Shown here piece by piece: positions 1 through 64,000 of a stretch of 64,000 nucleotides of DNA. The DNA is taken from the NCBI GenBank assembly GCA_965215305.1, contig OZ244041.1, positions 1,257,689-1,321,688 of the forward strand, read 5' to 3'. Each line of letters opens with the position of its first letter. Position 1 is the stretch's first letter. This DNA comes from Alphaproteobacteria bacterium (GTDB lineage Bacteria > Pseudomonadota > Alphaproteobacteria > Bin95). Below the pieces are notes generated by a model. It did not search any database. It was not told where the DNA came from and saw nothing but the letters and a program-made list of their open reading frames with translations. A program made the position numbers and the translations under genes.

Positions 1-1
1 C

Positions 2-180
2 GTTTGCCGCGGACCGGGAACGCAGGCTGATGTCCCCCGCAGCCGAGTGAGGCTGCTTTTCGACCAGAACCTGTCGCCAAGGCTCGTGCAATTGCTTGCC
101 GACCTCTACCCGGATTCGGCGCATGTTTTGGAAGTTGGCCTAGAGAAAGCCGAGGAAGCGGCCCTTCTGATTATCGATTG
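2..180 (+). pseudogene. C-terminally truncated PIN-like DUF5615-family fragment (ORF open from window start; ...RLLFDQNLSPRLVQLLADLYPDSAHVLEVGLEKAEEAALLIID*)
   Basis: Translation of frame 2 matches the conserved N-terminal motif of DUF5615 PIN-like proteins (LxDxNLSPxLxxxL...H), but it stops after about 45 codons. The convergent GST gene ends 14 nt later. Confidence 0.3.
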
Positions 181-193
181 ACGCGCCCGACCG

Positions 194-832
194 CTACGCT
201 GTCCCGCGGATGCTGGGCCGCGCCCCCACCTCCGCCCGCCAGCGCGCGAGGTGGGGGCGGTCGTCGGATGCGTCGATATCGATAAACTTGGCGAAATCGA
301 CGGTGCAGTAAGCAGTAATGTCGGCGGTGGTGAAGCGCTCGCCGGCGAGGAACCGCGCCTCGCCGAGGCGGGCGTCGAGGCGATCGAAATAGAGCAGGCT
401 CCGCTGCCGGCCGCGCTCGATCAGCTCGGGGATCTGCACGGACTCGCCGGGAATCCCCGGCAGCGCGCGGCCGGCGAAACGGCGCTTGGCGTTGCGGAAG
501 GATTCGGCGACGGCAAACAGCCCCTCGAACTCGGACATCCGCTCCCACATCTCCACGCGCGCCATCTCCAGCGCGTCGGCGCCCATCAGCGGCGGGTCGG
601 GTTGCTGCGCCTCGAAATAGCGGCAGATCGCCATGGCTTCGGAGATCAGCGTGCCGTCATCGAGTTCCAGCAGCGGGACCCGGCGATAGGGCGACTTCTC
701 GAGGAAGGCGGGGTCGAGGGCCGGCTTGCCGGGGATGCCTGCCTCCTCCATCGGTACCTCGATCCCCTTCTCGGCCAGATAGATGCACACCCGGCGCGGG
801 TTCGGCGCGATATTCCAGACATAGAGCTTCAT
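194..832 (-). CDS. glutathione S-transferase
   Basis: ORF 194..952, trimmed to MKLYVWNIAPNPRRV start. Thioredoxin-like N-domain and GST C-domain signature are visible in the translation. Confidence 0.8.
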   Translation of the reverse strand: MKLYVWNIAPNPRRVCIYLAEKGIEVPMEEAGIPGKPALDPAFLEKSPYRRVPLLELDDGTLISEAMAICRYFEAQQPDPPLMGADALEMARVEMWERMSEFEGLFAVAESFRNAKRRFAGRALPGIPGESVQIPELIERGRQRSLLYFDRLDARLGEARFLAGERFTTADITAYCTVDFAKFIDIDASDDRPHLARWRAEVGARPSIRGTA

Positions 833-1082
833 CGGCGGATGCTTTCCTCTTGCGGGTTGTCCGGCTCCGGTCGGTTGCAGGGCGCGAGCATGATGCGGCG
901 GGGAATAGGCAGGGAGCAGACGAAGTATATGATCCCGGTACATGCGGTTCACGACATTTCATGACGCCTGGCAGGGAGCCGCGCCTTCCTGCGGGGCGGT
1001 TGCGCGCCCGGCTGTTTCGGGGCACGGTTCCGGGATCCGAAGGGGCGCTCCGGGCGCCCCGGCCTCAAGATAGGTCCTGGCA

Positions 1083-2282
1083 ATGACTGAAGCCGCCCCG
1101 CCGCTCGCCGGCGTCAAGGTCGTCGATATCGCCAATTTCCTCGCCGGCCCTGTCGCCTCGATGTTTCTCGCCGATTTCGGCGCCGAGATCGTCAAGGTCG
1201 AGCGCCCGGATACGGGCGACGAACTGCGCTACTGGGGCAATGACAGGAACGGCGTCGGCCTCATGTACAAGATGGTCAACCGCAACAAGCGCTCGGTCAC
1301 CGCCGACATGCGCACGCCGCTCGGCGTCGAGATCGTCAAACGGCTGGCCGCTGACGCCGATATCCTGATCGAGAATTTCCGCAAGGGCACGCTGGAGCGC
1401 TGGGGGCTCGGCTACGATGTGCTGAGCGAGTGCAATCCCGGCCTCATCATGGTGCGCCTGACGGGTTTCGGCCAGACCGGCCCCAACAGCCACCGGCCGG
1501 GCTTCGGCACGCTCGCCGAGGGCTATTCGGGCTATGCCTATATCACCGGCTACGCCGACCGGCCGCCGCTATTGCCGGGCTTCGGCCTGGCCGACGAAAG
1601 CGCAGGGCTGATGGGCGCGTTCCTCGCCATGGTGGCGCTGCAGGAGAAGCGCCTGTCCGGCAAGGGGCAGGTGGTGGATTTCGCGATCTACGAGCCGCTG
1701 TTCACCCTGCTCGGGCCGCAAGTGGTGGATTTCGACCAGCTCGGCATCGTGCAGGAGCGCAATGGCAGCCGCCTGCCCTTCACCGCGCCGCGCAACACCT
1801 ACCGCACGAAGGACGACAAATGGGTGTCGATCTCGGGCAGCGCGCAGTCCACTTTCGAGCGCATGTGCGAGGCACTTGAGGTGCCGGATCTGGTCAGCGA
1901 CCCGCGCTTCCTCGACAACCGGCTGCGCATCCAGAACGCGCCGGAGCTCGACGAGGCGCTCCAGACGGCGATCCTGCGTTTCGACCGCGACGAGCTGCTG
2001 GCGCTGTTCGACCGGTTTGATGCGGCCGCCGCACCCTGCAACAGCATTGCCGAAATCTTCGAGGATCCGCATTTTGCGGCGCGGGAGAACATCGTCGCGG
2101 TCGAGGACGGCGAGCTTGGCGGCCCGATCCGGATGCAGAATGTGGTGGGCAAGTTCTCGCGCACGCCGGGCGGGATACGCCATGCCGGGCCGAAGCTCGG
2201 GGCCGACAACCGCGCCGTCCTCGTCGAGCGGCTCGGCTTCGACGAGGCCGAATTGCTGGCGGCCGGCCTGCCGCTCGACTGA
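1083..2282 (+). CDS. CoA-transferase family III (CaiB/BaiF-type) protein
   Basis: 399 aa. The VKVVDIANFLAGPVASMFLADFGAEIVKVERP N-terminus is typical of family III CoA-transferases. Confidence 0.85.
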   Translation: MTEAAPPLAGVKVVDIANFLAGPVASMFLADFGAEIVKVERPDTGDELRYWGNDRNGVGLMYKMVNRNKRSVTADMRTPLGVEIVKRLAADADILIENFRKGTLERWGLGYDVLSECNPGLIMVRLTGFGQTGPNSHRPGFGTLAEGYSGYAYITGYADRPPLLPGFGLADESAGLMGAFLAMVALQEKRLSGKGQVVDFAIYEPLFTLLGPQVVDFDQLGIVQERNGSRLPFTAPRNTYRTKDDKWVSISGSAQSTFERMCEALEVPDLVSDPRFLDNRLRIQNAPELDEALQTAILRFDRDELLALFDRFDAAAAPCNSIAEIFEDPHFAARENIVAVEDGELGGPIRMQNVVGKFSRTPGGIRHAGPKLGADNRAVLVERLGFDEAELLAAGLPLD

Positions 2283-2318
2283 GCGCGCGGCCCGCAGAGG
2301 CATGAGAGGAGACGGGAC

Positions 2319-3233
2319 ATGCTGGCGCTGCCCGAACGGGTGACTGTGGTCGAGGTGGGCCCGCGCGACGGCCTGCAATCGCTCGACCGCTGGATCGAGA
2401 CGGATATCAAGGTGCGGATGATCGATCGGCTGACCGACGCCGGCTTTCCCGTCATCGAGATCACCAGCTTCGCGAGCCCGCGCTATGTGCCGATGCTGAC
2501 GGACGCCGAGGAGGTCGTCTCGCGGGTGAAGCGGCGCGCGGGCACCGTCTATCGCGCACTGGTGCCCAACAAGCGCGGCGCGCTCCGCGCCGTCGAGACC
2601 GATATCGACGAGATACTCGGCCTCATGACGGTAAGCGGCAGCTATATGGCGAAGAACCAGAACATGACCGTCGATGAGGCGATCCGGGCCGGGGGCGACT
2701 GCTTCCGCGTTGCCGATGAGGCGGGCCGGGCCTTCATCATGGCGCTCGGCATGTCGCTCTACTGCCCCTATGAGGGCGTCATCCAGCCGGAGCGCACGCT
2801 CGATTGCGTCGCCCGGTTGCGCAATCTGGGTGTGCAGCGCTTTTATCTGGCCGGCAGCACGGGCATGGAGGAGCCGCGCCAGGTCAGCACGCTGTTCCGC
2901 ATGGCGCATGACCGCTTCCCGGATTGCGAGTTCGGCTTCCATGTCCATGAGAAACGCGGCTGGGCGCAGGCGAATGTGATGGCGGCGCTCGATGCCGGCG
3001 TCGCCATGGTCGAGGGGTCGATCTGCGGCATTGGCGGCGGCATCGCCTTCCCCGGCGATTACGGGTCGGTCGGCAATCTGCCGACGGAGGATATCGTCAG
3101 CTTCCTCGGCGCGATGCAGGTCGATTGCGGCGTCGAGGCCGGGGAAGCAGTGGCCGCCGCCAGGGACATCGCCGGCATGACAGGCATCCCGCTCGCCAGC
3201 CGCGCCGCCAACATGCCGGAACTGGCGGGATAG
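2319..3233 (+). CDS. hydroxymethylglutaryl-CoA lyase family protein
   Basis: 304 aa with VEVGPRDGLQS...TSFASP HMGL-like motifs. RBS GGAGA upstream. It is immediately downstream of the CoA-transferase, a typical pairing. Confidence 0.85.
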   Translation: MLALPERVTVVEVGPRDGLQSLDRWIETDIKVRMIDRLTDAGFPVIEITSFASPRYVPMLTDAEEVVSRVKRRAGTVYRALVPNKRGALRAVETDIDEILGLMTVSGSYMAKNQNMTVDEAIRAGGDCFRVADEAGRAFIMALGMSLYCPYEGVIQPERTLDCVARLRNLGVQRFYLAGSTGMEEPRQVSTLFRMAHDRFPDCEFGFHVHEKRGWAQANVMAALDAGVAMVEGSICGIGGGIAFPGDYGSVGNLPTEDIVSFLGAMQVDCGVEAGEAVAAARDIAGMTGIPLASRAANMPELAG

Positions 3234-3253
3234 GCCGCCGCCGTTGCGCGGTC

Positions 3254-4516
3254 TTACTCCGCTGCGTCCGCAGCCTTGCGGCGGCTGTCCTGGCCGGCGA
3301 CCCGGACCGAGGCCTTCACCACCGGCACATCGGCTTCGGCGAGCGGTTGCATATATTGCTTGCGGGCGAGCGCGGCCTCTATGAAGGGCGCGAGTTCCGC
3401 GGCCTTGGCGGCTTCGCGCGCCTCCGCGTCGCGGGCGAATTCCGGCATGACCGTCTCCGCGAAGAGTTTCAGCGAGTTGCAGATATTCGCGTGGCTGTTG
3501 CGGCCGGCCTGCTGGAGAAAGATCACCTGGTCCACGCCCGCCGCCTGCATGTCGGCGAGGTGGCGCGCCATGTCGTCCGGCGTGCCGATGCCGGCGCCGT
3601 CATATTCCGCACGGGCGAGCGCCGCCTGGATCAGCAGGTCGGTCGCGGCGCCCCGTTTGGCGGTGAACTCGCCCCAGATGTCGGAATAGCCGGGCGTGAA
3701 GTCCTCGGCCACGAGCTTCTGCTGCGCATAGCGGAAGAACTCGAAATGGTCCTGGCCGCGCCGGATCGCCTCCGCCCGGTCCTCATGCATGGAGAAGGCC
3801 GAGACCATGGCGAGATTGGCGTTGACCGACCAGCCGAGCGGCACACAGTCCTCGCTGCGGATCGTGTCGTAATAGATGCCGGACCAGGTGCGCGCCTCTT
3901 CGGGATCGAGGAAGGAGAAGGCGAGCGCGCCGATCCCGTTCTGCGCGGCGACGCGGATCGTGTCGCGGTTGGTGCAGGCCATCCAGAGCGGTGGATGCGG
4001 CTCTTGCAGCGGCTTCGGCAGCACATTGCGGCAGGGCATGGAGAAGCCCTCGCCCTCGAAGCCGGGATAGGGCGTGAGCACCATCATGTTGCAGATCTGC
4101 TCCGCCGCCTCCAGTGCGAGCGCGCGCTTGCGCCGGGCGGAAATGCCGAAGGCGCCCAGCTCCAGCCGCGTCGCGCCTTCCCCTATGCCGAATTCGACCC
4201 GTCCATCCGAAATGAGGTCGAGCGTGGCAAGGCCCTCGGCCGTGCGCGCCGGATGGTTGTAAGCGGGAATGACCTGGCGGATGCCGTGGCCGAGCCGGAT
4301 GCGCTTCGTGCGGGCCGCGGCCGCGGCGAGGAAGACTTCCGGCGCGGAGGCATGGCTGTATTCGTCGAGAAAATGATGCTCGACCTCCCACGCATAGTCG
4401 AAACCCAACCTGTCGGCGAGCTCCACCTGATCGAGTGCCTCCTTCATCAGCCGGTATTCGGCGCCCTCGGTCCAGGGCCGCGGCAATTGCAGTTCGTAAA
4501 ACACCCCGAAACGCAT
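3254..4516 (-). CDS. LLM-class (luciferase-like) flavin-dependent oxidoreductase
   Basis: MRFGVFYELQLPRPW start is the typical LLM N-terminus. The start is chosen at the internal ATG preceded by GGAGG; the ORF extends to 4537 with a TTG. Confidence 0.75.
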   Translation of the reverse strand: MRFGVFYELQLPRPWTEGAEYRLMKEALDQVELADRLGFDYAWEVEHHFLDEYSHASAPEVFLAAAAARTKRIRLGHGIRQVIPAYNHPARTAEGLATLDLISDGRVEFGIGEGATRLELGAFGISARRKRALALEAAEQICNMMVLTPYPGFEGEGFSMPCRNVLPKPLQEPHPPLWMACTNRDTIRVAAQNGIGALAFSFLDPEEARTWSGIYYDTIRSEDCVPLGWSVNANLAMVSAFSMHEDRAEAIRRGQDHFEFFRYAQQKLVAEDFTPGYSDIWGEFTAKRGAATDLLIQAALARAEYDGAGIGTPDDMARHLADMQAAGVDQVIFLQQAGRNSHANICNSLKLFAETVMPEFARDAEAREAAKAAELAPFIEAALARKQYMQPLAEADVPVVKASVRVAGQDSRRKAADAAE

Positions 4517-4668
4517 CGGACGGTTTGCCTCCATCAAGACCGGACAGCGGAAACGGGACGGCGCCCGTTCCGGCGGCGCAGGCGTGCGCCGGAGCCGAGT
4601 TTAGTGCGCCGGCCGGCGGAACGACAGGCGTCCCGCGGCGAGGCGCCGTTCGCGACTATGCGCCGGCC

Positions 4669-6366
4669 TCACGCGTGCTGCTTCGCCTCGAACGCGGCGA
4701 CTTCGCTCATGAACGGGGCGGCGATGTCGGCATTGATCTTGCAGTCGAGGAAGACCGGGCCTTCGGGCGCCGCCAGCAGAGAGCCGAGCGCGCTCATGTC
4801 TTCAGGCGTGCGCACCGTATGGGCGTCGAAACCGAACGCCTCGGCGACGGGCGCGAAATCGACATCGGGGAAGACCGACTTGGCGACCGGGAGCTGGCGC
4901 AGCCGCAGATGATGCAGCTCCGCGCCATAGGCGCAGTCGTTCATCAGCACGATGACCAGCGGCAGGTCCTCCCGCACGACGGTTTCCAGCTCGCCCATGG
5001 TCATCAGGAAGCCGCCGTCGCCTACCACGAACACGGTCGGAATATGCGGCCGCGCCCGGGCGACGCCGAGCGCCGCGCCGAAGCCGAGTCCGATGGAGGC
5101 GAAATCGTTGGTCATCTTGAAATGCCCGGGATCGGGGACGGACAGATAGGGCACGACGCCGAGGAAATTGCCCGCGTCGCAAACGACATTGCGAGCGTCC
5201 GGCAGCATGCGGTCGAGCATGGCGGCGAGCATGCGTGGATCGATCGTGCGCGCCGTATTGGCCGGCTGGAAATCCTCCGCGATGGAGAAGGCATCGAGGG
5301 CGGCCATGTTTTCCGCGCCGTGATGCGGCCTGTCGGCGGCCGGCTTGTCCGCCGCCGCCTCGAGAAGCTGCTCGGCCGCCAGTTTCGCATCGCCCACCAC
5401 GGCGACATCGGCCGTGGTCCAGCGGCCGATACTGGCCCGCGAGGCGTCGATCTGGATCAGCGGCGCATCCGGCAGGGAGTCGCCGAAGCTCATGGTCAGG
5501 ATGTTGAGTCCCGCGCCGACCGCGAGCACGCAATCCGCCTCGGCCGCCATGCGCCGGGCCAGGGAATGCGAAAACGAGCCGATGATGCCGAGATTGAAGG
5601 GGTGGCCCCGGAACATGTCCTTGCCCCTGGCGGTCGTGGACAGCAGCGCGCCGGTCCTTTCCGCAAGCCGGACCAGCGCCTCGCCTGCGCCTGCCTTCCA
5701 GGCGCCGTGGCCGGCCAGGATCAGCGGCCGCCTCGCCCGGTCCAGCAGGGACGCCGCTGCCCGGATGGCATGCGCGCGCGCCGGCGCGGCCGGCCGCGCC
5801 GGAACCGGGCCGGCGTCCAGCGGCTCCGGCGCTGCTTCGCCAGGATCGACCGCAATCTCCGCATGCTGCACATCGACCGGCAGGAGAAGCGCGACGGCCT
5901 GGCCGGTCCGCGCGAGCGCGGCTGCATCCGCAAGCGTGGCGCGTGCCGCTGCGGCCCCGGTGGGCGCAAACACGCGCAGGCCGGCCGCCTTGAGCACGCC
6001 GGCGCCGTCCAGTCCCTTGTAGTCGGGTCCGAGCGCGTTTGCCGGCCCTGCCGGCAGCGCCGCCTCGCCATAGATGATGAGAACGGGATTGCCGGCGCGG
6101 GCGGCGAAGGCTGCAGCCTGCAGTCCGTTGGCGAGCGCCGGCCCCCGCCCGACGCAGGCCACGCCCAGGCGCCCTGTTGCGGCCGCATAGCCGTCGGCCA
6201 TGCCGATGGCGACATTCTCGTGCCTGGCGCCGATGAACGCGATTCCCATCGCATCCAGAGTCACGGCGAATGCCGCCGTGTCGTCGCTCATCAGCCCGAA
6301 CACCGTGTCGATGCCCATCGCCCCGATATCCTCGGCCAACGCCTGATAGACCGGAATGGTTCGCAT
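4669..6366 (-). CDS. thiamine-diphosphate-dependent enzyme (acetolactate synthase large subunit / benzoylformate decarboxylase-like)
   Basis: 565 aa from MRTIPVYQALAEDIGAMGIDTVFGL. ThDP-binding GDGG...N motif near the C-terminus. GGAG RBS before the chosen ATG. Confidence 0.8.
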   Translation of the reverse strand: MRTIPVYQALAEDIGAMGIDTVFGLMSDDTAAFAVTLDAMGIAFIGARHENVAIGMADGYAAATGRLGVACVGRGPALANGLQAAAFAARAGNPVLIIYGEAALPAGPANALGPDYKGLDGAGVLKAAGLRVFAPTGAAAARATLADAAALARTGQAVALLLPVDVQHAEIAVDPGEAAPEPLDAGPVPARPAAPARAHAIRAAASLLDRARRPLILAGHGAWKAGAGEALVRLAERTGALLSTTARGKDMFRGHPFNLGIIGSFSHSLARRMAAEADCVLAVGAGLNILTMSFGDSLPDAPLIQIDASRASIGRWTTADVAVVGDAKLAAEQLLEAAADKPAADRPHHGAENMAALDAFSIAEDFQPANTARTIDPRMLAAMLDRMLPDARNVVCDAGNFLGVVPYLSVPDPGHFKMTNDFASIGLGFGAALGVARARPHIPTVFVVGDGGFLMTMGELETVVREDLPLVIVLMNDCAYGAELHHLRLRQLPVAKSVFPDVDFAPVAEAFGFDAHTVRTPEDMSALGSLLAAPEGPVFLDCKINADIAAPFMSEVAAFEAKQHA

Positions 6367-6536
6367 GACCGCTTCTCCCGCCCCGCTATGCCGCGCGGCT
6401 CCGTTTCGCCGGGCATCATAGCCGATATCGACGGCCTTCCCGGTCACGGGGAATCGAATACGATCTTTTGACCCCTTTCGATCCTTCCGATACGCTTGGT
6501 AGTGCGGTTCGTCCGCAAGCAGGGAGGCGCAGTTCG

Positions 6537-7811
6537 ATGTTCATGAAAACGTTCGGGAAAATGACGACCGGCAAGTGGTTCGTAAGGTCGCTTGCGGCGC
6601 TTGCGATGTCGGCCTCGATGGCCTTCGCATCGCCTGCCCAGGCGAATGACACCATCAAGATCGGATTCAGCATGGCGCTGACCGGCGGCCTCGCCGGCGC
6701 CGGCAAGGGCGCGCTCATCGCCATGCAGGTCTGGGCGGAGGACATCAACGCCGCCGGCGGCCTGCTCGGCAAGCAGGTCGAGCTCGTCTATTACGACGAC
6801 CAGACCAACCCGGCCACCGTGCCGGCCATCTACACCAAGCTGCTGGATGTGGACAAGGTGGACTTCGTGGTCTCGGGCTACGGCACGAATCTCATCGCCC
6901 CGGCAATGCCGATCGTGATGCAGCGCGGCCTGGTGTTCCCGGCGCTGTTCGGTCTCGCGGTCAACGAAAAGTTCAACTACTCCAACTATTTCCAGATCAT
7001 GCCGGCGGGCCCGAAGCCGATGACGGACTGGTCGCGCGGTTTCTTCGAACTCGCCATGGAGCAGGATCCGCCGCCCAAGACCATCGCGCTTGTGGGCGCG
7101 GATGCGGAATTCGCCCGCAATGCGGTGATCGGCGCCCGGGTCAATGCGGAGGAATACGGGCTCGAAATCGTCTATGACGAGTCCTATCCGCCCCGGACGG
7201 CGGACTACACGCCCATCGTCAACGCCATCCAGGCCCGCAACCCGGATGTCGTGTTCGTCGCCTCCTATCCGCCGGACTCCGTCGGCATGGTGAAGGCCGC
7301 CACCGAGGTCGGCCTCAAGGCGAGAATGTTCGGCGGCGGCATGGTCGGGCTCCAGTTCGCCTCGATCATGACCGCGCTCGGGCCGAAGCTGAACGGCATT
7401 GTCAATTACGACTTCTGGGTGCCGGAGCCGACGCTCAAATTCGAGGGTGTCGAGGCGTTCCTCGAGAAATACCAGGCGGCGGCGGTCGGCAAGGGCGTCG
7501 ATCCGCTCGGCTACTATCTCCAGCCCTACGCCTATGCCTATCTCCAGGTGCTGGGGCAGGCGATTACCGCTACGGGCGGCATGGACCACGCTGCGATCGG
7601 CGACTACATCCGCAGCAACGAGTTCAACACGGTGGTCGGCAAGGTGAGCTTCGCGCCGAACGGCGAATGGGCGAAGACCCGCGTGCTGATGGTCCAGTAC
7701 CAGGGCGTCGACGACAGCGAACTCGCGACCTTCACGAAGGAGGGGACGCGCGTCGTGCTCTACCCGAAGGAATGGAAATCGGGTGACATCAACGTCCCCT
7801 ATGCCGAGTAG
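6537..7811 (+). CDS. ABC transporter substrate-binding protein, branched-chain amino acid (LivK/Leu-Ile-Val-binding) family
   Basis: Signal peptide (MFMKTFGKMTTGKWFVRSLAALAMSASMAFASPAQA) followed by a type I periplasmic binding fold. AGGGAGG RBS. Confidence 0.8.
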   Translation: MFMKTFGKMTTGKWFVRSLAALAMSASMAFASPAQANDTIKIGFSMALTGGLAGAGKGALIAMQVWAEDINAAGGLLGKQVELVYYDDQTNPATVPAIYTKLLDVDKVDFVVSGYGTNLIAPAMPIVMQRGLVFPALFGLAVNEKFNYSNYFQIMPAGPKPMTDWSRGFFELAMEQDPPPKTIALVGADAEFARNAVIGARVNAEEYGLEIVYDESYPPRTADYTPIVNAIQARNPDVVFVASYPPDSVGMVKAATEVGLKARMFGGGMVGLQFASIMTALGPKLNGIVNYDFWVPEPTLKFEGVEAFLEKYQAAAVGKGVDPLGYYLQPYAYAYLQVLGQAITATGGMDHAAIGDYIRSNEFNTVVGKVSFAPNGEWAKTRVLMVQYQGVDDSELATFTKEGTRVVLYPKEWKSGDINVPYAE

Positions 7812-7911
7812 GCCCGCGGTCCGGCGGCAGCTTGCCATATTCCGACAACGAGCCCCTGTCCTGCATGTCGCGGGATAGGGGCTTGCGCCCGACCAGGGAC
7901 GGAGCCTGCCG

Positions 7912-8784
7912 GTGTTTTCGCTAGAGCTCCTTCTGAACGCGCTTGTCGCCGGGATGCTTCTCGGCGGGTTCTACGCCGCGGTGAGCCTCGGCCTGACCGT
8001 GTCGTTCGGGCAGCTCAACATCGTGAATATCGCCCATCCGGCCTTCGTCATACTGGGCTCCTACATCGCCTATATGTGCAACAGCGAGTGGGGGCTCGAC
8101 CCGATTCTGGTGGGGCTCGTATTCGCGCCGGTGTTCTTCCTTATCGGGATCGGCGTCTACCGCATCTATTACGAGAGTTTCGAACGCAAGGACGATGAGG
8201 CGCTGCGCGGCCTCGCCTTCTTCTTCGGCGTCATGTTCGTCATCGAGGTCGGCCTCATCATGGCCTACGGGGTCGATTTCCGCTCCGTGCAGGCCTCCTA
8301 TATCGGGCAGAACTGGAAGATCGGCCCGGTGGGCGTGCCCACGCGCATGCTGGTGCCGTTCGTCGTCTCGCTCCTCATGTTCGGCGGGGTCTATCTCTAC
8401 ATGTCGCGTACCTTCAACGGCCGCGCGATCATGGCCGTCGCGCAGGACCGCCTCGCCTTGCAGCTCATGGCGGCGGACCCGGTGAAGATCAAGCAGCTCG
8501 GTTTCGGCATCGGGATCGGGACGACGGCGATTGCAGGCGCCCTGCTCATCATCATCATTCCCATCGAGCCGTCCGTCGGGCGGCTCTATATCGGCCAGGT
8601 GTTCGCCATTGCCGTTCTGGCCGGGCTCGGCTCGATTCCCGGCACGCTCGTGGCGGCGCTTGTTCTCGGGGTGGCGGAGAGCCTGGTCTCGACCCTTTAC
8701 GGCCCGTCATGGGCGCCCGCCGTCGCTTTCGGAATCCTGCTCCTCGCCCTTGCCTTCCGGCCGCAGGGCCTGTTCGGACGGTAG
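7912..8784 (+). CDS. livH: branched-chain amino acid ABC transporter permease (LivH-type)
   Basis: 290 aa polytopic membrane protein, LivH family by sequence, in livHMGF order. Confidence 0.85.
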   Translation: MFSLELLLNALVAGMLLGGFYAAVSLGLTVSFGQLNIVNIAHPAFVILGSYIAYMCNSEWGLDPILVGLVFAPVFFLIGIGVYRIYYESFERKDDEALRGLAFFFGVMFVIEVGLIMAYGVDFRSVQASYIGQNWKIGPVGVPTRMLVPFVVSLLMFGGVYLYMSRTFNGRAIMAVAQDRLALQLMAADPVKIKQLGFGIGIGTTAIAGALLIIIIPIEPSVGRLYIGQVFAIAVLAGLGSIPGTLVAALVLGVAESLVSTLYGPSWAPAVAFGILLLALAFRPQGLFGR

Positions 8785-8801
8785 CAAGGAGCACGCCCGC
8801 C

Positions 8802-9758
8802 ATGAAACTAACCTCGTTCTGGCTCTGGGCCGCCGTCATTGCGCTTCTCGGCGCCGCGCTGACGATCTTCGATCTCGTGCCCGTCAACGCCTTCGTCTAT
8901 TTCGCGGGCTATGTGGTGCTGCAATATGTGGTGCTCGCGACGGCCTGGAACATCATGGGCGGCTTTATGGGCTATGTGAATTTCGGCACGGCCGGATTCT
9001 TCGCCATGGGCGCCTATACCTCCGTGGTGCTCTACAACCTCTTCAAGGCGCCGCTGCTGGTGATGATCCCGGTATCGGGACTTGTCTGTGCGCTTCTCGG
9101 GCTCGCCATGGGCTATCTCACGCTGCGGCTGCGCGGCGTCTTCTTCGCCATCGCGACGCTGGCGCTCGCCATCGTGCTCGAAACCCTCGTCATCAACTGG
9201 GACTATGTGGGCGGCGCGACCGGGGCCTATATCCTGCGGGCGCGGGAGATCGCCCCGTTCGGCGACTATATCGAGTTCCTGTTCTTCGTGATGCTGCTGC
9301 TCGCGATCTTCGCCGTCGGGACCGCCCGCTGGATCGAGCGCTCGAAGGCCGGGCGCGGCTTTGCGGCCATTCGCGACGACGAGGAGGCGGCCGAATGCGC
9401 GGGCGTGCCGACGCTGCGGCTCAAGCTCATGGCGACCACGGTATCCGGCTTCCTCATGGGCGTCGCCGGGGCGCCCTTCGTGCTCTATGTCGGGTTCATC
9501 GAGCCGTCATCGGCGTTCAATCTCGTCTATGCCGTCAATTCCATTGCAATGCCGATGATCGGCGGGGCGACCACATGGCTCGGGCCTCTCATCGGCGCGC
9601 TGCTGCTCGGCACGGTGCAGCAGGTTGCGACGGTGACGATCTCCTCGGAACTCAACCTGCTTATCGTCGGGGCGCTGCTCATCTTCTTCGTCATCGCGGC
9701 GCCGGAGGGCATTGTCGGGCTGGTCAGGAAATGGCGGAGGGCCGGCAATGACCGATGA
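8802..9758 (+). CDS. livM: branched-chain amino acid ABC transporter permease (LivM-type)
   Basis: MKLTSFWLWAAVIALLGAALTIF start. Membrane permease following livH. Confidence 0.8.
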   Translation: MKLTSFWLWAAVIALLGAALTIFDLVPVNAFVYFAGYVVLQYVVLATAWNIMGGFMGYVNFGTAGFFAMGAYTSVVLYNLFKAPLLVMIPVSGLVCALLGLAMGYLTLRLRGVFFAIATLALAIVLETLVINWDYVGGATGAYILRAREIAPFGDYIEFLFFVMLLLAIFAVGTARWIERSKAGRGFAAIRDDEEAAECAGVPTLRLKLMATTVSGFLMGVAGAPFVLYVGFIEPSSAFNLVYAVNSIAMPMIGGATTWLGPLIGALLLGTVQQVATVTISSELNLLIVGALLIFFVIAAPEGIVGLVRKWRRAGNDR

Positions 9759-10485
9759 AGGCGGGGCGCGCGGCGTGCTGCTCGAGGCGCGGGCGGTCAC
9801 CAAACGGTTCGGCGGCTTCACCGCGCTCGACGGGGTGAGCCTCGATGTGCGCGCCGGCGAGCGGTTCGGGATGATCGGCCCGAACGGCTCGGGCAAGACG
9901 ACCATGATCAACTGCATCTCAGGCACGCTCTCGAACGAAGGCGGCGAGATCCGCTTCAAGGGCGAGGCGCTGGACGGCCGCAAGCCGCATGAGCGCACGC
10001 GGCTCGGCATCGCCCGGTCGTTCCAGATTCCGAAGCCGTTCCGGTCGATGACGGTGCTGGAGAACCTCGTCATCCCGCTCGAATACGCCACGGACATCGC
10101 GCCCGCGGAGATCGCCGGACGCGGCATGGCGATTCTGGAAACCATCGGCCTCGCGGATCGCGCCGGCGAAAACTCCGGGAAACTGACCCAGATCGACATG
10201 CGCAAGCTGGAGCTCGCGCGGGCGATGGCGACAGAACCCCAACTGCTGATTTCGGATGAGGCGATGGCGGGCCTGTCCTCCGCCGAGGTGGATGACATAC
10301 TGGACATCCTGTTCCGCCTGAACGAGGACGGCATCACCATCATCATGATCGAGCACATCATGCGCGCCGTGATGCGCTTCTCGGAACGGATCGTCGTGCT
10401 CGACGCCGGCCGCAAGATCGCGGAGGGCGGGCCGGACGAGATCATCAACGATCCCGAGGTCGAGAGGGCCTATCTCGGTGAGTAG
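9748..10485 (+). CDS. livG: ABC transporter ATP-binding protein (LivG-type)
   Basis: Walker A GPNGSGKTT, signature and Walker B present. Overlaps livM by 11 nt. Confidence 0.85.
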   Translation: MTDEGGARGVLLEARAVTKRFGGFTALDGVSLDVRAGERFGMIGPNGSGKTTMINCISGTLSNEGGEIRFKGEALDGRKPHERTRLGIARSFQIPKPFRSMTVLENLVIPLEYATDIAPAEIAGRGMAILETIGLADRAGENSGKLTQIDMRKLELARAMATEPQLLISDEAMAGLSSAEVDDILDILFRLNEDGITIIMIEHIMRAVMRFSERIVVLDAGRKIAEGGPDEIINDPEVERAYLGE

Positions 10486-11209
10486 GATCACCGTCAGCGA
10501 TGTGGAAGCAGGCTACGGGTCGGTGCGCGTGCTGCATGGCGTGTCGATCTCGGTGGAGCCGGGCGAGACGGTCGCCCTGCTCGGCACCAATGGCAACGGC
10601 AAGTCCACGCTGATCCATTGCATCATGGGCATCGTCCGGCCTACTGCCGGCTCCATCCTGCTGGAAACCGACGATGGCGCGCGGATCGAGCTTATCGGCA
10701 AGACGCCCCAGGAGGTTGTGGAACTCGGCATTTCCCTCGTCCCGGAAGGACGGCGCCTGTTTCCGCGCCTGACGGTGGAAGAAAACCTGATGCTTGGCGC
10801 TTACCGGGAGTCGGCGCGGCGGCAGATCGACGCCAATCTGGCGTTCTGCTTCGAGGCGTTTCCGGTTCTCGCCGAACGCCGGAGGCAGCTCGCGGGCTCC
10901 ATGTCCGGAGGTGAGCAGCAAATGCTTGCGATTGCCCGCGCGCTCATGTCCGAGCCGCGCATCCTGCTGGTGGACGAACCGTCGGTCGGTCTTGCGCCGA
11001 TACTCGTCAGCCGGATGATCGCAAAGATCAGGGAGTTGAAGGAGCAGCGGAACCTGACCGTGTTGATGGCCGAGCAGAATTTCAACCAGGCGATCAAGAT
11101 CGCCGACCGCGGCTACATCATCGTGCATGGCGACATCGCCTTCGCGGCCTCATCGGCCGCGGCGCTCGCGGAAAACGAGATGGTCAAGCAATACTATCTC
11201 GGCGCATGA
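10478..11209 (+). CDS. livF: ABC transporter ATP-binding protein (LivF-type)
   Basis: Walker A GTNGNGKST and signature SGGEQQML. Overlaps livG by 8 nt. Confidence 0.85.
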   Translation: MSRITVSDVEAGYGSVRVLHGVSISVEPGETVALLGTNGNGKSTLIHCIMGIVRPTAGSILLETDDGARIELIGKTPQEVVELGISLVPEGRRLFPRLTVEENLMLGAYRESARRQIDANLAFCFEAFPVLAERRRQLAGSMSGGEQQMLAIARALMSEPRILLVDEPSVGLAPILVSRMIAKIRELKEQRNLTVLMAEQNFNQAIKIADRGYIIVHGDIAFAASSAAALAENEMVKQYYLGA

Positions 11210-11246
11210 GCCGGGCGCCGGCGCCCCGACACCCGGAGTTCCCCCC

Positions 11247-12341
11247 TTGAAACTCGGCTTCTTCACCATGCCGATCCACCGGCTGGACCGGAATTACACC
11301 GAGGTGCTGCAGGAGGACCGCGAGGCCGTCATCCTCGCCGACCGGCTCGGCTATTCGGAGGCCTATGTCGGCGAGCATGTCACCGATGCGGCCGAGAGCA
11401 TCACCAATGCGATGCTGTTCCAGGCGAGCCTGATTTCCGACACGAAGCAGATCCGGCTCGGCACCGGCACCGCCAATCTCTCGCACACCCATCCCGTGCT
11501 CATCGCGGCCCAGGCGGCCATGCTGGACCACCTGCTGAAAGGCCGGTTCCTGTTGGGCATCAGCCCCGGCGCGCTCGAATCCGACGCCGAGGCGCTCGGC
11601 ATACGCAGCCTCGACCGGGGCGAGATGTTCCTGGAATCCATCGGCCATATCCTGGACATATGGCAGGGCGAGCCGCCCTACGACCTCAAGGGCAAACACT
11701 GGAAGATCACCACCCGCGAGACGCTCTTCCCGGAGATCGGGGTCGGCCCGATCGCGAAGCCCTACCAGAAGCCGCACCCGCCCGTCCTCGCCACGGTGGT
11801 CTCTCCGCATTCGAAGAGCGCGGTCGAGATCGGCCGGAGGGGCTTCTTCCCGATCTCGGCGAATTTCCTCCAGCCGAATTGGGTCCCCACCCATTGGGCG
11901 AAATACAGGCAGGGATGCGCGGAGGCGGGACGCGCTGCGGACCGCGGCAACTGGCGGATCGCGCGGTCGATCTTCGTCCATGACGACCACCGGACCGCGC
12001 TCGACTACGGCAAGGAGAATGCGCGGAGCCCCTATCGCTTCTATTTCCGCCAGCTCTTCACCAAGCTGAAGAAGGCGAACCGCCACGCCGCCTTCAAGCC
12101 TGATCCGGCGTTCCCGGACGAGGAGCTCACCCTCGACTATGTGGTCGAGAGCCTCGTCATTGCAGGCGACCCGGCAAGCGTCGTGGACCAGCTGCTCGCC
12201 TTCCGCGAGGTGACCGGCGATTTCGGCACGCTGCTCTATGCCGGCAAGGACTGGGAGGACAAGGCGCTCGGCACACGCTCGATGGAGCTGATGGCGGAGA
12301 AGGTCATGCCGGCGCTCAACGCGGCCATCGGCGCCGGGTGA
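11247..12341 (+). CDS. LLM-class flavin-dependent oxidoreductase
   Basis: LKLGFFTMPIH N-terminus typical of the LLM family. TTG start preceded by GGAG; the ATG alternative is 21 nt further in. Confidence 0.7.
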   Translation: MKLGFFTMPIHRLDRNYTEVLQEDREAVILADRLGYSEAYVGEHVTDAAESITNAMLFQASLISDTKQIRLGTGTANLSHTHPVLIAAQAAMLDHLLKGRFLLGISPGALESDAEALGIRSLDRGEMFLESIGHILDIWQGEPPYDLKGKHWKITTRETLFPEIGVGPIAKPYQKPHPPVLATVVSPHSKSAVEIGRRGFFPISANFLQPNWVPTHWAKYRQGCAEAGRAADRGNWRIARSIFVHDDHRTALDYGKENARSPYRFYFRQLFTKLKKANRHAAFKPDPAFPDEELTLDYVVESLVIAGDPASVVDQLLAFREVTGDFGTLLYAGKDWEDKALGTRSMELMAEKVMPALNAAIGAG

Positions 12342-12457
12342 GCCGTCGGCGCCGGACGCTCCTCGTTCGTTGACAGCCCGGCGGGGCCTGCCTATCGTCG
12401 GAACCGGCCTCCGGCAACGGACCGGGCCGGCGGCGCGCATTGTGGGGGTCTGTCCCG

Positions 12458-13348
12458 ATGCCGATGAAGCCGCGCGACCGCATCGACTACTCGGCCATAG
12501 TCGACCGCGCCCCGCTTGCGCTGCCGGACGGCAAGCGGGTGGCGGTCTGGGTCATCGTGAACATCGAGAATTGGGACATCGAGGCGCCCATGCCGCGCAC
12601 GGTGCTGCCACCCCCGGGGCACCAAGTCCATATCCCCGACATTCCCAACTGGTCGTGGCAGGAATACGGCATGCGGGTCGGGTTCTGGCGGTTCCATGAG
12701 GCGCTCGTCTCGCGCGGCATCCCGGTCACCATGTCGGTGAACGGGTCGGTCTGCGTCCAGTACCCGCGCATTGCCGGCGCCGCGCGCGATGCAGGCTGGG
12801 AGTTTCTCGGCCACGCCTACCGGCAGCGCCCGACCCACCTGATAGAGGACCAGCGCGAGGACATCCGGCAGACGATCGAGACGATCCGGGACTTTACCGG
12901 CCGTCCGCCCCGGGGCTGGATGGGCCCCGGCCTCACCGAAACCTTCGAGACGCCGGACTACCTAGCGGAAGCGGGCATCGAATATGTCGCCGACTTCCCG
13001 ATGGACGACCAGCCTTTCGATATCCGCACCGAACACGGCGCGCTGACCTCCATCCCCTATACGGTGGAGCTGAACGACATCCCGATGATGCTGGTCCAGC
13101 ACCACAAGGCGGCGGAGTTCTATGACCGGTGCATGGACGCCTTCGAGCGCCTCGACCGGGAGGGCGAGCGGAGCGCGCGCGTGATGGCGATTGCGGTGCA
13201 CCCCTATATTTCGGGCACGCCCTTTCGCATCAAGTATTTCGAGAAGGTGCTGGACGCGGTCTCGGCCGCTGCCGGCGCCGTGCTCTGGACGGGAAGCGAC
13301 ATTCTGGACTGGTACCGCGCTGCATGTTCCCGGGAAGGCGGCGCCTGA
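12458..13348 (+). CDS. polysaccharide deacetylase family protein (PuuE/allantoinase-like)
   Basis: NodB-homology motifs. ORF 12440..13348 trimmed to the ATG after a GGGGG RBS. Confidence 0.75.
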   Translation: MPMKPRDRIDYSAIVDRAPLALPDGKRVAVWVIVNIENWDIEAPMPRTVLPPPGHQVHIPDIPNWSWQEYGMRVGFWRFHEALVSRGIPVTMSVNGSVCVQYPRIAGAARDAGWEFLGHAYRQRPTHLIEDQREDIRQTIETIRDFTGRPPRGWMGPGLTETFETPDYLAEAGIEYVADFPMDDQPFDIRTEHGALTSIPYTVELNDIPMMLVQHHKAAEFYDRCMDAFERLDREGERSARVMAIAVHPYISGTPFRIKYFEKVLDAVSAAAGAVLWTGSDILDWYRAACSREGGA

Positions 13349-13392
13349 AACGGCCGGATTGACCAACCGGCGCAACCGCAGGGGACGCGCTT

Positions 13393-14247
13393 ATGAAACC
13401 CGCCCCGTTCGCCTATGCCAGGCCGGAGAGCCTCGAGGATGCCATCGACCTGCTGGAGGCGCATGGGGAGGACGCGAGAGTCCTCGCCGGCGGCCAGAGC
13501 CTGATGGCTACGCTCAACATGCGGCTCTCCGCCCCGGAACTGCTGGTCGATATCGGGCGCGTGCCGGGCCTTGCGGGGATCGAGGTGACGGCGGACGGCC
13601 TTCGAATCGGCGCCATGACCCGCCATGCCGAGGTGGAGGCCTCCGGGCTCGTCGCGTCCCATGCGCCGCTCATCGCCCGCGCCATGGCGCATATCGCCCA
13701 TCCGGCTGTGCGCAATCGGGGCACTTTCGGCGGCTCCATCGCCTTCGCCGACCCGGCGGCCGAGCTTCCGGCCTGCGCGGTTGCTCTGGGCGCGCGGATG
13801 ACGATTGCGGGCAGGGGCGGCGCGCGGACCGTGGAGGCGGACGCCTTCTTCCGCGGCCTCTATGAGACGGCGCTCGGACCGGGCGACATCCTGACCGCGA
13901 TCGAGCTGCCGCGCGCCGAAGCCGGCTGGCGTTCGGGCTTCATGGAGCTGGCGCGGCGGCATGGCGACTACGCGATGATCGGGCTTGCCGCCCATATGGA
14001 GGTGGCGGACGGCCGGTTCGGCCGCGGCCGCCTGGTGTTCTTCGCCGTGGGCGAGCGGCCCGTATCGGCGGCGCGAAGCGCGGCGCTGCTGGAAGGCGAG
14101 CGGTGGTCGAACGCGCTCGGCGTCCGCATTGCCGAGGCGCTGAAGGAAGAGCTCGACCCGTTCGAGGACCTGAATGCGGATGCGGCGATGCGCCGGCATC
14201 TCGCCGGAGTGCTCGCCAGGCGGGTGCTGGGCCCGCTGGCGGCCTGA
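13393..14247 (+). CDS. xanthine dehydrogenase family FAD-binding subunit (CoxM/CutM-like)
   Basis: FAD-binding PCMH-type domain (AGGQSLMATLNMRL...). Confidence 0.85.
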   Translation: MKPAPFAYARPESLEDAIDLLEAHGEDARVLAGGQSLMATLNMRLSAPELLVDIGRVPGLAGIEVTADGLRIGAMTRHAEVEASGLVASHAPLIARAMAHIAHPAVRNRGTFGGSIAFADPAAELPACAVALGARMTIAGRGGARTVEADAFFRGLYETALGPGDILTAIELPRAEAGWRSGFMELARRHGDYAMIGLAAHMEVADGRFGRGRLVFFAVGERPVSAARSAALLEGERWSNALGVRIAEALKEELDPFEDLNADAAMRRHLAGVLARRVLGPLAA

Positions 14248-14262
14248 AGGAGGAAGGGAACG

Positions 14263-14745
14263 ATGGAGCGGACTGTCGAAATCGACCTTCAGGTCAATGG
14301 CGAACGGATGACCCGCCGCGTCGAGGCGCGGATGAACCTGGTGGATTTCCTGCGCGAGGAGCTCGGCCTGACCGGCAGCCATGTCGGCTGCGAGCATGGC
14401 GTATGCGGGGCATGCACCGTGCGCGTGGACGGGCGCATTGCGCGTGGCTGCCTGATGCTGGCCGCGCAGGCGGACGGCGCGGATGTGTGGACCATCGAGG
14501 GGGTGAGCGACACGGGCGAAATCCGGGACCTGCAGGACGCCTTCGTCGAGCGCAACGCGCTCCAATGCGGCTATTGCACCCCCGGCATGCTGCTCACCCT
14601 GGCCGAGCTCAGGGAGCGCAACCCCTCGGCGGACCGGCAGGAAATCCGCGCGTTCATCTCCGGCAATTACTGCCGCTGCACGGGCTATGAAGCGATTGTG
14701 GATGCGTTCGAGATGGCCCGCGCGCGCAAGGGAGACGCGCCATGA
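14263..14745 (+). CDS. (2Fe-2S)-binding subunit of molybdenum hydroxylase (CoxS-like)
   Basis: CEHGVCGACTV and CGYCTPG cluster motifs. AAGGAGG RBS. Confidence 0.9.
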   Translation: MERTVEIDLQVNGERMTRRVEARMNLVDFLREELGLTGSHVGCEHGVCGACTVRVDGRIARGCLMLAAQADGADVWTIEGVSDTGEIRDLQDAFVERNALQCGYCTPGMLLTLAELRERNPSADRQEIRAFISGNYCRCTGYEAIVDAFEMARARKGDAP

Positions 14746-17129
14746 CCGGCCGCATCGCCGACCGCTGGATCCTGGACCGCCCGAATTCCTATATCGGCCG
14801 GTCCGTGCCGCGCCCCAATGCGCCCCGCCTCGCCGAGGGCCGCGGCGCCTTCGTCGATGACATCGAAGCCGGCAGGCGGGCGGGGCACGCGGCCTTCGTC
14901 CGCTCGCCCCATGCGCATGCCCGCATCCGGTCGATAGACGCGGAGGCGGCGAAGGCGGCGCCGGGCGTGATTGCCGTCGTGACCGGGCGCGAGCTCGCGG
15001 AGATCCACGACCCCTGGGTCGGCGTGCTGACCCATCTCGAGGGCCTCAAATCCGCGCCGCAATACGCGCTGCCGCTGGACACGGCGACCTGGCAGGGCGA
15101 GGCGGTGGTCGCGGTGGTGGCCCAGAGCCGCGCGAGCGCGGAGGATGCCGCCGCGCTCGTGCAGATTGACTGGGAAGCGCTGCCCGCCGTCACCGATACC
15201 GAGACCGCGCTCGACCCCGGCGCGACCGTCATCCATGAGGGGCTGGGCGACAATCTCGCCTGGCGGCGCAAGGCGGATTTCGGCGATATCGAGGCGGCCT
15301 ATGCGGAGGCCGACCATATCGTCGAGGAGACCTATGTCTTCGCCCGGCATACCGGCGTGTGCGTCGAGCCGCGGGCCATCCTCGCGGACTGGAACCCCGC
15401 CGAGCGCCAGCTCACCGTGTGGCACAACAACCAGTGCCCGCATATGGTCCAGAACATACTCGCGACGCATTTCCGCCTGGACGAACACCGGGTCCGCGTG
15501 ATCGCGCGCGATGTCGGCGGGTCCTTCGGCATCAAGGTCCACACCTATGCGGATGAGATGGCGACGGTCGGGCTCTCGATCCTGCTCAAGCGGCCGGTCA
15601 AATTCGTCGCCGACAGGCTGGAGAGTTTCCTGTCCGATATCCATGCGCGCGACCAGCGGGTGCGGGGGAAGATCGCTGTCAGGGACGACGGCGCCATTCT
15701 CGCCTTCGAGATCGACGCGCTGAGCGGCATCGGCCCCTACTCCATGTATCCGCGCACCAGCGCCATCGAGGCGAACCAGATCGTGAACCTGATGGGCGGC
15801 CCCTATGCGTTCGACCATTACCGCGCAGAGGCGGCCGTCGTCTTCCAGAACAAGAACATGATGTGCCAGTACCGCGCGGTCGGACACCCGGTCAAATGCG
15901 CGGTGACCGAGGGGCTGGTGGATGCGGCGGCGCGTGCGACCGGCCTCGATCCGGCGGAGATTCGCCGGCGGAACCTGCGTGCGGACAACTCATATCCCTG
16001 CCGGTCGGCGCAGGGGCTGCCGTTCGAGAACCTCTCGCACCAGGAAAGCCTCGCGAAACTTCTGGACGCGATGGACTATGACGCGCTGAAGGCGGAGCGC
16101 GACGCCCTTCGCGCTGAAGGCGTCTATCGCGGCATCGGGCTTGCGAGCTTCATCGAGGTGACCAACCCGTCCGCCATGTTCTACGGCGTAGGCGGGGCGC
16201 GCATATCCGCCCAGGACGGCGCGACCATGCGCCTTGATGCCCGGGGCAACGTCTTCGTCGCGACGGGCGCGACCGAGCAGGGCCAGGGCATGGAGGCCGT
16301 CATCTCGCAAGTGGCGGCAACGGCTGTCGGCGTGCCTCCCGAGCGGCTCAAGATCGTCACCGGCGACACCGAACACACGCCCTATGGCGGCGGCACTTGG
16401 GCCTCGCGCGCGGCCGGCATAGGCGGCGAGGCGGTGGCCCAGGCGGGCCGCGCCCTCAGGCAGCAGATCCTGCGTGCGGCGGCGGCCATGCTCCAGGAGG
16501 AGGCGGACAATCTCGACATCCGCGGCGGCGTCGTGGTGGACAGGGCGACCGGCGCCGAGCGCATCGGCCTCGATGAGGTCGGGCGCATCTGCTACTATCG
16601 GCCCGATACCCTGCCGGACGGTTTCCAGTCGGAACTGGTGGCGACCCGGCACTATGTCCCGCGCCAATACCCCTTCGCCTTCACCAATGGCGCACAGGCC
16701 TCATATCTCGAAGTCGATGTCGAGACCGGCTTCATCTCCCTGCTGGACCACTGGTGCATCGAGGACTGCGGCACGGTCATCAACCCGCTTCTGGTGGACG
16801 AGCAGATACGCGGCGGCATCGTACAGGGGCTGGGCGCCGCGCTCTGGGAGCAGTGCCTCTACGACCGCGACGGGCAGATGCTGAACGCCAATATGGCCGA
16901 TTACCTCGTGCCGATGGCGGCGGAGCTGCCCGACATGCAGTGCGGCCATGCGGTGTCGCCCACATTCGAGTCCGATCTCGGCGCCAAGGGCGTGGGGGAG
17001 GCCGGCACCTGCGGCGCGCCGGCCGCGGTGATGAACGCGCTGAACGACGCGCTGGCGCCCCTCGGCGCGCGGCTCACCGACATGCCCTTCACGCCGCAGA
17101 AAGTGCTGCGCGCGCTCGGCAGGATCTGA
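14742..17129 (+). CDS. xanthine dehydrogenase family molybdopterin-binding subunit (CoxL/aldehyde oxidase-like)
   Basis: 795 aa. 4-nt overlap with the Fe-S subunit gene. Typical Mo-hydroxylase large subunit. Confidence 0.9.
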   Translation: MTGRIADRWILDRPNSYIGRSVPRPNAPRLAEGRGAFVDDIEAGRRAGHAAFVRSPHAHARIRSIDAEAAKAAPGVIAVVTGRELAEIHDPWVGVLTHLEGLKSAPQYALPLDTATWQGEAVVAVVAQSRASAEDAAALVQIDWEALPAVTDTETALDPGATVIHEGLGDNLAWRRKADFGDIEAAYAEADHIVEETYVFARHTGVCVEPRAILADWNPAERQLTVWHNNQCPHMVQNILATHFRLDEHRVRVIARDVGGSFGIKVHTYADEMATVGLSILLKRPVKFVADRLESFLSDIHARDQRVRGKIAVRDDGAILAFEIDALSGIGPYSMYPRTSAIEANQIVNLMGGPYAFDHYRAEAAVVFQNKNMMCQYRAVGHPVKCAVTEGLVDAAARATGLDPAEIRRRNLRADNSYPCRSAQGLPFENLSHQESLAKLLDAMDYDALKAERDALRAEGVYRGIGLASFIEVTNPSAMFYGVGGARISAQDGATMRLDARGNVFVATGATEQGQGMEAVISQVAATAVGVPPERLKIVTGDTEHTPYGGGTWASRAAGIGGEAVAQAGRALRQQILRAAAAMLQEEADNLDIRGGVVVDRATGAERIGLDEVGRICYYRPDTLPDGFQSELVATRHYVPRQYPFAFTNGAQASYLEVDVETGFISLLDHWCIEDCGTVINPLLVDEQIRGGIVQGLGAALWEQCLYDRDGQMLNANMADYLVPMAAELPDMQCGHAVSPTFESDLGAKGVGEAGTCGAPAAVMNALNDALAPLGARLTDMPFTPQKVLRALGRI

Positions 17130-17136
17130 GCCGGCG

Positions 17137-17670
17137 CTATTCCGCCAGCTCGACGACGTTGCCGGCCCTGTCGCGGCCGAGGCCGGTCTCTTCCGCGCGC
17201 GCCAGCACCGACTGCGCCCAGCCGACCTTGCCGGCGTCCGTGCCGCCGAGAATGGCCATCAGATAGGCATGGCCCTCACCGACATTGCGGAAGCCGCGCA
17301 TGACGCCGACCGGCACCGACACACAGTCGAATGTGTCGAGGATGACCTCGTTCTCGCCCTCCTCGCCCCAATAGACCGACCAGCGGCCGGTAAGCGGGAT
17401 GAAGACCTCGACCGTGCTGTGCGAGTGCAGCGCCGCCCCCTTGCCGGATTCGGCGCCGATATAGGTGATGTTGAAGCCCTCGACGGCCGTGATGGCGGGC
17501 TTCAGGTCCGGGTCCTCGGTCACCCCCTGTCCGATGACATTGTAGATGTCGCGCACATGCTCCGGGATACGAGTGTCCACGAACGCCTGCCGCGAGGGGC
17601 GCAGCGCCTCGAACCGCGCTGTCCGCTCCTGCATCTGCTCCCTACTGACCTGTATGCCGGTCTTGCCCAT
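17137..17670 (-). CDS. cupin domain protein
   Basis: 177 aa with a cupin beta-barrel segment (HSHSTVEVFIPLTGRW...). Confidence 0.6.
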   Translation of the reverse strand: MGKTGIQVSREQMQERTARFEALRPSRQAFVDTRIPEHVRDIYNVIGQGVTEDPDLKPAITAVEGFNITYIGAESGKGAALHSHSTVEVFIPLTGRWSVYWGEEGENEVILDTFDCVSVPVGVMRGFRNVGEGHAYLMAILGGTDAGKVGWAQSVLARAEETGLGRDRAGNVVELAE

Positions 17671-17694
17671 CGCATAGTCCTCCCGGGATGAATC

Positions 17695-18570
17695 TTATTC
17701 GGCCGCCTCCAGCTTGTCTTGGGTGCGCCGTTCGAAGTCGGAGGCGTCATGGCGCTCATGGAGCTGGTCCTCTAGCGGCCCCCTGATGCGATTGACCTTT
17801 CGTCCCCGGATGACGGCATCGCGCGCCGCGATCTCGTCATGCCAGCGCACGACATTCCGGTAGTCCTGCACGGCCAGGAATTCGGCAGCGCCGTAAAGCG
17901 CGTTCGTCGTCAGCACGCCGTACCAGGGCCAGATCGCCATGTCGGCGATGGTGTAGTCGTTGCCCGCCACATAGCGGGTCTCGGCGAGCTGCCGGTCCAG
18001 CACGTCGAGCTGGCGCTTCACCTCCATGGCGTAGCGGTCTATGGGATATTGGAACTTTTCGGGCGCATAGGCGTAGAAGTGCCCGAAGCCGCCGCCGAGG
18101 AAGGGCGCGGAACCCATCTGCCAGAACAGCCAGGAGAAGCATTCCGCCCGCGCCATCGGGTCTTCGGGAAGGAAGGCGCCGAACTTCTCCGCGAGGTAAA
18201 GCAGGATCGCGCCCGACTCGAACACGCGCGTGGGTTCGGGCATGGAGTAATCGACCAGCGCCGGGATCTTTGAATTCGGGTTGATCGCGACGAAGCCGGA
18301 GCCGAACTGGTCGCCGTTGCCGATCCTGATGAGCCAGGCGTCATAGTCCGCGCCGCCATGGCCTGCCGCCAGCAGCTCCTCCAGCAACACCGTCACCTTC
18401 ACGCCGTTCGGCGTGCCCAGCGAATAGAGCTGGAGCGGGTGTTCGCCGCGCGGCAACTCCTGCTCATGCGTGGCGCCGGCGACGGGCCGGTTGATCGAGG
18501 CGAACTGGCCGCCGCTCTCGCGGTCCCAGGTCCAGACTTTCGGCGGTTCGTAGGCGGAAGCGTCGGTCAT
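17695..18570 (-). CDS. glutathione-dependent disulfide-bond oxidoreductase, YghU/Nu-class GST-like
   Basis: Trimmed to MTDASAYEPPKVWTWDRESGGQFASINRPVAGATHEQELP, the characteristic YghU N-terminus. Confidence 0.8.
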   Translation of the reverse strand: MTDASAYEPPKVWTWDRESGGQFASINRPVAGATHEQELPRGEHPLQLYSLGTPNGVKVTVLLEELLAAGHGGADYDAWLIRIGNGDQFGSGFVAINPNSKIPALVDYSMPEPTRVFESGAILLYLAEKFGAFLPEDPMARAECFSWLFWQMGSAPFLGGGFGHFYAYAPEKFQYPIDRYAMEVKRQLDVLDRQLAETRYVAGNDYTIADMAIWPWYGVLTTNALYGAAEFLAVQDYRNVVRWHDEIAARDAVIRGRKVNRIRGPLEDQLHERHDASDFERRTQDKLEAAE

Positions 18571-18670
18571 GTCGTCGTCCTTCGAGGGGGCATCGGATAT
18601 GCAGGGGACACCAAGGGCCGCTCCTTTACCACTCCCGGACGCGGATTGCATGCGCCGCTGATCCGGGTTC

Positions 18671-19618
18671 TCAATCGGCGTAACCGCCCATCACCTCCTC
18701 GACGAAGCGGTCCACGGTCGCCATCGCGGTATCCACGGTCGACTCATGGATGCGGCCGGGAATGGTGTACCAGGGATTGAGCGTGATGTGCTCCAGGCCC
18801 ATCTCCCGCGCCATGTCCAGCTTGCGGCATATGTCGTCGCGGTTGCCGACAAAGGCGTAACCGTCGCCGAGGAAGTCCGTTGCGTCGATGTCGAAGGCGA
18901 GCGTCGCGTGCAGCGAGCGCGCGATGCTGGCGGGGTCGCGGCCTGCCTCCTCGGCCATGCGGTCGAGCAGTTTGAGCCGTCGGCGTAGGTCATCTGCGGT
19001 CCATTGCACTGAGCCCGGGCGCCGCGCCGAGGTGATAGGATGCCAGCCGTCCCCGTAACGTATGACGCGCTCCAGCGCGCGTTCGTTGTTGCCGCCGATC
19101 CAGATCGGCGGGCGCGGCTTCTGCGCCGGCGGCGGGTCGAAGGCGAAATCCCCGAACTCGTAGAATTCGCCCCGGAAGTCGTTCGGCCCCTCCGACCACA
19201 ACCGGTCGAGGATGCGCAGCATCTCGTCCGCCCTGGCGCCCCGGCGAGCGAAGGGCACACCCAGCGCCTCGTATTCCTCCCGGATCCAGCCAAAGGCGAC
19301 GCCGTAAATCGTCCGCCCGCCGGAGAGGTCGTCCACGCTCGCCATCTCCTTGGCAAGCGTCACGGGATGGCGGTAGGGCAGCACGATCACTGTCGTGCCG
19401 AGCTTCACCCGATCGGTGATGCCGGCGAGGAAGCCCAAAGTGCTGAACAGCCCGTAAACCCTGTCCGAGAATCGTTCGACGAAGGGACGGGGCACGATGA
19501 TGTGGTCGATGGCCCAGATCGAGGCGAAGCCCGTATCTTCCGCTATCCGGGCCATCCGTTCCAGACTGGCCCGATTGGCGAAGGCGCCGTGCTGCGGCAT
19601 TACCAGTCCGAATTTCAT
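18671..19618 (-). CDS. LLM-class flavin-dependent oxidoreductase
   Basis: MKFGLVMPQHGAFANRASLERMARIAEDTGFASIWAIDH. Confidence 0.75.
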   Translation of the reverse strand: MKFGLVMPQHGAFANRASLERMARIAEDTGFASIWAIDHIIVPRPFVERFSDRVYGLFSTLGFLAGITDRVKLGTTVIVLPYRHPVTLAKEMASVDDLSGGRTIYGVAFGWIREEYEALGVPFARRGARADEMLRILDRLWSEGPNDFRGEFYEFGDFAFDPPPAQKPRPPIWIGGNNERALERVIRYGDGWHPITSARRPGSVQWTADDLRRRLKLLDRMAEEAGRDPASIARSLHATLAFDIDATDFLGDGYAFVGNRDDICRKLDMAREMGLEHITLNPWYTIPGRIHESTVDTAMATVDRFVEEVMGGYAD

Positions 19619-19693
19619 CTCCGCTCCTCCTTCGGCCCGACGGCGTATGTCATTCTTTCGTTCCGGGCATGTCTCTCGCCCGCTCCAGAATCG

Positions 19694-19722
19694 AAAGGGC
19701 GGCTTCCGGAAGAGGCCGCCCT
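19694..19722. terminator. perfect 9-bp GC-rich inverted repeat (AAGGGCGGC-N11-GCCGCCCTT); candidate terminator downstream of the AhpD-like gene
   Basis: Seen directly in the sequence. T-containing tracts on both sides. Position fits a 3' hairpin for the minus-strand gene ending at 19786. Confidence 0.35.
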
Positions 19723-19736
19723 TGCGTTCTCCCAGC

Positions 19737-19771
19737 TTACCATGGCTTGCCTTATGTCAAGCGCATAAGCG
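19737..19771. promoter_or_regulatory. conserved intergenic motif copy A (acCATGGcTtgCCtTATGTCAAGcGcAtaaG)
   Basis: About 24 of 31 positions identical to a second copy at 32299..32333. On the minus strand it reads CTTGACATA-N-CCATGGTA (a -35-like CTTGACA). Confidence 0.3.
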
Positions 19772-19785
19772 CAAGCAGCGGTCTC

Positions 19786-20910
19786 TCAGACCTTGCCGGC
19801 GGCGGCGGGGTAGTCGTTTATGCCGAGCGTGCCCCGGAAATCCGCGGAGAGGCGGGCCTTCTCGTCCTCCAGCGGGATGCCGGTCGCATCGGCGATGCGG
19901 ACGACGGCGTTGAAGATGGCGAGCACGCCAGCCGCATCAACCAGCGCTTCGCTGCCGACCTCGTCATGCAGCCGGCTTCGCGCTGCGGCGAAATCCGCGC
20001 GGCCGTCCTCGAAGAAGGCGTCGGCGTAGCGGGCGAGCGCCTCTCCCGCCGCGACGCCGCCGTCTGCCGCGTCCTCGGCAACCATCGCCGCAAGGTCGTA
20101 GTCGTCGCCTGTGTGTCGGCCGCTCCCACGGAGCAGCACCGCATGGCTGGTGGTTCAATAGACGCAGTGATTGATCGCGGACACTCGCCCCGCCAGGAAC
20201 TCGATCTGGGCATGGGTGAGCGCGCGGTATTCGGTGCCGAAATCCCTGAGTTGCGCATCCGGCAGGTAATGCACGGAGTCCATGTCGAAGAACCCGGTGA
20301 CTTCCGCCGGCACGAGCGAGAGCGCGCGGTGGATGTTCACGGCGGCGAGCCCCTCATACATGCCGGCTTCCGCGTCCGTCAGGTCCTCCGGCGCCACGGT
20401 CGGGACCCAGGCGAGTCCTTCCTTCGCGCCGGCCGGCCGGCGCCGGCGCGGCGTGCCGGGAAGCGGCGCGGGCAGGCTGTGGCGCGGCAGGCCCATGGCG
20501 TCGCAGAAGCTGTCCACGGCGATGACCGTCGCCATGACGCCCACGGTCTCGACATATTCCACATCGCTCAGGCCCCCCGCCAGCGCCTCCTCGTAGAAGC
20601 GGCGGGTGAGCCGCCCGGGATCGGTGCGGATGCGGTGGATGACCTCCACCAGCGCGTCAGGCAGGTCCGTCATCGTCTCATGTGCGCCGGTCACGGTGTA
20701 GGGCGAGAGCGCCGCTTGGCGCTCGCGGCAGATGCCGCAAGACTCGGCGGCGCGGGTCTCCTCCGCGATGGCGATGCGCACCGCGCCCGGCCACCACTCG
20801 CCCGGCGCCGCCAGCCGAGCCCAGGCGCGCTGCTGGGCGGCGGCAAGGTCGGCCCGTACCGGCAAGGGGCTCAGGCGATAGTCGAGGACTGCTGCGGATT
20901 CGACGGACAT
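19786..20910 (-). CDS. AhpD/carboxymuconolactone-decarboxylase-family peroxidase-related protein with in-frame TGA (probable selenocysteine) at 20155..20157
   Basis: Two ORFs (20155..20910 and 19786..20139) are in the same frame, separated by a single TGA. Read-through translation gives ...AGRVSAINHCVY-U-TTSHAVLLRGSG..., i.e. the AhpD CxxCxxxH motif with Sec in place of the second Cys. Confidence 0.6.
20119..20137 (-). promoter_or_regulatory. SECIS-like hairpin (8-bp GC-rich stem, GUG-containing apical loop) starting 18 nt 3' of the in-frame UGA
   Basis: mRNA GCUGCUCC-GUG-GGAGCGGC. Spacing and apical GU are compatible with bacterial SECIS elements. Confidence 0.3.
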
Positions 20911-21034
20911 GGATACGCTCCCGCTTGCTGCCGGCCGCAGTCTATCACGGTTGCGCCCGGCGGGACGTCAGGCGCACGAGGAGCGAGCGCCGATTGCGGG
21001 CGACGGTCCGGGGGAGTAGAAGACGGGCGCCCGG

Positions 21035-21111
21035 CGGGGCGTAGCGCAGCCTGGCAGCGCGTCTGCTTTGGGAGCAGAAGGTCGCGAGTTCGAATCTCGC
21101 CGCCCCGACCA
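21035..21111 (+). tRNA. tRNA-Pro (anticodon TGG)
   Basis: Cloverleaf: acceptor CGGGGCG/CGCCCCG, anticodon stem CTGCT/AGCAG with loop TTTGGGA, T-arm GGTCGCGAGTTCGAATCTCGC, discriminator A, encoded CCA. Confidence 0.9.
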
Positions 21112-21120
21112 CTGTCCGCC

Positions 21121-21150
21121 GAAAGAAAAAGGGGCGCCTCTGGGGGCGCC
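21121..21150 (-). terminator. rho-independent terminator of groEL (GGGGCGCC-loop-GGCGCCCC followed by TTTTTCTTT on the minus strand)
   Basis: Hairpin plus U-run lie 33 nt downstream of the groEL stop. Confidence 0.7.
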
Positions 21151-21182
21151 CCGATCCGTGAAGCCGTCGGTGACGGCGCGGA

Positions 21183-22838
<1,656 letters not shown>

Positions 22839-22878
22839 CTACCTCCTTGTCTGAATGCGTTTGCGGGGCGGCGGCGGC

Positions 22879-23175
22879 TCAGGCGGCCTGCTCGATTACG
22901 CCCATAATGTCGGACTCCTTCATGATCAGCAGCTCTTCGCCGTCGATCTTGACCTCGGTGCCCGACCACTTGCCGAACAGCACCCGGTCGCCGGTCTTTA
23001 CGTCGAGCGGCGCGATCTCGCCCTTGTCGTTCTTGGCGCCGGGGCCGGCGGAGATGATCTCCCCTTCCATCGGCTTTTCCTGCGCGGTATCGGGAATGAT
23101 GATGCCGCCGGCGGTCTTCTCTTCCTGCTCGACACGCCGAACGAGCACGCGGTCATGGAGCGGCCTGAATTGCAT
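22879..23175 (-). CDS. groS: co-chaperonin GroES
   Basis: 98 aa [29 protein letters not shown]... ORF trimmed from 23286. Confidence 0.95.
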
Positions 23176-23269
23176 GCCTTGCCTCCTGCTGGATTTCTGA
23201 CGAAAACGAGCCCCCGTTCGGGGGTTGAAACGGCAGGTAAGGACTGCGCGCCGGAAGTTCAAGCAGAAA

Positions 23270-23296
23270 TTGGCACTCATACTCACAGAGTGCTAG
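23270..23296. promoter_or_regulatory. CIRCE operator (HrcA binding site) upstream of groES
   Basis: TTGGCACTC-N9-GAGTGCTAG versus consensus TTAGCACTC-N9-GAGTGCTAA. Located about 95 nt upstream of the groES start. Confidence 0.75.
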
Positions 23297-23420
23297 CAAA
23301 TTCACCCGGCGGTTCGGGCTGGGCACTCATCAATCGGGGATTTCGCAAGTGATTTCATCCGGTTATACGGGTTCCTGTCTGTGGCGCGCCATTATTGCAG
23401 GACGGGATGTCGCACCGGCG

Positions 23421-24032
23421 TTACCCGGCGGAGATGCGGAACCGGCGGCTGGCGGGGCTTTCGGGCCAGGCGACGAGGCCGCTGCCCGCCACGCGCTCGC
23501 GCCCGTAAACGAGCCAGGGGTCGTCCACCGCGCCGACAACGGCGTCGATGCGGAACCTGCCGGGATATTGGTCGGCGAGCTCCAGTGCAGTGAGGCCGCT
23601 GTCATATGCGCCGTCGAGAAGGCCCTCGGCGACGCGCATGATCGAGGCCGCGGGCACATGTTCGGGCCAGGCGGAAAGATCCGCATAGCCGCTCGTGGCG
23701 GGCTGCAGCGCGAGGGTTCTCGGCTGCGCGACCTCGGCCCGGGTGAGAATGCCGAGCTCCTTGCTCGGCGAGATGAAGCAATCGACGACGTGGATGCCGT
23801 AGTCGAAATGCGCCTTCGCCACGACGGCGGCGCAATCAGGATGCACCGCGACCTGAACCATGAATTCCGCCTGCCCGGCGCCCATCACCGCCAGGCCTTC
23901 GAAGAAATCGTCGATCAGGATGAGTTCCGCCTCCGCGAGGCCGTGGAAGGCCAGATAATTCCGGGTGACGAGTTCGTGATTGGTCCCGGCAGGACCAAGC
24001 GTGACGAATCGGGGGCCGGCTCTTCGGTTCAT
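23421..24032 (-). CDS. hypothetical protein, weak prephenate-dehydratase-like / periplasmic-binding-like fold
   Basis: 203 aa from MNRRAGPRFVTLGPAGTNHELV. Immediately downstream of and co-oriented with the metal ABC operon. Assignment is tentative. Confidence 0.4.
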   Translation of the reverse strand: MNRRAGPRFVTLGPAGTNHELVTRNYLAFHGLAEAELILIDDFFEGLAVMGAGQAEFMVQVAVHPDCAAVVAKAHFDYGIHVVDCFISPSKELGILTRAEVAQPRTLALQPATSGYADLSAWPEHVPAASIMRVAEGLLDGAYDSGLTALELADQYPGRFRIDAVVGAVDDPWLVYGRERVAGSGLVAWPESPASRRFRISAG

Positions 24033-24048
24033 CTGCGAAGTTTCCGTT

Positions 24049-24958
24049 TCAGGCCCCGGCGAGGCTTGCGGCGCGCGGGCCGGCGGGGGAGCGTCGGCGG
24101 CCGGCAAGAGCGGCGGCCGCGACGACGAGGCCGGAGACAGTGGCAATGCAGCCGGCGGCGTTGAGCGACCAGGAGGCGCCGAACAGCGCAGGTGCGAAGC
24201 CGGCAAGACCGTAGCCGGCAAAGGCGGAGCCCACGCCGAGCGCCACGCTCAGCAGGATTTGCGTGCGGTAGTCGTCCGTCATGAGGCGCGCAGCGGCCGG
24301 CGGGCAGACAAGCATGGCGATCACGAGGATCGAGCCGACCGCCTCGAAGGAGGCGATAGCGGCCGCCGCCACGAACAGCACGAGGCCCAGATGGATGAGG
24401 CCCGGCCGGAAACCGAGCGCCGCGGCGAAGGCGGGATCGAATATGGCAAGCCGGACTTCCTTCGCCAGCAGAAGGACCGCTGCGACCGCTGCGGCAAGGA
24501 CGGCGGCAAGCGTCCAGATTTCGCGCGGCAACGCGCCTATGTCCGGCGCATCGAGCCAGAGGATGTCCTCCAGCTGGCCGTACAGCACGCAATCGGCGTC
24601 GATATGCAGGTTCTGCGCTGCCGCCTGCTCCAGCATGAAGACGCCGGCCGCGAACATGATGGTGAAGACCGCGCCCATGGCGGCGCCTGGTTCAATGCGC
24701 CCGAGGCGGCGCACGATCTGGATGGCGCCCGCCGCGACGAGCGCAGCGACGAGCGCGCCGGCGAGCATGGCCGGCGCGGCAAGGGCGCCCGCCAGCATGA
24801 AGCCGCCGACAATGCCTGGCAGCACGGCATGGGCGATGGCGTCGCCAAGCAGGCTCTCGCGCCTCAGCACCAGGAAATTGCCGAGCAGCGCGCACAGGCC
24901 CGAGGCGAGGCCGGCCGCCATGAGCGCCGGGAAATCCACCTGCCAGAAGAGGCTCACC
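24049..24958 (-). CDS. metal (Mn/Fe/Zn) ABC transporter permease, ABC-3 family (SitD/MntD-like)
   Basis: Polytopic membrane protein. GTG start overlaps the upstream permease stop (GTGA). Confidence 0.8.
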
Positions 24959-26108
24959 GGCTGCGCTCTCCAAGCAGCGTCAGCGCGTCCGGCGGTAACG
25001 GGTCGATGCCCCATGCGAGCCCGGCCGGCAGTGCCTCGGGCGCTTCGGCAAGGCAGCGGTCCCAGAGTTCGAGCCGGGCAACCGCCGCGGCGCCCCTGGC
25101 GGTGGGCCCGCCCGCCCGCCGCCAGCCGAACAGGCCGGCGCCCGGATAGCCGCGCCCGGCCTGGAGCGCCCTTGCGGCGCGCAATCGCCAGCCGGCGCGT
25201 ACCCGGCGGACAGCCTCCGCGACAAGGCCGCGGCGCGGCGCAGCCAGCAGGCTCGCCGCGAACACGAGTCCCAGCGCCAGCACGATGGAGGCCCCGGTTG
25301 GCGCATGCGGCCAGACGGAAGAGGCGGCCGCGCCCAGGAACGCGCCGCCTGCACCGAAGGCGACCGACAGCCGGAAAATGCCCGTGAGCCGCTCCGACCA
25401 GAACCGCGCCGCAACCGCCGGCAGGATCAGCAGCGCCACCACCAGAACAAGCCCGACCGTCTGGAGGCCGAGCACGGTGACCAGCACGCCAAGACCGAGC
25501 AGCGCCGCATCCAGCCGCGCGGCGGGCCAGCCGCCGGCGCGCGCATGCTGCTCGTCGAAGCAGAGCATGCCGAGCGGTCGGAATAAAGCGAGCAACACGC
25601 CAAGCACCAGCAGTGCCGCCACGGCCAGCCCGACGGCTTCCGCAGCCGAAAGCGCGGCAGCCTGGCCCAGAATAAAGCTTTCGAGGCCGCCCTGGCCGCC
25701 TTCCGGCAAGGTCTGCACCCAGGACAGCAGCACGATGCCAATGGCGTAAAATACGCTGAGCGCAATCGCAATGGCGGCGTCCGGGGCGAGGCGGGTGTAG
25801 CGGGTAAGCGCCTCGACGGCCGCCATGCCGAGAACGCCGGTCACGGCCGCCCCGGCGAGTAGTGCGGGCAGGGCGCGGCCCTCGGCTCCCAGCGCGCCGG
25901 CGATGACGAAGGCGAGCGCGATGCCAGGCAGCGTCGCATGGCCGATGGCATCGGCCGCCATCGCCCGCGCGCGCAGGAAGAGGAAGGCCCCGACGCCGCC
26001 GGCAGCCGCTCCCAGCGCCGCTGCGCCCGCCATGACCACCCCGGTGTTGTAGCCGGCCCGGAAGGTCAGCGCCTGAACCAACGCCTCCGCCAGGCCCTCG
26101 CCGGGCAT
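24954..26108 (-). CDS. metal ABC transporter permease, ABC-3 family (SitC/MntC-like) with about 90-aa Arg/Ala-rich C-terminal extension
   Basis: 384 aa versus about 290 typical. N-terminal 290 aa is a conserved ABC-3 permease. Confidence 0.8.
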   Translation of the reverse strand: MPGEGLAEALVQALTFRAGYNTGVVMAGAAALGAAAGGVGAFLFLRARAMAADAIGHATLPGIALAFVIAGALGAEGRALPALLAGAAVTGVLGMAAVEALTRYTRLAPDAAIAIALSVFYAIGIVLLSWVQTLPEGGQGGLESFILGQAAALSAAEAVGLAVAALLVLGVLLALFRPLGMLCFDEQHARAGGWPAARLDAALLGLGVLVTVLGLQTVGLVLVVALLILPAVAARFWSERLTGIFRLSVAFGAGGAFLGAAASSVWPHAPTGASIVLALGLVFAASLLAAPRRGLVAEAVRRVRAGWRLRAARALQAGRGYPGAGLFGWRRAGGPTARGAAAVARLELWDRCLAEAPEALPAGLAWGIDPLPPDALTLLGERSR

Positions 26109-26110
26109 GC

Positions 26111-26866
26111 CTACGCCGCCACGGCGTGCGGCTTCAGTCCGGAAGCGTCATAAGCGCGCCGGAGGGTTTCCTCGCCGAGAACCTCGCCCGGAGGACCGCT
26201 GGCGATGGCCACGGCATTCAGCACCGTCACATGGTCGAAATAGGCGGCAACCGTGCCCAGGTCGTGGTGGATGCAGGCGACGTGCCGCCCCTCGCCTTCG
26301 AGCCGGGCCAGCGCGTCGAGTATCGCGGCCTCCGACGCGACGTCGATGCCTGAGAAGGGCTCGTCCAGCAACAGCAGGTCGGCCTCCTGGGCGAGCGCGC
26401 GGGCGAGGAAGACGCGCTGCTGCTGGCCGCCCGACAGCCGCCCGATCTGGCGGTGGCGGAACTCGGCGAGCCCGACGCGCTCCAGCGCGCTGTCTGCGGC
26501 TTCCAGCTGGCGGTTCGAGAGGCGACGGAACCAGCCGACCCGGCCGTACAGGCCCATGGCTGCGACATCGCGGGCGGTAACCGGGAAGTCCCAGTCCACG
26601 CTGTTGCGCTGCGGCATGTAGGCGATGCGTCGGCGGACCCGCGCCACCGGTTCGCCCAGCAGGCGTACCTCGCCCGTGAGCGCGGGGACGAGGCCCAGCG
26701 CCGCCTTGAACAGGGTGGACTTGCCGGCCCCGTTCGGCCCGACGACGGCCGACATGCCGCGCGCCGGCAGGCGGATATCGACATTCCAGAGCACGGGCCG
26801 GCCGCCGAGCGCGACGGTGAGCCCGCTTGCCTCGAAAGGCGAGGGAGCCGGCTTACCGGTGGTCAT
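26111..26866 (-). CDS. metal ABC transporter ATP-binding protein (SitB/MntB/ZnuC-like)
   Basis: Trimmed to MTTGKPAPSPFEASGLTV. Walker A GPNGAGKST and signature LSGGQQQR. Confidence 0.85.
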   Translation of the reverse strand: MTTGKPAPSPFEASGLTVALGGRPVLWNVDIRLPARGMSAVVGPNGAGKSTLFKAALGLVPALTGEVRLLGEPVARVRRRIAYMPQRNSVDWDFPVTARDVAAMGLYGRVGWFRRLSNRQLEAADSALERVGLAEFRHRQIGRLSGGQQQRVFLARALAQEADLLLLDEPFSGIDVASEAAILDALARLEGEGRHVACIHHDLGTVAAYFDHVTVLNAVAIASGPPGEVLGEETLRRAYDASGLKPHAVAA

Positions 26867-27749
26867 GGGCTGTGAGCTTTCCCTGCATGCCGCGCACCGG
26901 CGCGCGGCCGCCAAGCGCGCGCGCGATGGTGGTGACATTGTGGTCGATCATGCCGACATAGGTTCCCTCATAAGTGCCTTCCGGCCCCATGGCGTCGGAG
27001 AACAGCTGCCCGCCGACAACGACCCGGTGGCCGCGCGCCGCCGCGCCCTCGACGATGGCGCGGACATTGCGTTCGGAGACGGTGGACTCGACGAAAACGG
27101 CGGGCAGCTTGCGCGCAACGACGGTTTCAACCACAGCCTCGATGGCGCGGAGGCCTGCCTCGGACTCGGTGTTAACGCCCTGAATGCCCACAACCTCCAG
27201 CCCGTAACGGCGGCCGAAATAGGCAAATGCGTCATGCGCGGTGACCAGCATGCGCGCTCGCGCCGGGATGCTGGCGATGCTGGCATGCGCATAGGCGTCG
27301 AGCCGCTCGAAGCCCTTCGGCGCAGGCACGCCGAGCTGTTCGGCTGCGGTCCCCAGCGCCTCCGCCCAGAGTGCGGGGTCCATCCAGAGATGCGGGTCGG
27401 CGGCGCCCGCATAGCCGGCAGCGGCCTGCAGGCGTTTCGCCGCGGGCGCCGCCTCGCAGACGGCGGTCACGGGCTTGCCCGAGGCAGCCAGGCGCTCGAA
27501 GGCGTCCAGCATCTTCCCTTCCAGGCCAAGCCCGCAATAGAGGAGATGCGGGGCCTCGATCAGCCTTGCGATGTCGGCGCGCGTCAGCTTGTAGAGATGC
27601 GGGTCCACACCGGGGCCCATCAGGCTTTCAACGCCCAGCGGCTCCGCGATCATGGCGATCGTGGCGACCGGCCCCCGGTCTATCGCCGCGGAAACAGGCG
27701 GCGCGGCAAGGGCCGGCAGGACGAGAAGCAATGCCAAAAGCCTGCGCAT
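26853..27749 (-). CDS. metal ABC transporter substrate-binding protein, TroA/ZnuA/MntC superfamily (SitA-like)
   Basis: Signal peptide MRRLLALLLVLPALAAPPVSAA. DPHLWMDP metal-site motif. Confidence 0.8.
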   Translation of the reverse strand: MRRLLALLLVLPALAAPPVSAAIDRGPVATIAMIAEPLGVESLMGPGVDPHLYKLTRADIARLIEAPHLLYCGLGLEGKMLDAFERLAASGKPVTAVCEAAPAAKRLQAAAGYAGAADPHLWMDPALWAEALGTAAEQLGVPAPKGFERLDAYAHASIASIPARARMLVTAHDAFAYFGRRYGLEVVGIQGVNTESEAGLRAIEAVVETVVARKLPAVFVESTVSERNVRAIVEGAAARGHRVVVGGQLFSDAMGPEGTYEGTYVGMIDHNVTTIARALGGRAPVRGMQGKLTAHDHR

Positions 27750-27901
27750 GGCAACGCTAATTGGCACGGTTAAGCCCTGACGGCAATCTCTCGCCCGGAC
27801 ATAAATCTGCATACAAGGCAGAAAAATAAAGCCAAGGCTTCATTCTTGCCTTCGCCGCCGCCTGGAGGCATGTTTCCGCCGCCCGAGAGGAGGAGCGCCC
27901 G

Positions 27902-28912
27902 ATGACCGAGAACCGCCAGATTGTCCTGAAGAGCCGGCCTGCCGGCCTGCCGACGCCCGAGAATTTCGCCCTGGAGCGCGCGCCCATGCCGGTTGTCGGC
28001 GATGGCGAGATGCTGGTGCGCACGCTCTGGATGTCGGTCGACCCCTATATCCGCGGGCGCATCAGCGACCGGAAGAGCTATGCGCCGCCCTTCCAGATCG
28101 GCGAGCCGCTGGACGGCTATTTCGTCGGGCGCGTGGAGGAATCGAAGGGCGGGCGCTTCCCGGCAGGCACCCATGTATTCGGTACAGGCGGCGGCTGGCG
28201 GGATTACCACGCGGCGGACGGCAAGGCGCTCCGGGCGGTCGATCCCGACATCGCGCCGCTCCAGGCCAATATCGGCGTGCTCGGCATGCCCGGCCAGACG
28301 GCCTATGTGGGCCTGCTCGACATCGGCCAGCCGAAAGCGGGCGAGACGGTATTCGTCTCCGCGGCCTCAGGCGCGGTCGGCGCGGTTGTCTGCCAGATCG
28401 CGAAGCTGAAAGGCTGCCGGGTCGTCGGCTCCGCCGGCTCGGACGAGAAATGCGCCTGGCTCAGCGACGAAGCCGGGGTGGATGCTGCGATCAACTACAA
28501 GACCTGCGGGGACCTCGAGGCCGCGCTTGCCGATGCCTGCCCGGACGGCATCGACGTCTATTTCGAGAATGTGGGCGGCGCGCATCTGCAGGCCGCGCTC
28601 TCGCAGATGAACTTCTTCGGCCGCATCGTCGCCTGCGGCATGATCGCGGGCTACAATGACAGTGCGCCGAGGCCGGGCCCGAACAACCTGTTCCTGGTCG
28701 TCGGACGGCGCATCCGCATGCAGGGCTTCATCGTCTCCGACCACCGCGAGCGCACCGACGCCTTCCTCTCGGATGTCGGCAGCTGGATTCGCGAGGGCAG
28801 GCTCCGCTGGCGCGAGACCGTGGTGGACGGCCTGGAATCCGCCCCCGGCGCCTTTATCGGCCTCTTCCACGGCGACAATTTCGGCAAGATGTGCGTCAAG
28901 GTGGCGGATTAG
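27902..28912 (+). CDS. NADP-dependent oxidoreductase, MDR superfamily (CurA/YncB/LTB4 12-HD-like)
   Basis: 336 aa. GAASGAVGAVVCQIAKLKG Rossmann motif. GAGGAGGAG RBS. Confidence 0.85.
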   Translation: MTENRQIVLKSRPAGLPTPENFALERAPMPVVGDGEMLVRTLWMSVDPYIRGRISDRKSYAPPFQIGEPLDGYFVGRVEESKGGRFPAGTHVFGTGGGWRDYHAADGKALRAVDPDIAPLQANIGVLGMPGQTAYVGLLDIGQPKAGETVFVSAASGAVGAVVCQIAKLKGCRVVGSAGSDEKCAWLSDEAGVDAAINYKTCGDLEAALADACPDGIDVYFENVGGAHLQAALSQMNFFGRIVACGMIAGYNDSAPRPGPNNLFLVVGRRIRMQGFIVSDHRERTDAFLSDVGSWIREGRLRWRETVVDGLESAPGAFIGLFHGDNFGKMCVKVAD

Positions 28913-29097
28913 GGGCGGGAGCCATACGGTTTTCGCGCCAATGCGAAAATCGGAACCCCTACCGCGGAACGCTGAAGAGCTTGGAAGACTTGGCGGCATT
29001 GCGTATCGCCGAACAGTGTCTGCGCGCCTGTCGCAGCGGCAAGGAAGACACGGTGCCGCTGGATGAGGTGATGCGGTGCCATGGCATGGAAGATTGA
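28891..29097 (+). pseudogene. N-terminally truncated antitoxin remnant (C-terminal ...LKSLEDLAALRIAEQCLRACRSGKEDTVPLDEVMRCHG)
   Basis: Its C-terminal region resembles the toxin-interaction tail of RHH/Phd-type antitoxins. There is no room for a DNA-binding N-domain because the upstream MDR gene ends at 28912. Stop overlaps the start of the toxin remnant. Confidence 0.35.
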
Positions 29098-29257
29098 GTT
29101 TCTCAGGTCTGCCGAACGCGATCTGAACAGGCTGGATCGACCGGTCAGGCGACGCATTCTTTCATTCCTGCATGGCCGCCTCGCGTCGATGGACAACGCC
29201 GTGCGAATTCTTGTCGTGCGGATCGACCATCGTCGAGACGTCTATCGGTTGCTCTGA
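29081..29257 (+). pseudogene. RelE/ParE-family toxin remnant with internal in-frame deletion (58 aa)
   Basis: MAWKIEFLRSAERDLNRLDRPVRRRILSFL...NAVRILVVRIDHRRDVYRLL. N- and C-terminal RelE/ParE blocks are present, but the central roughly 30 residues are missing. Below the 60-aa ORF-track cutoff. Confidence 0.5.
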
Positions 29258-29314
29258 GACTTTCTTCGACAGCACCTCGTCCCGCTGCTACCGTTTGCGG
29301 GGAGGATCGGAGCG

Positions 29315-30343
29315 TTGAAAACCGTCTATACCCCGGCGCATGAGCGCCACCAGCCGCCAACCATCCTGACGCGCGGCGTGCAAGTGCCGCATTGGGAAGT
29401 GGCCGCGCGCGCAGCGCAATTGCTGGCAGCGGTCAGGGCCGACGGGCATGAGGTCGTCGAGCCGCCGGATTACGGGCGCGCGCCGCGGGCCGCCGTCCAC
29501 GATCCGGGCTATCTCGTCTTCCTGGAGAGCGCCTGGGTCCGCTGGCAGAAGCTCCCCGCCCCGACGCCGGCGGTGCAGCCCTACGCCCATCCGGGCCGCC
29601 ACATGCACGGGCGCCCGAGCGGCATAGAAGGCCAGGCGGGCTATTACATGGCGACCGGCAGCGCCCCCATCGTGGAGGGAAGCTGGGAGGCTGCGACCGC
29701 CGCTGCCGATGCCGCCACACATGCCGCCCGCCTCGTGCTGGACGGCGAGGACGCCGCCTATGCGCTCTGCCGCCCGCCCGGCCACCACGCCTTTTCCGAC
29801 CTCGCCGGCGGCTTCTGCTACCTGAACAATATCGCCATCGCCGCGGAATATATGCGCCGCGTTCTCAGCCGCGTCGCGATCCTCGATTTCGACGTCCATC
29901 ACGGCAACGGCACGCAGGACATCTTCTACCGCCGCCGCGATGTGCTGTTCGTCTCGCTGCATGGCGACCCGGCCAACTATTTCCCCTTCTTCGCCGGCTA
30001 TGCGAACGAGGTCGGCGAGGGCGACGGGCGCGGCTACAACCTCAACCTACCGCTCGCCCCGGGCGCGGATGACGCGGCATTCCTCGCTGCGCTCGACCGG
30101 GCGCTGGAGGCCGTCCGCCATTTCGCGCCGGACGCGCTGCTCGTCTCCACCGGCTTCGACGCCTTCGAGGCCGATCCCATCGGCCTGCTGCGCGTGACCA
30201 CGCCCGGCTTCGGCGAGATCGGCCGGCGGATTGGCGCGCTCGGCCTGCCGACCGTGCTGGTGCAGGAGGGCGGCTACAATATCGAGGCGCTCGGCGCTAA
30301 TCTCTCCGCGTTCCTCGGGGGCTTCGCCGGGGCGCGCGGGTGA
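29315..30343 (+). CDS. histone deacetylase-family protein (acetoin utilisation AcuC / acetylpolyamine amidohydrolase-like)
   Basis: TTG start with strong GGGGAGGA RBS. HDAC motifs CRPPGHHA and DFDVHHGNGTQ. Confidence 0.8.
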   Translation: MKTVYTPAHERHQPPTILTRGVQVPHWEVAARAAQLLAAVRADGHEVVEPPDYGRAPRAAVHDPGYLVFLESAWVRWQKLPAPTPAVQPYAHPGRHMHGRPSGIEGQAGYYMATGSAPIVEGSWEAATAAADAATHAARLVLDGEDAAYALCRPPGHHAFSDLAGGFCYLNNIAIAAEYMRRVLSRVAILDFDVHHGNGTQDIFYRRRDVLFVSLHGDPANYFPFFAGYANEVGEGDGRGYNLNLPLAPGADDAAFLAALDRALEAVRHFAPDALLVSTGFDAFEADPIGLLRVTTPGFGEIGRRIGALGLPTVLVQEGGYNIEALGANLSAFLGGFAGARG

Positions 30344-30383
30344 AGGGCCGGGCCCGCCGCCCGCCCCGCCCGGACATCCGCGG

Positions 30384-40158: not shown

Positions 40159-40191
40159 CACCGGTCCCCGAAACCCGTTAGCCTCGCGCTC

Positions 40192-41022
40192 ATGCCCGAA
40201 CTGCCGGAAGTGGAGACGGTGATGCGGGGGCTCGCGGGGGCGCTTGCGGGCCGGCGGCTGCAGCGCGTCGAGCAGCGCCGGGCGGACCTGCGCTTTCCTC
40301 TGCCGGAGCGCTTCGCGGCGCGGCTGCAAGGGCGGCGCATCCAGGGGTTCGAGCGGCGCGCGAAATATATCCTGGCGGCGCTGGACGACGGCGCGACATG
40401 GCTCTCCCATCTCGGCATGTCGGGGCGGATGATGCTGGGCAAGGGCCCCGTGCCGGAGCCGGGCCGCCACGACCACCTGATCTTCGAGACCGATGACGGG
40501 CAGCACCTCATTTACCGCGATGCGCGGCGCTTCGGCTTCATGGACCTGATCGCACCCGGCGCACTGGAGGACCATCCCCGCCTCGCCGGCCTCGGGATCG
40601 AGCCGCTCGGGCCGGAACTGACAGGCCGTCGTCTGCGCGCGCTGTTCGCCGGCCGGCGCGCGCCGCTCAAGGCCGCCCTGCTCGACCAGCGGCGCGTCGC
40701 CGGGCTCGGCAACATCTATATCTGCGAGGCGCTGAACCGCGCGCGGCTCGACCCCGACCGCCCGTCCGGCGGCCTCTCGGCGGCGGAGGCGCGCGCACTC
40801 GCCGGCGCCGTGCGGCAAACGCTGGAAGAGGCCGTGGCGGCCGGCGGCTCCTCGCTGCGCGACTATGTGCAGGCGTCGGGCGAGCTCGGCTATTTCCAGC
40901 ACAGCTGGCGGGTTTACGGACGCGAGGGCAACCTCTGCCCCTGCGGGCGCAAGGGCGCCGTCGTCCGGCGGCGCGTGCAGTCGGGCCGGTCCACCTTCTA
41001 CTGCCCGGTCTGCCAGAAATAG
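40192..41022 (+). CDS. mutM: formamidopyrimidine-DNA glycosylase
   Basis: MPELPEVETV N-terminus. C-terminal zinc finger CPCGRKGAVVRRRVQSGRSTFYCPVCQK. Confidence 0.95.
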   Translation: MPELPEVETVMRGLAGALAGRRLQRVEQRRADLRFPLPERFAARLQGRRIQGFERRAKYILAALDDGATWLSHLGMSGRMMLGKGPVPEPGRHDHLIFETDDGQHLIYRDARRFGFMDLIAPGALEDHPRLAGLGIEPLGPELTGRRLRALFAGRRAPLKAALLDQRRVAGLGNIYICEALNRARLDPDRPSGGLSAAEARALAGAVRQTLEEAVAAGGSSLRDYVQASGELGYFQHSWRVYGREGNLCPCGRKGAVVRRRVQSGRSTFYCPVCQK

Positions 41023-41041
41023 CCGGTCGGACCCGAGGCCC

Positions 41042-43438
41042 GTGACTGCTCTTCCCGCGCACGCCTCGGTCGTCGTCATCGGCGGCGGCGTCATGGGCTG
41101 CTCCACGCTCTACCATCTCGCGGCGATGGGCGCGGGCGACGCCATTCTGCTGGAGCGGGACAGGATTGCCTCCGGCACGACCTGGCATTCGGCGGCGCAG
41201 GTGCGCGCGCTTCGCCATTCGCACAACCTCACCCGCATGATCCGCTATTCCATAGATCTCTATTCGCGGCTGGAGCGCGAAACCGGCCAGAGCACGGGCT
41301 GGATCGGCAAGGGGTCGCTGTCCATCGCCACGACGCCCGACCGGCTGGTCCATATCCGCCGCCAGGAGGCGCTCGCCCATGCCTTCGGCGTCGAGGCGGC
41401 ATCGATAAGCCCCGGCGAGGCGAAGGAACGCTGGCCGCTGATGAATGCGGAGGACGTGCTGGGCGCGGTCTGGTCCCCCGGCGACGGCCGCGTCGGCCCT
41501 TCCGATGTCTCGGCGGCGCTTGTCAGGGCGGCCAGGGCACAGGGCGCCCGGCTGTTCGAGCATGTGCGCGTGACCGGCATCCTGACCGAAAACGGGCGGA
41601 TACGCGGCGTCGAGACGAGCGCAGGCACCGTGATGTGCGACGCGGTGGCGGTTTGCGCGGGCCTCTGGTCGCGCGAGGTCGCCGCCATGGCCGGCGCGCG
41701 GGCGCCGCTGCTCGCCTGCGAGCATTTTTACCTGCTGACAGGGCCGGTGGAGGGCATGGACGGCAATATGCCCACCCTCTCCGACCATGACGGCCGGCTC
41801 TATATCCGCGACGACAGCGGCGGCCTGCTGATCGGCTGTTTCGAGCCGACGGGCAAGCCGATACCGCCCGGCGCGCTCGGCGAGGATTTCGCCTTCGGCC
41901 TGTTGCCCGAGGATTGGGACCATTTCGAGCCGATGATGGTGAATGCGCTGCACCGCCTGCCGGTCCTGGAAACGGCCGAGGCGCGGATGCTGCTCAACGG
42001 GCCGGAGAGCTTCACGCCGGACGGCATGTTCATGCTGGGCGAAACCGCGGAGACGCGAGGCCTCTTCCTCGGCTGCGGCATGAACTCGGTCGGCGTCGCC
42101 TCGGCCGGCGGCGCAGGCATGAACCTCGCCCATTGCATCCTCCGCGGCCATACCGCCTACGACCTCTCGGAAGCCGACGCCATGCGCTTCGCGCCGGTCT
42201 TCGACAGGGTCGAGCACCTCATGGCCCGCGCGCCGGAAATCCTCGGCACGCATTACGAGATCGCCTATCCGGGCCGCCAATTGACGACGGCGCGGGACCT
42301 GCGCCGCCTGCCCCTCGACACGGAGCACCGCGCCGCCGGGGCGCATATGGGGCAGTTCTACGGCTGGGAACGACCGCTCTGGTTCGGCAAGAGGGCCGAA
42401 CCCGTGCTGCGCTTCGACCGGCCGGACTGGTTCGAGGCGGTGCGGGCCGAGGCGGCGGCCGCCCATGAGCGGGCCGCGGTCTTCGATCTCAGCCCCTTCG
42501 GCAAGATCGAGGTCGAGGGCTCCGAAGCGGAGGCTTTCCTCCAGCATATGTGCGCCTCCGACATGGCCAGGAAGCCGGGCGCGGCGATCTACACGGCGGT
42601 CCTCAATGAGCGCGGCACCTATGAGAGCGACCTTACCGCGCTGCGCCTCGCCGTCGACCGCTACCGGCTCTACACCGGCGCGTCCGCGATCCAGCGCGAC
42701 CTCGCCCGGTTCCGCCGCCATGCCGAAGGCTTCGATGTCGCGCTCCGCGACGTGACGGAGGATCATGCGGTTCTCGGCCTGATGGGCCCCGGCAGCGCCC
42801 GCATCGCAGAGGCGTTGGGCGCGCCGGAGCTCAACAGCCTCGGCTATTTCAGGCACAAGCGCGCTCAGCTTGCCGGGCGGCGGGCGCGGGCCGCGCGCCT
42901 CTCCTATGTCGGCGAGGCGGGATGGGAGCTGACCTGCCGGGCCGCGGACGCCGCCGCCCTCTACGCCGCGCTCAAGGCGGCGGGCGCCGCCCCGGCCGGC
43001 CTCCACGCACAGACCTCCATGCGGATCGAGAAGGGCTTCGCCGCGATGGGCCACGAACTCGACGGGGATATCGGCCCGGTCGAGGCGGGGCTGGACCGGC
43101 TGTGTTCGCGGCAGAAGGACTTTATCGGCTCGGTCGCGCTCGCCGCGCGCCGCAAGACCGGCCGGCGCACCCTGGCGACAATCGTGCTCGACGATCCGGC
43201 AGCCGAACCGCTTGGCCATGAGCCGGTGCTCTTCGGCGGGCGCATCGCGGGCCGGACGACCTCGGCGGCCTTCGGCTACCGTATCGGCCGCCCTCTGGCG
43301 CTCGCCCATGTCGCCGAGGTTCCGGACGGCGCGGCCGTCGAGATCGACATTGCCGGCGCCCGCCATGCCGGCCGTCTCCGCTTCGCCCCCGCCTTCGACC
43401 CCGAAGGCTGCCGGATGCGCGCCGGCGCGCTGTCGTAA
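41042..43438 (+). CDS. dimethylglycine/sarcosine dehydrogenase-family protein (FAD oxidoreductase + GcvT aminomethyltransferase domains)
   Basis: 798 aa from GTG. VVVIGGGVMGCSTLYHLA FAD motif. C-terminal GcvT-like fold. Confidence 0.85.
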   Translation: MTALPAHASVVVIGGGVMGCSTLYHLAAMGAGDAILLERDRIASGTTWHSAAQVRALRHSHNLTRMIRYSIDLYSRLERETGQSTGWIGKGSLSIATTPDRLVHIRRQEALAHAFGVEAASISPGEAKERWPLMNAEDVLGAVWSPGDGRVGPSDVSAALVRAARAQGARLFEHVRVTGILTENGRIRGVETSAGTVMCDAVAVCAGLWSREVAAMAGARAPLLACEHFYLLTGPVEGMDGNMPTLSDHDGRLYIRDDSGGLLIGCFEPTGKPIPPGALGEDFAFGLLPEDWDHFEPMMVNALHRLPVLETAEARMLLNGPESFTPDGMFMLGETAETRGLFLGCGMNSVGVASAGGAGMNLAHCILRGHTAYDLSEADAMRFAPVFDRVEHLMARAPEILGTHYEIAYPGRQLTTARDLRRLPLDTEHRAAGAHMGQFYGWERPLWFGKRAEPVLRFDRPDWFEAVRAEAAAAHERAAVFDLSPFGKIEVEGSEAEAFLQHMCASDMARKPGAAIYTAVLNERGTYESDLTALRLAVDRYRLYTGASAIQRDLARFRRHAEGFDVALRDVTEDHAVLGLMGPGSARIAEALGAPELNSLGYFRHKRAQLAGRRARAARLSYVGEAGWELTCRAADAAALYAALKAAGAAPAGLHAQTSMRIEKGFAAMGHELDGDIGPVEAGLDRLCSRQKDFIGSVALAARRKTGRRTLATIVLDDPAAEPLGHEPVLFGGRIAGRTTSAAFGYRIGRPLALAHVAEVPDGAAVEIDIAGARHAGRLRFAPAFDPEGCRMRAGALS

Positions 43439-43473
43439 ATCCGGCGGAGGACGTCAACAGGACACGGGAATGA

Positions 43474-43493
43474 GGATGACGGGCGCGTCATCC
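43474..43493. terminator. perfect 8-bp palindrome (GGATGACG-GGCG-CGTCATCC) between convergent genes
   Basis: Seen in sequence. No adjacent U-tract, so its role is uncertain. Confidence 0.3.
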
Positions 43494-43534
43494 CGTCTCC
43501 GCCCGGAGCAGGGGCGGAAGCAGCGCCGTTCATG

Positions 43535-46500
43535 TCAATCGGTCTGGCGCAGCGTGCGGATTTCGCCCATGGCCACGGAGAGCATGGTGAAGTCCGTCTG
43601 CCCGGCATTCATCAGGTCGCCTACGATCTGCCGGCAGCGGGCCACGGGGATGCGGTTCCGCCTGAGCCAGGCGTCCACGCGCCCGGCCGGATCCGCCCCG
43701 CCGGCATCCAGCCTGAGCGTGTCCAGGGTGAGCGCGCTCAACTGCGCATACAGGTCGTCGCGCAAGGCGGCGCGGGACAGCGCCTGCCAGCGATTGTCGC
43801 GCGGCAGCGCCGCGATCCGGTCCCGGAGCCAGTGGAGGTCCAGCTTTTCGCCGAGCTCGAAATAGACCGACGCCGCCGTCGCGACCGGAATCTCCGCGCT
43901 CGCCGCAACCTCGACGACAGGCAGCGCCGAGACGAGGTCCTCGCAGAGCGCCACTTCCAGCGCCAGGCTCTCCGGAGCCTCCCGCTCGACGAAACGCGCC
44001 GCCGCCTCGTCGATGACGCTGCGGCTCGAAGCCGAAACAAGCTCCCGCAAGTCCTGCCGGAGCGCCGCCACGCCGGCCGCGAAATAGGTTATGTCGCGCT
44101 CGATATCGAGAGGCCGCGGCCGGTTCCTGAGCAGCCAGCGCGCGGCCCGCTCGACCAGCTTCCGCGTCTCCTGCAGCATCGAAATCTGCGTATCCGCCGC
44201 CACCCGGCCGTCCAGCGCCTCGATCTCTTCCCAGGTGCTGCGCATGCCGTAAATCTCGCGCGCGGCGAGATAGGCCCGGGCGATATCGGCGTCGTCCGCC
44301 CCCGTTTCCTCTCCGAGCCGGAATGCGAAGGTCATGCCGCAGCGGTTCGCCATTTCATTCGCGACCTGCGTGCTGACGATTTCGCGCGCGAGATGGTGGG
44401 AGGGCATAAGGCCCTCGAAGCGCTCGCGGAGCGCGGACGGGAAATAGCCCCTGAGCTCCTCCGCGGCGAAAGGCTCGTCCGGCAGGTCCGACGTCAGCAG
44501 GCGCTGGAACAGGCCGAGCTTCACATAGGCGAGCAGGACGGCGAGCTCCGGAGTGAAGAGCCGCCCCTTCGCCGCCAGGCGCTCGGCCATCTCCTCGGCC
44601 CCCGGCAGGAACTCGATCTCGCGGTCGAGCGCGCCGTCCCGCTCCAGCCGGCGGATCAGCCGCGCATGGACTTCCAGCATCGAGGCCGCCTGGCTGGCCG
44701 CCACGCTCAGGGCCTGGGTCTGGAGATAATTGCCGCGCAGCACCAGCGCCGCCACATCGCCGGTCATCTCCTCCAGCAGGCGGTTGCGCTGCTTGCCGGT
44801 CATGTCGCCGGCGGCCACCGCCTCGTTCAGCAGCACCTTGATATTGACCTCGTGGTCCGAGCAATCGACGCCGCCGGAATTGTCGATGGCGTCGGTGTTC
44901 ACGCGCCCGCCCTTCGCCGCATATTCGATGCGCCCGAGCTGGGTGAAGCCGAGATTGCCGCCCTCGCCGACGACCCGGCAGCGCAGGTCCCCGCCATTGA
45001 CACGCACGGCGTCATTGGCCCGGTCGCCGACATCGGCATGGCTTTCGCGCCGCGCCTTGACATAGGTGCCGATGCCGCCGTTCCAGAGCAGGTCCACCGG
45101 CGCCTTGAGGATGAGGGCGATCAGCTCGTTCGGGGTCGGGGCCTCGGCGTCGGCGCCAAGCGCTGCGCGCGCCTCCGCGCTGAGCGGGACGGACTTGGCG
45201 CTTCTGGGGAAGATGCCGCCGCCGGCCGACAGCACCGAGCGGTCGAAATCGTCCCATGTCGTACGCGGCAGCGCGAAGAGGCGCTGGCGCTCGGCGAAGG
45301 CGGCTTCGGCGTCCGGGTTCGGGTCGATGAAGATGTGCATGTGGTTGAATGCGGCTACGAGCCGGATATGCCGGGAGAGCAGCATCGCATTGCCGAACAC
45401 GTCACCGCCCATGTCGCCGATGCCGACCGCGGTGAAATCTGTCGTCTGGCAATCGATGCCGAGTTCCCGGAAATGGCGCTTGACCGATTCCCAGCCGCCG
45501 CGCGCGGTGATGCCCATGCCCTTGTGGTCGTAGCCTTGCGAACCGCCGGAGGCGAAGGCGTCTCCGAGCCAGAAGTCGTATTCCCCGGCCACGTCGTTCG
45601 CAATGTCGGAAAAGGCTGCCGTGCCCTTGTCGGCCGCCACCACCAGATAGGGGTCGTCCCCGTCATGGCGCACGACCCCGGCAGGCGGGACCACCCGGCC
45701 GCCGACAAGGTTGTCGGTAATGTCCAGCATCCCGCGGATAAAGGTCCGGTAGCAGGCGATCCCTTCCTCCTGGACCGCCTCGCGGCCCGCCGCAACCGGC
45801 AGTTTCTTGGGAAAGAAGCCACCCTTCGAGCCGACGGGCACGATCACCGCGTTCTTCACCATCTGCGCCTTGGCGAGCCCCAGCACCTCGGTCCGGAAAT
45901 CCTCGCGCCGATCCGACCAGCGTATGCCGCCGCGCGCCACGGCGCCGCCGCGCAGATGCACGGCCTCGACGCGCGGCGAATAGACGAAAATCTCGTATTG
46001 CGGCCGCGGCTCCGGCAGTTCGGGAATCCGTTGCGGGTCGAGCTTGAACGAGAGATAGGACCTGGGGGCGCCGTCGGCGGCGGGCTGGAAGTAATTCGTG
46101 CGCAGCATGGCCCCGATCACGCCCAGATAGCTGCGCAGGATCCGGTCCTCGTCCAGATTCGCCACCTGTTCGAGCGCCGCCTCGATGCGGGCCTGGACCT
46201 CGAGCGCGGCGTCGAGCCGCGCCACCGCCTCCCCGTTCTGCCGGTCGGGGTCCAGGCGGACCGCGAACAGCTCCGCCAGCATGCCCGCGATCGCGGGATT
46301 GGCGGCGAGCGCGTCCTGGATATAGGCCTCGCTGAACGCGGTTCCGGCCTGGCGCAGATATTTGCAACAGGCGCGCAGGATGACGATCTCGCGCCAGCCG
46401 AGCCCCGCCCTCAGCACGAGCCGGTTGAACCCGTCATTCTCGACCTCTCCCGACCAGATGCGGGCGAAGGCCTCCCGGAATATCCCCTCGATGCGGTCCG

Positions 46501-48325
46501 GGTCGAAATCCGGGCCTTCGCCATGCAGTAGGCCGAAATCGTGCAGCCATACCCTGGGTGCGCCGGTCCGCTTGATCTTGCTGGGATGCTCGTCCTCGAC
46601 CTTGAGGCCCATATTCTCCAGCATCGGCAGCACGTCGGACAGCGCAACCGGCTTCCGCCCGAGCTGGAAGAGCTTGAAGCGCAGCCGCTCCTCGCCGGCT
46701 TCGAGCGGGCGATAGAGACTCATCTCGATGCCGGTCTCCCGGATGCGCTCCATCTTCTCGACATCGAGCACGGCGATGCGGGCGGAATAGGCCTCGCGAT
46801 AATCCGCGCGGAAGGCCTCTCCGTAGCGCCGGAACAGGCTCGTCCCCCGCTCTTCGCCAAAATGGTCGAGCAGCGCGTCGCGCAGCTCGTCGCTCCATGT
46901 GCGGCTGACGGTGCGCAGCCGTCGTTCGAGGTCCGCGAGGTCGTAATCGGCCCTGCGCTCCTCATCGACGCGCATGACGAAGAAGAGGCGCGCCAGCACG
47001 GATTCCGACAGGCGCACGGTGAACTCGGTGTCCGTTGCGCCGAAGGCCTCCTCCAATATCCCCTGGACGACCAGCCGGCTCCTCGTGTTGTAGCGGTCCC
47101 TCGGCACGAACACGATGAAGGAGACGAAGCGCCCGGACCGGTCCGGATGGACGAACAGGCGGATGCGTTGCCGTTCTTGGAGGTGCAGGATCCCGGTCGC
47201 GGTCTCATACAGCTCCTCGACCGGAATCTGGAACAGCAGCTCGCGCGGGAAGGTATCGACGATGTTCTGCAGCGCCTTGGCGACATGGCTGCCCGGCGGA
47301 TAGCCGGCGCGGCGCTGCAATGCGGCCGCCTTCCGCCGCAACAGGGGGATGTCGTGCGGCGCGCGGCTGAACGCCTCGGAGGTATAGAGGCCGAGGAAGC
47401 GGTGCTCCCCTACGACAGTGCCGCCGGCGTCGAACCGCCTGACGGTGATGCAATCCGGATGGCTCGGCCGGTGGACCCGCGAGCGCTCGTCGGCGCGCGA
47501 AATCGACAGCAGTTCCGCATGCGCGTCCGGGGCAGGTCCGCCCTTGCCGCGCAGCAGGCCGAGCCCGGCTTCTGCCTCCGGCGCGGCGCCGTCCGCGCCC
47601 GAGGCGCTGTAGCCGAGGAAGGTGAAATGGTTGTCCTCTATCCATTCGAGGAAGGCCTTCGCCTCATCCCGCTCCTCGCCGCCCACCGAAGGCGGCAGCG
47701 CGTCGACCTCCTCGATGGCGAGGCGCATCCGCGCGCGCATCGCGCCCCAGTCCTCCACCGCGGCGCGCACATCGCCCAGCACGACATGCATCTCGGCCGC
47801 CACCGCATCGAGCACGTCCCGCTCTGTCTGGCGGTCGGTCTCGATATGGATGGCCGCCTCGATGCCGGCCCCCGTGTCGCCCGTTTCCTCGATCGGGAGC
47901 ATCGCCTCGATGCGGCCGTCCTCGTCCCGGCGGACTCCCAGGACCGGATGGATGACGATGTGGCTGGTATAGCCGCGCGCGTTCAGCACCATGCGCACGG
48001 AATCGACCAGGAACGGCATGTCGTCGGTGACGATCTCCACGATGGTGTGGGTAGATTGCCAGCCATGCTGTTCGATTTCCGGGTTGTAGACGCGGACCTT
48101 GGCTTCGCCGGGCGTGCGCCGGCGGGCGAGGTTGAAATGCGCCGCCGCCGCGCCGTAGAGGTCGTCCGGCCGGCGTTCGGCCAGGTCGTCCAGCGAGACG
48201 CCGGCATAATAGGCGGCGATGAAGGAGAGCGCGGCGTCGAGATCCCTGCCGCCCAGCCGCCCGCGCGCCACGGCGGCAATCTCCTCGAACAGCTCGGTCC
48301 GTTGGGTGTTGGATCGATCCGCCAT
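43535..48325 (-). CDS. NAD-specific glutamate dehydrogenase, large (about 180 kDa) Bac_GDH family
   Basis: 1596 aa from MADRSNTQRTELFEEIAAV. AAGGAGG RBS. Long multi-domain architecture. Confidence 0.9.
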   Translation of the reverse strand: MADRSNTQRTELFEEIAAVARGRLGGRDLDAALSFIAAYYAGVSLDDLAERRPDDLYGAAAAHFNLARRRTPGEAKVRVYNPEIEQHGWQSTHTIVEIVTDDMPFLVDSVRMVLNARGYTSHIVIHPVLGVRRDEDGRIEAMLPIEETGDTGAGIEAAIHIETDRQTERDVLDAVAAEMHVVLGDVRAAVEDWGAMRARMRLAIEEVDALPPSVGGEERDEAKAFLEWIEDNHFTFLGYSASGADGAAPEAEAGLGLLRGKGGPAPDAHAELLSISRADERSRVHRPSHPDCITVRRFDAGGTVVGEHRFLGLYTSEAFSRAPHDIPLLRRKAAALQRRAGYPPGSHVAKALQNIVDTFPRELLFQIPVEELYETATGILHLQERQRIRLFVHPDRSGRFVSFIVFVPRDRYNTRSRLVVQGILEEAFGATDTEFTVRLSESVLARLFFVMRVDEERRADYDLADLERRLRTVSRTWSDELRDALLDHFGEERGTSLFRRYGEAFRADYREAYSARIAVLDVEKMERIRETGIEMSLYRPLEAGEERLRFKLFQLGRKPVALSDVLPMLENMGLKVEDEHPSKIKRTGAPRVWLHDFGLLHGEGPDFDPDRIEGIFREAFARIWSGEVENDGFNRLVLRAGLGWREIVILRACCKYLRQAGTAFSEAYIQDALAANPAIAGMLAELFAVRLDPDRQNGEAVARLDAALEVQARIEAALEQVANLDEDRILRSYLGVIGAMLRTNYFQPAADGAPRSYLSFKLDPQRIPELPEPRPQYEIFVYSPRVEAVHLRGGAVARGGIRWSDRREDFRTEVLGLAKAQMVKNAVIVPVGSKGGFFPKKLPVAAGREAVQEEGIACYRTFIRGMLDITDNLVGGRVVPPAGVVRHDGDDPYLVVAADKGTAAFSDIANDVAGEYDFWLGDAFASGGSQGYDHKGMGITARGGWESVKRHFRELGIDCQTTDFTAVGIGDMGGDVFGNAMLLSRHIRLVAAFNHMHIFIDPNPDAEAAFAERQRLFALPRTTWDDFDRSVLSAGGGIFPRSAKSVPLSAEARAALGADAEAPTPNELIALILKAPVDLLWNGGIGTYVKARRESHADVGDRANDAVRVNGGDLRCRVVGEGGNLGFTQLGRIEYAAKGGRVNTDAIDNSGGVDCSDHEVNIKVLLNEAVAAGDMTGKQRNRLLEEMTGDVAALVLRGNYLQTQALSVAASQAASMLEVHARLIRRLERDGALDREIEFLPGAEEMAERLAAKGRLFTPELAVLLAYVKLGLFQRLLTSDLPDEPFAAEELRGYFPSALRERFEGLMPSHHLAREIVSTQVANEMANRCGMTFAFRLGEETGADDADIARAYLAAREIYGMRSTWEEIEALDGRVAADTQISMLQETRKLVERAARWLLRNRPRPLDIERDITYFAAGVAALRQDLRELVSASSRSVIDEAAARFVEREAPESLALEVALCEDLVSALPVVEVAASAEIPVATAASVYFELGEKLDLHWLRDRIAALPRDNRWQALSRAALRDDLYAQLSALTLDTLRLDAGGADPAGRVDAWLRRNRIPVARCRQIVGDLMNAGQTDFTMLSVAMGEIRTLRQTD

Positions 48326-48456
48326 GGGAGACCTCCTTCGAATCGTCCGGGCCGACCCGCTGTACACGCGGCGGCTTGCCGCAGTATAGGCCAGTCCCGT
48401 CGTCTTTGGGGCGTTGGGGCGACGAGCGGGCGTCATGACCCCGGACGAACGCCCTG

Positions 48457-49452
48457 CTAACGGGGCGCGCAGGCTTCTATGGCGGCCAGGAACGTCTCCT
48501 TCGCGCCGGGGCCGCGGGCGAAGGGGCTGATGATCGGCAGGTCCAGGCCAGAGGCGCGATAGGCGTCGAGCCGCTCCCGGCATGCGTCCGGTTCCCCGGC
48601 GACGCCGGTAGCGGCGATCATGTCGTCGGTGACGGCCCGCTCCGCCGCCGCCCGGTCGCCGGCAGCCCAGGCCCTGGCGACGGCCGCCGCCTCCTGTTCG
48701 AAGCCGCTTTCGGCGATCAGGCGGTTGTAGCGGGGGAAGAAACCCGCATAGAAGGCGAGACCCGGCCGGGCGGCGGCGAAGGCCTTGCGCCGGTCCGCCG
48801 AGACGCTTGTCGGCAGGAGCGAGCTGATCTCGACCTCTGCCGGGTCGCGGCCGGCGCGGCCGGCGCCGGCGGCAATGTGGACGCGCGCCCGCGCCGCCGT
48901 CTCCAGTGTGCCGCGGGTGAGGATCAGGCCGTCCGCGACTTCGCCGCAAAGCGCTGTCATCTTCGGGAAGAGCGCGGAGTGGTAGATCGGGATGTCGGCC
49001 CGGAACGGCCGGAACCAGAGGTCGAAGCGCTCTATGCGGACCGTCTCGCCTTCATGGCCGACCTCGCCGTCGCGGAGCAGCTTGCGCACTACCGCCGTCG
49101 TGTCGCGCACCCGGGCGAGCGGTTTGGCGTAGTCCACCCCGTGCTCGGGCTCGACCTGGACCCTGTGGCTGGAGCCGAGGCCGAGCACGAAGCGGCCGCC
49201 GGAAAGCTCGTCCACCGCAGCAGCGGCCATGGCGATGGTGGGCGCGGTGCGCACGAACACGCTGGTAATGGCGGTGCCGAGGCGCACGCGCTTCGTGCGG
49301 AGCGCGCAGGCGGCCAGAATTGCGAACTGGTCGCCGCCATGTCCCTCCGCGACCCACACCGACTCGTAGCCCAGCGCCTCGGCCCGCTCGGCGCAATCGG
49401 CGATCTCGGTGGCGGTCAACCCGCCCGAAAACGCGATTCCGATGCGTGTCAT
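48457..49452 (-). CDS. LLM-class flavin-dependent oxidoreductase
   Basis: 331 aa from MTRIGIAFSGGLTATEIADCAERAEALGYESVWVAEGHGGD. GGGAGGA RBS. Confidence 0.75.
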   Translation of the reverse strand: MTRIGIAFSGGLTATEIADCAERAEALGYESVWVAEGHGGDQFAILAACALRTKRVRLGTAITSVFVRTAPTIAMAAAAVDELSGGRFVLGLGSSHRVQVEPEHGVDYAKPLARVRDTTAVVRKLLRDGEVGHEGETVRIERFDLWFRPFRADIPIYHSALFPKMTALCGEVADGLILTRGTLETAARARVHIAAGAGRAGRDPAEVEISSLLPTSVSADRRKAFAAARPGLAFYAGFFPRYNRLIAESGFEQEAAAVARAWAAGDRAAAERAVTDDMIAATGVAGEPDACRERLDAYRASGLDLPIISPFARGPGAKETFLAAIEACAPR

Positions 49453-49618
49453 GATGCGGATCCTCCCTGTCTCCCGCGCCGATGTTCGGCCGGGGCCGGG
49501 GGCGGCGCAAGGGTTCGGTTGCGGCCGGGGAAAGCAGGGCGGCATAATCGGGACGCAGACGCCCGCTGCGGGAACGGGCTCCTCTATCCGACGGCAAGGA
49601 TGAAAGGCGCGCAATCCG

Positions 49619-50533
49619 GTGTTCGAAGCCGCTGAAACGCTCCAGCACGCCGCCTGGCTGGCGGTGGCGGGTGGCATGGTCCTGCTGGCGCTCGGCGGCG
49701 TCCACCTGCTGCTGGTCTATGCCGGGCTGCTCGTGAGGAGGGAGCGCGGCTGGAGCCACTGGGCGGGAAGACGGTCCTTCACCGCCGCGCTGGTGCTGCT
49801 GCTCGGCGCGGCGCTGATGCAGGTGGTGGCGCATCGCGGCCTCTCCGGCCGCCCGGACAGCGCCATCGCCGCCACGCCCAAAGTCGCGGATGGCGCCGCC
49901 GCGCCGAACACGGCGAACATTACGGATGGCGGCATTGGCGCCGCCGCGCCGAACGCGGGAGAGGTCCTGGCCGCACGGGAGCCGGCGGAGGACAGCCCGA
50001 AGGCGACCATGCACCCGGGCGTCTCGGCTGCAGCGGCCGCAGCCGCTTTCGGCGAGGCGCTCGCCGCCCGGAGCGCCGGGCGGGCGGCGGAGGCCGAGCG
50101 CGCCTACGGCCGAGCCCGCGATGCCTTCGCCGCGCTGGGCGACGCAAGGCGGGAGGCGGACGCGCTGCACGGGCTCGGTGATATGGCGCTTGCCCGCAGG
50201 GATATTGCCGGCGCGGAGCGGCTCTATATGGAAGCGCGGCGGCTCTTCGCCGGCCTCGGCAACAGGATCGGCGAGGCGAATGCGCTGGTCGGGCTCGCCT
50301 CGGTGAAAGCGCAGAGCGGTCGTCGCGAGGAGGCCGCGCGCCGGCTCGACGAGGCCCATGTCATCTATCTCAGCGCGGTCTCCGTCGGCGGCCGCGCCAA
50401 TGTCGCGCTGGCGCGTGCGGGCCTGGCGACCGATCCGGCAAGGGCGCGACGGCTCTACCGGGACGCCGCCGGCCTCTATATGCGGGCGGGCCTGCCGGAC
50501 TGGGCCGACTACGCGCTCAGCCGCGCGCGCTGA
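49619..50533 (+). CDS. membrane-anchored TPR-like repeat protein (hypothetical)
   Basis: N-terminal TM helices followed by Ala/Arg-rich tandem helical repeats (YGRARDAFAALGD..., LYMEARRLFAGLGN...). GTG start is uncertain. Confidence 0.5.
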   Translation: MFEAAETLQHAAWLAVAGGMVLLALGGVHLLLVYAGLLVRRERGWSHWAGRRSFTAALVLLLGAALMQVVAHRGLSGRPDSAIAATPKVADGAAAPNTANITDGGIGAAAPNAGEVLAAREPAEDSPKATMHPGVSAAAAAAAFGEALAARSAGRAAEAERAYGRARDAFAALGDARREADALHGLGDMALARRDIAGAERLYMEARRLFAGLGNRIGEANALVGLASVKAQSGRREEAARRLDEAHVIYLSAVSVGGRANVALARAGLATDPARARRLYRDAAGLYMRAGLPDWADYALSRAR

Positions 50534-50545
50534 GCCCGGGGCCCC

Positions 50546-51256
50546 CTACGGGCCGAGGGCCTGCCCGTGCGCCGTGCAACCGGGAGAGGCGAGACGCAGG
50601 ATGAGGTCCGCCGCGGCGGCGGGGGTGGGCAGGGCCGCCGGGTCCTCGCCCGGATAGGCGGCGGCGCGCAGCCTTGTGCGCATCGGCCCCGGATCGACGA
50701 GATTGACGCGGAGCGCCGTGCGCGCCGTCTCCGCCGCCCAGGCCAGAACCAGCGCCTCAAGCGCGGCCTTGCTGGCGGCATAGGCGCCCCAATAGGCCCG
50801 GCCCGCGGGATAGCCGGTGACGAACACGGCCCGGCCCGCGGGCGCCCGGCGCAATAGCGGGTCGGCCATGCGGATGAGGCGCATGGCGGCATTGAGATTG
50901 GTGTCGAGCGCGCGCTGCCAGGCGTCGTCGGCGATCTGGTGCGCCGGCCCGAGCGCGCCAAGCGCGGCGGCCGCCGACACGAGGATGTCCAGACGCCCGA
51001 AGCGGCCGCCGAGCGCGGCGAGTGCGCGTTCGACGTCTCCGGGCCGGGTGAGGTCGAGCGGGCAGAGTGTGGCCCGCCCGCCCGCGGCGCGGACCGCGTC
51101 ATCGGTCTCCTCCAGCCCGCCGACTGTGCGGGCGAGCAACACGACATGCGCGCCGGCTGCAGCCAGCTTCACCGCCGCTGCGCGGCCGAGGCCGCCGGAC
51201 GCGCCGGTGACGAGCGCGACCCGGTCGGCGAACGGCTCCGGATCGGGTGGCGGCAC
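50546..51256 (-). CDS. SDR-family oxidoreductase
   Basis: VALVTGASGGLGRAAAVKLAAAGAHVVLLAR. YxxxK present. Confidence 0.85.
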   Translation of the reverse strand: MPPPDPEPFADRVALVTGASGGLGRAAAVKLAAAGAHVVLLARTVGGLEETDDAVRAAGGRATLCPLDLTRPGDVERALAALGGRFGRLDILVSAAAALGALGPAHQIADDAWQRALDTNLNAAMRLIRMADPLLRRAPAGRAVFVTGYPAGRAYWGAYAASKAALEALVLAWAAETARTALRVNLVDPGPMRTRLRAAAYPGEDPAALPTPAAAADLILRLASPGCTAHGQALGP

Positions 51257-51264
51257 GGGCCGGC

Positions 51265-52719
51265 TCAGGCCAGCTCGTCGAGCAGCGACATCCGGTCTTC
51301 AGCCGCGCCTTCCCGTCGGTCGCGCAGGTCGATCGGGTAGTCGCCGGTGAAGCAGGCATCGCAGAAGGCCGGCGCCCCGCCGCGCCCCCCGGCCTCCCCG
51401 AGCGCGCGATAGAGACCGTCCAGGCTGACGAAAGCGAGCGAATCGACGCCGATTTCGCGGCGCATCCGCTCGAGGTCGAACCGCGCGGCCAGCAGCGTTT
51501 CGCGGCGCGGCGTGTCGATGCCGTAGAAGCAGGAATGGGTCGTGGGCGGACTGGAAATCCGCATATGCACTTCCGCCGCCCCGGCATTGCGCACCATCTC
51601 GACGATCTTGGTCGAGGTTGTGCCGCGCACGATACTGTCATCCACCAGAACGACGCGCTTGCCGGCCAGCACCGCCTTGTTGGCGTTGTGCTTCAGGCGC
51701 ACGCCGAGATGGCGGATCTGCTGCGTCGGCTCGATGAAGGTCCGTCCGACATAGTGGTTGCGGATGATGCCGAGGCTGAAGGGCAAACCGGCCTGCTGGG
51801 CGTAGCCGAGCCCGGCGGGCACGCCGGAATCGGGCACGGGCACGACCACATCGGCCGGCGCCGGCGCCTCGCGGGCGAGCTCGCGGCCGATCTCCATGCG
51901 GGCCTCATAGACGCTGCGGCCGAACACGGCGCTGTCCGGCCGGGCGAAATAGATGAGCTCGAAGATGCAGGGCCGCGCCGGGGCGGAGCCGAAGGGGAAC
52001 AGCGACTCGAGTCGGCCGCCGTCCACCACCACCATCTCGCCCGGTTCTATGTCACGGACATAATCCGCCCCGATTATGTCGAGCGCGCAGGTCTCGGAGG
52101 CGAGGATCCACGCCGCGCCCAGCCGCCCGAGCACCAGCGGGCGCACACCGTGGGGGTCGCGCACGCCGAACAGCTTGCTGCGCGATATGGCGACGAGCGA
52201 ATAGGCGCCCTCGATCTCCCCCAGCGCCTCGACGATCCGGTCCGCCAGCCGTTCCTTCCGGCTGCGCGCGATGAGATGAATGATGACCTCGGTGTCGGTC
52301 GTGCTCTGGAAGAGCGCGCCTCCGCCCGCCAGCCGGCGCCGGATCGAAAGCGCATTGGTCAGATTGCCGTTATGCGCCACCGCAACGCCGCCGAAGGCGA
52401 AATCCGCGAACAGTGGCTGGATGTTGCGGGCCACCGGCGCGCCGGTCGTCGAATAGCGGTTGTGGCCGATGGCGATCACGCCCTGGAGGCGCCCGATCGC
52501 TTCCTCATTGCCAAAGGTCTCGCTAACCTGGCCGGGCCCGCGCAGGCTGTAGAACTGTTTGCCGTCACAGGAGACGATGCCGGCCGATTGCTGGCCGCGA
52601 TGCTGCAGGGCATGCAGGCCGAGCGCCGTATGCGCGGCTGCATCGGCATGCCCGGCGATGCCGAACACTCCACATTCCTCATGCAGCTTGTCGTCGTCGA
52701 AGGGATGCACGGCGCGCAA
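51265..52719 (-). CDS. purF: amidophosphoribosyltransferase
   Basis: Propeptide followed by the catalytic CGVFGI. PRPP-binding motif. Confidence 0.95.
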   Translation of the reverse strand: MRAVHPFDDDKLHEECGVFGIAGHADAAAHTALGLHALQHRGQQSAGIVSCDGKQFYSLRGPGQVSETFGNEEAIGRLQGVIAIGHNRYSTTGAPVARNIQPLFADFAFGGVAVAHNGNLTNALSIRRRLAGGGALFQSTTDTEVIIHLIARSRKERLADRIVEALGEIEGAYSLVAISRSKLFGVRDPHGVRPLVLGRLGAAWILASETCALDIIGADYVRDIEPGEMVVVDGGRLESLFPFGSAPARPCIFELIYFARPDSAVFGRSVYEARMEIGRELAREAPAPADVVVPVPDSGVPAGLGYAQQAGLPFSLGIIRNHYVGRTFIEPTQQIRHLGVRLKHNANKAVLAGKRVVLVDDSIVRGTTSTKIVEMVRNAGAAEVHMRISSPPTTHSCFYGIDTPRRETLLAARFDLERMRREIGVDSLAFVSLDGLYRALGEAGGRGGAPAFCDACFTGDYPIDLRDRREGAAEDRMSLLDELA

Positions 52720-52734
52720 AAGGGCCTCCCTTCG

Positions 52735-53403
52735 CTAATTCCCGCCGATCAGCCGGTCAAGGTCGCGGCGATCCCGGTCGTTATAGCCCTTGGGCGGGGC
52801 TTTTGCAGCCGTTTCCGCCTCGGCTTCGGGCCGCTCCAGTTTCTCGTAGAGGCGATCGCCGGCTTCAAGCCGCTCGAGTTCGCGCTGTATGCGGTCTTTT
52901 TCCGTTGCGCCGTAATCGGCGAGGCGCGGCGGCAAGAGCTTCTCGATCTCGCCGGCCCCGGCGGTCACGAGCGGGATGCTGCGGGCATTCTGCACCCAGC
53001 CCGGCTGGTGTTCGGGCGGCACGAGCCTGGTGACGACAAGATAGAGCGCGCAGATGATGACGGTGCCCCTGACGAGGCCGAACAGAAAGCCGAGCGCCCG
53101 GTCCAGCGCGCCGTGCCTGGAGCGCTCCACAAGGCCGGCGATCCGCCCCGTAATGAGGGAGAGCAGCGCCAGGGCCACGAGGAAGCCGCCCGCGCCGGCG
53201 GCGATCCGGGCCAGTATCTCAGGCTGGACATATGGCAACAAAAACCCCACCAGCGGGTCGAAGGCGAACCAGGCGATGACAGCGGCGCCGATCCAGCTTG
53301 CCAGCGAAAACACCTCGCGCACGAAGCCGCGCAGATAGGCGATGATGGCCGAAACCACGACGGTCGCGAAGAGCGCGAGGTCGAGCGCGTAGATATCGGT
53401 CAT
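52735..53403 (-). CDS. cvpA: CvpA-family membrane protein
   Basis: 222 aa. TM-rich N-terminus. Classic purF-adjacent position. Confidence 0.85.
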   Translation of the reverse strand: MTDIYALDLALFATVVVSAIIAYLRGFVREVFSLASWIGAAVIAWFAFDPLVGFLLPYVQPEILARIAAGAGGFLVALALLSLITGRIAGLVERSRHGALDRALGFLFGLVRGTVIICALYLVVTRLVPPEHQPGWVQNARSIPLVTAGAGEIEKLLPPRLADYGATEKDRIQRELERLEAGDRLYEKLERPEAEAETAAKAPPKGYNDRDRRDLDRLIGGN

Positions 53404-54776
53404 GCGCGAATGCGCCTCTCCGCGCGCAAACCGGCGCCGAGCCGGGCGGCCACCTCCGCGACATGGCTGACCGTCTCTATGCCGAGCCCGCCGCCGGCCG
53501 GCGGCTTCCTCGCCGAAGGGATGACGGCCGTCTCGAAGCCGAGCTTGCGCGCCTCGCGGAGCCGCGCATCGCCATGCGCGACCGGGCGGATCTCGCCGGT
53601 CAATCCGATCTCGCCGAACCAGACGCGGCCCGCCGGCGCGGCCGCGCCTTCCAGGGAGGAGATGAGCGCGGCGGCGGCAGCCAGGTCCGCCGCCGGCTCG
53701 GAAATGCGCAGCCCGCCCGCGACATTCAGATAGATGTCGCGCCCGCCGAGCGCGATCCCGGCCCTTGCCTCCAGCACGGCCAGCACCATGGCGAGCCGCC
53801 CGGCATCCCAGCCGACCACCGCGCGGCGCGGCGAGCCGGCGGCGGGCGGCCCCACCAGCGCCTGGATTTCGACCAGAAGCGGCCGCGCGCCCTCCACGCC
53901 CGCAAACACCGCCGTGCCGGGGAGCGCCGCCCCGTCCTGCCGTTCGCCCAGGAAAAGCGCAGAGGGATTGGCGACCTCGCCGAGGCCCCGGTCGGTCATC
54001 TCGAACACGCCGATTTCGTCGGTGGCCCCGTAGCGGTTCTTCACCGCCCGCAGGATGCGGAAATGGTGGCCGCGCTCGCCCTCGAAGTAGAGCACCGTAT
54101 CGACCATGTGCTCCAGCACGCGCGGGCCCGCTATGGCGCCGTCCTTGGTGACATGACCGACGAGCAGGAGCGCCGTGCCGCGCCGGCGGGCGACCTCGAT
54201 CAGCGCCTGGGCCGAAGCGCGCACCTGCGCCACCGAGCCGGCGGCCGAGTCGAGACCGTCGAGATGCACGGTCTGGATCGAATCCACCACGGCGACCTCG
54301 CCCCGCTCCGACAGCGTGGCCGCAATGTCGCCTGCCGCCGTAGCCGCCGCGAGCGCAACCGGCGCCGCCGCCATGCCCAGGCGCCGGGCCCGCATGGCGA
54401 TTTGCGAGACGGCCTCCTCCCCGGTGACATAGAGGCAGTCATGTCCCTGGGCCGCGAGTTTCGCCACCGCCTGCAACAGCAGGGTGGACTTGCCGATGCC
54501 GGGGTCGCCGCCGATGAGCACGCAGCTTCCCGGCACCAGCCCGCCGCCCAGCACGCGGTCGAACTCGGCGATGCCGGTCGCGCGGCGCTCGACCGGCGGC
54601 GCCGCGGCGTCCAGCGGCTGCAGGTCCAGCCGGCGGCCCGCCCGTCCCGGGGTTGCCGGCGCCGCCGCTTCCTCGACGAGGCTGTTCCACGCTCCGCAGC
54701 TTGCGCAACGCCCCGCCCACTGGCGTGCCGCCGCCCCGCAGCTCTGGCAGACATAGCTGCGGTCCCTGCGGCTCAC
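53400..54776 (-). CDS. radA: DNA repair protein RadA
   Basis: N-terminal C4 zinc finger (CQSCGAAARQWAGRCASCGAWNS). RecA-like ATPase GKST. Lon-like C-terminus. Confidence 0.95.
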   Translation of the reverse strand: MSRRDRSYVCQSCGAAARQWAGRCASCGAWNSLVEEAAAPATPGRAGRRLDLQPLDAAAPPVERRATGIAEFDRVLGGGLVPGSCVLIGGDPGIGKSTLLLQAVAKLAAQGHDCLYVTGEEAVSQIAMRARRLGMAAAPVALAAATAAGDIAATLSERGEVAVVDSIQTVHLDGLDSAAGSVAQVRASAQALIEVARRRGTALLLVGHVTKDGAIAGPRVLEHMVDTVLYFEGERGHHFRILRAVKNRYGATDEIGVFEMTDRGLGEVANPSALFLGERQDGAALPGTAVFAGVEGARPLLVEIQALVGPPAAGSPRRAVVGWDAGRLAMVLAVLEARAGIALGGRDIYLNVAGGLRISEPAADLAAAAALISSLEGAAAPAGRVWFGEIGLTGEIRPVAHGDARLREARKLGFETAVIPSARKPPAGGGLGIETVSHVAEVAARLGAGLRAERRIRA

Positions 54777-55546
54777 CGGCGCACCGCCATGCGAATCGGC
54801 CCCGAGGCGCGGCCGTGGATGAACTGGTCCACATAGGCGTTGCCGCTTCCGTCGATCTCCGAGATCGGTCCCGACCAGACGATCCGGCCCTCATGCAGCA
54901 TGGCGATGCGGTCGGCGATCTTGCGCGCGCTCGCCATGTCGTGGGTAATGGAGAGCGCCGTCGCGCCGAGCTCGCGCACGCACTGGACGATCAGGTCGTT
55001 GATGACATCGGCCATGATCGGGTCCAGGCCCGTGGTCGGCTCGTCGAAGAAGACGATGTCCGGGCGCGCGGCGATGGCGCGGGCCAGCGCCACGCGCTTC
55101 TGCATCCCGCCCGAAAGCTCCGCCGGCATCAGTTCGCCGACCTCCGGGCCGAGGCCGACCCGGGTGAGCGTATCCAGCGCCACCGGCTTGGCCTCCCCGC
55201 GGGATTTCTGCCCGGCCGCCACCAGTCCGAACGCCACATTCTCCCAGACGGACAGGCTGTCGAACAGCGCGCCGCCCTGGAACAGCATGCCCATGCGCGC
55301 ATTGACCGCCTCGCGCGCCGCGCCCCTGAGACCGACCGATTCCATCCCGTCGATCAGTATGCTGCCGCTGTCCGGCTCGACAAGGCCGAGCGCGCATTTG
55401 ATCGTGACCGACTTGCCGGTGCCCGACCCGCCGATAACGACCACCGACTCGCCTGCGCCGACATCGAGATCGACGCCGCGCAGCACGTTCTTCGCGCCGA
55501 AGGCCTTGTACAGGCCCCTGATGCGGATCTTCGGCTCGCCGCTCAT
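54773..55546 (-). CDS. mlaF: ABC transporter ATP-binding protein, MlaF-like
   Basis: 257 aa from MSGEPKIRIRGLYKAFG. ATGA overlaps with both neighbours. Confidence 0.85.
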   Translation of the reverse strand: MSGEPKIRIRGLYKAFGAKNVLRGVDLDVGAGESVVVIGGSGTGKSVTIKCALGLVEPDSGSILIDGMESVGLRGAAREAVNARMGMLFQGGALFDSLSVWENVAFGLVAAGQKSRGEAKPVALDTLTRVGLGPEVGELMPAELSGGMQKRVALARAIAARPDIVFFDEPTTGLDPIMADVINDLIVQCVRELGATALSITHDMASARKIADRIAMLHEGRIVWSGPISEIDGSGNAYVDQFIHGRASGPIRMAVRR

Positions 55547-56316
55547 TTGGCGAAGAACAGTTCGGTGATGATGTAGTTGGACACCAGGATGAGGATGGCG
55601 GAGGAAACCACCGCATCCGTCGCCGCGCGGCCGACGCCCTGCGCGCCGCCCTCCGAGCGGTAGCCGTGATAGCAGCCCATCAGCGAGACGAGGAATCCGA
55701 AGGCTGCAGCCTTGACCAGGCCCGTCGCGACATCGCGGACTTCGACGAACCGCCATGTCTGGTCGATATAGGCGGCGGGCGCGAAATCGAGCTTGTAGAT
55801 GCCGACGATATAGCCGCCGAATATGCCGATGACATCGCCGACCAGCACCAGCAGCGGCAGCATGGCGAAGCCGGCGAGAATGCGGGGCGCGACGAGATAC
55901 TTCATCGGGTCCGTCGACAGCGTGGACAGCGCGTCGATCTGTTCGGTGACGCGCATCGTGCCGAGTTCCGCCGCCATGGACGCGCCGACCCGCCCGGCGA
56001 CCATCAGCCCCGCCAGCACCGGCGCGAGTTCGCGCGTGATCGCCAGCGACACCACGCCCGCGACCGCACCCTCGGCCGAGAAGCGCGCGAAGCCGGTATG
56101 GCTCTGGAGCGCCAGCACCATGCCGCTGAACAGCGTCGTCAGCGCCACCACGGGCAGGGAGTAGTAGCCGATATCCACCATCTGGCGCAGCAGCACGCGC
56201 GGATAGAAGGGCGGGCGCACCATGTGCGACACAGCGGAGGCGGCGAACAGCACCAGTCGGCCGATCGCCTCGAGCTGGGCGAGAAAGGCCCGGCCGATCG
56301 CGGCCAGCGGCTTCAA
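55543..56316 (-). CDS. mlaE: ABC transporter permease, MlaE-like
   Basis: 257 aa MlaE/DUF140-family permease. Confidence 0.85.
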   Translation of the reverse strand: MKPLAAIGRAFLAQLEAIGRLVLFAASAVSHMVRPPFYPRVLLRQMVDIGYYSLPVVALTTLFSGMVLALQSHTGFARFSAEGAVAGVVSLAITRELAPVLAGLMVAGRVGASMAAELGTMRVTEQIDALSTLSTDPMKYLVAPRILAGFAMLPLLVLVGDVIGIFGGYIVGIYKLDFAPAAYIDQTWRFVEVRDVATGLVKAAAFGFLVSLMGCYHGYRSEGGAQGVGRAATDAVVSSAILILVSNYIITELFFAK

Positions 56317-57416
56317 GCGCCGGAACCCCCGCCGCCCGTATAGCGGCGCGCATAGCGTGCGCCCAGCGAGGTCAGGAATTCGTAGCCGATGGTGCCGGCG
56401 GCGTCCGCGAGTTCGTCGGCGTCCATGCCCTCGCCGATCAGCACCGCCCAGTCTCCCGGCCTGACGGAGCCGGGCGGCAGCCCGGTCACGTCCAGTATGA
56501 TCGAATCCATCGACACGCGCCCGACCAACGGCGCCCTCCGGCCGTGCAGCAACGCCCCGGCCCTGGGGCTTGCGGCCCGTAGATAGCCGTCCGCATAGCC
56601 GGCAGCAACCGTGGCCAGCCGCTGGCCGGGGCGGATTTCGGCCTCCGCGCCGTAGCCGACCGTGAGCGGCCGGTCAGCCTTGCGGACCTGGAGCACACGG
56701 GCCTCGAGGTGCAGCACGGGCCGCATCGGGCTCGGCAGGCCCGGCGTCGGGTTGAGGCCGTAAAGCGCCATGCCGGGCCGGGCGATATCGAAGCGGTAGC
56801 CGGGGCCGAGGAAGATGCCGGAGGAATTGGCGAGGCTCGCCGGGGCGTCAAACCGGGCGGCCAGGTCCGCGAACAGGCGGCGCTGGGTCTCGTTCAGGCC
56901 GTGCTCCGGCTCATCGGCGCAGGCGAGATGGCTCATGACCATGCGGAAGCGCCGCCGCTGTAGCGCGCCCGCCTCCGCGGGATCGAGGCCGAGACGTGTC
57001 ATGCCGGTGTCGATATGCAGCACGGCGTCTTCGCCCGGCCAGGCGGCGAGGTCGCCCATATGGTTCAGCACCGGCAGCAGGCGGTGGTTGCGATAGGCCG
57101 CCTGGAAGCCCTCCACCGGCGCGCTGAGCACGGCGATTTCCGCATCGGGAAGCAGGCGTCTGAGCGTTGCGCCCTCGTCCAGCCCGGCCACGAAAAACAG
57201 GGAGCAGCCGGCCCGGTGGAGCGCGGGCGCGACGCGGTCCATGCCGAGCCCGTAGGCATCCGCCTTGACAACGCCGGCGACGACCGTCGGAGCCGCCAGG
57301 TCGCGCAGGGTCCGCCAATTGCAGACAATGGCATCGAGGTCGATCCTGAGCCGGCCCGGCGGCGCCAGAAGATCGTTCCCGCCCGGCGGCGGGGCCTCAG
57401 ACGGGCGCCTCGCCAT
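56313..57416 (-). CDS. alr: alanine racemase
   Basis: PLP-site motif VVKADAYGLG. Confidence 0.85.
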   Translation of the reverse strand: MARRPSEAPPPGGNDLLAPPGRLRIDLDAIVCNWRTLRDLAAPTVVAGVVKADAYGLGMDRVAPALHRAGCSLFFVAGLDEGATLRRLLPDAEIAVLSAPVEGFQAAYRNHRLLPVLNHMGDLAAWPGEDAVLHIDTGMTRLGLDPAEAGALQRRRFRMVMSHLACADEPEHGLNETQRRLFADLAARFDAPASLANSSGIFLGPGYRFDIARPGMALYGLNPTPGLPSPMRPVLHLEARVLQVRKADRPLTVGYGAEAEIRPGQRLATVAAGYADGYLRAASPRAGALLHGRRAPLVGRVSMDSIILDVTGLPPGSVRPGDWAVLIGEGMDADELADAAGTIGYEFLTSLGARYARRYTGGGGSGA

Positions 57417-58914
57417 CCCGGCTCTTGTCGAGGTTGGCGAAGCGGGTGTACCGGCCCTCGAATTGGAGCTCGATCCTGCCCGTCGGCCCGTGGCGCTGCT
57501 TGGCGATAATGACATCGGCGAGATTGTGGACCCCTTCCATCTTGTCCTGCCAGTCCCGGTGCTCGTCGGTGCCCTCCGGCGGCTCCTTGCGGGCGAGATA
57601 GTATTCCTCCCGGTAAATGAACATCACCACGTCGGCATCCTGCTCGATAGACCCGGATTCGCGCAGGTCCGCAAGCTGCGGGCGCTTGTCCTCGCGCTGC
57701 TCCACGGCGCGCGAAAGCTGGGAAACGGCCAGGATCGGCAGGTCCAGTTCCTTGGCCACGGTCTTGAGGCCGCGGGTGATTTCCGAGACCTCCTGCACGC
57801 GGTTTTCCGGCCGGCGCCCGGCGCTCGGCTGCATGAGCTGGATATAGTCCACCACGATAAGGTCGAGCCGCCCGTGGCTGCGCAGCAGGCGCCGGGCGCG
57901 GGTGCGAAGCTGCGAAACGGTGATCGCCGGCGTGTCGTCGATGAAGAGCTTCAGGTTTTCGAGCGTCTGGCTCGCCTGGAATACCGAGTCGAACTCGGCC
58001 TGGCTGATACGCCCGCGCCGGATCTCATCCGAGGAAACCTGCGCCTGCTCGGCCAGGATGCGCAGCGCCAATTGCTCGGCCGACATTTCCAGGGAGAAGA
58101 CGGCCACCGCATAGCCGTCGATCTCGTGGACCTCGTCGTCCTCGCCGCGTTCCCGCACACGCGCCCGCGCGGCGTTGAAGGCGATATTGGTGGCCAACGC
58201 GGTCTTGCCCATGCCCGGCCGCCCGGCCAGCACCAGGAAGTCGGAGCGCTGGAGGCCGCCGAGCTTCGCGTTGAGATCGTTGAAACCGGTTGTCACGCCG
58301 GTCAGGCTGCCTTCCCGGCGGAAGGCGCTTTCGGCCATGTCGATGGCGGCGGCGAGCGTCCCGGAAAAGGGCCGGAAGCCCGTCTGCCCGGCCCCGGTCG
58401 TAGCGAGCTCGAACAGCCGGTGTTCGGCCTTTTCGATGCGGCCCGCGGCGGTGAGTTCGATATCACTGTCATAGGCTTCGTTCACCACCTCGCCGCCGAT
58501 GGAGATGAGCGCGCGGCGTAAATGCAGGTCGTGGATCGCCTGCCCGAAGGAGACGGCGTCGATAACGCCGATAGCGCTGGCTGCGAGCTCGGCCAGATAG
58601 CGCGGGCCGCCCACATCGGCGAGCCGGTCCTGCTGCTGGAAATAGTCCCTGAGGGTCGCCGGGCTGGCCTGGCCGCCGCGCTCGGTCACGCGCCGGATGG
58701 CGTCGTAGATGCGTCGGTGGCTTGGGTCGAAGAAATGGTCCGCCTCCAGGAAGTCGGCGACCTGCTCCAGGATGCGGTTGTCCACCAGGACCGCACCGAG
58801 CAGCGCCATCTCGATCTCGAGATTGGCGGGGAGCTGGCGATAGGCGAGGTCGTCGTCTGGCGGGGCCTCGAAGGGCGGCTCCTCCAGGAGCCAGGGATCG
58901 GCTTGTGCTGTCAT
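57397..58914 (-). CDS. dnaB: replicative DNA helicase DnaB
   Basis: 505 aa. Walker A GRPGMGKTA. DnaB N- and C-domains. Confidence 0.95.
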   Translation of the reverse strand: MTAQADPWLLEEPPFEAPPDDDLAYRQLPANLEIEMALLGAVLVDNRILEQVADFLEADHFFDPSHRRIYDAIRRVTERGGQASPATLRDYFQQQDRLADVGGPRYLAELAASAIGVIDAVSFGQAIHDLHLRRALISIGGEVVNEAYDSDIELTAAGRIEKAEHRLFELATTGAGQTGFRPFSGTLAAAIDMAESAFRREGSLTGVTTGFNDLNAKLGGLQRSDFLVLAGRPGMGKTALATNIAFNAARARVRERGEDDEVHEIDGYAVAVFSLEMSAEQLALRILAEQAQVSSDEIRRGRISQAEFDSVFQASQTLENLKLFIDDTPAITVSQLRTRARRLLRSHGRLDLIVVDYIQLMQPSAGRRPENRVQEVSEITRGLKTVAKELDLPILAVSQLSRAVEQREDKRPQLADLRESGSIEQDADVVMFIYREEYYLARKEPPEGTDEHRDWQDKMEGVHNLADVIIAKQRHGPTGRIELQFEGRYTRFANLDKSRDGEAPV

Positions 58915-58987
58915 GAGAGGGTCATTAGACCGGGGCGCGATTATCGTGTCTCTAGGGATAACTTGGAAAGAAGGGATAACCGCCGCT

Positions 58988-59725
58988 ATGCACCGCCTCA
59001 TCTCGCTCGAAGGCGCAACGAATGTCCGCGACCTCGGCGGCTACGAGGCCGTTGACGGCCGCCGGGTCCGCTGGCGTCGGCTGTTCCGGGCCGACGGGCT
59101 GCACCGGCTGACCTCCGGCGACGGCGAGGCGCTGGCGGCGCTCGGCCTCGGGGAGGCGCTGGACCTGCGCTACGGGCCGGAGCGCGCGGGCGAGCCCGCC
59201 TGCTTGCCCGAGGGAATCTCGAGCGTGCATATCGGCCTCGCCGAGGCGCCGGGCGCGTCGCTGCTGGAGACGCTGAACCTGGGCGGCGTGACCTCGTCGC
59301 AGGCCGCGATGGCGTGGCTGACGGCAAGCTATGCGGGATACCCGGACGTCTATGCGCCCGCCTGCGGGGCGATCCTCCGCCGGTTGATTGCCACCGGCGC
59401 GCCGCCGCTGCTCTTCCACTGCATCGCCGGCAAGGACCGCACGGGCTTCGCCGCCGCCATCGTGCTGGAGGCGCTGGGCGTGTCCCGCGAGACGATCATG
59501 GAGGACTATCTGCTCACCAACCGCCACTGGGACCGCGGCGACCGCGAACCCGAAGGCCTGCCGCGCGAAATCTACGAACCGGTGTTCTCCGCGAGGGAGG
59601 ACTATCTGGCCGCTTCATGGGCAACACTGGACCGGGACCATGGCGGGCTGGAGGCATGGCTCGACAGAGCGGTGGATTTCGGCGCAGCGGAGCGGGAGCA
59701 GCTCAGGGCGGGGTTGCTGGAGTAG
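58988..59725 (+). CDS. protein-tyrosine phosphatase (Y_phosphatase3-like)
   Basis: P-loop HCIAGKDRTG (CX5R). Confidence 0.75.
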   Translation: MHRLISLEGATNVRDLGGYEAVDGRRVRWRRLFRADGLHRLTSGDGEALAALGLGEALDLRYGPERAGEPACLPEGISSVHIGLAEAPGASLLETLNLGGVTSSQAAMAWLTASYAGYPDVYAPACGAILRRLIATGAPPLLFHCIAGKDRTGFAAAIVLEALGVSRETIMEDYLLTNRHWDRGDREPEGLPREIYEPVFSAREDYLAASWATLDRDHGGLEAWLDRAVDFGAAEREQLRAGLLE

Positions 59726-59745
59726 AGAAGGTCGACAAAATTACG

Positions 59746-60633
59746 TCAAACCACCTCAAAGCCATTAACTCCCCGCCTCAGAACATCGACTCGGAGTTTG
59801 TGGCGCAACACGCCCAAGTGTTTATGCCAAGCCTCTTCGCGTCTTGGTTTGCCATCATCGAAGATAATTAATCTAAGCCTGTCGTCAATACCGAGCGGGC
59901 TGCTTGGCTCTGCAGCCGCAAGAATCAGAGGGTCAAGATGAGGCAGTGCTGTTAATCTGGAAGCCATTATATGGAAGTTCCTGATAATCCCACAAGTCTG
60001 CCTGTAAGCTTCAACAATCCTCTGTCGCCGCTCTCGGCTGTCGAGATATACTCGATATCTATCTATTTGACCGAGAACTTTCGGCTGCTGAATACTTGAG
60101 CGCAATCGACTATCTGAAATCATCTTTGCTTCCGAAAATGCAAGTCGAAGATCATCCGCATTTCCCTCTAAAGAAACAATATCTATGCGCAAAGAATTTT
60201 TCCCACCATCGTAAGCAGGCAAACCCATCTCTAGGTCAATTATAGTCGGTGTTTCGTCAATCAACGTATCGATATTTCGTTTTTCTTCATTGGTGTAGTT
60301 TGATGACCTGTTGATCCAAGCATCAAGCGTTTGCAGATCGTTATATTTCATTTTGTTATCACCGGTAGAATTTCCTTCCATGTCAAATGTAATGTATCCC
60401 TTTTCATCTCTAGGTGAATCGATCACGTATTTCTTGTGAATACGAAGAGCCAGTTTTCGATCTCTCCGATTATAAGTAATCTTTGCAATGGATTGGCCCT
60501 TTACATAGAAACTCATATAACCATTGCGGATCGCAATCCGCAGCATACCAGTACTACCGCTTGGTGCCCAATTCGCAAGTAGATCTGGCAGCCAACCTGT
60601 TTTTTCTGAAACTAGTTTACCGGCGACCTTCAT
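59746..60633 (-). CDS. hypothetical protein, low-GC orphan (about 295 aa)
   Basis: A long open frame in a very AT-rich stretch is unlikely by chance. No recognisable motif. Confidence 0.45.
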   Translation of the reverse strand: MKVAGKLVSEKTGWLPDLLANWAPSGSTGMLRIAIRNGYMSFYVKGQSIAKITYNRRDRKLALRIHKKYVIDSPRDEKGYITFDMEGNSTGDNKMKYNDLQTLDAWINRSSNYTNEEKRNIDTLIDETPTIIDLEMGLPAYDGGKNSLRIDIVSLEGNADDLRLAFSEAKMISDSRLRSSIQQPKVLGQIDRYRVYLDSRERRQRIVEAYRQTCGIIRNFHIMASRLTALPHLDPLILAAAEPSSPLGIDDRLRLIIFDDGKPRREEAWHKHLGVLRHKLRVDVLRRGVNGFEVV

Positions 60634-60705
60634 TGCTTCGTCTGATAGTGCTCTGCCAAATGGACACACGAGAGCTGCCTTTCTTTAGAAGGTGAGCAGG
60701 AGATT

Positions 60706-61770
60706 TTAAACCTCCCACCATTCGCCGTCCACCCTCGGGACGACATTGTCGAAGAATTCCGGGTAGCGGCCGGTCTCGAAGGAATGTATCGGCACCAGCG
60801 CGCGAGGGGCAAGGGCGGCGGCGAAGCGTTGCAGGTCGGCGGCCGAGGCGTGGCCGGAGGTATGGAGGACCTGCCATTCGATGCCGTGTCGGTCGAGCCA
60901 GTCCAGCACCGGGCGGGAGGAGTCCTCCTTCAGATAGCCCTGCCACATCGAGTAGCTGAAGCGCGCGCCCTCCAGCGCCGAGCGGACGCCACTGTCGGGC
61001 CTCGCCGTCGGGCGGAACAGCATGACGGCGCGCGCGGCGAGGCCGGGCAGGTCTTCCGGATAGACGCGGTTCCTGCTGTGCCGTTTGAGGTCCTTGAACA
61101 GCCCGTGTTCCTTGATGAATACCCGCTGGCGCTGCGGAATGTAGACCTTCACCTCCGGCCAGTGCGACTGCGGAACGCGGTCGCGCCCGGTCGCTTCCAG
61201 AACCACCGCCGTATAGAGGTCGATCAGCAGCACCCGGCCCGACTGCTTGGCCGCGCGGAAGATCGTGACGATCCGGTCGATGTTCTGCGAGGAGGTCCAG
61301 ACGAAGTGCATGCCCTCCGTCTGCCGAAAGGCCTCGATGAACCGTTCTTCGAGATCCGTCTCGGTCTCGAAGCCCTCCGCCGTTCCCGTTCGCCCGAGCG
61401 TCGTGCCCTCCATCAACAGCGCGTCGATATCCCCGGGCGGGTTGCGGACCAGCCGTTCGAACAGCGGCCTCTTGCGGCCGTGGGCGCGGAAGTCGCCGGA
61501 ATAGAAGACCCGCCTGCCATCCGCCTCGACCATGAGCGCATAGGCATCGAAGGCGCTGTGGTCGACCAGCCAGGGCATGATGCGAAACGGCCCGATCTCG
61601 AACGGCCGCCGGTCGACGAGGAAATGCGGGGCGGCGAAGGCAAAGCCCTTCGGAATCCAGGGACGGGCAGCTTTCAGGATGTTGTGCGCGGCCTCGCCGA
61701 TCCAAACCGGCACCTCCGGGCGGATATGTGCGGCGAGGCCGTAATGGTCCATATGGCCGTGCGAGATCAT
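60706..61770 (-). CDS. MBL-fold metallo-hydrolase (beta-CASP-like), N-terminus possibly truncated
   Basis: HGHMDHYG (HxHxDH) occurs only about 28 residues from the first possible start. C-terminal SGHA-type motif. Confidence 0.65.
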   Translation of the reverse strand: MISHGHMDHYGLAAHIRPEVPVWIGEAAHNILKAARPWIPKGFAFAAPHFLVDRRPFEIGPFRIMPWLVDHSAFDAYALMVEADGRRVFYSGDFRAHGRKRPLFERLVRNPPGDIDALLMEGTTLGRTGTAEGFETETDLEERFIEAFRQTEGMHFVWTSSQNIDRIVTIFRAAKQSGRVLLIDLYTAVVLEATGRDRVPQSHWPEVKVYIPQRQRVFIKEHGLFKDLKRHSRNRVYPEDLPGLAARAVMLFRPTARPDSGVRSALEGARFSYSMWQGYLKEDSSRPVLDWLDRHGIEWQVLHTSGHASAADLQRFAAALAPRALVPIHSFETGRYPEFFDNVVPRVDGEWWEV

Positions 61771-61994
61771 GACGCCGAGCAGGCTGTCGTCGCGCTCCCG
61801 CAAGCCCGGACGGTCGTGCGCACCGCCCGGCCGTTCACGGTCCCGTGCCACACGAAACTGCGATGACCGGAAGGACGGACCCGCACGCCCAGCCCGGCAA
61901 CGCGAATGTCCCTGACGATATATTCCGTCCCGCCCGGCTTCATTCTTGCGACGCCTGCATCCGTCAGGCGGACCTTCCTCGCCCTGCCGGTCAT
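61767..61994 (-). pseudogene. integrase N-terminal arm-binding (DUF4102-type) domain fragment
   Basis: LTDAGVARMKPGGTEYIVRDIRVAGLGVRVRPSGHRSFVWHGTVNGRAVRTTV matches P4-type integrase arm domains. It runs into the MBL gene with no catalytic domain. Confidence 0.5.
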
Positions 61995-63118
61995 GACTGC
62001 GCCCCCGAGAGCAGGGGCGACAGGGCCTCGACCGTCTCCCGGACCGTCGCGTCGGAGAGATGCGCGTATTTCAGCGTGGTCGCCGCATTGTCATGGCCCA
62101 GCAACCGTCCCACCGTGCGGATCGTCTCGCCGCTCGACAGCGCTATGCTGGCGAAGCTGTGGCGCGTGTCATGAAGGCGCATGCCCTCCAGACCAGCCTC
62201 GGCGCGTATCTGTTTCCAGAAGGCATCCAGCCAGTTCCAGGGTGCCCTCAAGCCTCCGACGGGAAAGACGACTCGCGAGGACCGCGGCAGCCGGTCAAGA
62301 ACTTCCCGCGCTGCTCGGCACAGCCACACCGTGCGCGGTCCCGTCTTGCTGTCTTCGAGGAACAGGCGGCCGTCGCGGTAGAAGCGCCATTCCAGGGTGA
62401 CGATCTCCGATTTGCGGCAGCCGGTCAGCAATAGCAGGCGCAAGGCCGCGACCTGGAAGGGCTGCCGGGCCTCATGCCGGTCCAGAACCATGCCGAGGCG
62501 GCGATACTCCTCCGGGGACAGGAAGCGCTCGCGCCGCTTCTGCCGGTAGCGCCTGATGCCCTTGCAGGGATTGCCCCCTTCAGGGCGAAGGCCCCAAGCT
62601 TCGGCCTGCTGCATGATGACGGACAGGATCGGCGCCGAACGGTTCGCCGCCGCCGGCGTGGCATGGAGCGAGCGAAACCAGCGCTGCACTTCATCGCGGT
62701 CGATCTCCGCAATCGGCTTGCCCGCGAAACAGGGCAGGATATTGCCATGAAGATAGCTGCGGTTGACCGCGAGCGTGCGCGGCTTCCAGCGCCTGCCATA
62801 GCGCGTGAAGACTTCTTCGGCCACGGTCTCGAACAGGGCATTGCCGGACGCTTCCACTTCAATGTCCCTGTCGTCGCGCAGTGCGGCCAGCATGGACCGG
62901 GCGCAGGCGCGCGCCTCGGCCTCGGTCATGACCGCCGCGTCGCCGACGATCTTCCAGAACCGATGGCCCCGGTGCTGGCTGTGGATGAAATACCGCTTCG
63001 TGCCCGAGGGCGTGATGCGGACGCCGTATCCCTTCAGTTCGGCGTCCCGCACATTACGGACGGTCTTGCGGGGCCGGAGGGTATCGACCCGGCGTTGGGT
63101 GAGGCGAATGGCTGCCAT
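61991..63118 (-). CDS. tyrosine-type site-specific recombinase/integrase (P4-like, with own arm domain)
   Basis: 376 aa from MAAIRLTQRRVDTLRPRK. Catalytic R...HxxR...Y region (LHDTRHSFAS...LGHDNAATTLKYAHL). Confidence 0.9.
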   Translation of the reverse strand: MAAIRLTQRRVDTLRPRKTVRNVRDAELKGYGVRITPSGTKRYFIHSQHRGHRFWKIVGDAAVMTEAEARACARSMLAALRDDRDIEVEASGNALFETVAEEVFTRYGRRWKPRTLAVNRSYLHGNILPCFAGKPIAEIDRDEVQRWFRSLHATPAAANRSAPILSVIMQQAEAWGLRPEGGNPCKGIRRYRQKRRERFLSPEEYRRLGMVLDRHEARQPFQVAALRLLLLTGCRKSEIVTLEWRFYRDGRLFLEDSKTGPRTVWLCRAAREVLDRLPRSSRVVFPVGGLRAPWNWLDAFWKQIRAEAGLEGMRLHDTRHSFASIALSSGETIRTVGRLLGHDNAATTLKYAHLSDATVRETVEALSPLLSGAQS

Positions 63119-63669
63119 GATTGCGGTTCCCCGATCCTTTGCACTGGTGTGCAAAACCGGGTTCGGTCTCGCGCCCGGTTGCACCGGAAACGGGGAAAAT
63201 CCACAATCATATCAGACAGTTAGCACCGGAGGTGCGCGCCCCTGTGTATGCGCAGTCTCATGTCGGCGCTCCTTCGCTCGATACACTGTCTATTTCAGTT
63301 CGGAGGCCGAGAAGTTTACCGGATCGGGCACGGCGTTCTGCCTCCCCCTTCAGTCCAGCAGCGCTTCGCCCGGCCGGATGCGGATGAAGGCGACGGGTTC
63401 GGAGGCAGCCGCGAGCGCGCCGTCGGCAAGGCGCACTGCGGTGTAGCGCGTGGCGGCGAGGTTGCCCGTCTCCGGGAAGTCCTCGCGGGCGCAGGCTGTC
63501 GCGGTAGCAGCGCGCGAGACCGTCACCAGGCTGTCCAGGTTCAGCCGGTCGTGCCAGGCGAGGTTGCAGGCGGCGCTGCTGGAGTAGGGGCGGGCCGACA
63601 TCGGGCGCCAGGCGCTTGCCCCGGCCCCGCCTGCTCGGGGACGCCCGGCAGGGCGGGCTGCGGTGTCCG

Positions 63670-64000
63670 CTATTCGACGGTGATGGTAATCACCGCCGAC
63701 ATTACGGGCGGGGTGTGCGGGACATGATTGTGGTCGCCCAGCACCAGCTGCAGCGTGTGCGCGCCGGGCGCCAGTTCCACGCTGGCCTCGGTCTGGCCAC
63801 CGCCGAAATGCCGGTGGTTGTCGTCAGTCGTCACGCTGAAGAGCAGCTCTTCCTCACCGTCCTCGCCCTGGCCCATCGGCGGACGGTCGATCAGCAGGTG
63901 GTGGTGGCCAGTGCCTTCTTTTTCGATACCGGCCGGCGCCACGCCCATGCCCGACAGGCCGAAGACGACCTTCACCGGGCTCGACACGGCGTCGCCGTCG
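63670..64000 (-). CDS. DUF4399-like protein (GTGHHHL motif), 5' end beyond window
   Basis: SSPVKVVFGLSGMGVAPAG...GTGHHHLLID...HTLQLVLGDHNH. Start probably lies upstream of the window edge. Confidence 0.45.
   Translation of the reverse strand, partial: DGDAVSSPVKVVFGLSGMGVAPAGIEKEGTGHHHLLIDRPPMGQGEDGEEELLFSVTTDDNHRHFGGGQTEASVELAPGAHTLQLVLGDHNHVPHTPPVMSAVITITVE

Follow-up and report, generated by a model that had tools for sequence, protein, structure and literature searches.

A probable two-domain AhpD-related selenoprotein gene of the NF041238 family, with an in-frame UGA codon in its CxxU motif

In the sea, the selenocysteine (Sec) proteins related to AhpD that carry a CxxU motif rank with the most abundant selenoprotein families (PMC2398784). 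The family closest to the gene described here was found in 2005, when the Sargasso Sea selenoproteome was reported to contain a "hypothetical protein 1" family with a CxxU motif and a predicted SECIS (Zhang, Fomenko and Gladyshev 2005; PMC1088965), and a table in a 2026 review equates this "hypothetical protein 1" with the NCBIfam model NF041238 (PMC13188914). Hence, both the literature and NCBIfam already contain the family, together with its CxxU motif and its Sec/Cys duality. The protein analysed here shares with NF041238, which is named 'AhpD_rel_CFYUT', alkylhydroperoxidase-related (seleno)protein, the CxxU motif, the length of about 360 aa, the two-part architecture and the occurrence of Sec and Cys forms in one family. 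The motif in the name of the model is C-F-Y-U-T, while here it is C-V-Y-U-T, and otherwise there is no essential difference.

Other described proteins are more distant. The marine selenoproteins 'AhpD-like 1' (COG2128/TIGR01926) and 'AhpD-like 2' (CMD, PF02627) have the CxxU motif in the same helix-turn-helix (PMC1088965, PMC2398784), and, like the present protein, they have Sec in place of the second Cys and, directly after it, a SECIS of the bacterial type. However, they are single-domain proteins of about 180-200 aa, while the present protein has about 200 additional N-terminal residues, which form an AhpD-like domain with a CxxC of its own. The AhpD of Mycobacterium tuberculosis (1gu9), PA0269 of Pseudomonas aeruginosa (2o4d) and the AhpD of Deinococcus radiodurans (6k40) contain Cys instead of Sec, and their single-domain protomers oligomerise, in contrast to the two domains found here. 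The mycobacterial AhpD acts with AhpC from the same operon, whereas no ahpC-type gene, that is, no AhpC/TSA-type match, was found among the 40 ORFs scanned in the window (the whole 64-kb stretch of DNA that was analysed). The eukaryotic Sestrin-2 (5cuf), which is without Sec, has no detectable sequence relationship to the present protein, and the likeness between them is one of architecture only.

The minus-strand frame that runs from position 20910 to 19786 of the window is interrupted only once, by the TGA at 20157..20155, which is located inside the sequence HCVY-U-TTSH. The ORF list contains the two parts of this shared frame as 20155..20910 (251 aa) and 19786..20139 (117 aa, GTG start). 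The initial annotation had read these two ORFs as one gene split only by the TGA, and both the coordinates and the motif were confirmed. Translation through the TGA gave ...RVSAINHCVY*TTSHAVLLRGSG..., which corresponds to C249-x-x-U252-x-x-x-H256. It had also been expected that standard gene callers would split the gene, and this is how an identical copy appears on contig ctg124910 of the ENA assembly ERZ25070917, where it is called as separate products of 251 aa and 117 aa. An exact look-up of the 251-aa fragment gave no match, and the identical contig was reached through a cluster member and GroEL. The GC3 value is 0.86 upstream of the TGA and still 0.84 downstream of it, which indicates that the coding signal carries on beyond this codon. 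A scan of all six frames of the 64-kb window for TGA codons with coding-like flanks picked out 20155..20157 and two further sites, both of them ordinary junctions between genes in the same frame. Plain adjacent genes apart, no other TGA in the window joins two ORFs of one frame. The features of the gene and its borders are as follows:

19786..20910, minus strand: predicted complete selenoprotein gene, 374 codons including Sec252, with the ATG at 20910..20908 and the terminal TGA at 19788..19786
20155..20157, minus strand: UGA predicted to be read as Sec (U252); TGA in 80/80 loci, and Cys in 17/19 full-length homologues
20918..20922, minus strand: Shine-Dalgarno-like GGGAG, 7 nt 5' of the ATG, read from the sequence and of presumed role
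19697..19721, minus strand: possible, weak intrinsic terminator 3' of the gene, made of GGGCGGC, an 11-nt loop and GCCGCCC, followed by UUUCGAUU

The terminator candidate was absent from the output of the consensus terminator scan, as its 11-nt loop is longer than 8 nt. The presence of GGGAG before the ATG and of a possible terminator hairpin after the gene makes the gene look monocistronic. Overall, the region 19786..20910 on the minus strand is very probably a single functional gene, which encodes a 374-residue two-domain AhpD-related selenoprotein of the NF041238 family, with the UGA at 20157..20155 read as Sec.

The membership of the protein in this family was assessed with profile models. 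When Cys was used in place of the stop, the read-through protein matched NF041238, which is an equivalog model, with 469.1 bits (E = 9.7e-141, cutoff 175), and its residues 18-368 were aligned to positions 1-356 of the 357 in the model. The separate fragments matched positions 1-238 (N-terminal) and 240-356 (C-terminal), and therefore the skipped position 239 is that of the Sec/Cys residue. The name-giving C-x-Y-U/C-T motif is present as C249-V-Y-U252-T253. The corresponding C-x-Y-TGA-T was found in 80/80 related loci (see below), and V, F, Y, L, T, A, I and M all occur among the relatives between C and Y. The claim of the initial annotation that the gene belongs to a reported selenoprotein family is thus upheld by the NF041238 score of 469 bits and by the literature (PMC1088965, PMC13188914, PMC2398784). 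The sole Pfam domain seen was CMD (PF02627), with 26.2 bits versus a cutoff of 23 for residues 229-295. The score for TIGR01926 was 45.6 bits versus a cutoff of 81.8, and only residues 230-349 were covered. As judged from these scores, the protein is related to the TIGR01926 subfamily, but it is not a member of it.

The C-terminal part of the protein contains the CxxU motif within the following features:

19864..20226, minus strand: C-terminal AhpD/CMD-type domain, residues ~229-349, defined by PF02627, the sub-cutoff TIGR01926 match and PDB alignments
20143..20202, minus strand: predicted catalytic helix-turn-helix with the AhpD proton-relay signature E237-x11-C249-V-Y251-U252-x3-H256

The AhpD-like chains from the PDB aligned to residues 230-350, with U252 placed at the second Cys of the CxxC motif in 6k40, 2oyo and 3c1l. 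The proton relay of AhpD proteins consists of E36/C48/Y50/C51/H55 in PA0269, and of E118/C130/H132/C133/H137 in the M. tuberculosis AhpD (PMC3141380). The spacing of E237, C249, Y251, U252 and H256 is identical to that in both of these relays, and, among 77 full-length sequences, each of the five residues is kept in 97% or more. When the N-terminal fragment was used as the query of an exhaustive HMMER search against 1.84 billion cluster representatives, about 19 full-length homologues were obtained, which were 339-418 aa long and had 35-48% identity. In the U252 column of these 19 homologues there were 17 Cys and 2 Gly residues, while in the alignment of 20 sequences C249 and H256 were each present in 19/20, and C58 and C61 of the N-terminal part in 20/20. 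The six of these homologues that were scanned were NF041238 members with scores of 326-415 bits. The placement of the UGA at the second Cys of an AhpD-type C-x-x-C-x3-H motif, as had been proposed, is supported by the translation, by the PDB alignment and by the Cys found in 17/19 homologues.

The two full-length family members with Gly at the Sec/Cys position (FYG) are P0166 and P0244. The former is also without the first Cys, and it keeps the downstream peptide TTLHAMLLRASG, which is similar to that of the Sec forms. The Gly residues may reflect a TGA-to-GGA conversion that took place after the use of Sec had been lost.

The search of 5.8 billion protein clusters returned 827 matches, and the best 120 of these 827 were all 208-269 aa long. 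The 20 matches that were read out of the best 120 each end exactly at ...C-[V/F]-Y, which indicates that gene callers cut them at the same codon. As the public calls split the present gene and the best 120 of the 827 homologues are all such cut-down forms, the family is systematically mis-called in metagenome-derived protein catalogues.

The fate of the UGA codon in related genes was followed at the nucleotide level. A scan of one genome per species gave 177 relatives, from which 80 loci with 45-88% identity were retrieved. They came mostly from alphaproteobacterial MAGs, with some labelled as Beta- or Gammaproteobacteria or Burkholderiales, and one labelled as Candidatus Sulfotelmatobacter, an acidobacterial MAG. 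The codon aligned to 20157..20155 was TGA in 80/80 loci, as well as in the additional copies that L045 and L057 carry in tandem, and it was never TAA, TAG or a sense codon, while the true terminators of the 80 loci varied among TGA, TAA and TAG. Wherever it was readable to its end, the downstream frame had 113-133 codons and was without frameshift or stop. The mean amino-acid identity to the window protein was 61% downstream of the TGA versus 65% upstream, and the dN/dS values against the seven closest relatives were 0.15-0.37 downstream and 0.13-0.23 upstream. This substitution pattern indicates that the downstream part is under purifying selection.

These data bear on the explanation that the gene is a truncated or nonsense pseudogene, in which the TGA is a real stop, translation yields only 251 residues and the 122 codons that follow are in decay. 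Such a view would agree with the two fragments reported by gene callers, with the lack of visible Sec machinery in the window, and with locus L036, in which an extra in-frame stop at about position 10230 replaces the invariant Trp168, so that single copies can evidently be damaged (this stop is either a true inactivation or a MAG assembly error). However, the same TGA in 80/80 loci from Alpha-, Beta- and Gammaproteobacteria and the acidobacterial MAG, the downstream frame that is intact in every locus and has dN/dS values of 0.15-0.37, and the GC3 of 0.84 past the TGA argue against it. A truncation would also split the catalytic motif between its two redox residues, with the loss of H256. Hence, a nonsense pseudogene is excluded for the family, and is very unlikely for the present copy. 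The initial annotation had regarded orthologues with a sense codon unrelated to the catalytic Cys, or decay of the downstream half, as signs against a selenoprotein; instead, TGA is kept in the related loci, the more distant homologues have Cys in that column, and no downstream decay was seen.

Two tandem copies of the selenoprotein gene are present in each of two loci, at 4242..6502 of L057 and at 10001..12200 of L045, and every copy has its own TGA.

A hairpin compatible with a bacterial SECIS had been noticed downstream of the UGA, and it is present at the following positions:

20119..20137, minus strand: SECIS-like hairpin, GCUGCUCC-GUG-GGAGCGGC, 8 bp including one G-U pair, starting at the 18th nt after the UGA
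20120..20136, minus strand: conserved hairpin core, with a 6-bp stem (C/U)UGCUC / GAGC(G/A)(G/C) and the loop CGUGN

In comparison with the consensus, the loop in the window is closed by one extra C-G pair and the stem is longer by one G-C pair, which results in 8 bp and a GUG loop. The apical loop contains G and U, at a distance of 25-26 nt from the UGA. A UGA-to-loop distance of 16-37 nt and a G in the first positions of the loop are reportedly required by the 2005 bSECISearch model of Zhang and Gladyshev. Hence, the distance of the loop and its G/U content fit the published bacterial SECIS model. The folding energy of the hairpin was no better than that of shuffled sequences at this GC content of 68% (z = -0.3 and -0.8, with 69/200 and 43/200 shuffles folding as well), and therefore the support for the hairpin comes from the comparison of relatives rather than from thermodynamics. 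No Rfam family matched the hairpin region, either at gathering thresholds or at E values up to 10.

The comparison of relatives was based on a gapless alignment of 74 distinct sequences, which covered the UGA and the next 52 nt. The data showed that columns 23-29, 31 and 33-35 (UGCUCCG.G.GAG) were invariant, and that the inner five stem pairs could form in 74/74 sequences and the sixth, outer pair in 70/74. The outer pair had three double compensatory changes (A-U twice and G-C once), and further changes that keep the pairing were U-G to U-A (7) and G-C to G-U (6). As the element hardly varies, the covariation in it is modest. The pairing register was specific, with 88% of cells paired versus 32-64% when the 3' partner was slid by 1-3 columns. 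The third-position entropy at codons +7 to +12 was 0-0.38 bits, compared to 1.2-1.8 bits for equally conserved upstream Arg, Leu, Ala, Val and Ser codons. Leu+8 was encoded by CTC in 80/80 sequences, and Arg+9 by CGT in 75/80, even though CGT makes up only 4.4% of the Arg codons in the window. This freeze of synonymous sites is the strongest signal for the hairpin and shows a constraint at the RNA level, and so the nucleotide-level conservation in relatives strongly supports the element that had been proposed.

The position of the hairpin is also relevant to the idea that the locus consists of two separate genes, whose products of 251 and 117 residues, the latter starting from the GTG at 20139, would assemble non-covalently. 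The public gene calls do give the 117-aa ORF from this GTG; however, it is not preceded by a Shine-Dalgarno sequence, and it sits inside the conserved hairpin. Moreover, the codons between the TGA and the GTG (T-T-S-H-A), among them that of the catalytic H256, are conserved, the Cys-containing homologues are single polypeptides of 339-418 aa, and one HMM covers both parts contiguously. Two separate genes are therefore extremely improbable, and a single gene with a recoded UGA is the preferred reading.

The genes for Sec insertion were searched for in the window and at the related loci. No selA, selB or selD was found in the 64-kb window by the Pfam scan of 40 ORFs, and no tRNA-Sec was found there, with tRNA-Pro(UGG) being the single tRNA in the window. 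At four of the related loci, L057, L070, L079 and L080, a tRNA-Sec is located at most 10 kb from the selenoprotein gene, with selA and/or selB adjoining. In L079 and L080 both selA and selB are immediately upstream of tRNA-Sec, in L070 the end of selB is at the edge of the locus, and in L057 a selA-selB-tRNA-Sec cluster is divergent from the two tandem gene copies, which lie between this cluster and glutathione-disulfide reductase. The adjacency in these four relatives indicates that the family is physically linked to the Sec pathway. A further ARAGORN prediction in L079, a 'tRNA-Ala(GGC)' of 96 nt at 7578..7673 on the minus strand, lies opposite to the coding region of selA and shares its unusual length with the genuine tRNA-Sec, which is 2 kb distant; it is probably a false positive.

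If the source organism had lost or replaced the Sec pathway, the UGA could alternatively be translated as Cys or Trp, by means of a suppressor tRNA, a tRNA with a UCA anticodon or near-cognate read-through. The fact that Cys works at position 252 in distant homologues would be consistent with this. On the other hand, UGA is the commonest ordinary stop in the window, where it ends 23/41 genes, including the present one, which points to the standard genetic code, and a reassignment of the codon was rejected on this ground. In addition, the sole tRNA in the window is tRNA-Pro, the hairpin nucleotides are kept here and in the closest relatives, as expected only under SelB-type recoding, and the relatives with more flanking information have a canonical selA-selB-tRNA-Sec cluster. 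Decoding as an amino acid other than Sec is thus very improbable, and insertion of Sec is the better explanation of the UGA.

The N-terminal half of the protein has its own features:

20431..20859, minus strand: N-terminal domain with an AhpD-like all-helical fold, residues ~18-160
20728..20739, minus strand: invariant C58-G-I-C61 within the N-terminal domain

The fold-level evidence suggests that this half is a diverged second AhpD-like fold, which was previously unannotated. The initial description of the protein as a two-domain member agrees with this fold and with the invariant CGIC.

From these sequence data we infer the insertion of Sec in the source organism, as well as the enzymatic activity of the protein and its partner. 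SelB bound to Sec-tRNA(Sec) would be recruited by the mRNA hairpin 20137..20119, and would insert Sec at the UGA 20157..20155. The resulting Sec252 would replace the second Cys of an AhpD-type active site, E237-x11-C249-x-Y-U252-x3-H256. The protein is most likely a thiol/selenol oxidoreductase, predicted to cycle between a selenol-thiol form and a form with a C249-U252 selenenylsulfide. By analogy to AhpD, the target of its reducing activity would be a peroxiredoxin-type partner or else a small oxidised substrate. More speculatively, the N-terminal C58 and C61 may serve as an electron relay for the Sec centre or as a metal site.

A wider proposal is that the protein is a redox relay that is self-contained and has two centres, built on a fused double AhpD fold like that of sestrin. 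The selenenylsulfide between C249 and U252 would then be recycled by the invariant C58xxC61, or else this motif would bind a metal with H77 and H92, which are also invariant, and this lineage would use only the Sec form. The Sec form is present in 80/80 of the closest genomic loci, and no Cys form is seen above 48% identity. We consider this proposal tentative and rather unlikely as a whole, and nothing of it has been described for NF041238.

The selenoprotein gene is preceded by GroES, GroEL and the GroEL terminator, and a tRNA-Pro is divergent from it. The synteny with GroEL and tRNA-Pro upstream was seen only in the 11 closest relatives, and the downstream neighbours differ even between close relatives. 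A search among the relatives for a conserved operon partner found none, and conservation does not extend to the luciferase-like monooxygenase, GST-like and cupin genes downstream. With no conserved neighbour, the context therefore gives no hint at the function or the substrate.

The window has several other features. Four luciferase-like monooxygenase paralogues are present within 64 kb (3254..4600, 11067..12341, 18671..19618 and 48457..49716), one of them directly downstream of the selenoprotein gene, together with two GST-like genes. A low-GC island (0.52 versus about 0.68) at 38075..40158 on the plus strand, between a ubiE-type methyltransferase gene and fpg/mutM, encodes an ATPase of 536 aa (AAA_15/AAA_21, Walker A GPSNTGKS) and, overlapping with it, an ORF of 170 aa without a Pfam match; the island resembles a two-gene module gained by horizontal transfer, with defence as a possible role. 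The region 59700..60750 has a GC content of 0.45 and adjoins an ORF with a metallo-beta-lactamase fold and a phage-type integrase (61991..63211, minus strand), and the stretch 59700..63211, close to the end of the window, probably represents an integrated element.

One close relative among loci L001-L030 is a sponge bin by its title, Rhodospirillaceae bacterium Spongia_Bin9. The bin names APA_bin, CAR1_bin, COS4_bin and SB0661_bin resemble labels that we take to come from sponge metagenomes. The lineage may be sponge-associated.

The present gene leaves the general knowledge of selenoproteins unchanged, and the NCBI annotation models already cover the family. Its practical value is in annotation, as the gene is split into two "hypothetical" fragments in public calls. 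The related loci also provide a clean comparative view of a minimal bacterial SECIS, UGCUCCGUGNGAGC, which is nearly unchanged across several proteobacterial classes, and the analysis adds fold-level evidence for the N-terminal half as a second AhpD-like domain. If the two-centre relay with its Sec-only lineage were true, it would mean that the substrate of the protein makes selenium a mechanistic requirement and not an option.

Follow-up and report, generated by a model that had tools for sequence, protein, structure and literature searches.

The question raised by this locus is whether a run of genes ending in an integrase is a single integrated island or a composite of unrelated parts. The locus lies within the window, the whole 64,000-nucleotide stretch of an alphaproteobacterial genome (GCA_965215305.1, OZ244041.1) that was analysed. 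The conserved left flank is a Y_phosphatase3 gene on the plus strand (58,913–59,725, by Pfam and alignment with the relative L003), after which ORF calling gives four minus-strand ORFs. A description of these four genes from the sequence alone (the sequence-only reading) had preceded our analysis, and all the features it listed are present, with small corrections. First comes the gene of a variable protein, here called the partner (59,746–60,669, 44% GC); the low-GC gene is real, and it encodes 307 aa from a GTG start, the 295 aa reported before being counted from an internal ATG. It is followed by the body of a metallo-beta-lactamase-fold (MBL) gene (60,706–61,810, codons 48–415 and the stop codon, the frame still open), a stub of the integrase gene intB (61,809–61,994, the first 62 codons with the arm domain, by homology to the IntB genes of L006–L009) and the intact gene of the integrase IntA (61,991–63,118), with an arm-type N-terminal domain recognised by Pfam and a length of 375 aa instead of 376. 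Upstream of these are a mobile-element leader of 114 nt (63,119–63,232, from alignments upstream of IntA in 12 related copies), the 5' stub of the MBL gene (63,233–63,261, its first 29 nt, ATGAGACTGCGCATACACAGGGGCGCGCA, translated as MRLRIHRGA, from the L003 alignment) and the native MBL upstream region (63,262–63,349, within a 99.7%-identical block common to L003), all on the minus strand. The fall in GC content described for the whole region is confined to the partner gene (41–48%), whereas the MBL and integrase genes have 66% and the whole window 67.7%. The sole tRNA of the 64-kb window is a tRNA-Pro at 21,035, which agrees with the earlier failure to see one here, and a Rfam search gave no match at the locus.

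The relative L003 has 99% identical flanks and no integrase. Its corresponding site, with DUF4399 on one side and the tyrosine phosphatase on the other, carries an intact 415-aa beta-CASP MBL gene and then a partner gene. Window positions 64,000–63,233 match L003 positions 4,253–5,020 at 99.7%, with the L003 MBL gene starting at 4,992, and positions 61,810–60,707 match 5,135–6,238 at 95.2% nucleotide identity. In between, 61,811–63,232 of the window (1,422 bp) stand in place of 114 bp of an L003-type MBL gene. The proposed alignment with relatives has therefore delimited an insertion, and a search for direct repeats bracketing the region gave nothing meaningful. From 59,726 to 60,706 the window has no DNA homology to L003, and homology picks up again exactly at the Y_phosphatase3 stop codon (59,725–56,001 against 7,235–10,959, 98.8% match). 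MBL gene and low-GC partner occupy this chromosomal site without an integrase in L001, L003 and L004, so that for this half of the locus the gene order is conserved among relatives, a finding that the sequence-only reading had itself named as contrary to its view; the relatives are metagenome-assembled contigs, and three independent assemblies agree.

The inner junction was placed by comparison with L003 and the IntB genes of L006–L009. IntB-homologous DNA, full-length at 386–400 aa in L006–L009, stops at 61,809, and IntB codon 62 meets MBL codon 48 in a deletion junction at 61,809–61,811, with a 2-nt microhomology (TC) common to both sides. Relative to its homologues of 415 aa, the MBL ORF (60,706–61,851) has lost codons 1–47, a truncation that had been suspected from its N-terminus. 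The 75-aa ORF (61,767–61,994) was rightly seen as an integrase arm domain in its codons 1–62 (38% identity over 48 aa to the IntA arm domain, E 2e-7), while its last 13 codons, down to 61,767, are MBL DNA read out of frame. The insert thus holds the leader, the 375-aa IntA and IntB codons 1–62. These comparisons establish, at the level of sequence, how the locus is built, where its parts join and what its history has been relative to related genomes. The MBL/partner pair is very probably a resident cassette, and the integrase DNA a separate 1.4-kb mobile-element remnant within the MBL gene. As this DNA was inserted into the MBL gene, it does not carry the MBL and partner genes as cargo. The cassette of this lineage is sited between DUF4399 and a Y_phosphatase3-DnaB block, amid housekeeping genes and in no obvious defence island.

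The MBL ORF matches Lactamase_B_2 from profile position 20 (PF12706, 42 bits) and RMMBL (PF07521, 22.5 bits, cut-off 21.6), and the family alignment shows no variation in SHxHxDH, DHS, GDF, E182 and HTSGHAS. With its MBL motifs and its beta-CASP and RMMBL motifs, the protein has the features that define beta-CASP metallo-beta-lactamase nucleases and is predicted to be a nuclease of this fold. A PDB sequence search returns RNase J at 1e-13 to 1e-14. An RNase J equivalog was rejected on the scores of TIGR00649 (41.7 bits, cut-off 400) and NF047419 (33.2 bits, cut-off 820). MBL homologues at about 70% identity are found in more than 10 phyla, which argues for horizontal spread, and one genome has two copies (L022 and L038).

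The partner had been called an orphan; at least 1,628 clusters match its profile. The alignment of its homologues begins at the GTG start; F4 and R6 hardly vary, and E129, K130, D145, E147, R161, D163, E180, K182, Q201 and Y205 are invariant, D163 and E180-x-K182 being so in 59 sequences. The window protein retains all 24 invariant residues and an open frame. Pfam gave no match in the 59 members of this family. In the AlphaFold2 model (pLDDT 93.6), D163 and E180-x-K182 lie on strands 160–168 and 174–183, between helices 128–139 and 197–209, which puts them on strands two and three of an alpha-beta-beta-beta-alpha unit, as in the alpha-beta-beta-beta-alpha-beta core of the PD-(D/E)xK superfamily. 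The Foldseek list of the domain consists mostly of PD-(D/E)xK nucleases, its top entries (Card1, FokI, BsmI, Mus81, HamA, MspJI, BamHI and Shedu) all being non-significant (best E 0.17). The homologous partner of L003 matches PDDEXK_9 at E 8e-4, below the Pfam cut-off, and another partner family (L024) is Pfam-significant PDDEXK_4 (E 8.6e-9). The window partner is accordingly predicted, from sequence and model, to be PD-(D/E)xK-like.

In about half of 85 loci, drawn from more than 10 phyla, this MBL gene has a partner of the window's family after it. The family of the window partner was found by HMM in 37 of the 85 MBL loci, in 33 of these directly downstream, and profile comparison added 10 loci with a window-type partner. 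Furthermore, a 742-aa partner-MBL fusion protein exists in isolate genomes of Shewanella fidelis and S. pneumatophori. The mean GC of the partner slot is 7.1 points below that of the MBL gene and 8.0 below the flanks (78 loci). The cassette therefore appears to be an uncharacterised unit made of a conserved 415-aa MBL gene and then a hypervariable, low-GC gene for about 300 aa. The L003 partner is a homologue with 26% identity to that of the window (hhalign, 99.8% probability), and the differences between window and L003 inside the MBL gene are clustered. The partner allele has been exchanged among closely related genomes, probably through homologous recombination with the conserved MBL and phosphatase genes as anchors.

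No third gene recurs next to the cassette, whose neighbours are a mixed set that includes some defence genes (MkoA, IetA, MADS and type II methylases). A cognate methyltransferase was found neither in the window nor in L001–L005, and each type II methylase model has one single match among 113 flanking proteins (1–2 of the 113 in all), so a restriction-modification system, for want of a linked cognate methyltransferase in these samples, was rejected. The intact cassette copy on Rhizobium phaseoli pRphaN671a (AMC80_RS21360/21355) adjoins a separate methylase/GIY-YIG cluster. The suggested search of defence profiles came back empty, PADLOC-DB v2 having no model that matches any of the four proteins (partner, MBL protein, integrase stub and integrase) at E ≤ 0.1.

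RNase J and SNM1A are 5'-phosphate-dependent 5'→3' exonucleases. On this background the reading we tentatively favour for the cassette is a restriction-like "cut and chew" defence pair. Foreign nucleic acid would be recognised and cut by the variable partner, giving 5'-phosphate ends, at which the conserved beta-CASP enzyme would begin its degradation in the manner of RNase J and SNM1A. With this defence-pair reading included, a composite of two independent entities is in our judgement the likely explanation of the locus as a whole. The pair could instead be a toxin-antitoxin or addiction module without a defence role, in which the MBL protein neutralises a toxic partner nuclease, or the other way round. 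This we consider unlikely, although the cassette has two genes, is horizontally mobile and patchily distributed, and has toxin-antitoxin genes among some neighbours, such as Xre-RES in L005. In the window the partner keeps its 24 of 24 invariant residues and its open frame beside a disrupted MBL gene; with the MBL protein as antitoxin, a cell would hardly be expected to tolerate this. The set of catalytic motifs is also complete in the MBL protein, which is conserved far beyond typical antitoxins and is naturally fused to the partner in some genomes.

The integrase DNA has a history of its own. IntA combines an Arm-DNA-bind_3 domain (PF13356, 29.5 bits, cut-off 27), Phage_int_M (PF22022, 28.4 bits) and Phage_integrase (PF00589, 61.5 bits), and its translation shows the catalytic residues R...HxxR...H...Y. 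With an arm domain and a tyrosine recombinase catalytic domain it is an arm-type (P4-like, DUF4102/PF13356) integrase, intact as first described. XerC and XerD were rejected, as the sequence-only reading had expected, on the arm domain and the scores of TIGR02224 (58.8 bits, cut-off 335) and TIGR02225 (49.8 bits, cut-off 330). IntA is 100% identical to P0187 and 74–90% identical to more than 100 clusters. In the window, IntA and IntB overlap by 4 nt (ATGA), as they do in all 13 related copies examined (L006–L009, L090 and L091–L098), and the integration module of the parent element consists of two arm-type tyrosine integrases with translationally coupled genes, IntA of 375 aa and IntB of about 390–400 aa. 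Since the pair is conserved in all 13 copies, the 75-aa fragment is a truncated operon partner and not the trace of a second integration, contrary to the successive integrations first proposed.

The integrase pair forms the left end of elements with a TrwC relaxase, which occur in many non-tRNA sites. In L092–L095 the relaxase (1,806 aa) is encoded 3–4 kb downstream of the pair, which makes the parent a candidate integrative conjugative or mobilizable element; the window lacks everything past IntB codon 62 and retains one junction. Identical IntA occurs in eight different contexts, which have no tRNA and share a left end some 138 nt ahead of the ATG; its choice of target looks loose. A tRNA scan of five relatives (L003 and L006–L009) found none, and no tRNA or tmRNA target was found in the window or in 12 related copies. 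Integration at a tRNA or tmRNA 3' end with flanking direct repeats was rejected, there being no nearby tRNA and no bracketing repeat. The missing tRNA is therefore no anomaly, and neither a tRNA nor an att pair is to be expected at this locus. The inverted repeat TTGCAC-TGGT-GTGCAA (63,139–63,154), noticed earlier, is conserved in related elements, and lies 21–36 nt upstream of the IntA ATG where 20–35 nt had been given. The first nucleotides of the window leader, CCTCCGG, are an internal copy of a motif, CCTACSG, that is terminal in intact elements, and the outer 24–27 nt of the element end, present in 11 of 11 copies with a readable left end, are absent, so the left junction is off the canonical end.

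The element very probably inserted at about codon 10 of the MBL gene, pointing the way the gene does. An illegitimate deletion at the 2-nt microhomology would later have run from IntB codon 62 and removed the remainder of the element together with MBL codons 10–47. What remains is a single IntA that is immobile, the stub of IntB, a partner gene that is intact and an MBL gene that is split and probably inactive; the decay suspected earlier is indeed visible in the truncated MBL gene and the deletion-derived stub. Some MBL function may remain, or the disruption may be very recent: the truncated gene has a dN/dS of 0.44 against L003, a mild rise only over the 0.24 of intact copies among themselves. 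Because all genes down to the partner share one orientation, the native MBL upstream region now points through the insert, and we infer that it drives read-through transcription across it.

Certain integrases are specific for the 5' end of dusA, and by analogy the element might be site-specific for the 5' end of the MBL gene, in which case the window would show a canonical attL. The junction does fall exactly at the 5' edge of CCTCCGG, and in the 27 nt of MBL sequence next to it 14 of 27 in-register positions agree with the element terminus that is lost (shuffle p 0.002), a level of agreement reached by only 0.27% of window 27-mers. Such targeting is nevertheless improbable, for this integrase lies inside or beside the MBL gene in 0 of 80 other MBL loci, the 12 other element copies examined are at unrelated sites, and the window lacks the outer nucleotides of the element. 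That the MBL gene is a housekeeping RNase J-like RNA-processing enzyme of the lineage, with an unrelated gene downstream, is decidedly improbable: its RMMBL domain, its RNase J similarity and its conserved position next to dnaB in L001, L003 and L004 would fit, but the RNase J model score is far below its cut-off, the spread across phyla is horizontal, one genome has two copies, and the pairing with a partner of about 300 aa is kept across phyla, up to fusion. Moreover, the MBL gene is dispensable in the window genome because it is split. A single integrase-bounded islet, with the MBL gene and orphan as cargo, a fragment left by successive hot-spot integrations and att or tRNA sites just outside the view, has very little probability in spite of four co-oriented, adjacent genes, a strongly low-GC orphan and an integrase at one edge, since the cassette stands integrase-free at this site in three relatives, the integrase DNA breaks the MBL reading frame, the integrase pair is a conserved operon, low GC is typical of the partner slot in 78 loci, and neither the region nor five scanned relatives has a tRNA.

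[quoted passage not shown] Like these, Tn554 (tnpABC) and the RIT trios, it has a coupled tyrosine recombinase operon at the left end, cargo downstream and non-tRNA sites, sometimes at the 5' end of a gene (PMC5385486, PMC10214605). In contrast to these, it has exactly two recombinases, both with the PF13356 arm domain, and its cargo includes a TrwC relaxase. Assignment to the GInts, whose ginABCD operon has three recombinase-fold genes and a small helix-loop-helix protein, was rejected, as intact relatives have two integrases only and the ORFs past IntB have no recombinase domain; assignment to the strand-biased elements was rejected, as the two integrase genes directly adjoin each other, overlapping by 4 nt, and tfp is missing between them. 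Neither a GinC/Tfp-like catalytically dead recombinase nor a GinD/Srap small protein was found after IntB in L006–L009 and L090. The paper on the strand-biased elements found neither these nor GInts in Alphaproteobacteria, whereas the hosts of the present element include this class. With the P4-type integrases of tRNA islands IntA shares its architecture (Arm-DNA-bind_3, SAM-like/middle and catalytic domains), but it lacks a tRNA/tmRNA target, is one of a pair and appears loose in its choice of target.

The cassette can be compared with MBL-fold pro-nuclease modules, of which trypsin-MBL in Hachiman, AVAST and Lamassu and the caspase-nuclease Canu have been described, the protease-fused partner in Hachiman, HamA, being a PD-(D/E)xK-type protein, and the MBL enzymes being described as of DNA-uptake (ComEC-like) type and protease-gated (PMC12799240; 10.1101/2025.09.03.673762). 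In both cases an MBL-fold nuclease gene lies directly upstream of a variable partner in unrelated contexts, but the cassette MBL is beta-CASP and RNase J-like, without protease, helicase or PADLOC match. Type II and IV PD-(D/E)xK restriction endonucleases are, like the partner, hypervariable, low in GC and horizontally exchanged, with a D...ExK core, and FokI, BsmI, MspJI, BamHI and SwaI are among its weak, non-significant structural neighbours; unlike them, the partner has no linked methyltransferase and is always paired with an MBL nuclease. Finally, the MBL protein shares HxHxDH, the beta-CASP insert and the C-terminal RMMBL motif with RNase J, CPSF73 and SNM1. Its 415 aa include no RNase J C-terminal domain, and its scores fall well short of the RNase J family cut-offs; it differs from all three in that it spreads horizontally and has a second nuclease-like protein as its partner.

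The tyrosine-phosphatase gene (58913-59725, plus strand) is followed by four ORFs on the minus strand, and the ORFs, the GC drop, the domain types and the inverted repeat listed in the sequence-only reading were all recovered on re-examination. The first, placed by ORF calling at 59746-60669, has 307 aa, a GTG start and no Pfam match, and is called the partner below. [quoted passage not shown] The arm domain of the integrase is 38% identical to the 75-aa ORF over 48 aa (E 2e-7). A GC content of 41-48% is confined to the partner ORF, while the MBL and integrase genes are at 66% and the window mean is 67.7%. The sole tRNA of the window is 38 kb distant from the locus, and a search for att direct repeats across 59.4-64.0 kb gave chance-level matches only.

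These genes had been taken for an integrase-bounded islet, a view contradicted by three relatives with the same chromosomal site (L001, L003 and L004). Their flanks are syntenic with the window and 81-99% identical to it; DnaB, alanine racemase, MlaE and ABC ATPase genes form one flank and a succinate-dehydrogenase-like operon forms the other. All three keep, in order, a 415-aa MBL gene, a ~300-aa gene without a Pfam domain and the convergent phosphatase gene, and the integrase is absent from the matching site in 3/3. Comparison of the window with L003 by blastn gave three collinear blocks, in which window 64000-63233 matches L003 4253-5020 (99.7%), 61810-60707 matches 5135-6238 (95.2%) and 59725-56001 matches 7235-10959 (98.8%). 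Since the MBL gene of L003 starts at 4992, window 63261-63233 represents the first 29 nt of the gene (ATGAGACTGCGCATACACAGGGGCGCGCA, MRLRIHRGA), and codons 48-415 are at 61810-60706. In total, 114 bp of MBL coding sequence are replaced by 1,422 bp (61811-63232); thus, the integrase DNA splits the MBL gene and does not carry it. The suspected 5' truncation of the MBL gene and decay of the locus therefore stand, in the form of a 29-nt stub and codons 48-415 separated by integrase DNA, and the alignments record a history of insertion and then deletion. The MBL gene of the window is probably inactive, as the first three strands of the fold are lost and dN/dS is raised (0.44 vs 0.24 among intact copies). 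An integrase adjoining low-GC genes need not be their carrier. Viewed as an island, the locus is the ordinary scar of a decayed mobile element, and what makes it interesting is the uncharacterised MBL-partner module, along with the two-integrase element family, not the island itself.

An 83-aa ORF (63350-63601, minus strand), which precedes a DUF4399 gene at 63670-64000+, is the 3' remnant of a succinate-dehydrogenase/fumarate-reductase-like flavoprotein gene; its DNA is 79% identical to the 3' end of the 570-aa gene that L001 keeps intact. L003 and L004 have both forms, with the complete flavoprotein gene upstream of a (SodC)+DUF4399 block and the remnant downstream of it, so that a duplicated gene end of ~250 bp brackets the block. 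This is what might be expected if an older element had entered the 3' end of the gene and given it a replacement end.

Homologues of the integrase form more than 100 clusters at 72-90% identity, nearly all of 375 aa. Copies were examined in four loci with related integrases (L006-L009), in eight contexts of an identical integrase protein, P0213 (L091-L098), and on the megaplasmid of Shewanella oneidensis MR-1, whose integrase is 39% identical and also paired. All of these copies share one arrangement, in which the start of a second arm-type integrase gene overlaps the end of the first by 4 nt. The second product has 386-400 aa in close relatives, against 456 aa in MR-1. The 75-aa ORF of the window has the same ATGA overlap at its start, its DNA is homologous to the second integrase genes over exactly 186 nt (62 codons), and the junction with MBL codon 48 follows at a 2-nt microhomology. 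The 75-aa ORF is thus what an illegitimate deletion left of an operon partner, and the successive integrations suggested earlier give way to the loss of a gene that is paired with the first wherever it was examined. The lone first integrase is presumably stranded, with neither its partner integrase nor a second att site. Three of the eight P0213 copies (L091, L095 and L098) have a broken second integrase gene, the causes being an IS insertion, an IS21 insertion and a frameshift. The truncated second integrase gene of the window fits this pattern, and such elements may often become fixed by losing their second integrase.

In intact relatives (L092-L095), a TrwC relaxase of 1,806 aa is encoded 3-4 kb downstream of the integrase pair, and elements of this kind, when intact, are probably integrative and either mobilizable or conjugative. 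Membership in the GInt or strand-biased circularizing elements was rejected, as the pair is followed by neither a third recombinase-fold gene nor a small accessory gene. The integrase pair stands at the head of TrwC-carrying elements, is common in Alphaproteobacteria and corresponds to no class of multi-integrase element described so far; no description of the two-integrase module was found in the literature. No conserved right-hand tail follows the second integrase gene among L006-L009. Three of these loci have defence genes, either cargo or neighbours, beside the elements: L006 has type I HsdR together with a type I-E-like cas cluster, while L008 and L009 have an MmeI-type enzyme, an AAA_13 ATPase and cas9-cas1-cas2. 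In L008 (about 12320-12400) and L009 (about 4360-4440), two sequences resembling tRNA T-arms, in inverted orientation to each other (GGTCGCAGGTTCAAATC ... GATTTGAACCTGCGACC), lie directly after the second integrase stop, and ARAGORN calls no tRNA there.

The eight P0213 copies have unrelated left flanks, yet they begin alike, with CTACSGGATTCACACATCTGTGCGCA|CCTACGGTGCTAAC... at a left end some 138 nt ahead of the ATG; scans of metagenomes with the leader motif found no further left ends. The left end of the window copy is not canonical: it is the inner CCTCCGG motif, 114 nt from the ATG, and the outer 24-27 nt of the element end are missing. The MBL sequence in place of the missing end matches it in register at 14/27 positions (shuffle p 0.002), and 0.27% of window 27-mers match equally well; these are hints, not proof, of a recombinase-assisted event at a pseudo-site as the origin of the left junction. 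The MBL gene as a dedicated att site was rejected, this integrase being present in 0/80 other MBL loci. The leader with the inverted repeat is conserved in all copies, and the repeat probably serves in regulation or recombinase binding. Scans for tRNA, tmRNA and Rfam elements found none in the window region or in the related elements, and the lack of a tRNA at the locus is therefore expected; elements with the integrase pair insert at many non-tRNA sites. This family matters for mobile-element annotation in environmental genomes.

By its sequence, the MBL protein is a beta-CASP enzyme. The motifs SHxHxDH, DHS, GDF, E182 and HTSGHAS are invariant in the family alignment, the RMMBL score is above the Pfam cut-off, and the best PDB matches are RNase J (1e-13 to 1e-14), but against the RNase J family models the protein falls far short of the cut-offs. 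Scanning a single genome for each species revealed 80 MBL loci at 46-81% identity in Alpha- and Gammaproteobacteria, Binatia, Thermodesulfobacteriota, Chloroflexota, Acidobacteriota, Gemmatimonadota, Latescibacterota, Actinomycetota, Verrucomicrobiota and Bacteroidota. Identity of ~70% across phyla points to horizontal spread. The Thermodesulfobacteriota MAG OZ220712.1 has two MBL copies, L022 and L038; the gene after the MBL gene belongs to the partner family of the window in L022, and in L038/L005 it encodes a 223-aa D...EAK protein adjoining an Xre-RES toxin-antitoxin pair.

The partner, described from the window as an orphan, proved to have 66 word-indexed homologues and, by exhaustive profile search, 1,628 homologous clusters (50% identity, E <= 1e-3). 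Pairing was judged on 85 loci, one of them fetched twice. The partner family of the window was recognised by HMM in 37/85, directly downstream of the MBL gene in 33/37, and ten more loci join it by profile comparison (90-97% probability). Most of the remaining loci have a different ~300-aa gene in the slot; one alternative family is Pfam-significant as PDDEXK_4 (E 8.6e-9), and the others have a D...ExK pattern by eye only. Profile comparison of the partner types of L013, L010 and L077 with the family of the window detected no homology, so that the idea of PD-(D/E)xK nucleases in every partner slot is borne out only for the window's family (motif and topology) and the PDDEXK_4 family. The window's family has 24 invariant residues, including E129, K130, D145, E147, R161, D163, E180, K182, Q201 and Y205. 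In the AlphaFold2 model (pLDDT 93.6), D163 and E180-x-K182 are on consecutive strands flanked by helices, the canonical PD-(D/E)xK arrangement. Foldseek with the whole partner and with the domain only gave no significant match in PDB or BFVD, and the non-significant list for the domain is headed by Card1, FokI, BsmI, Mus81, HamA, MspJI, BamHI and Shedu. PADLOC, NCBIfam and Pfam had no match for the partner, and a PDB sequence-profile search returned a spurious IgA-protease match only.

Across 78 loci, the GC content of the partner slot is on average 7.1 points under that of the MBL gene and 8.0 under the flanks, and more than 10 points lower in 27, while the MBL gene tracks its host (-0.8 points). 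Low GC is thus the normal state of the slot. Between the window and L003, the partner alleles are 26% identical within flanks of about 99%, and the MBL genes are 95% identical with clustered differences, a pattern that bears the sequence signature of allele replacement by recombination. The slot behaves like a swappable specificity cassette.

The MBL gene and its partner are a conserved pair, and a natural fusion points to a functional link between them. Isolate genomes of Shewanella fidelis (P0428 / WP_245603060.1) and S. pneumatophori (WP_248948996.1) encode a 742-aa fusion of the two, with the partner-family domain at residues 3-298 and an MBL domain of the same architecture at 320-742, 31% identical to P0067; the domain order is opposite to the usual gene order. 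Among 113 sampled cassette neighbours, from 88 Pfam families, there was no recurrent third gene; methylases are rare and defence genes few. PADLOC matched neither the MBL protein nor the partner, and no description of the pair was found in the literature. Some cassettes have extra small genes. L001 has two: a DUF1902/HicB-like 86-aa gene (5908-6168), which shares 4 nt with the beginning of the MBL gene, and a 109-aa ORF (7420-7749) that separates the MBL and partner genes, and on pRphaN671a of Rhizobium phaseoli a 158-aa gene (L099 5516-5992) overlaps the MBL start; these genes are not conserved across loci.

A toxin-antitoxin pair is a disfavoured reading of the cassette, because the partner of the window is intact although the MBL gene is broken. 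This partner may still be transcribed by read-through, since all genes from the MBL promoter to the partner are co-oriented; a weak promoter-like site, a consensus match only, lies at 60731-60703. We tentatively favour the intact cassette as a restriction-like two-step nuclease system, in which the variable partner would recognise and cut its target and the beta-CASP enzyme would digest the products from their 5'-phosphate ends. The second step is proposed by analogy with RNase J and SNM1A, which depend on a 5'-phosphate. A broader picture, put forward with slightly more reserve, is that of an undescribed, methylase-free two-nuclease immune system that would have spread horizontally through more than 10 phyla, with the low-GC, hypervariable and mostly PD-(D/E)xK-like partner as exchangeable specificity module and the MBL protein as conserved degrading engine, together with an undescribed two-integrase/TrwC element family of loose target choice. 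The MBL gene and its partner form a widespread unannotated two-gene module and a candidate new defence or nucleic-acid-targeting system; the candidate is concrete and cheaply testable, as the named genes exist in cultured strains, among them AMC80_RS21360 and AMC80_RS21355 of Rhizobium phaseoli pRphaN671a. MBL-fold nucleases encoded just upstream of variable partners have recently been shown to be defence effectors (PMC12799240; 10.1101/2025.09.03.673762), but those nucleases are protease-gated and of a different MBL type from that of the cassette.
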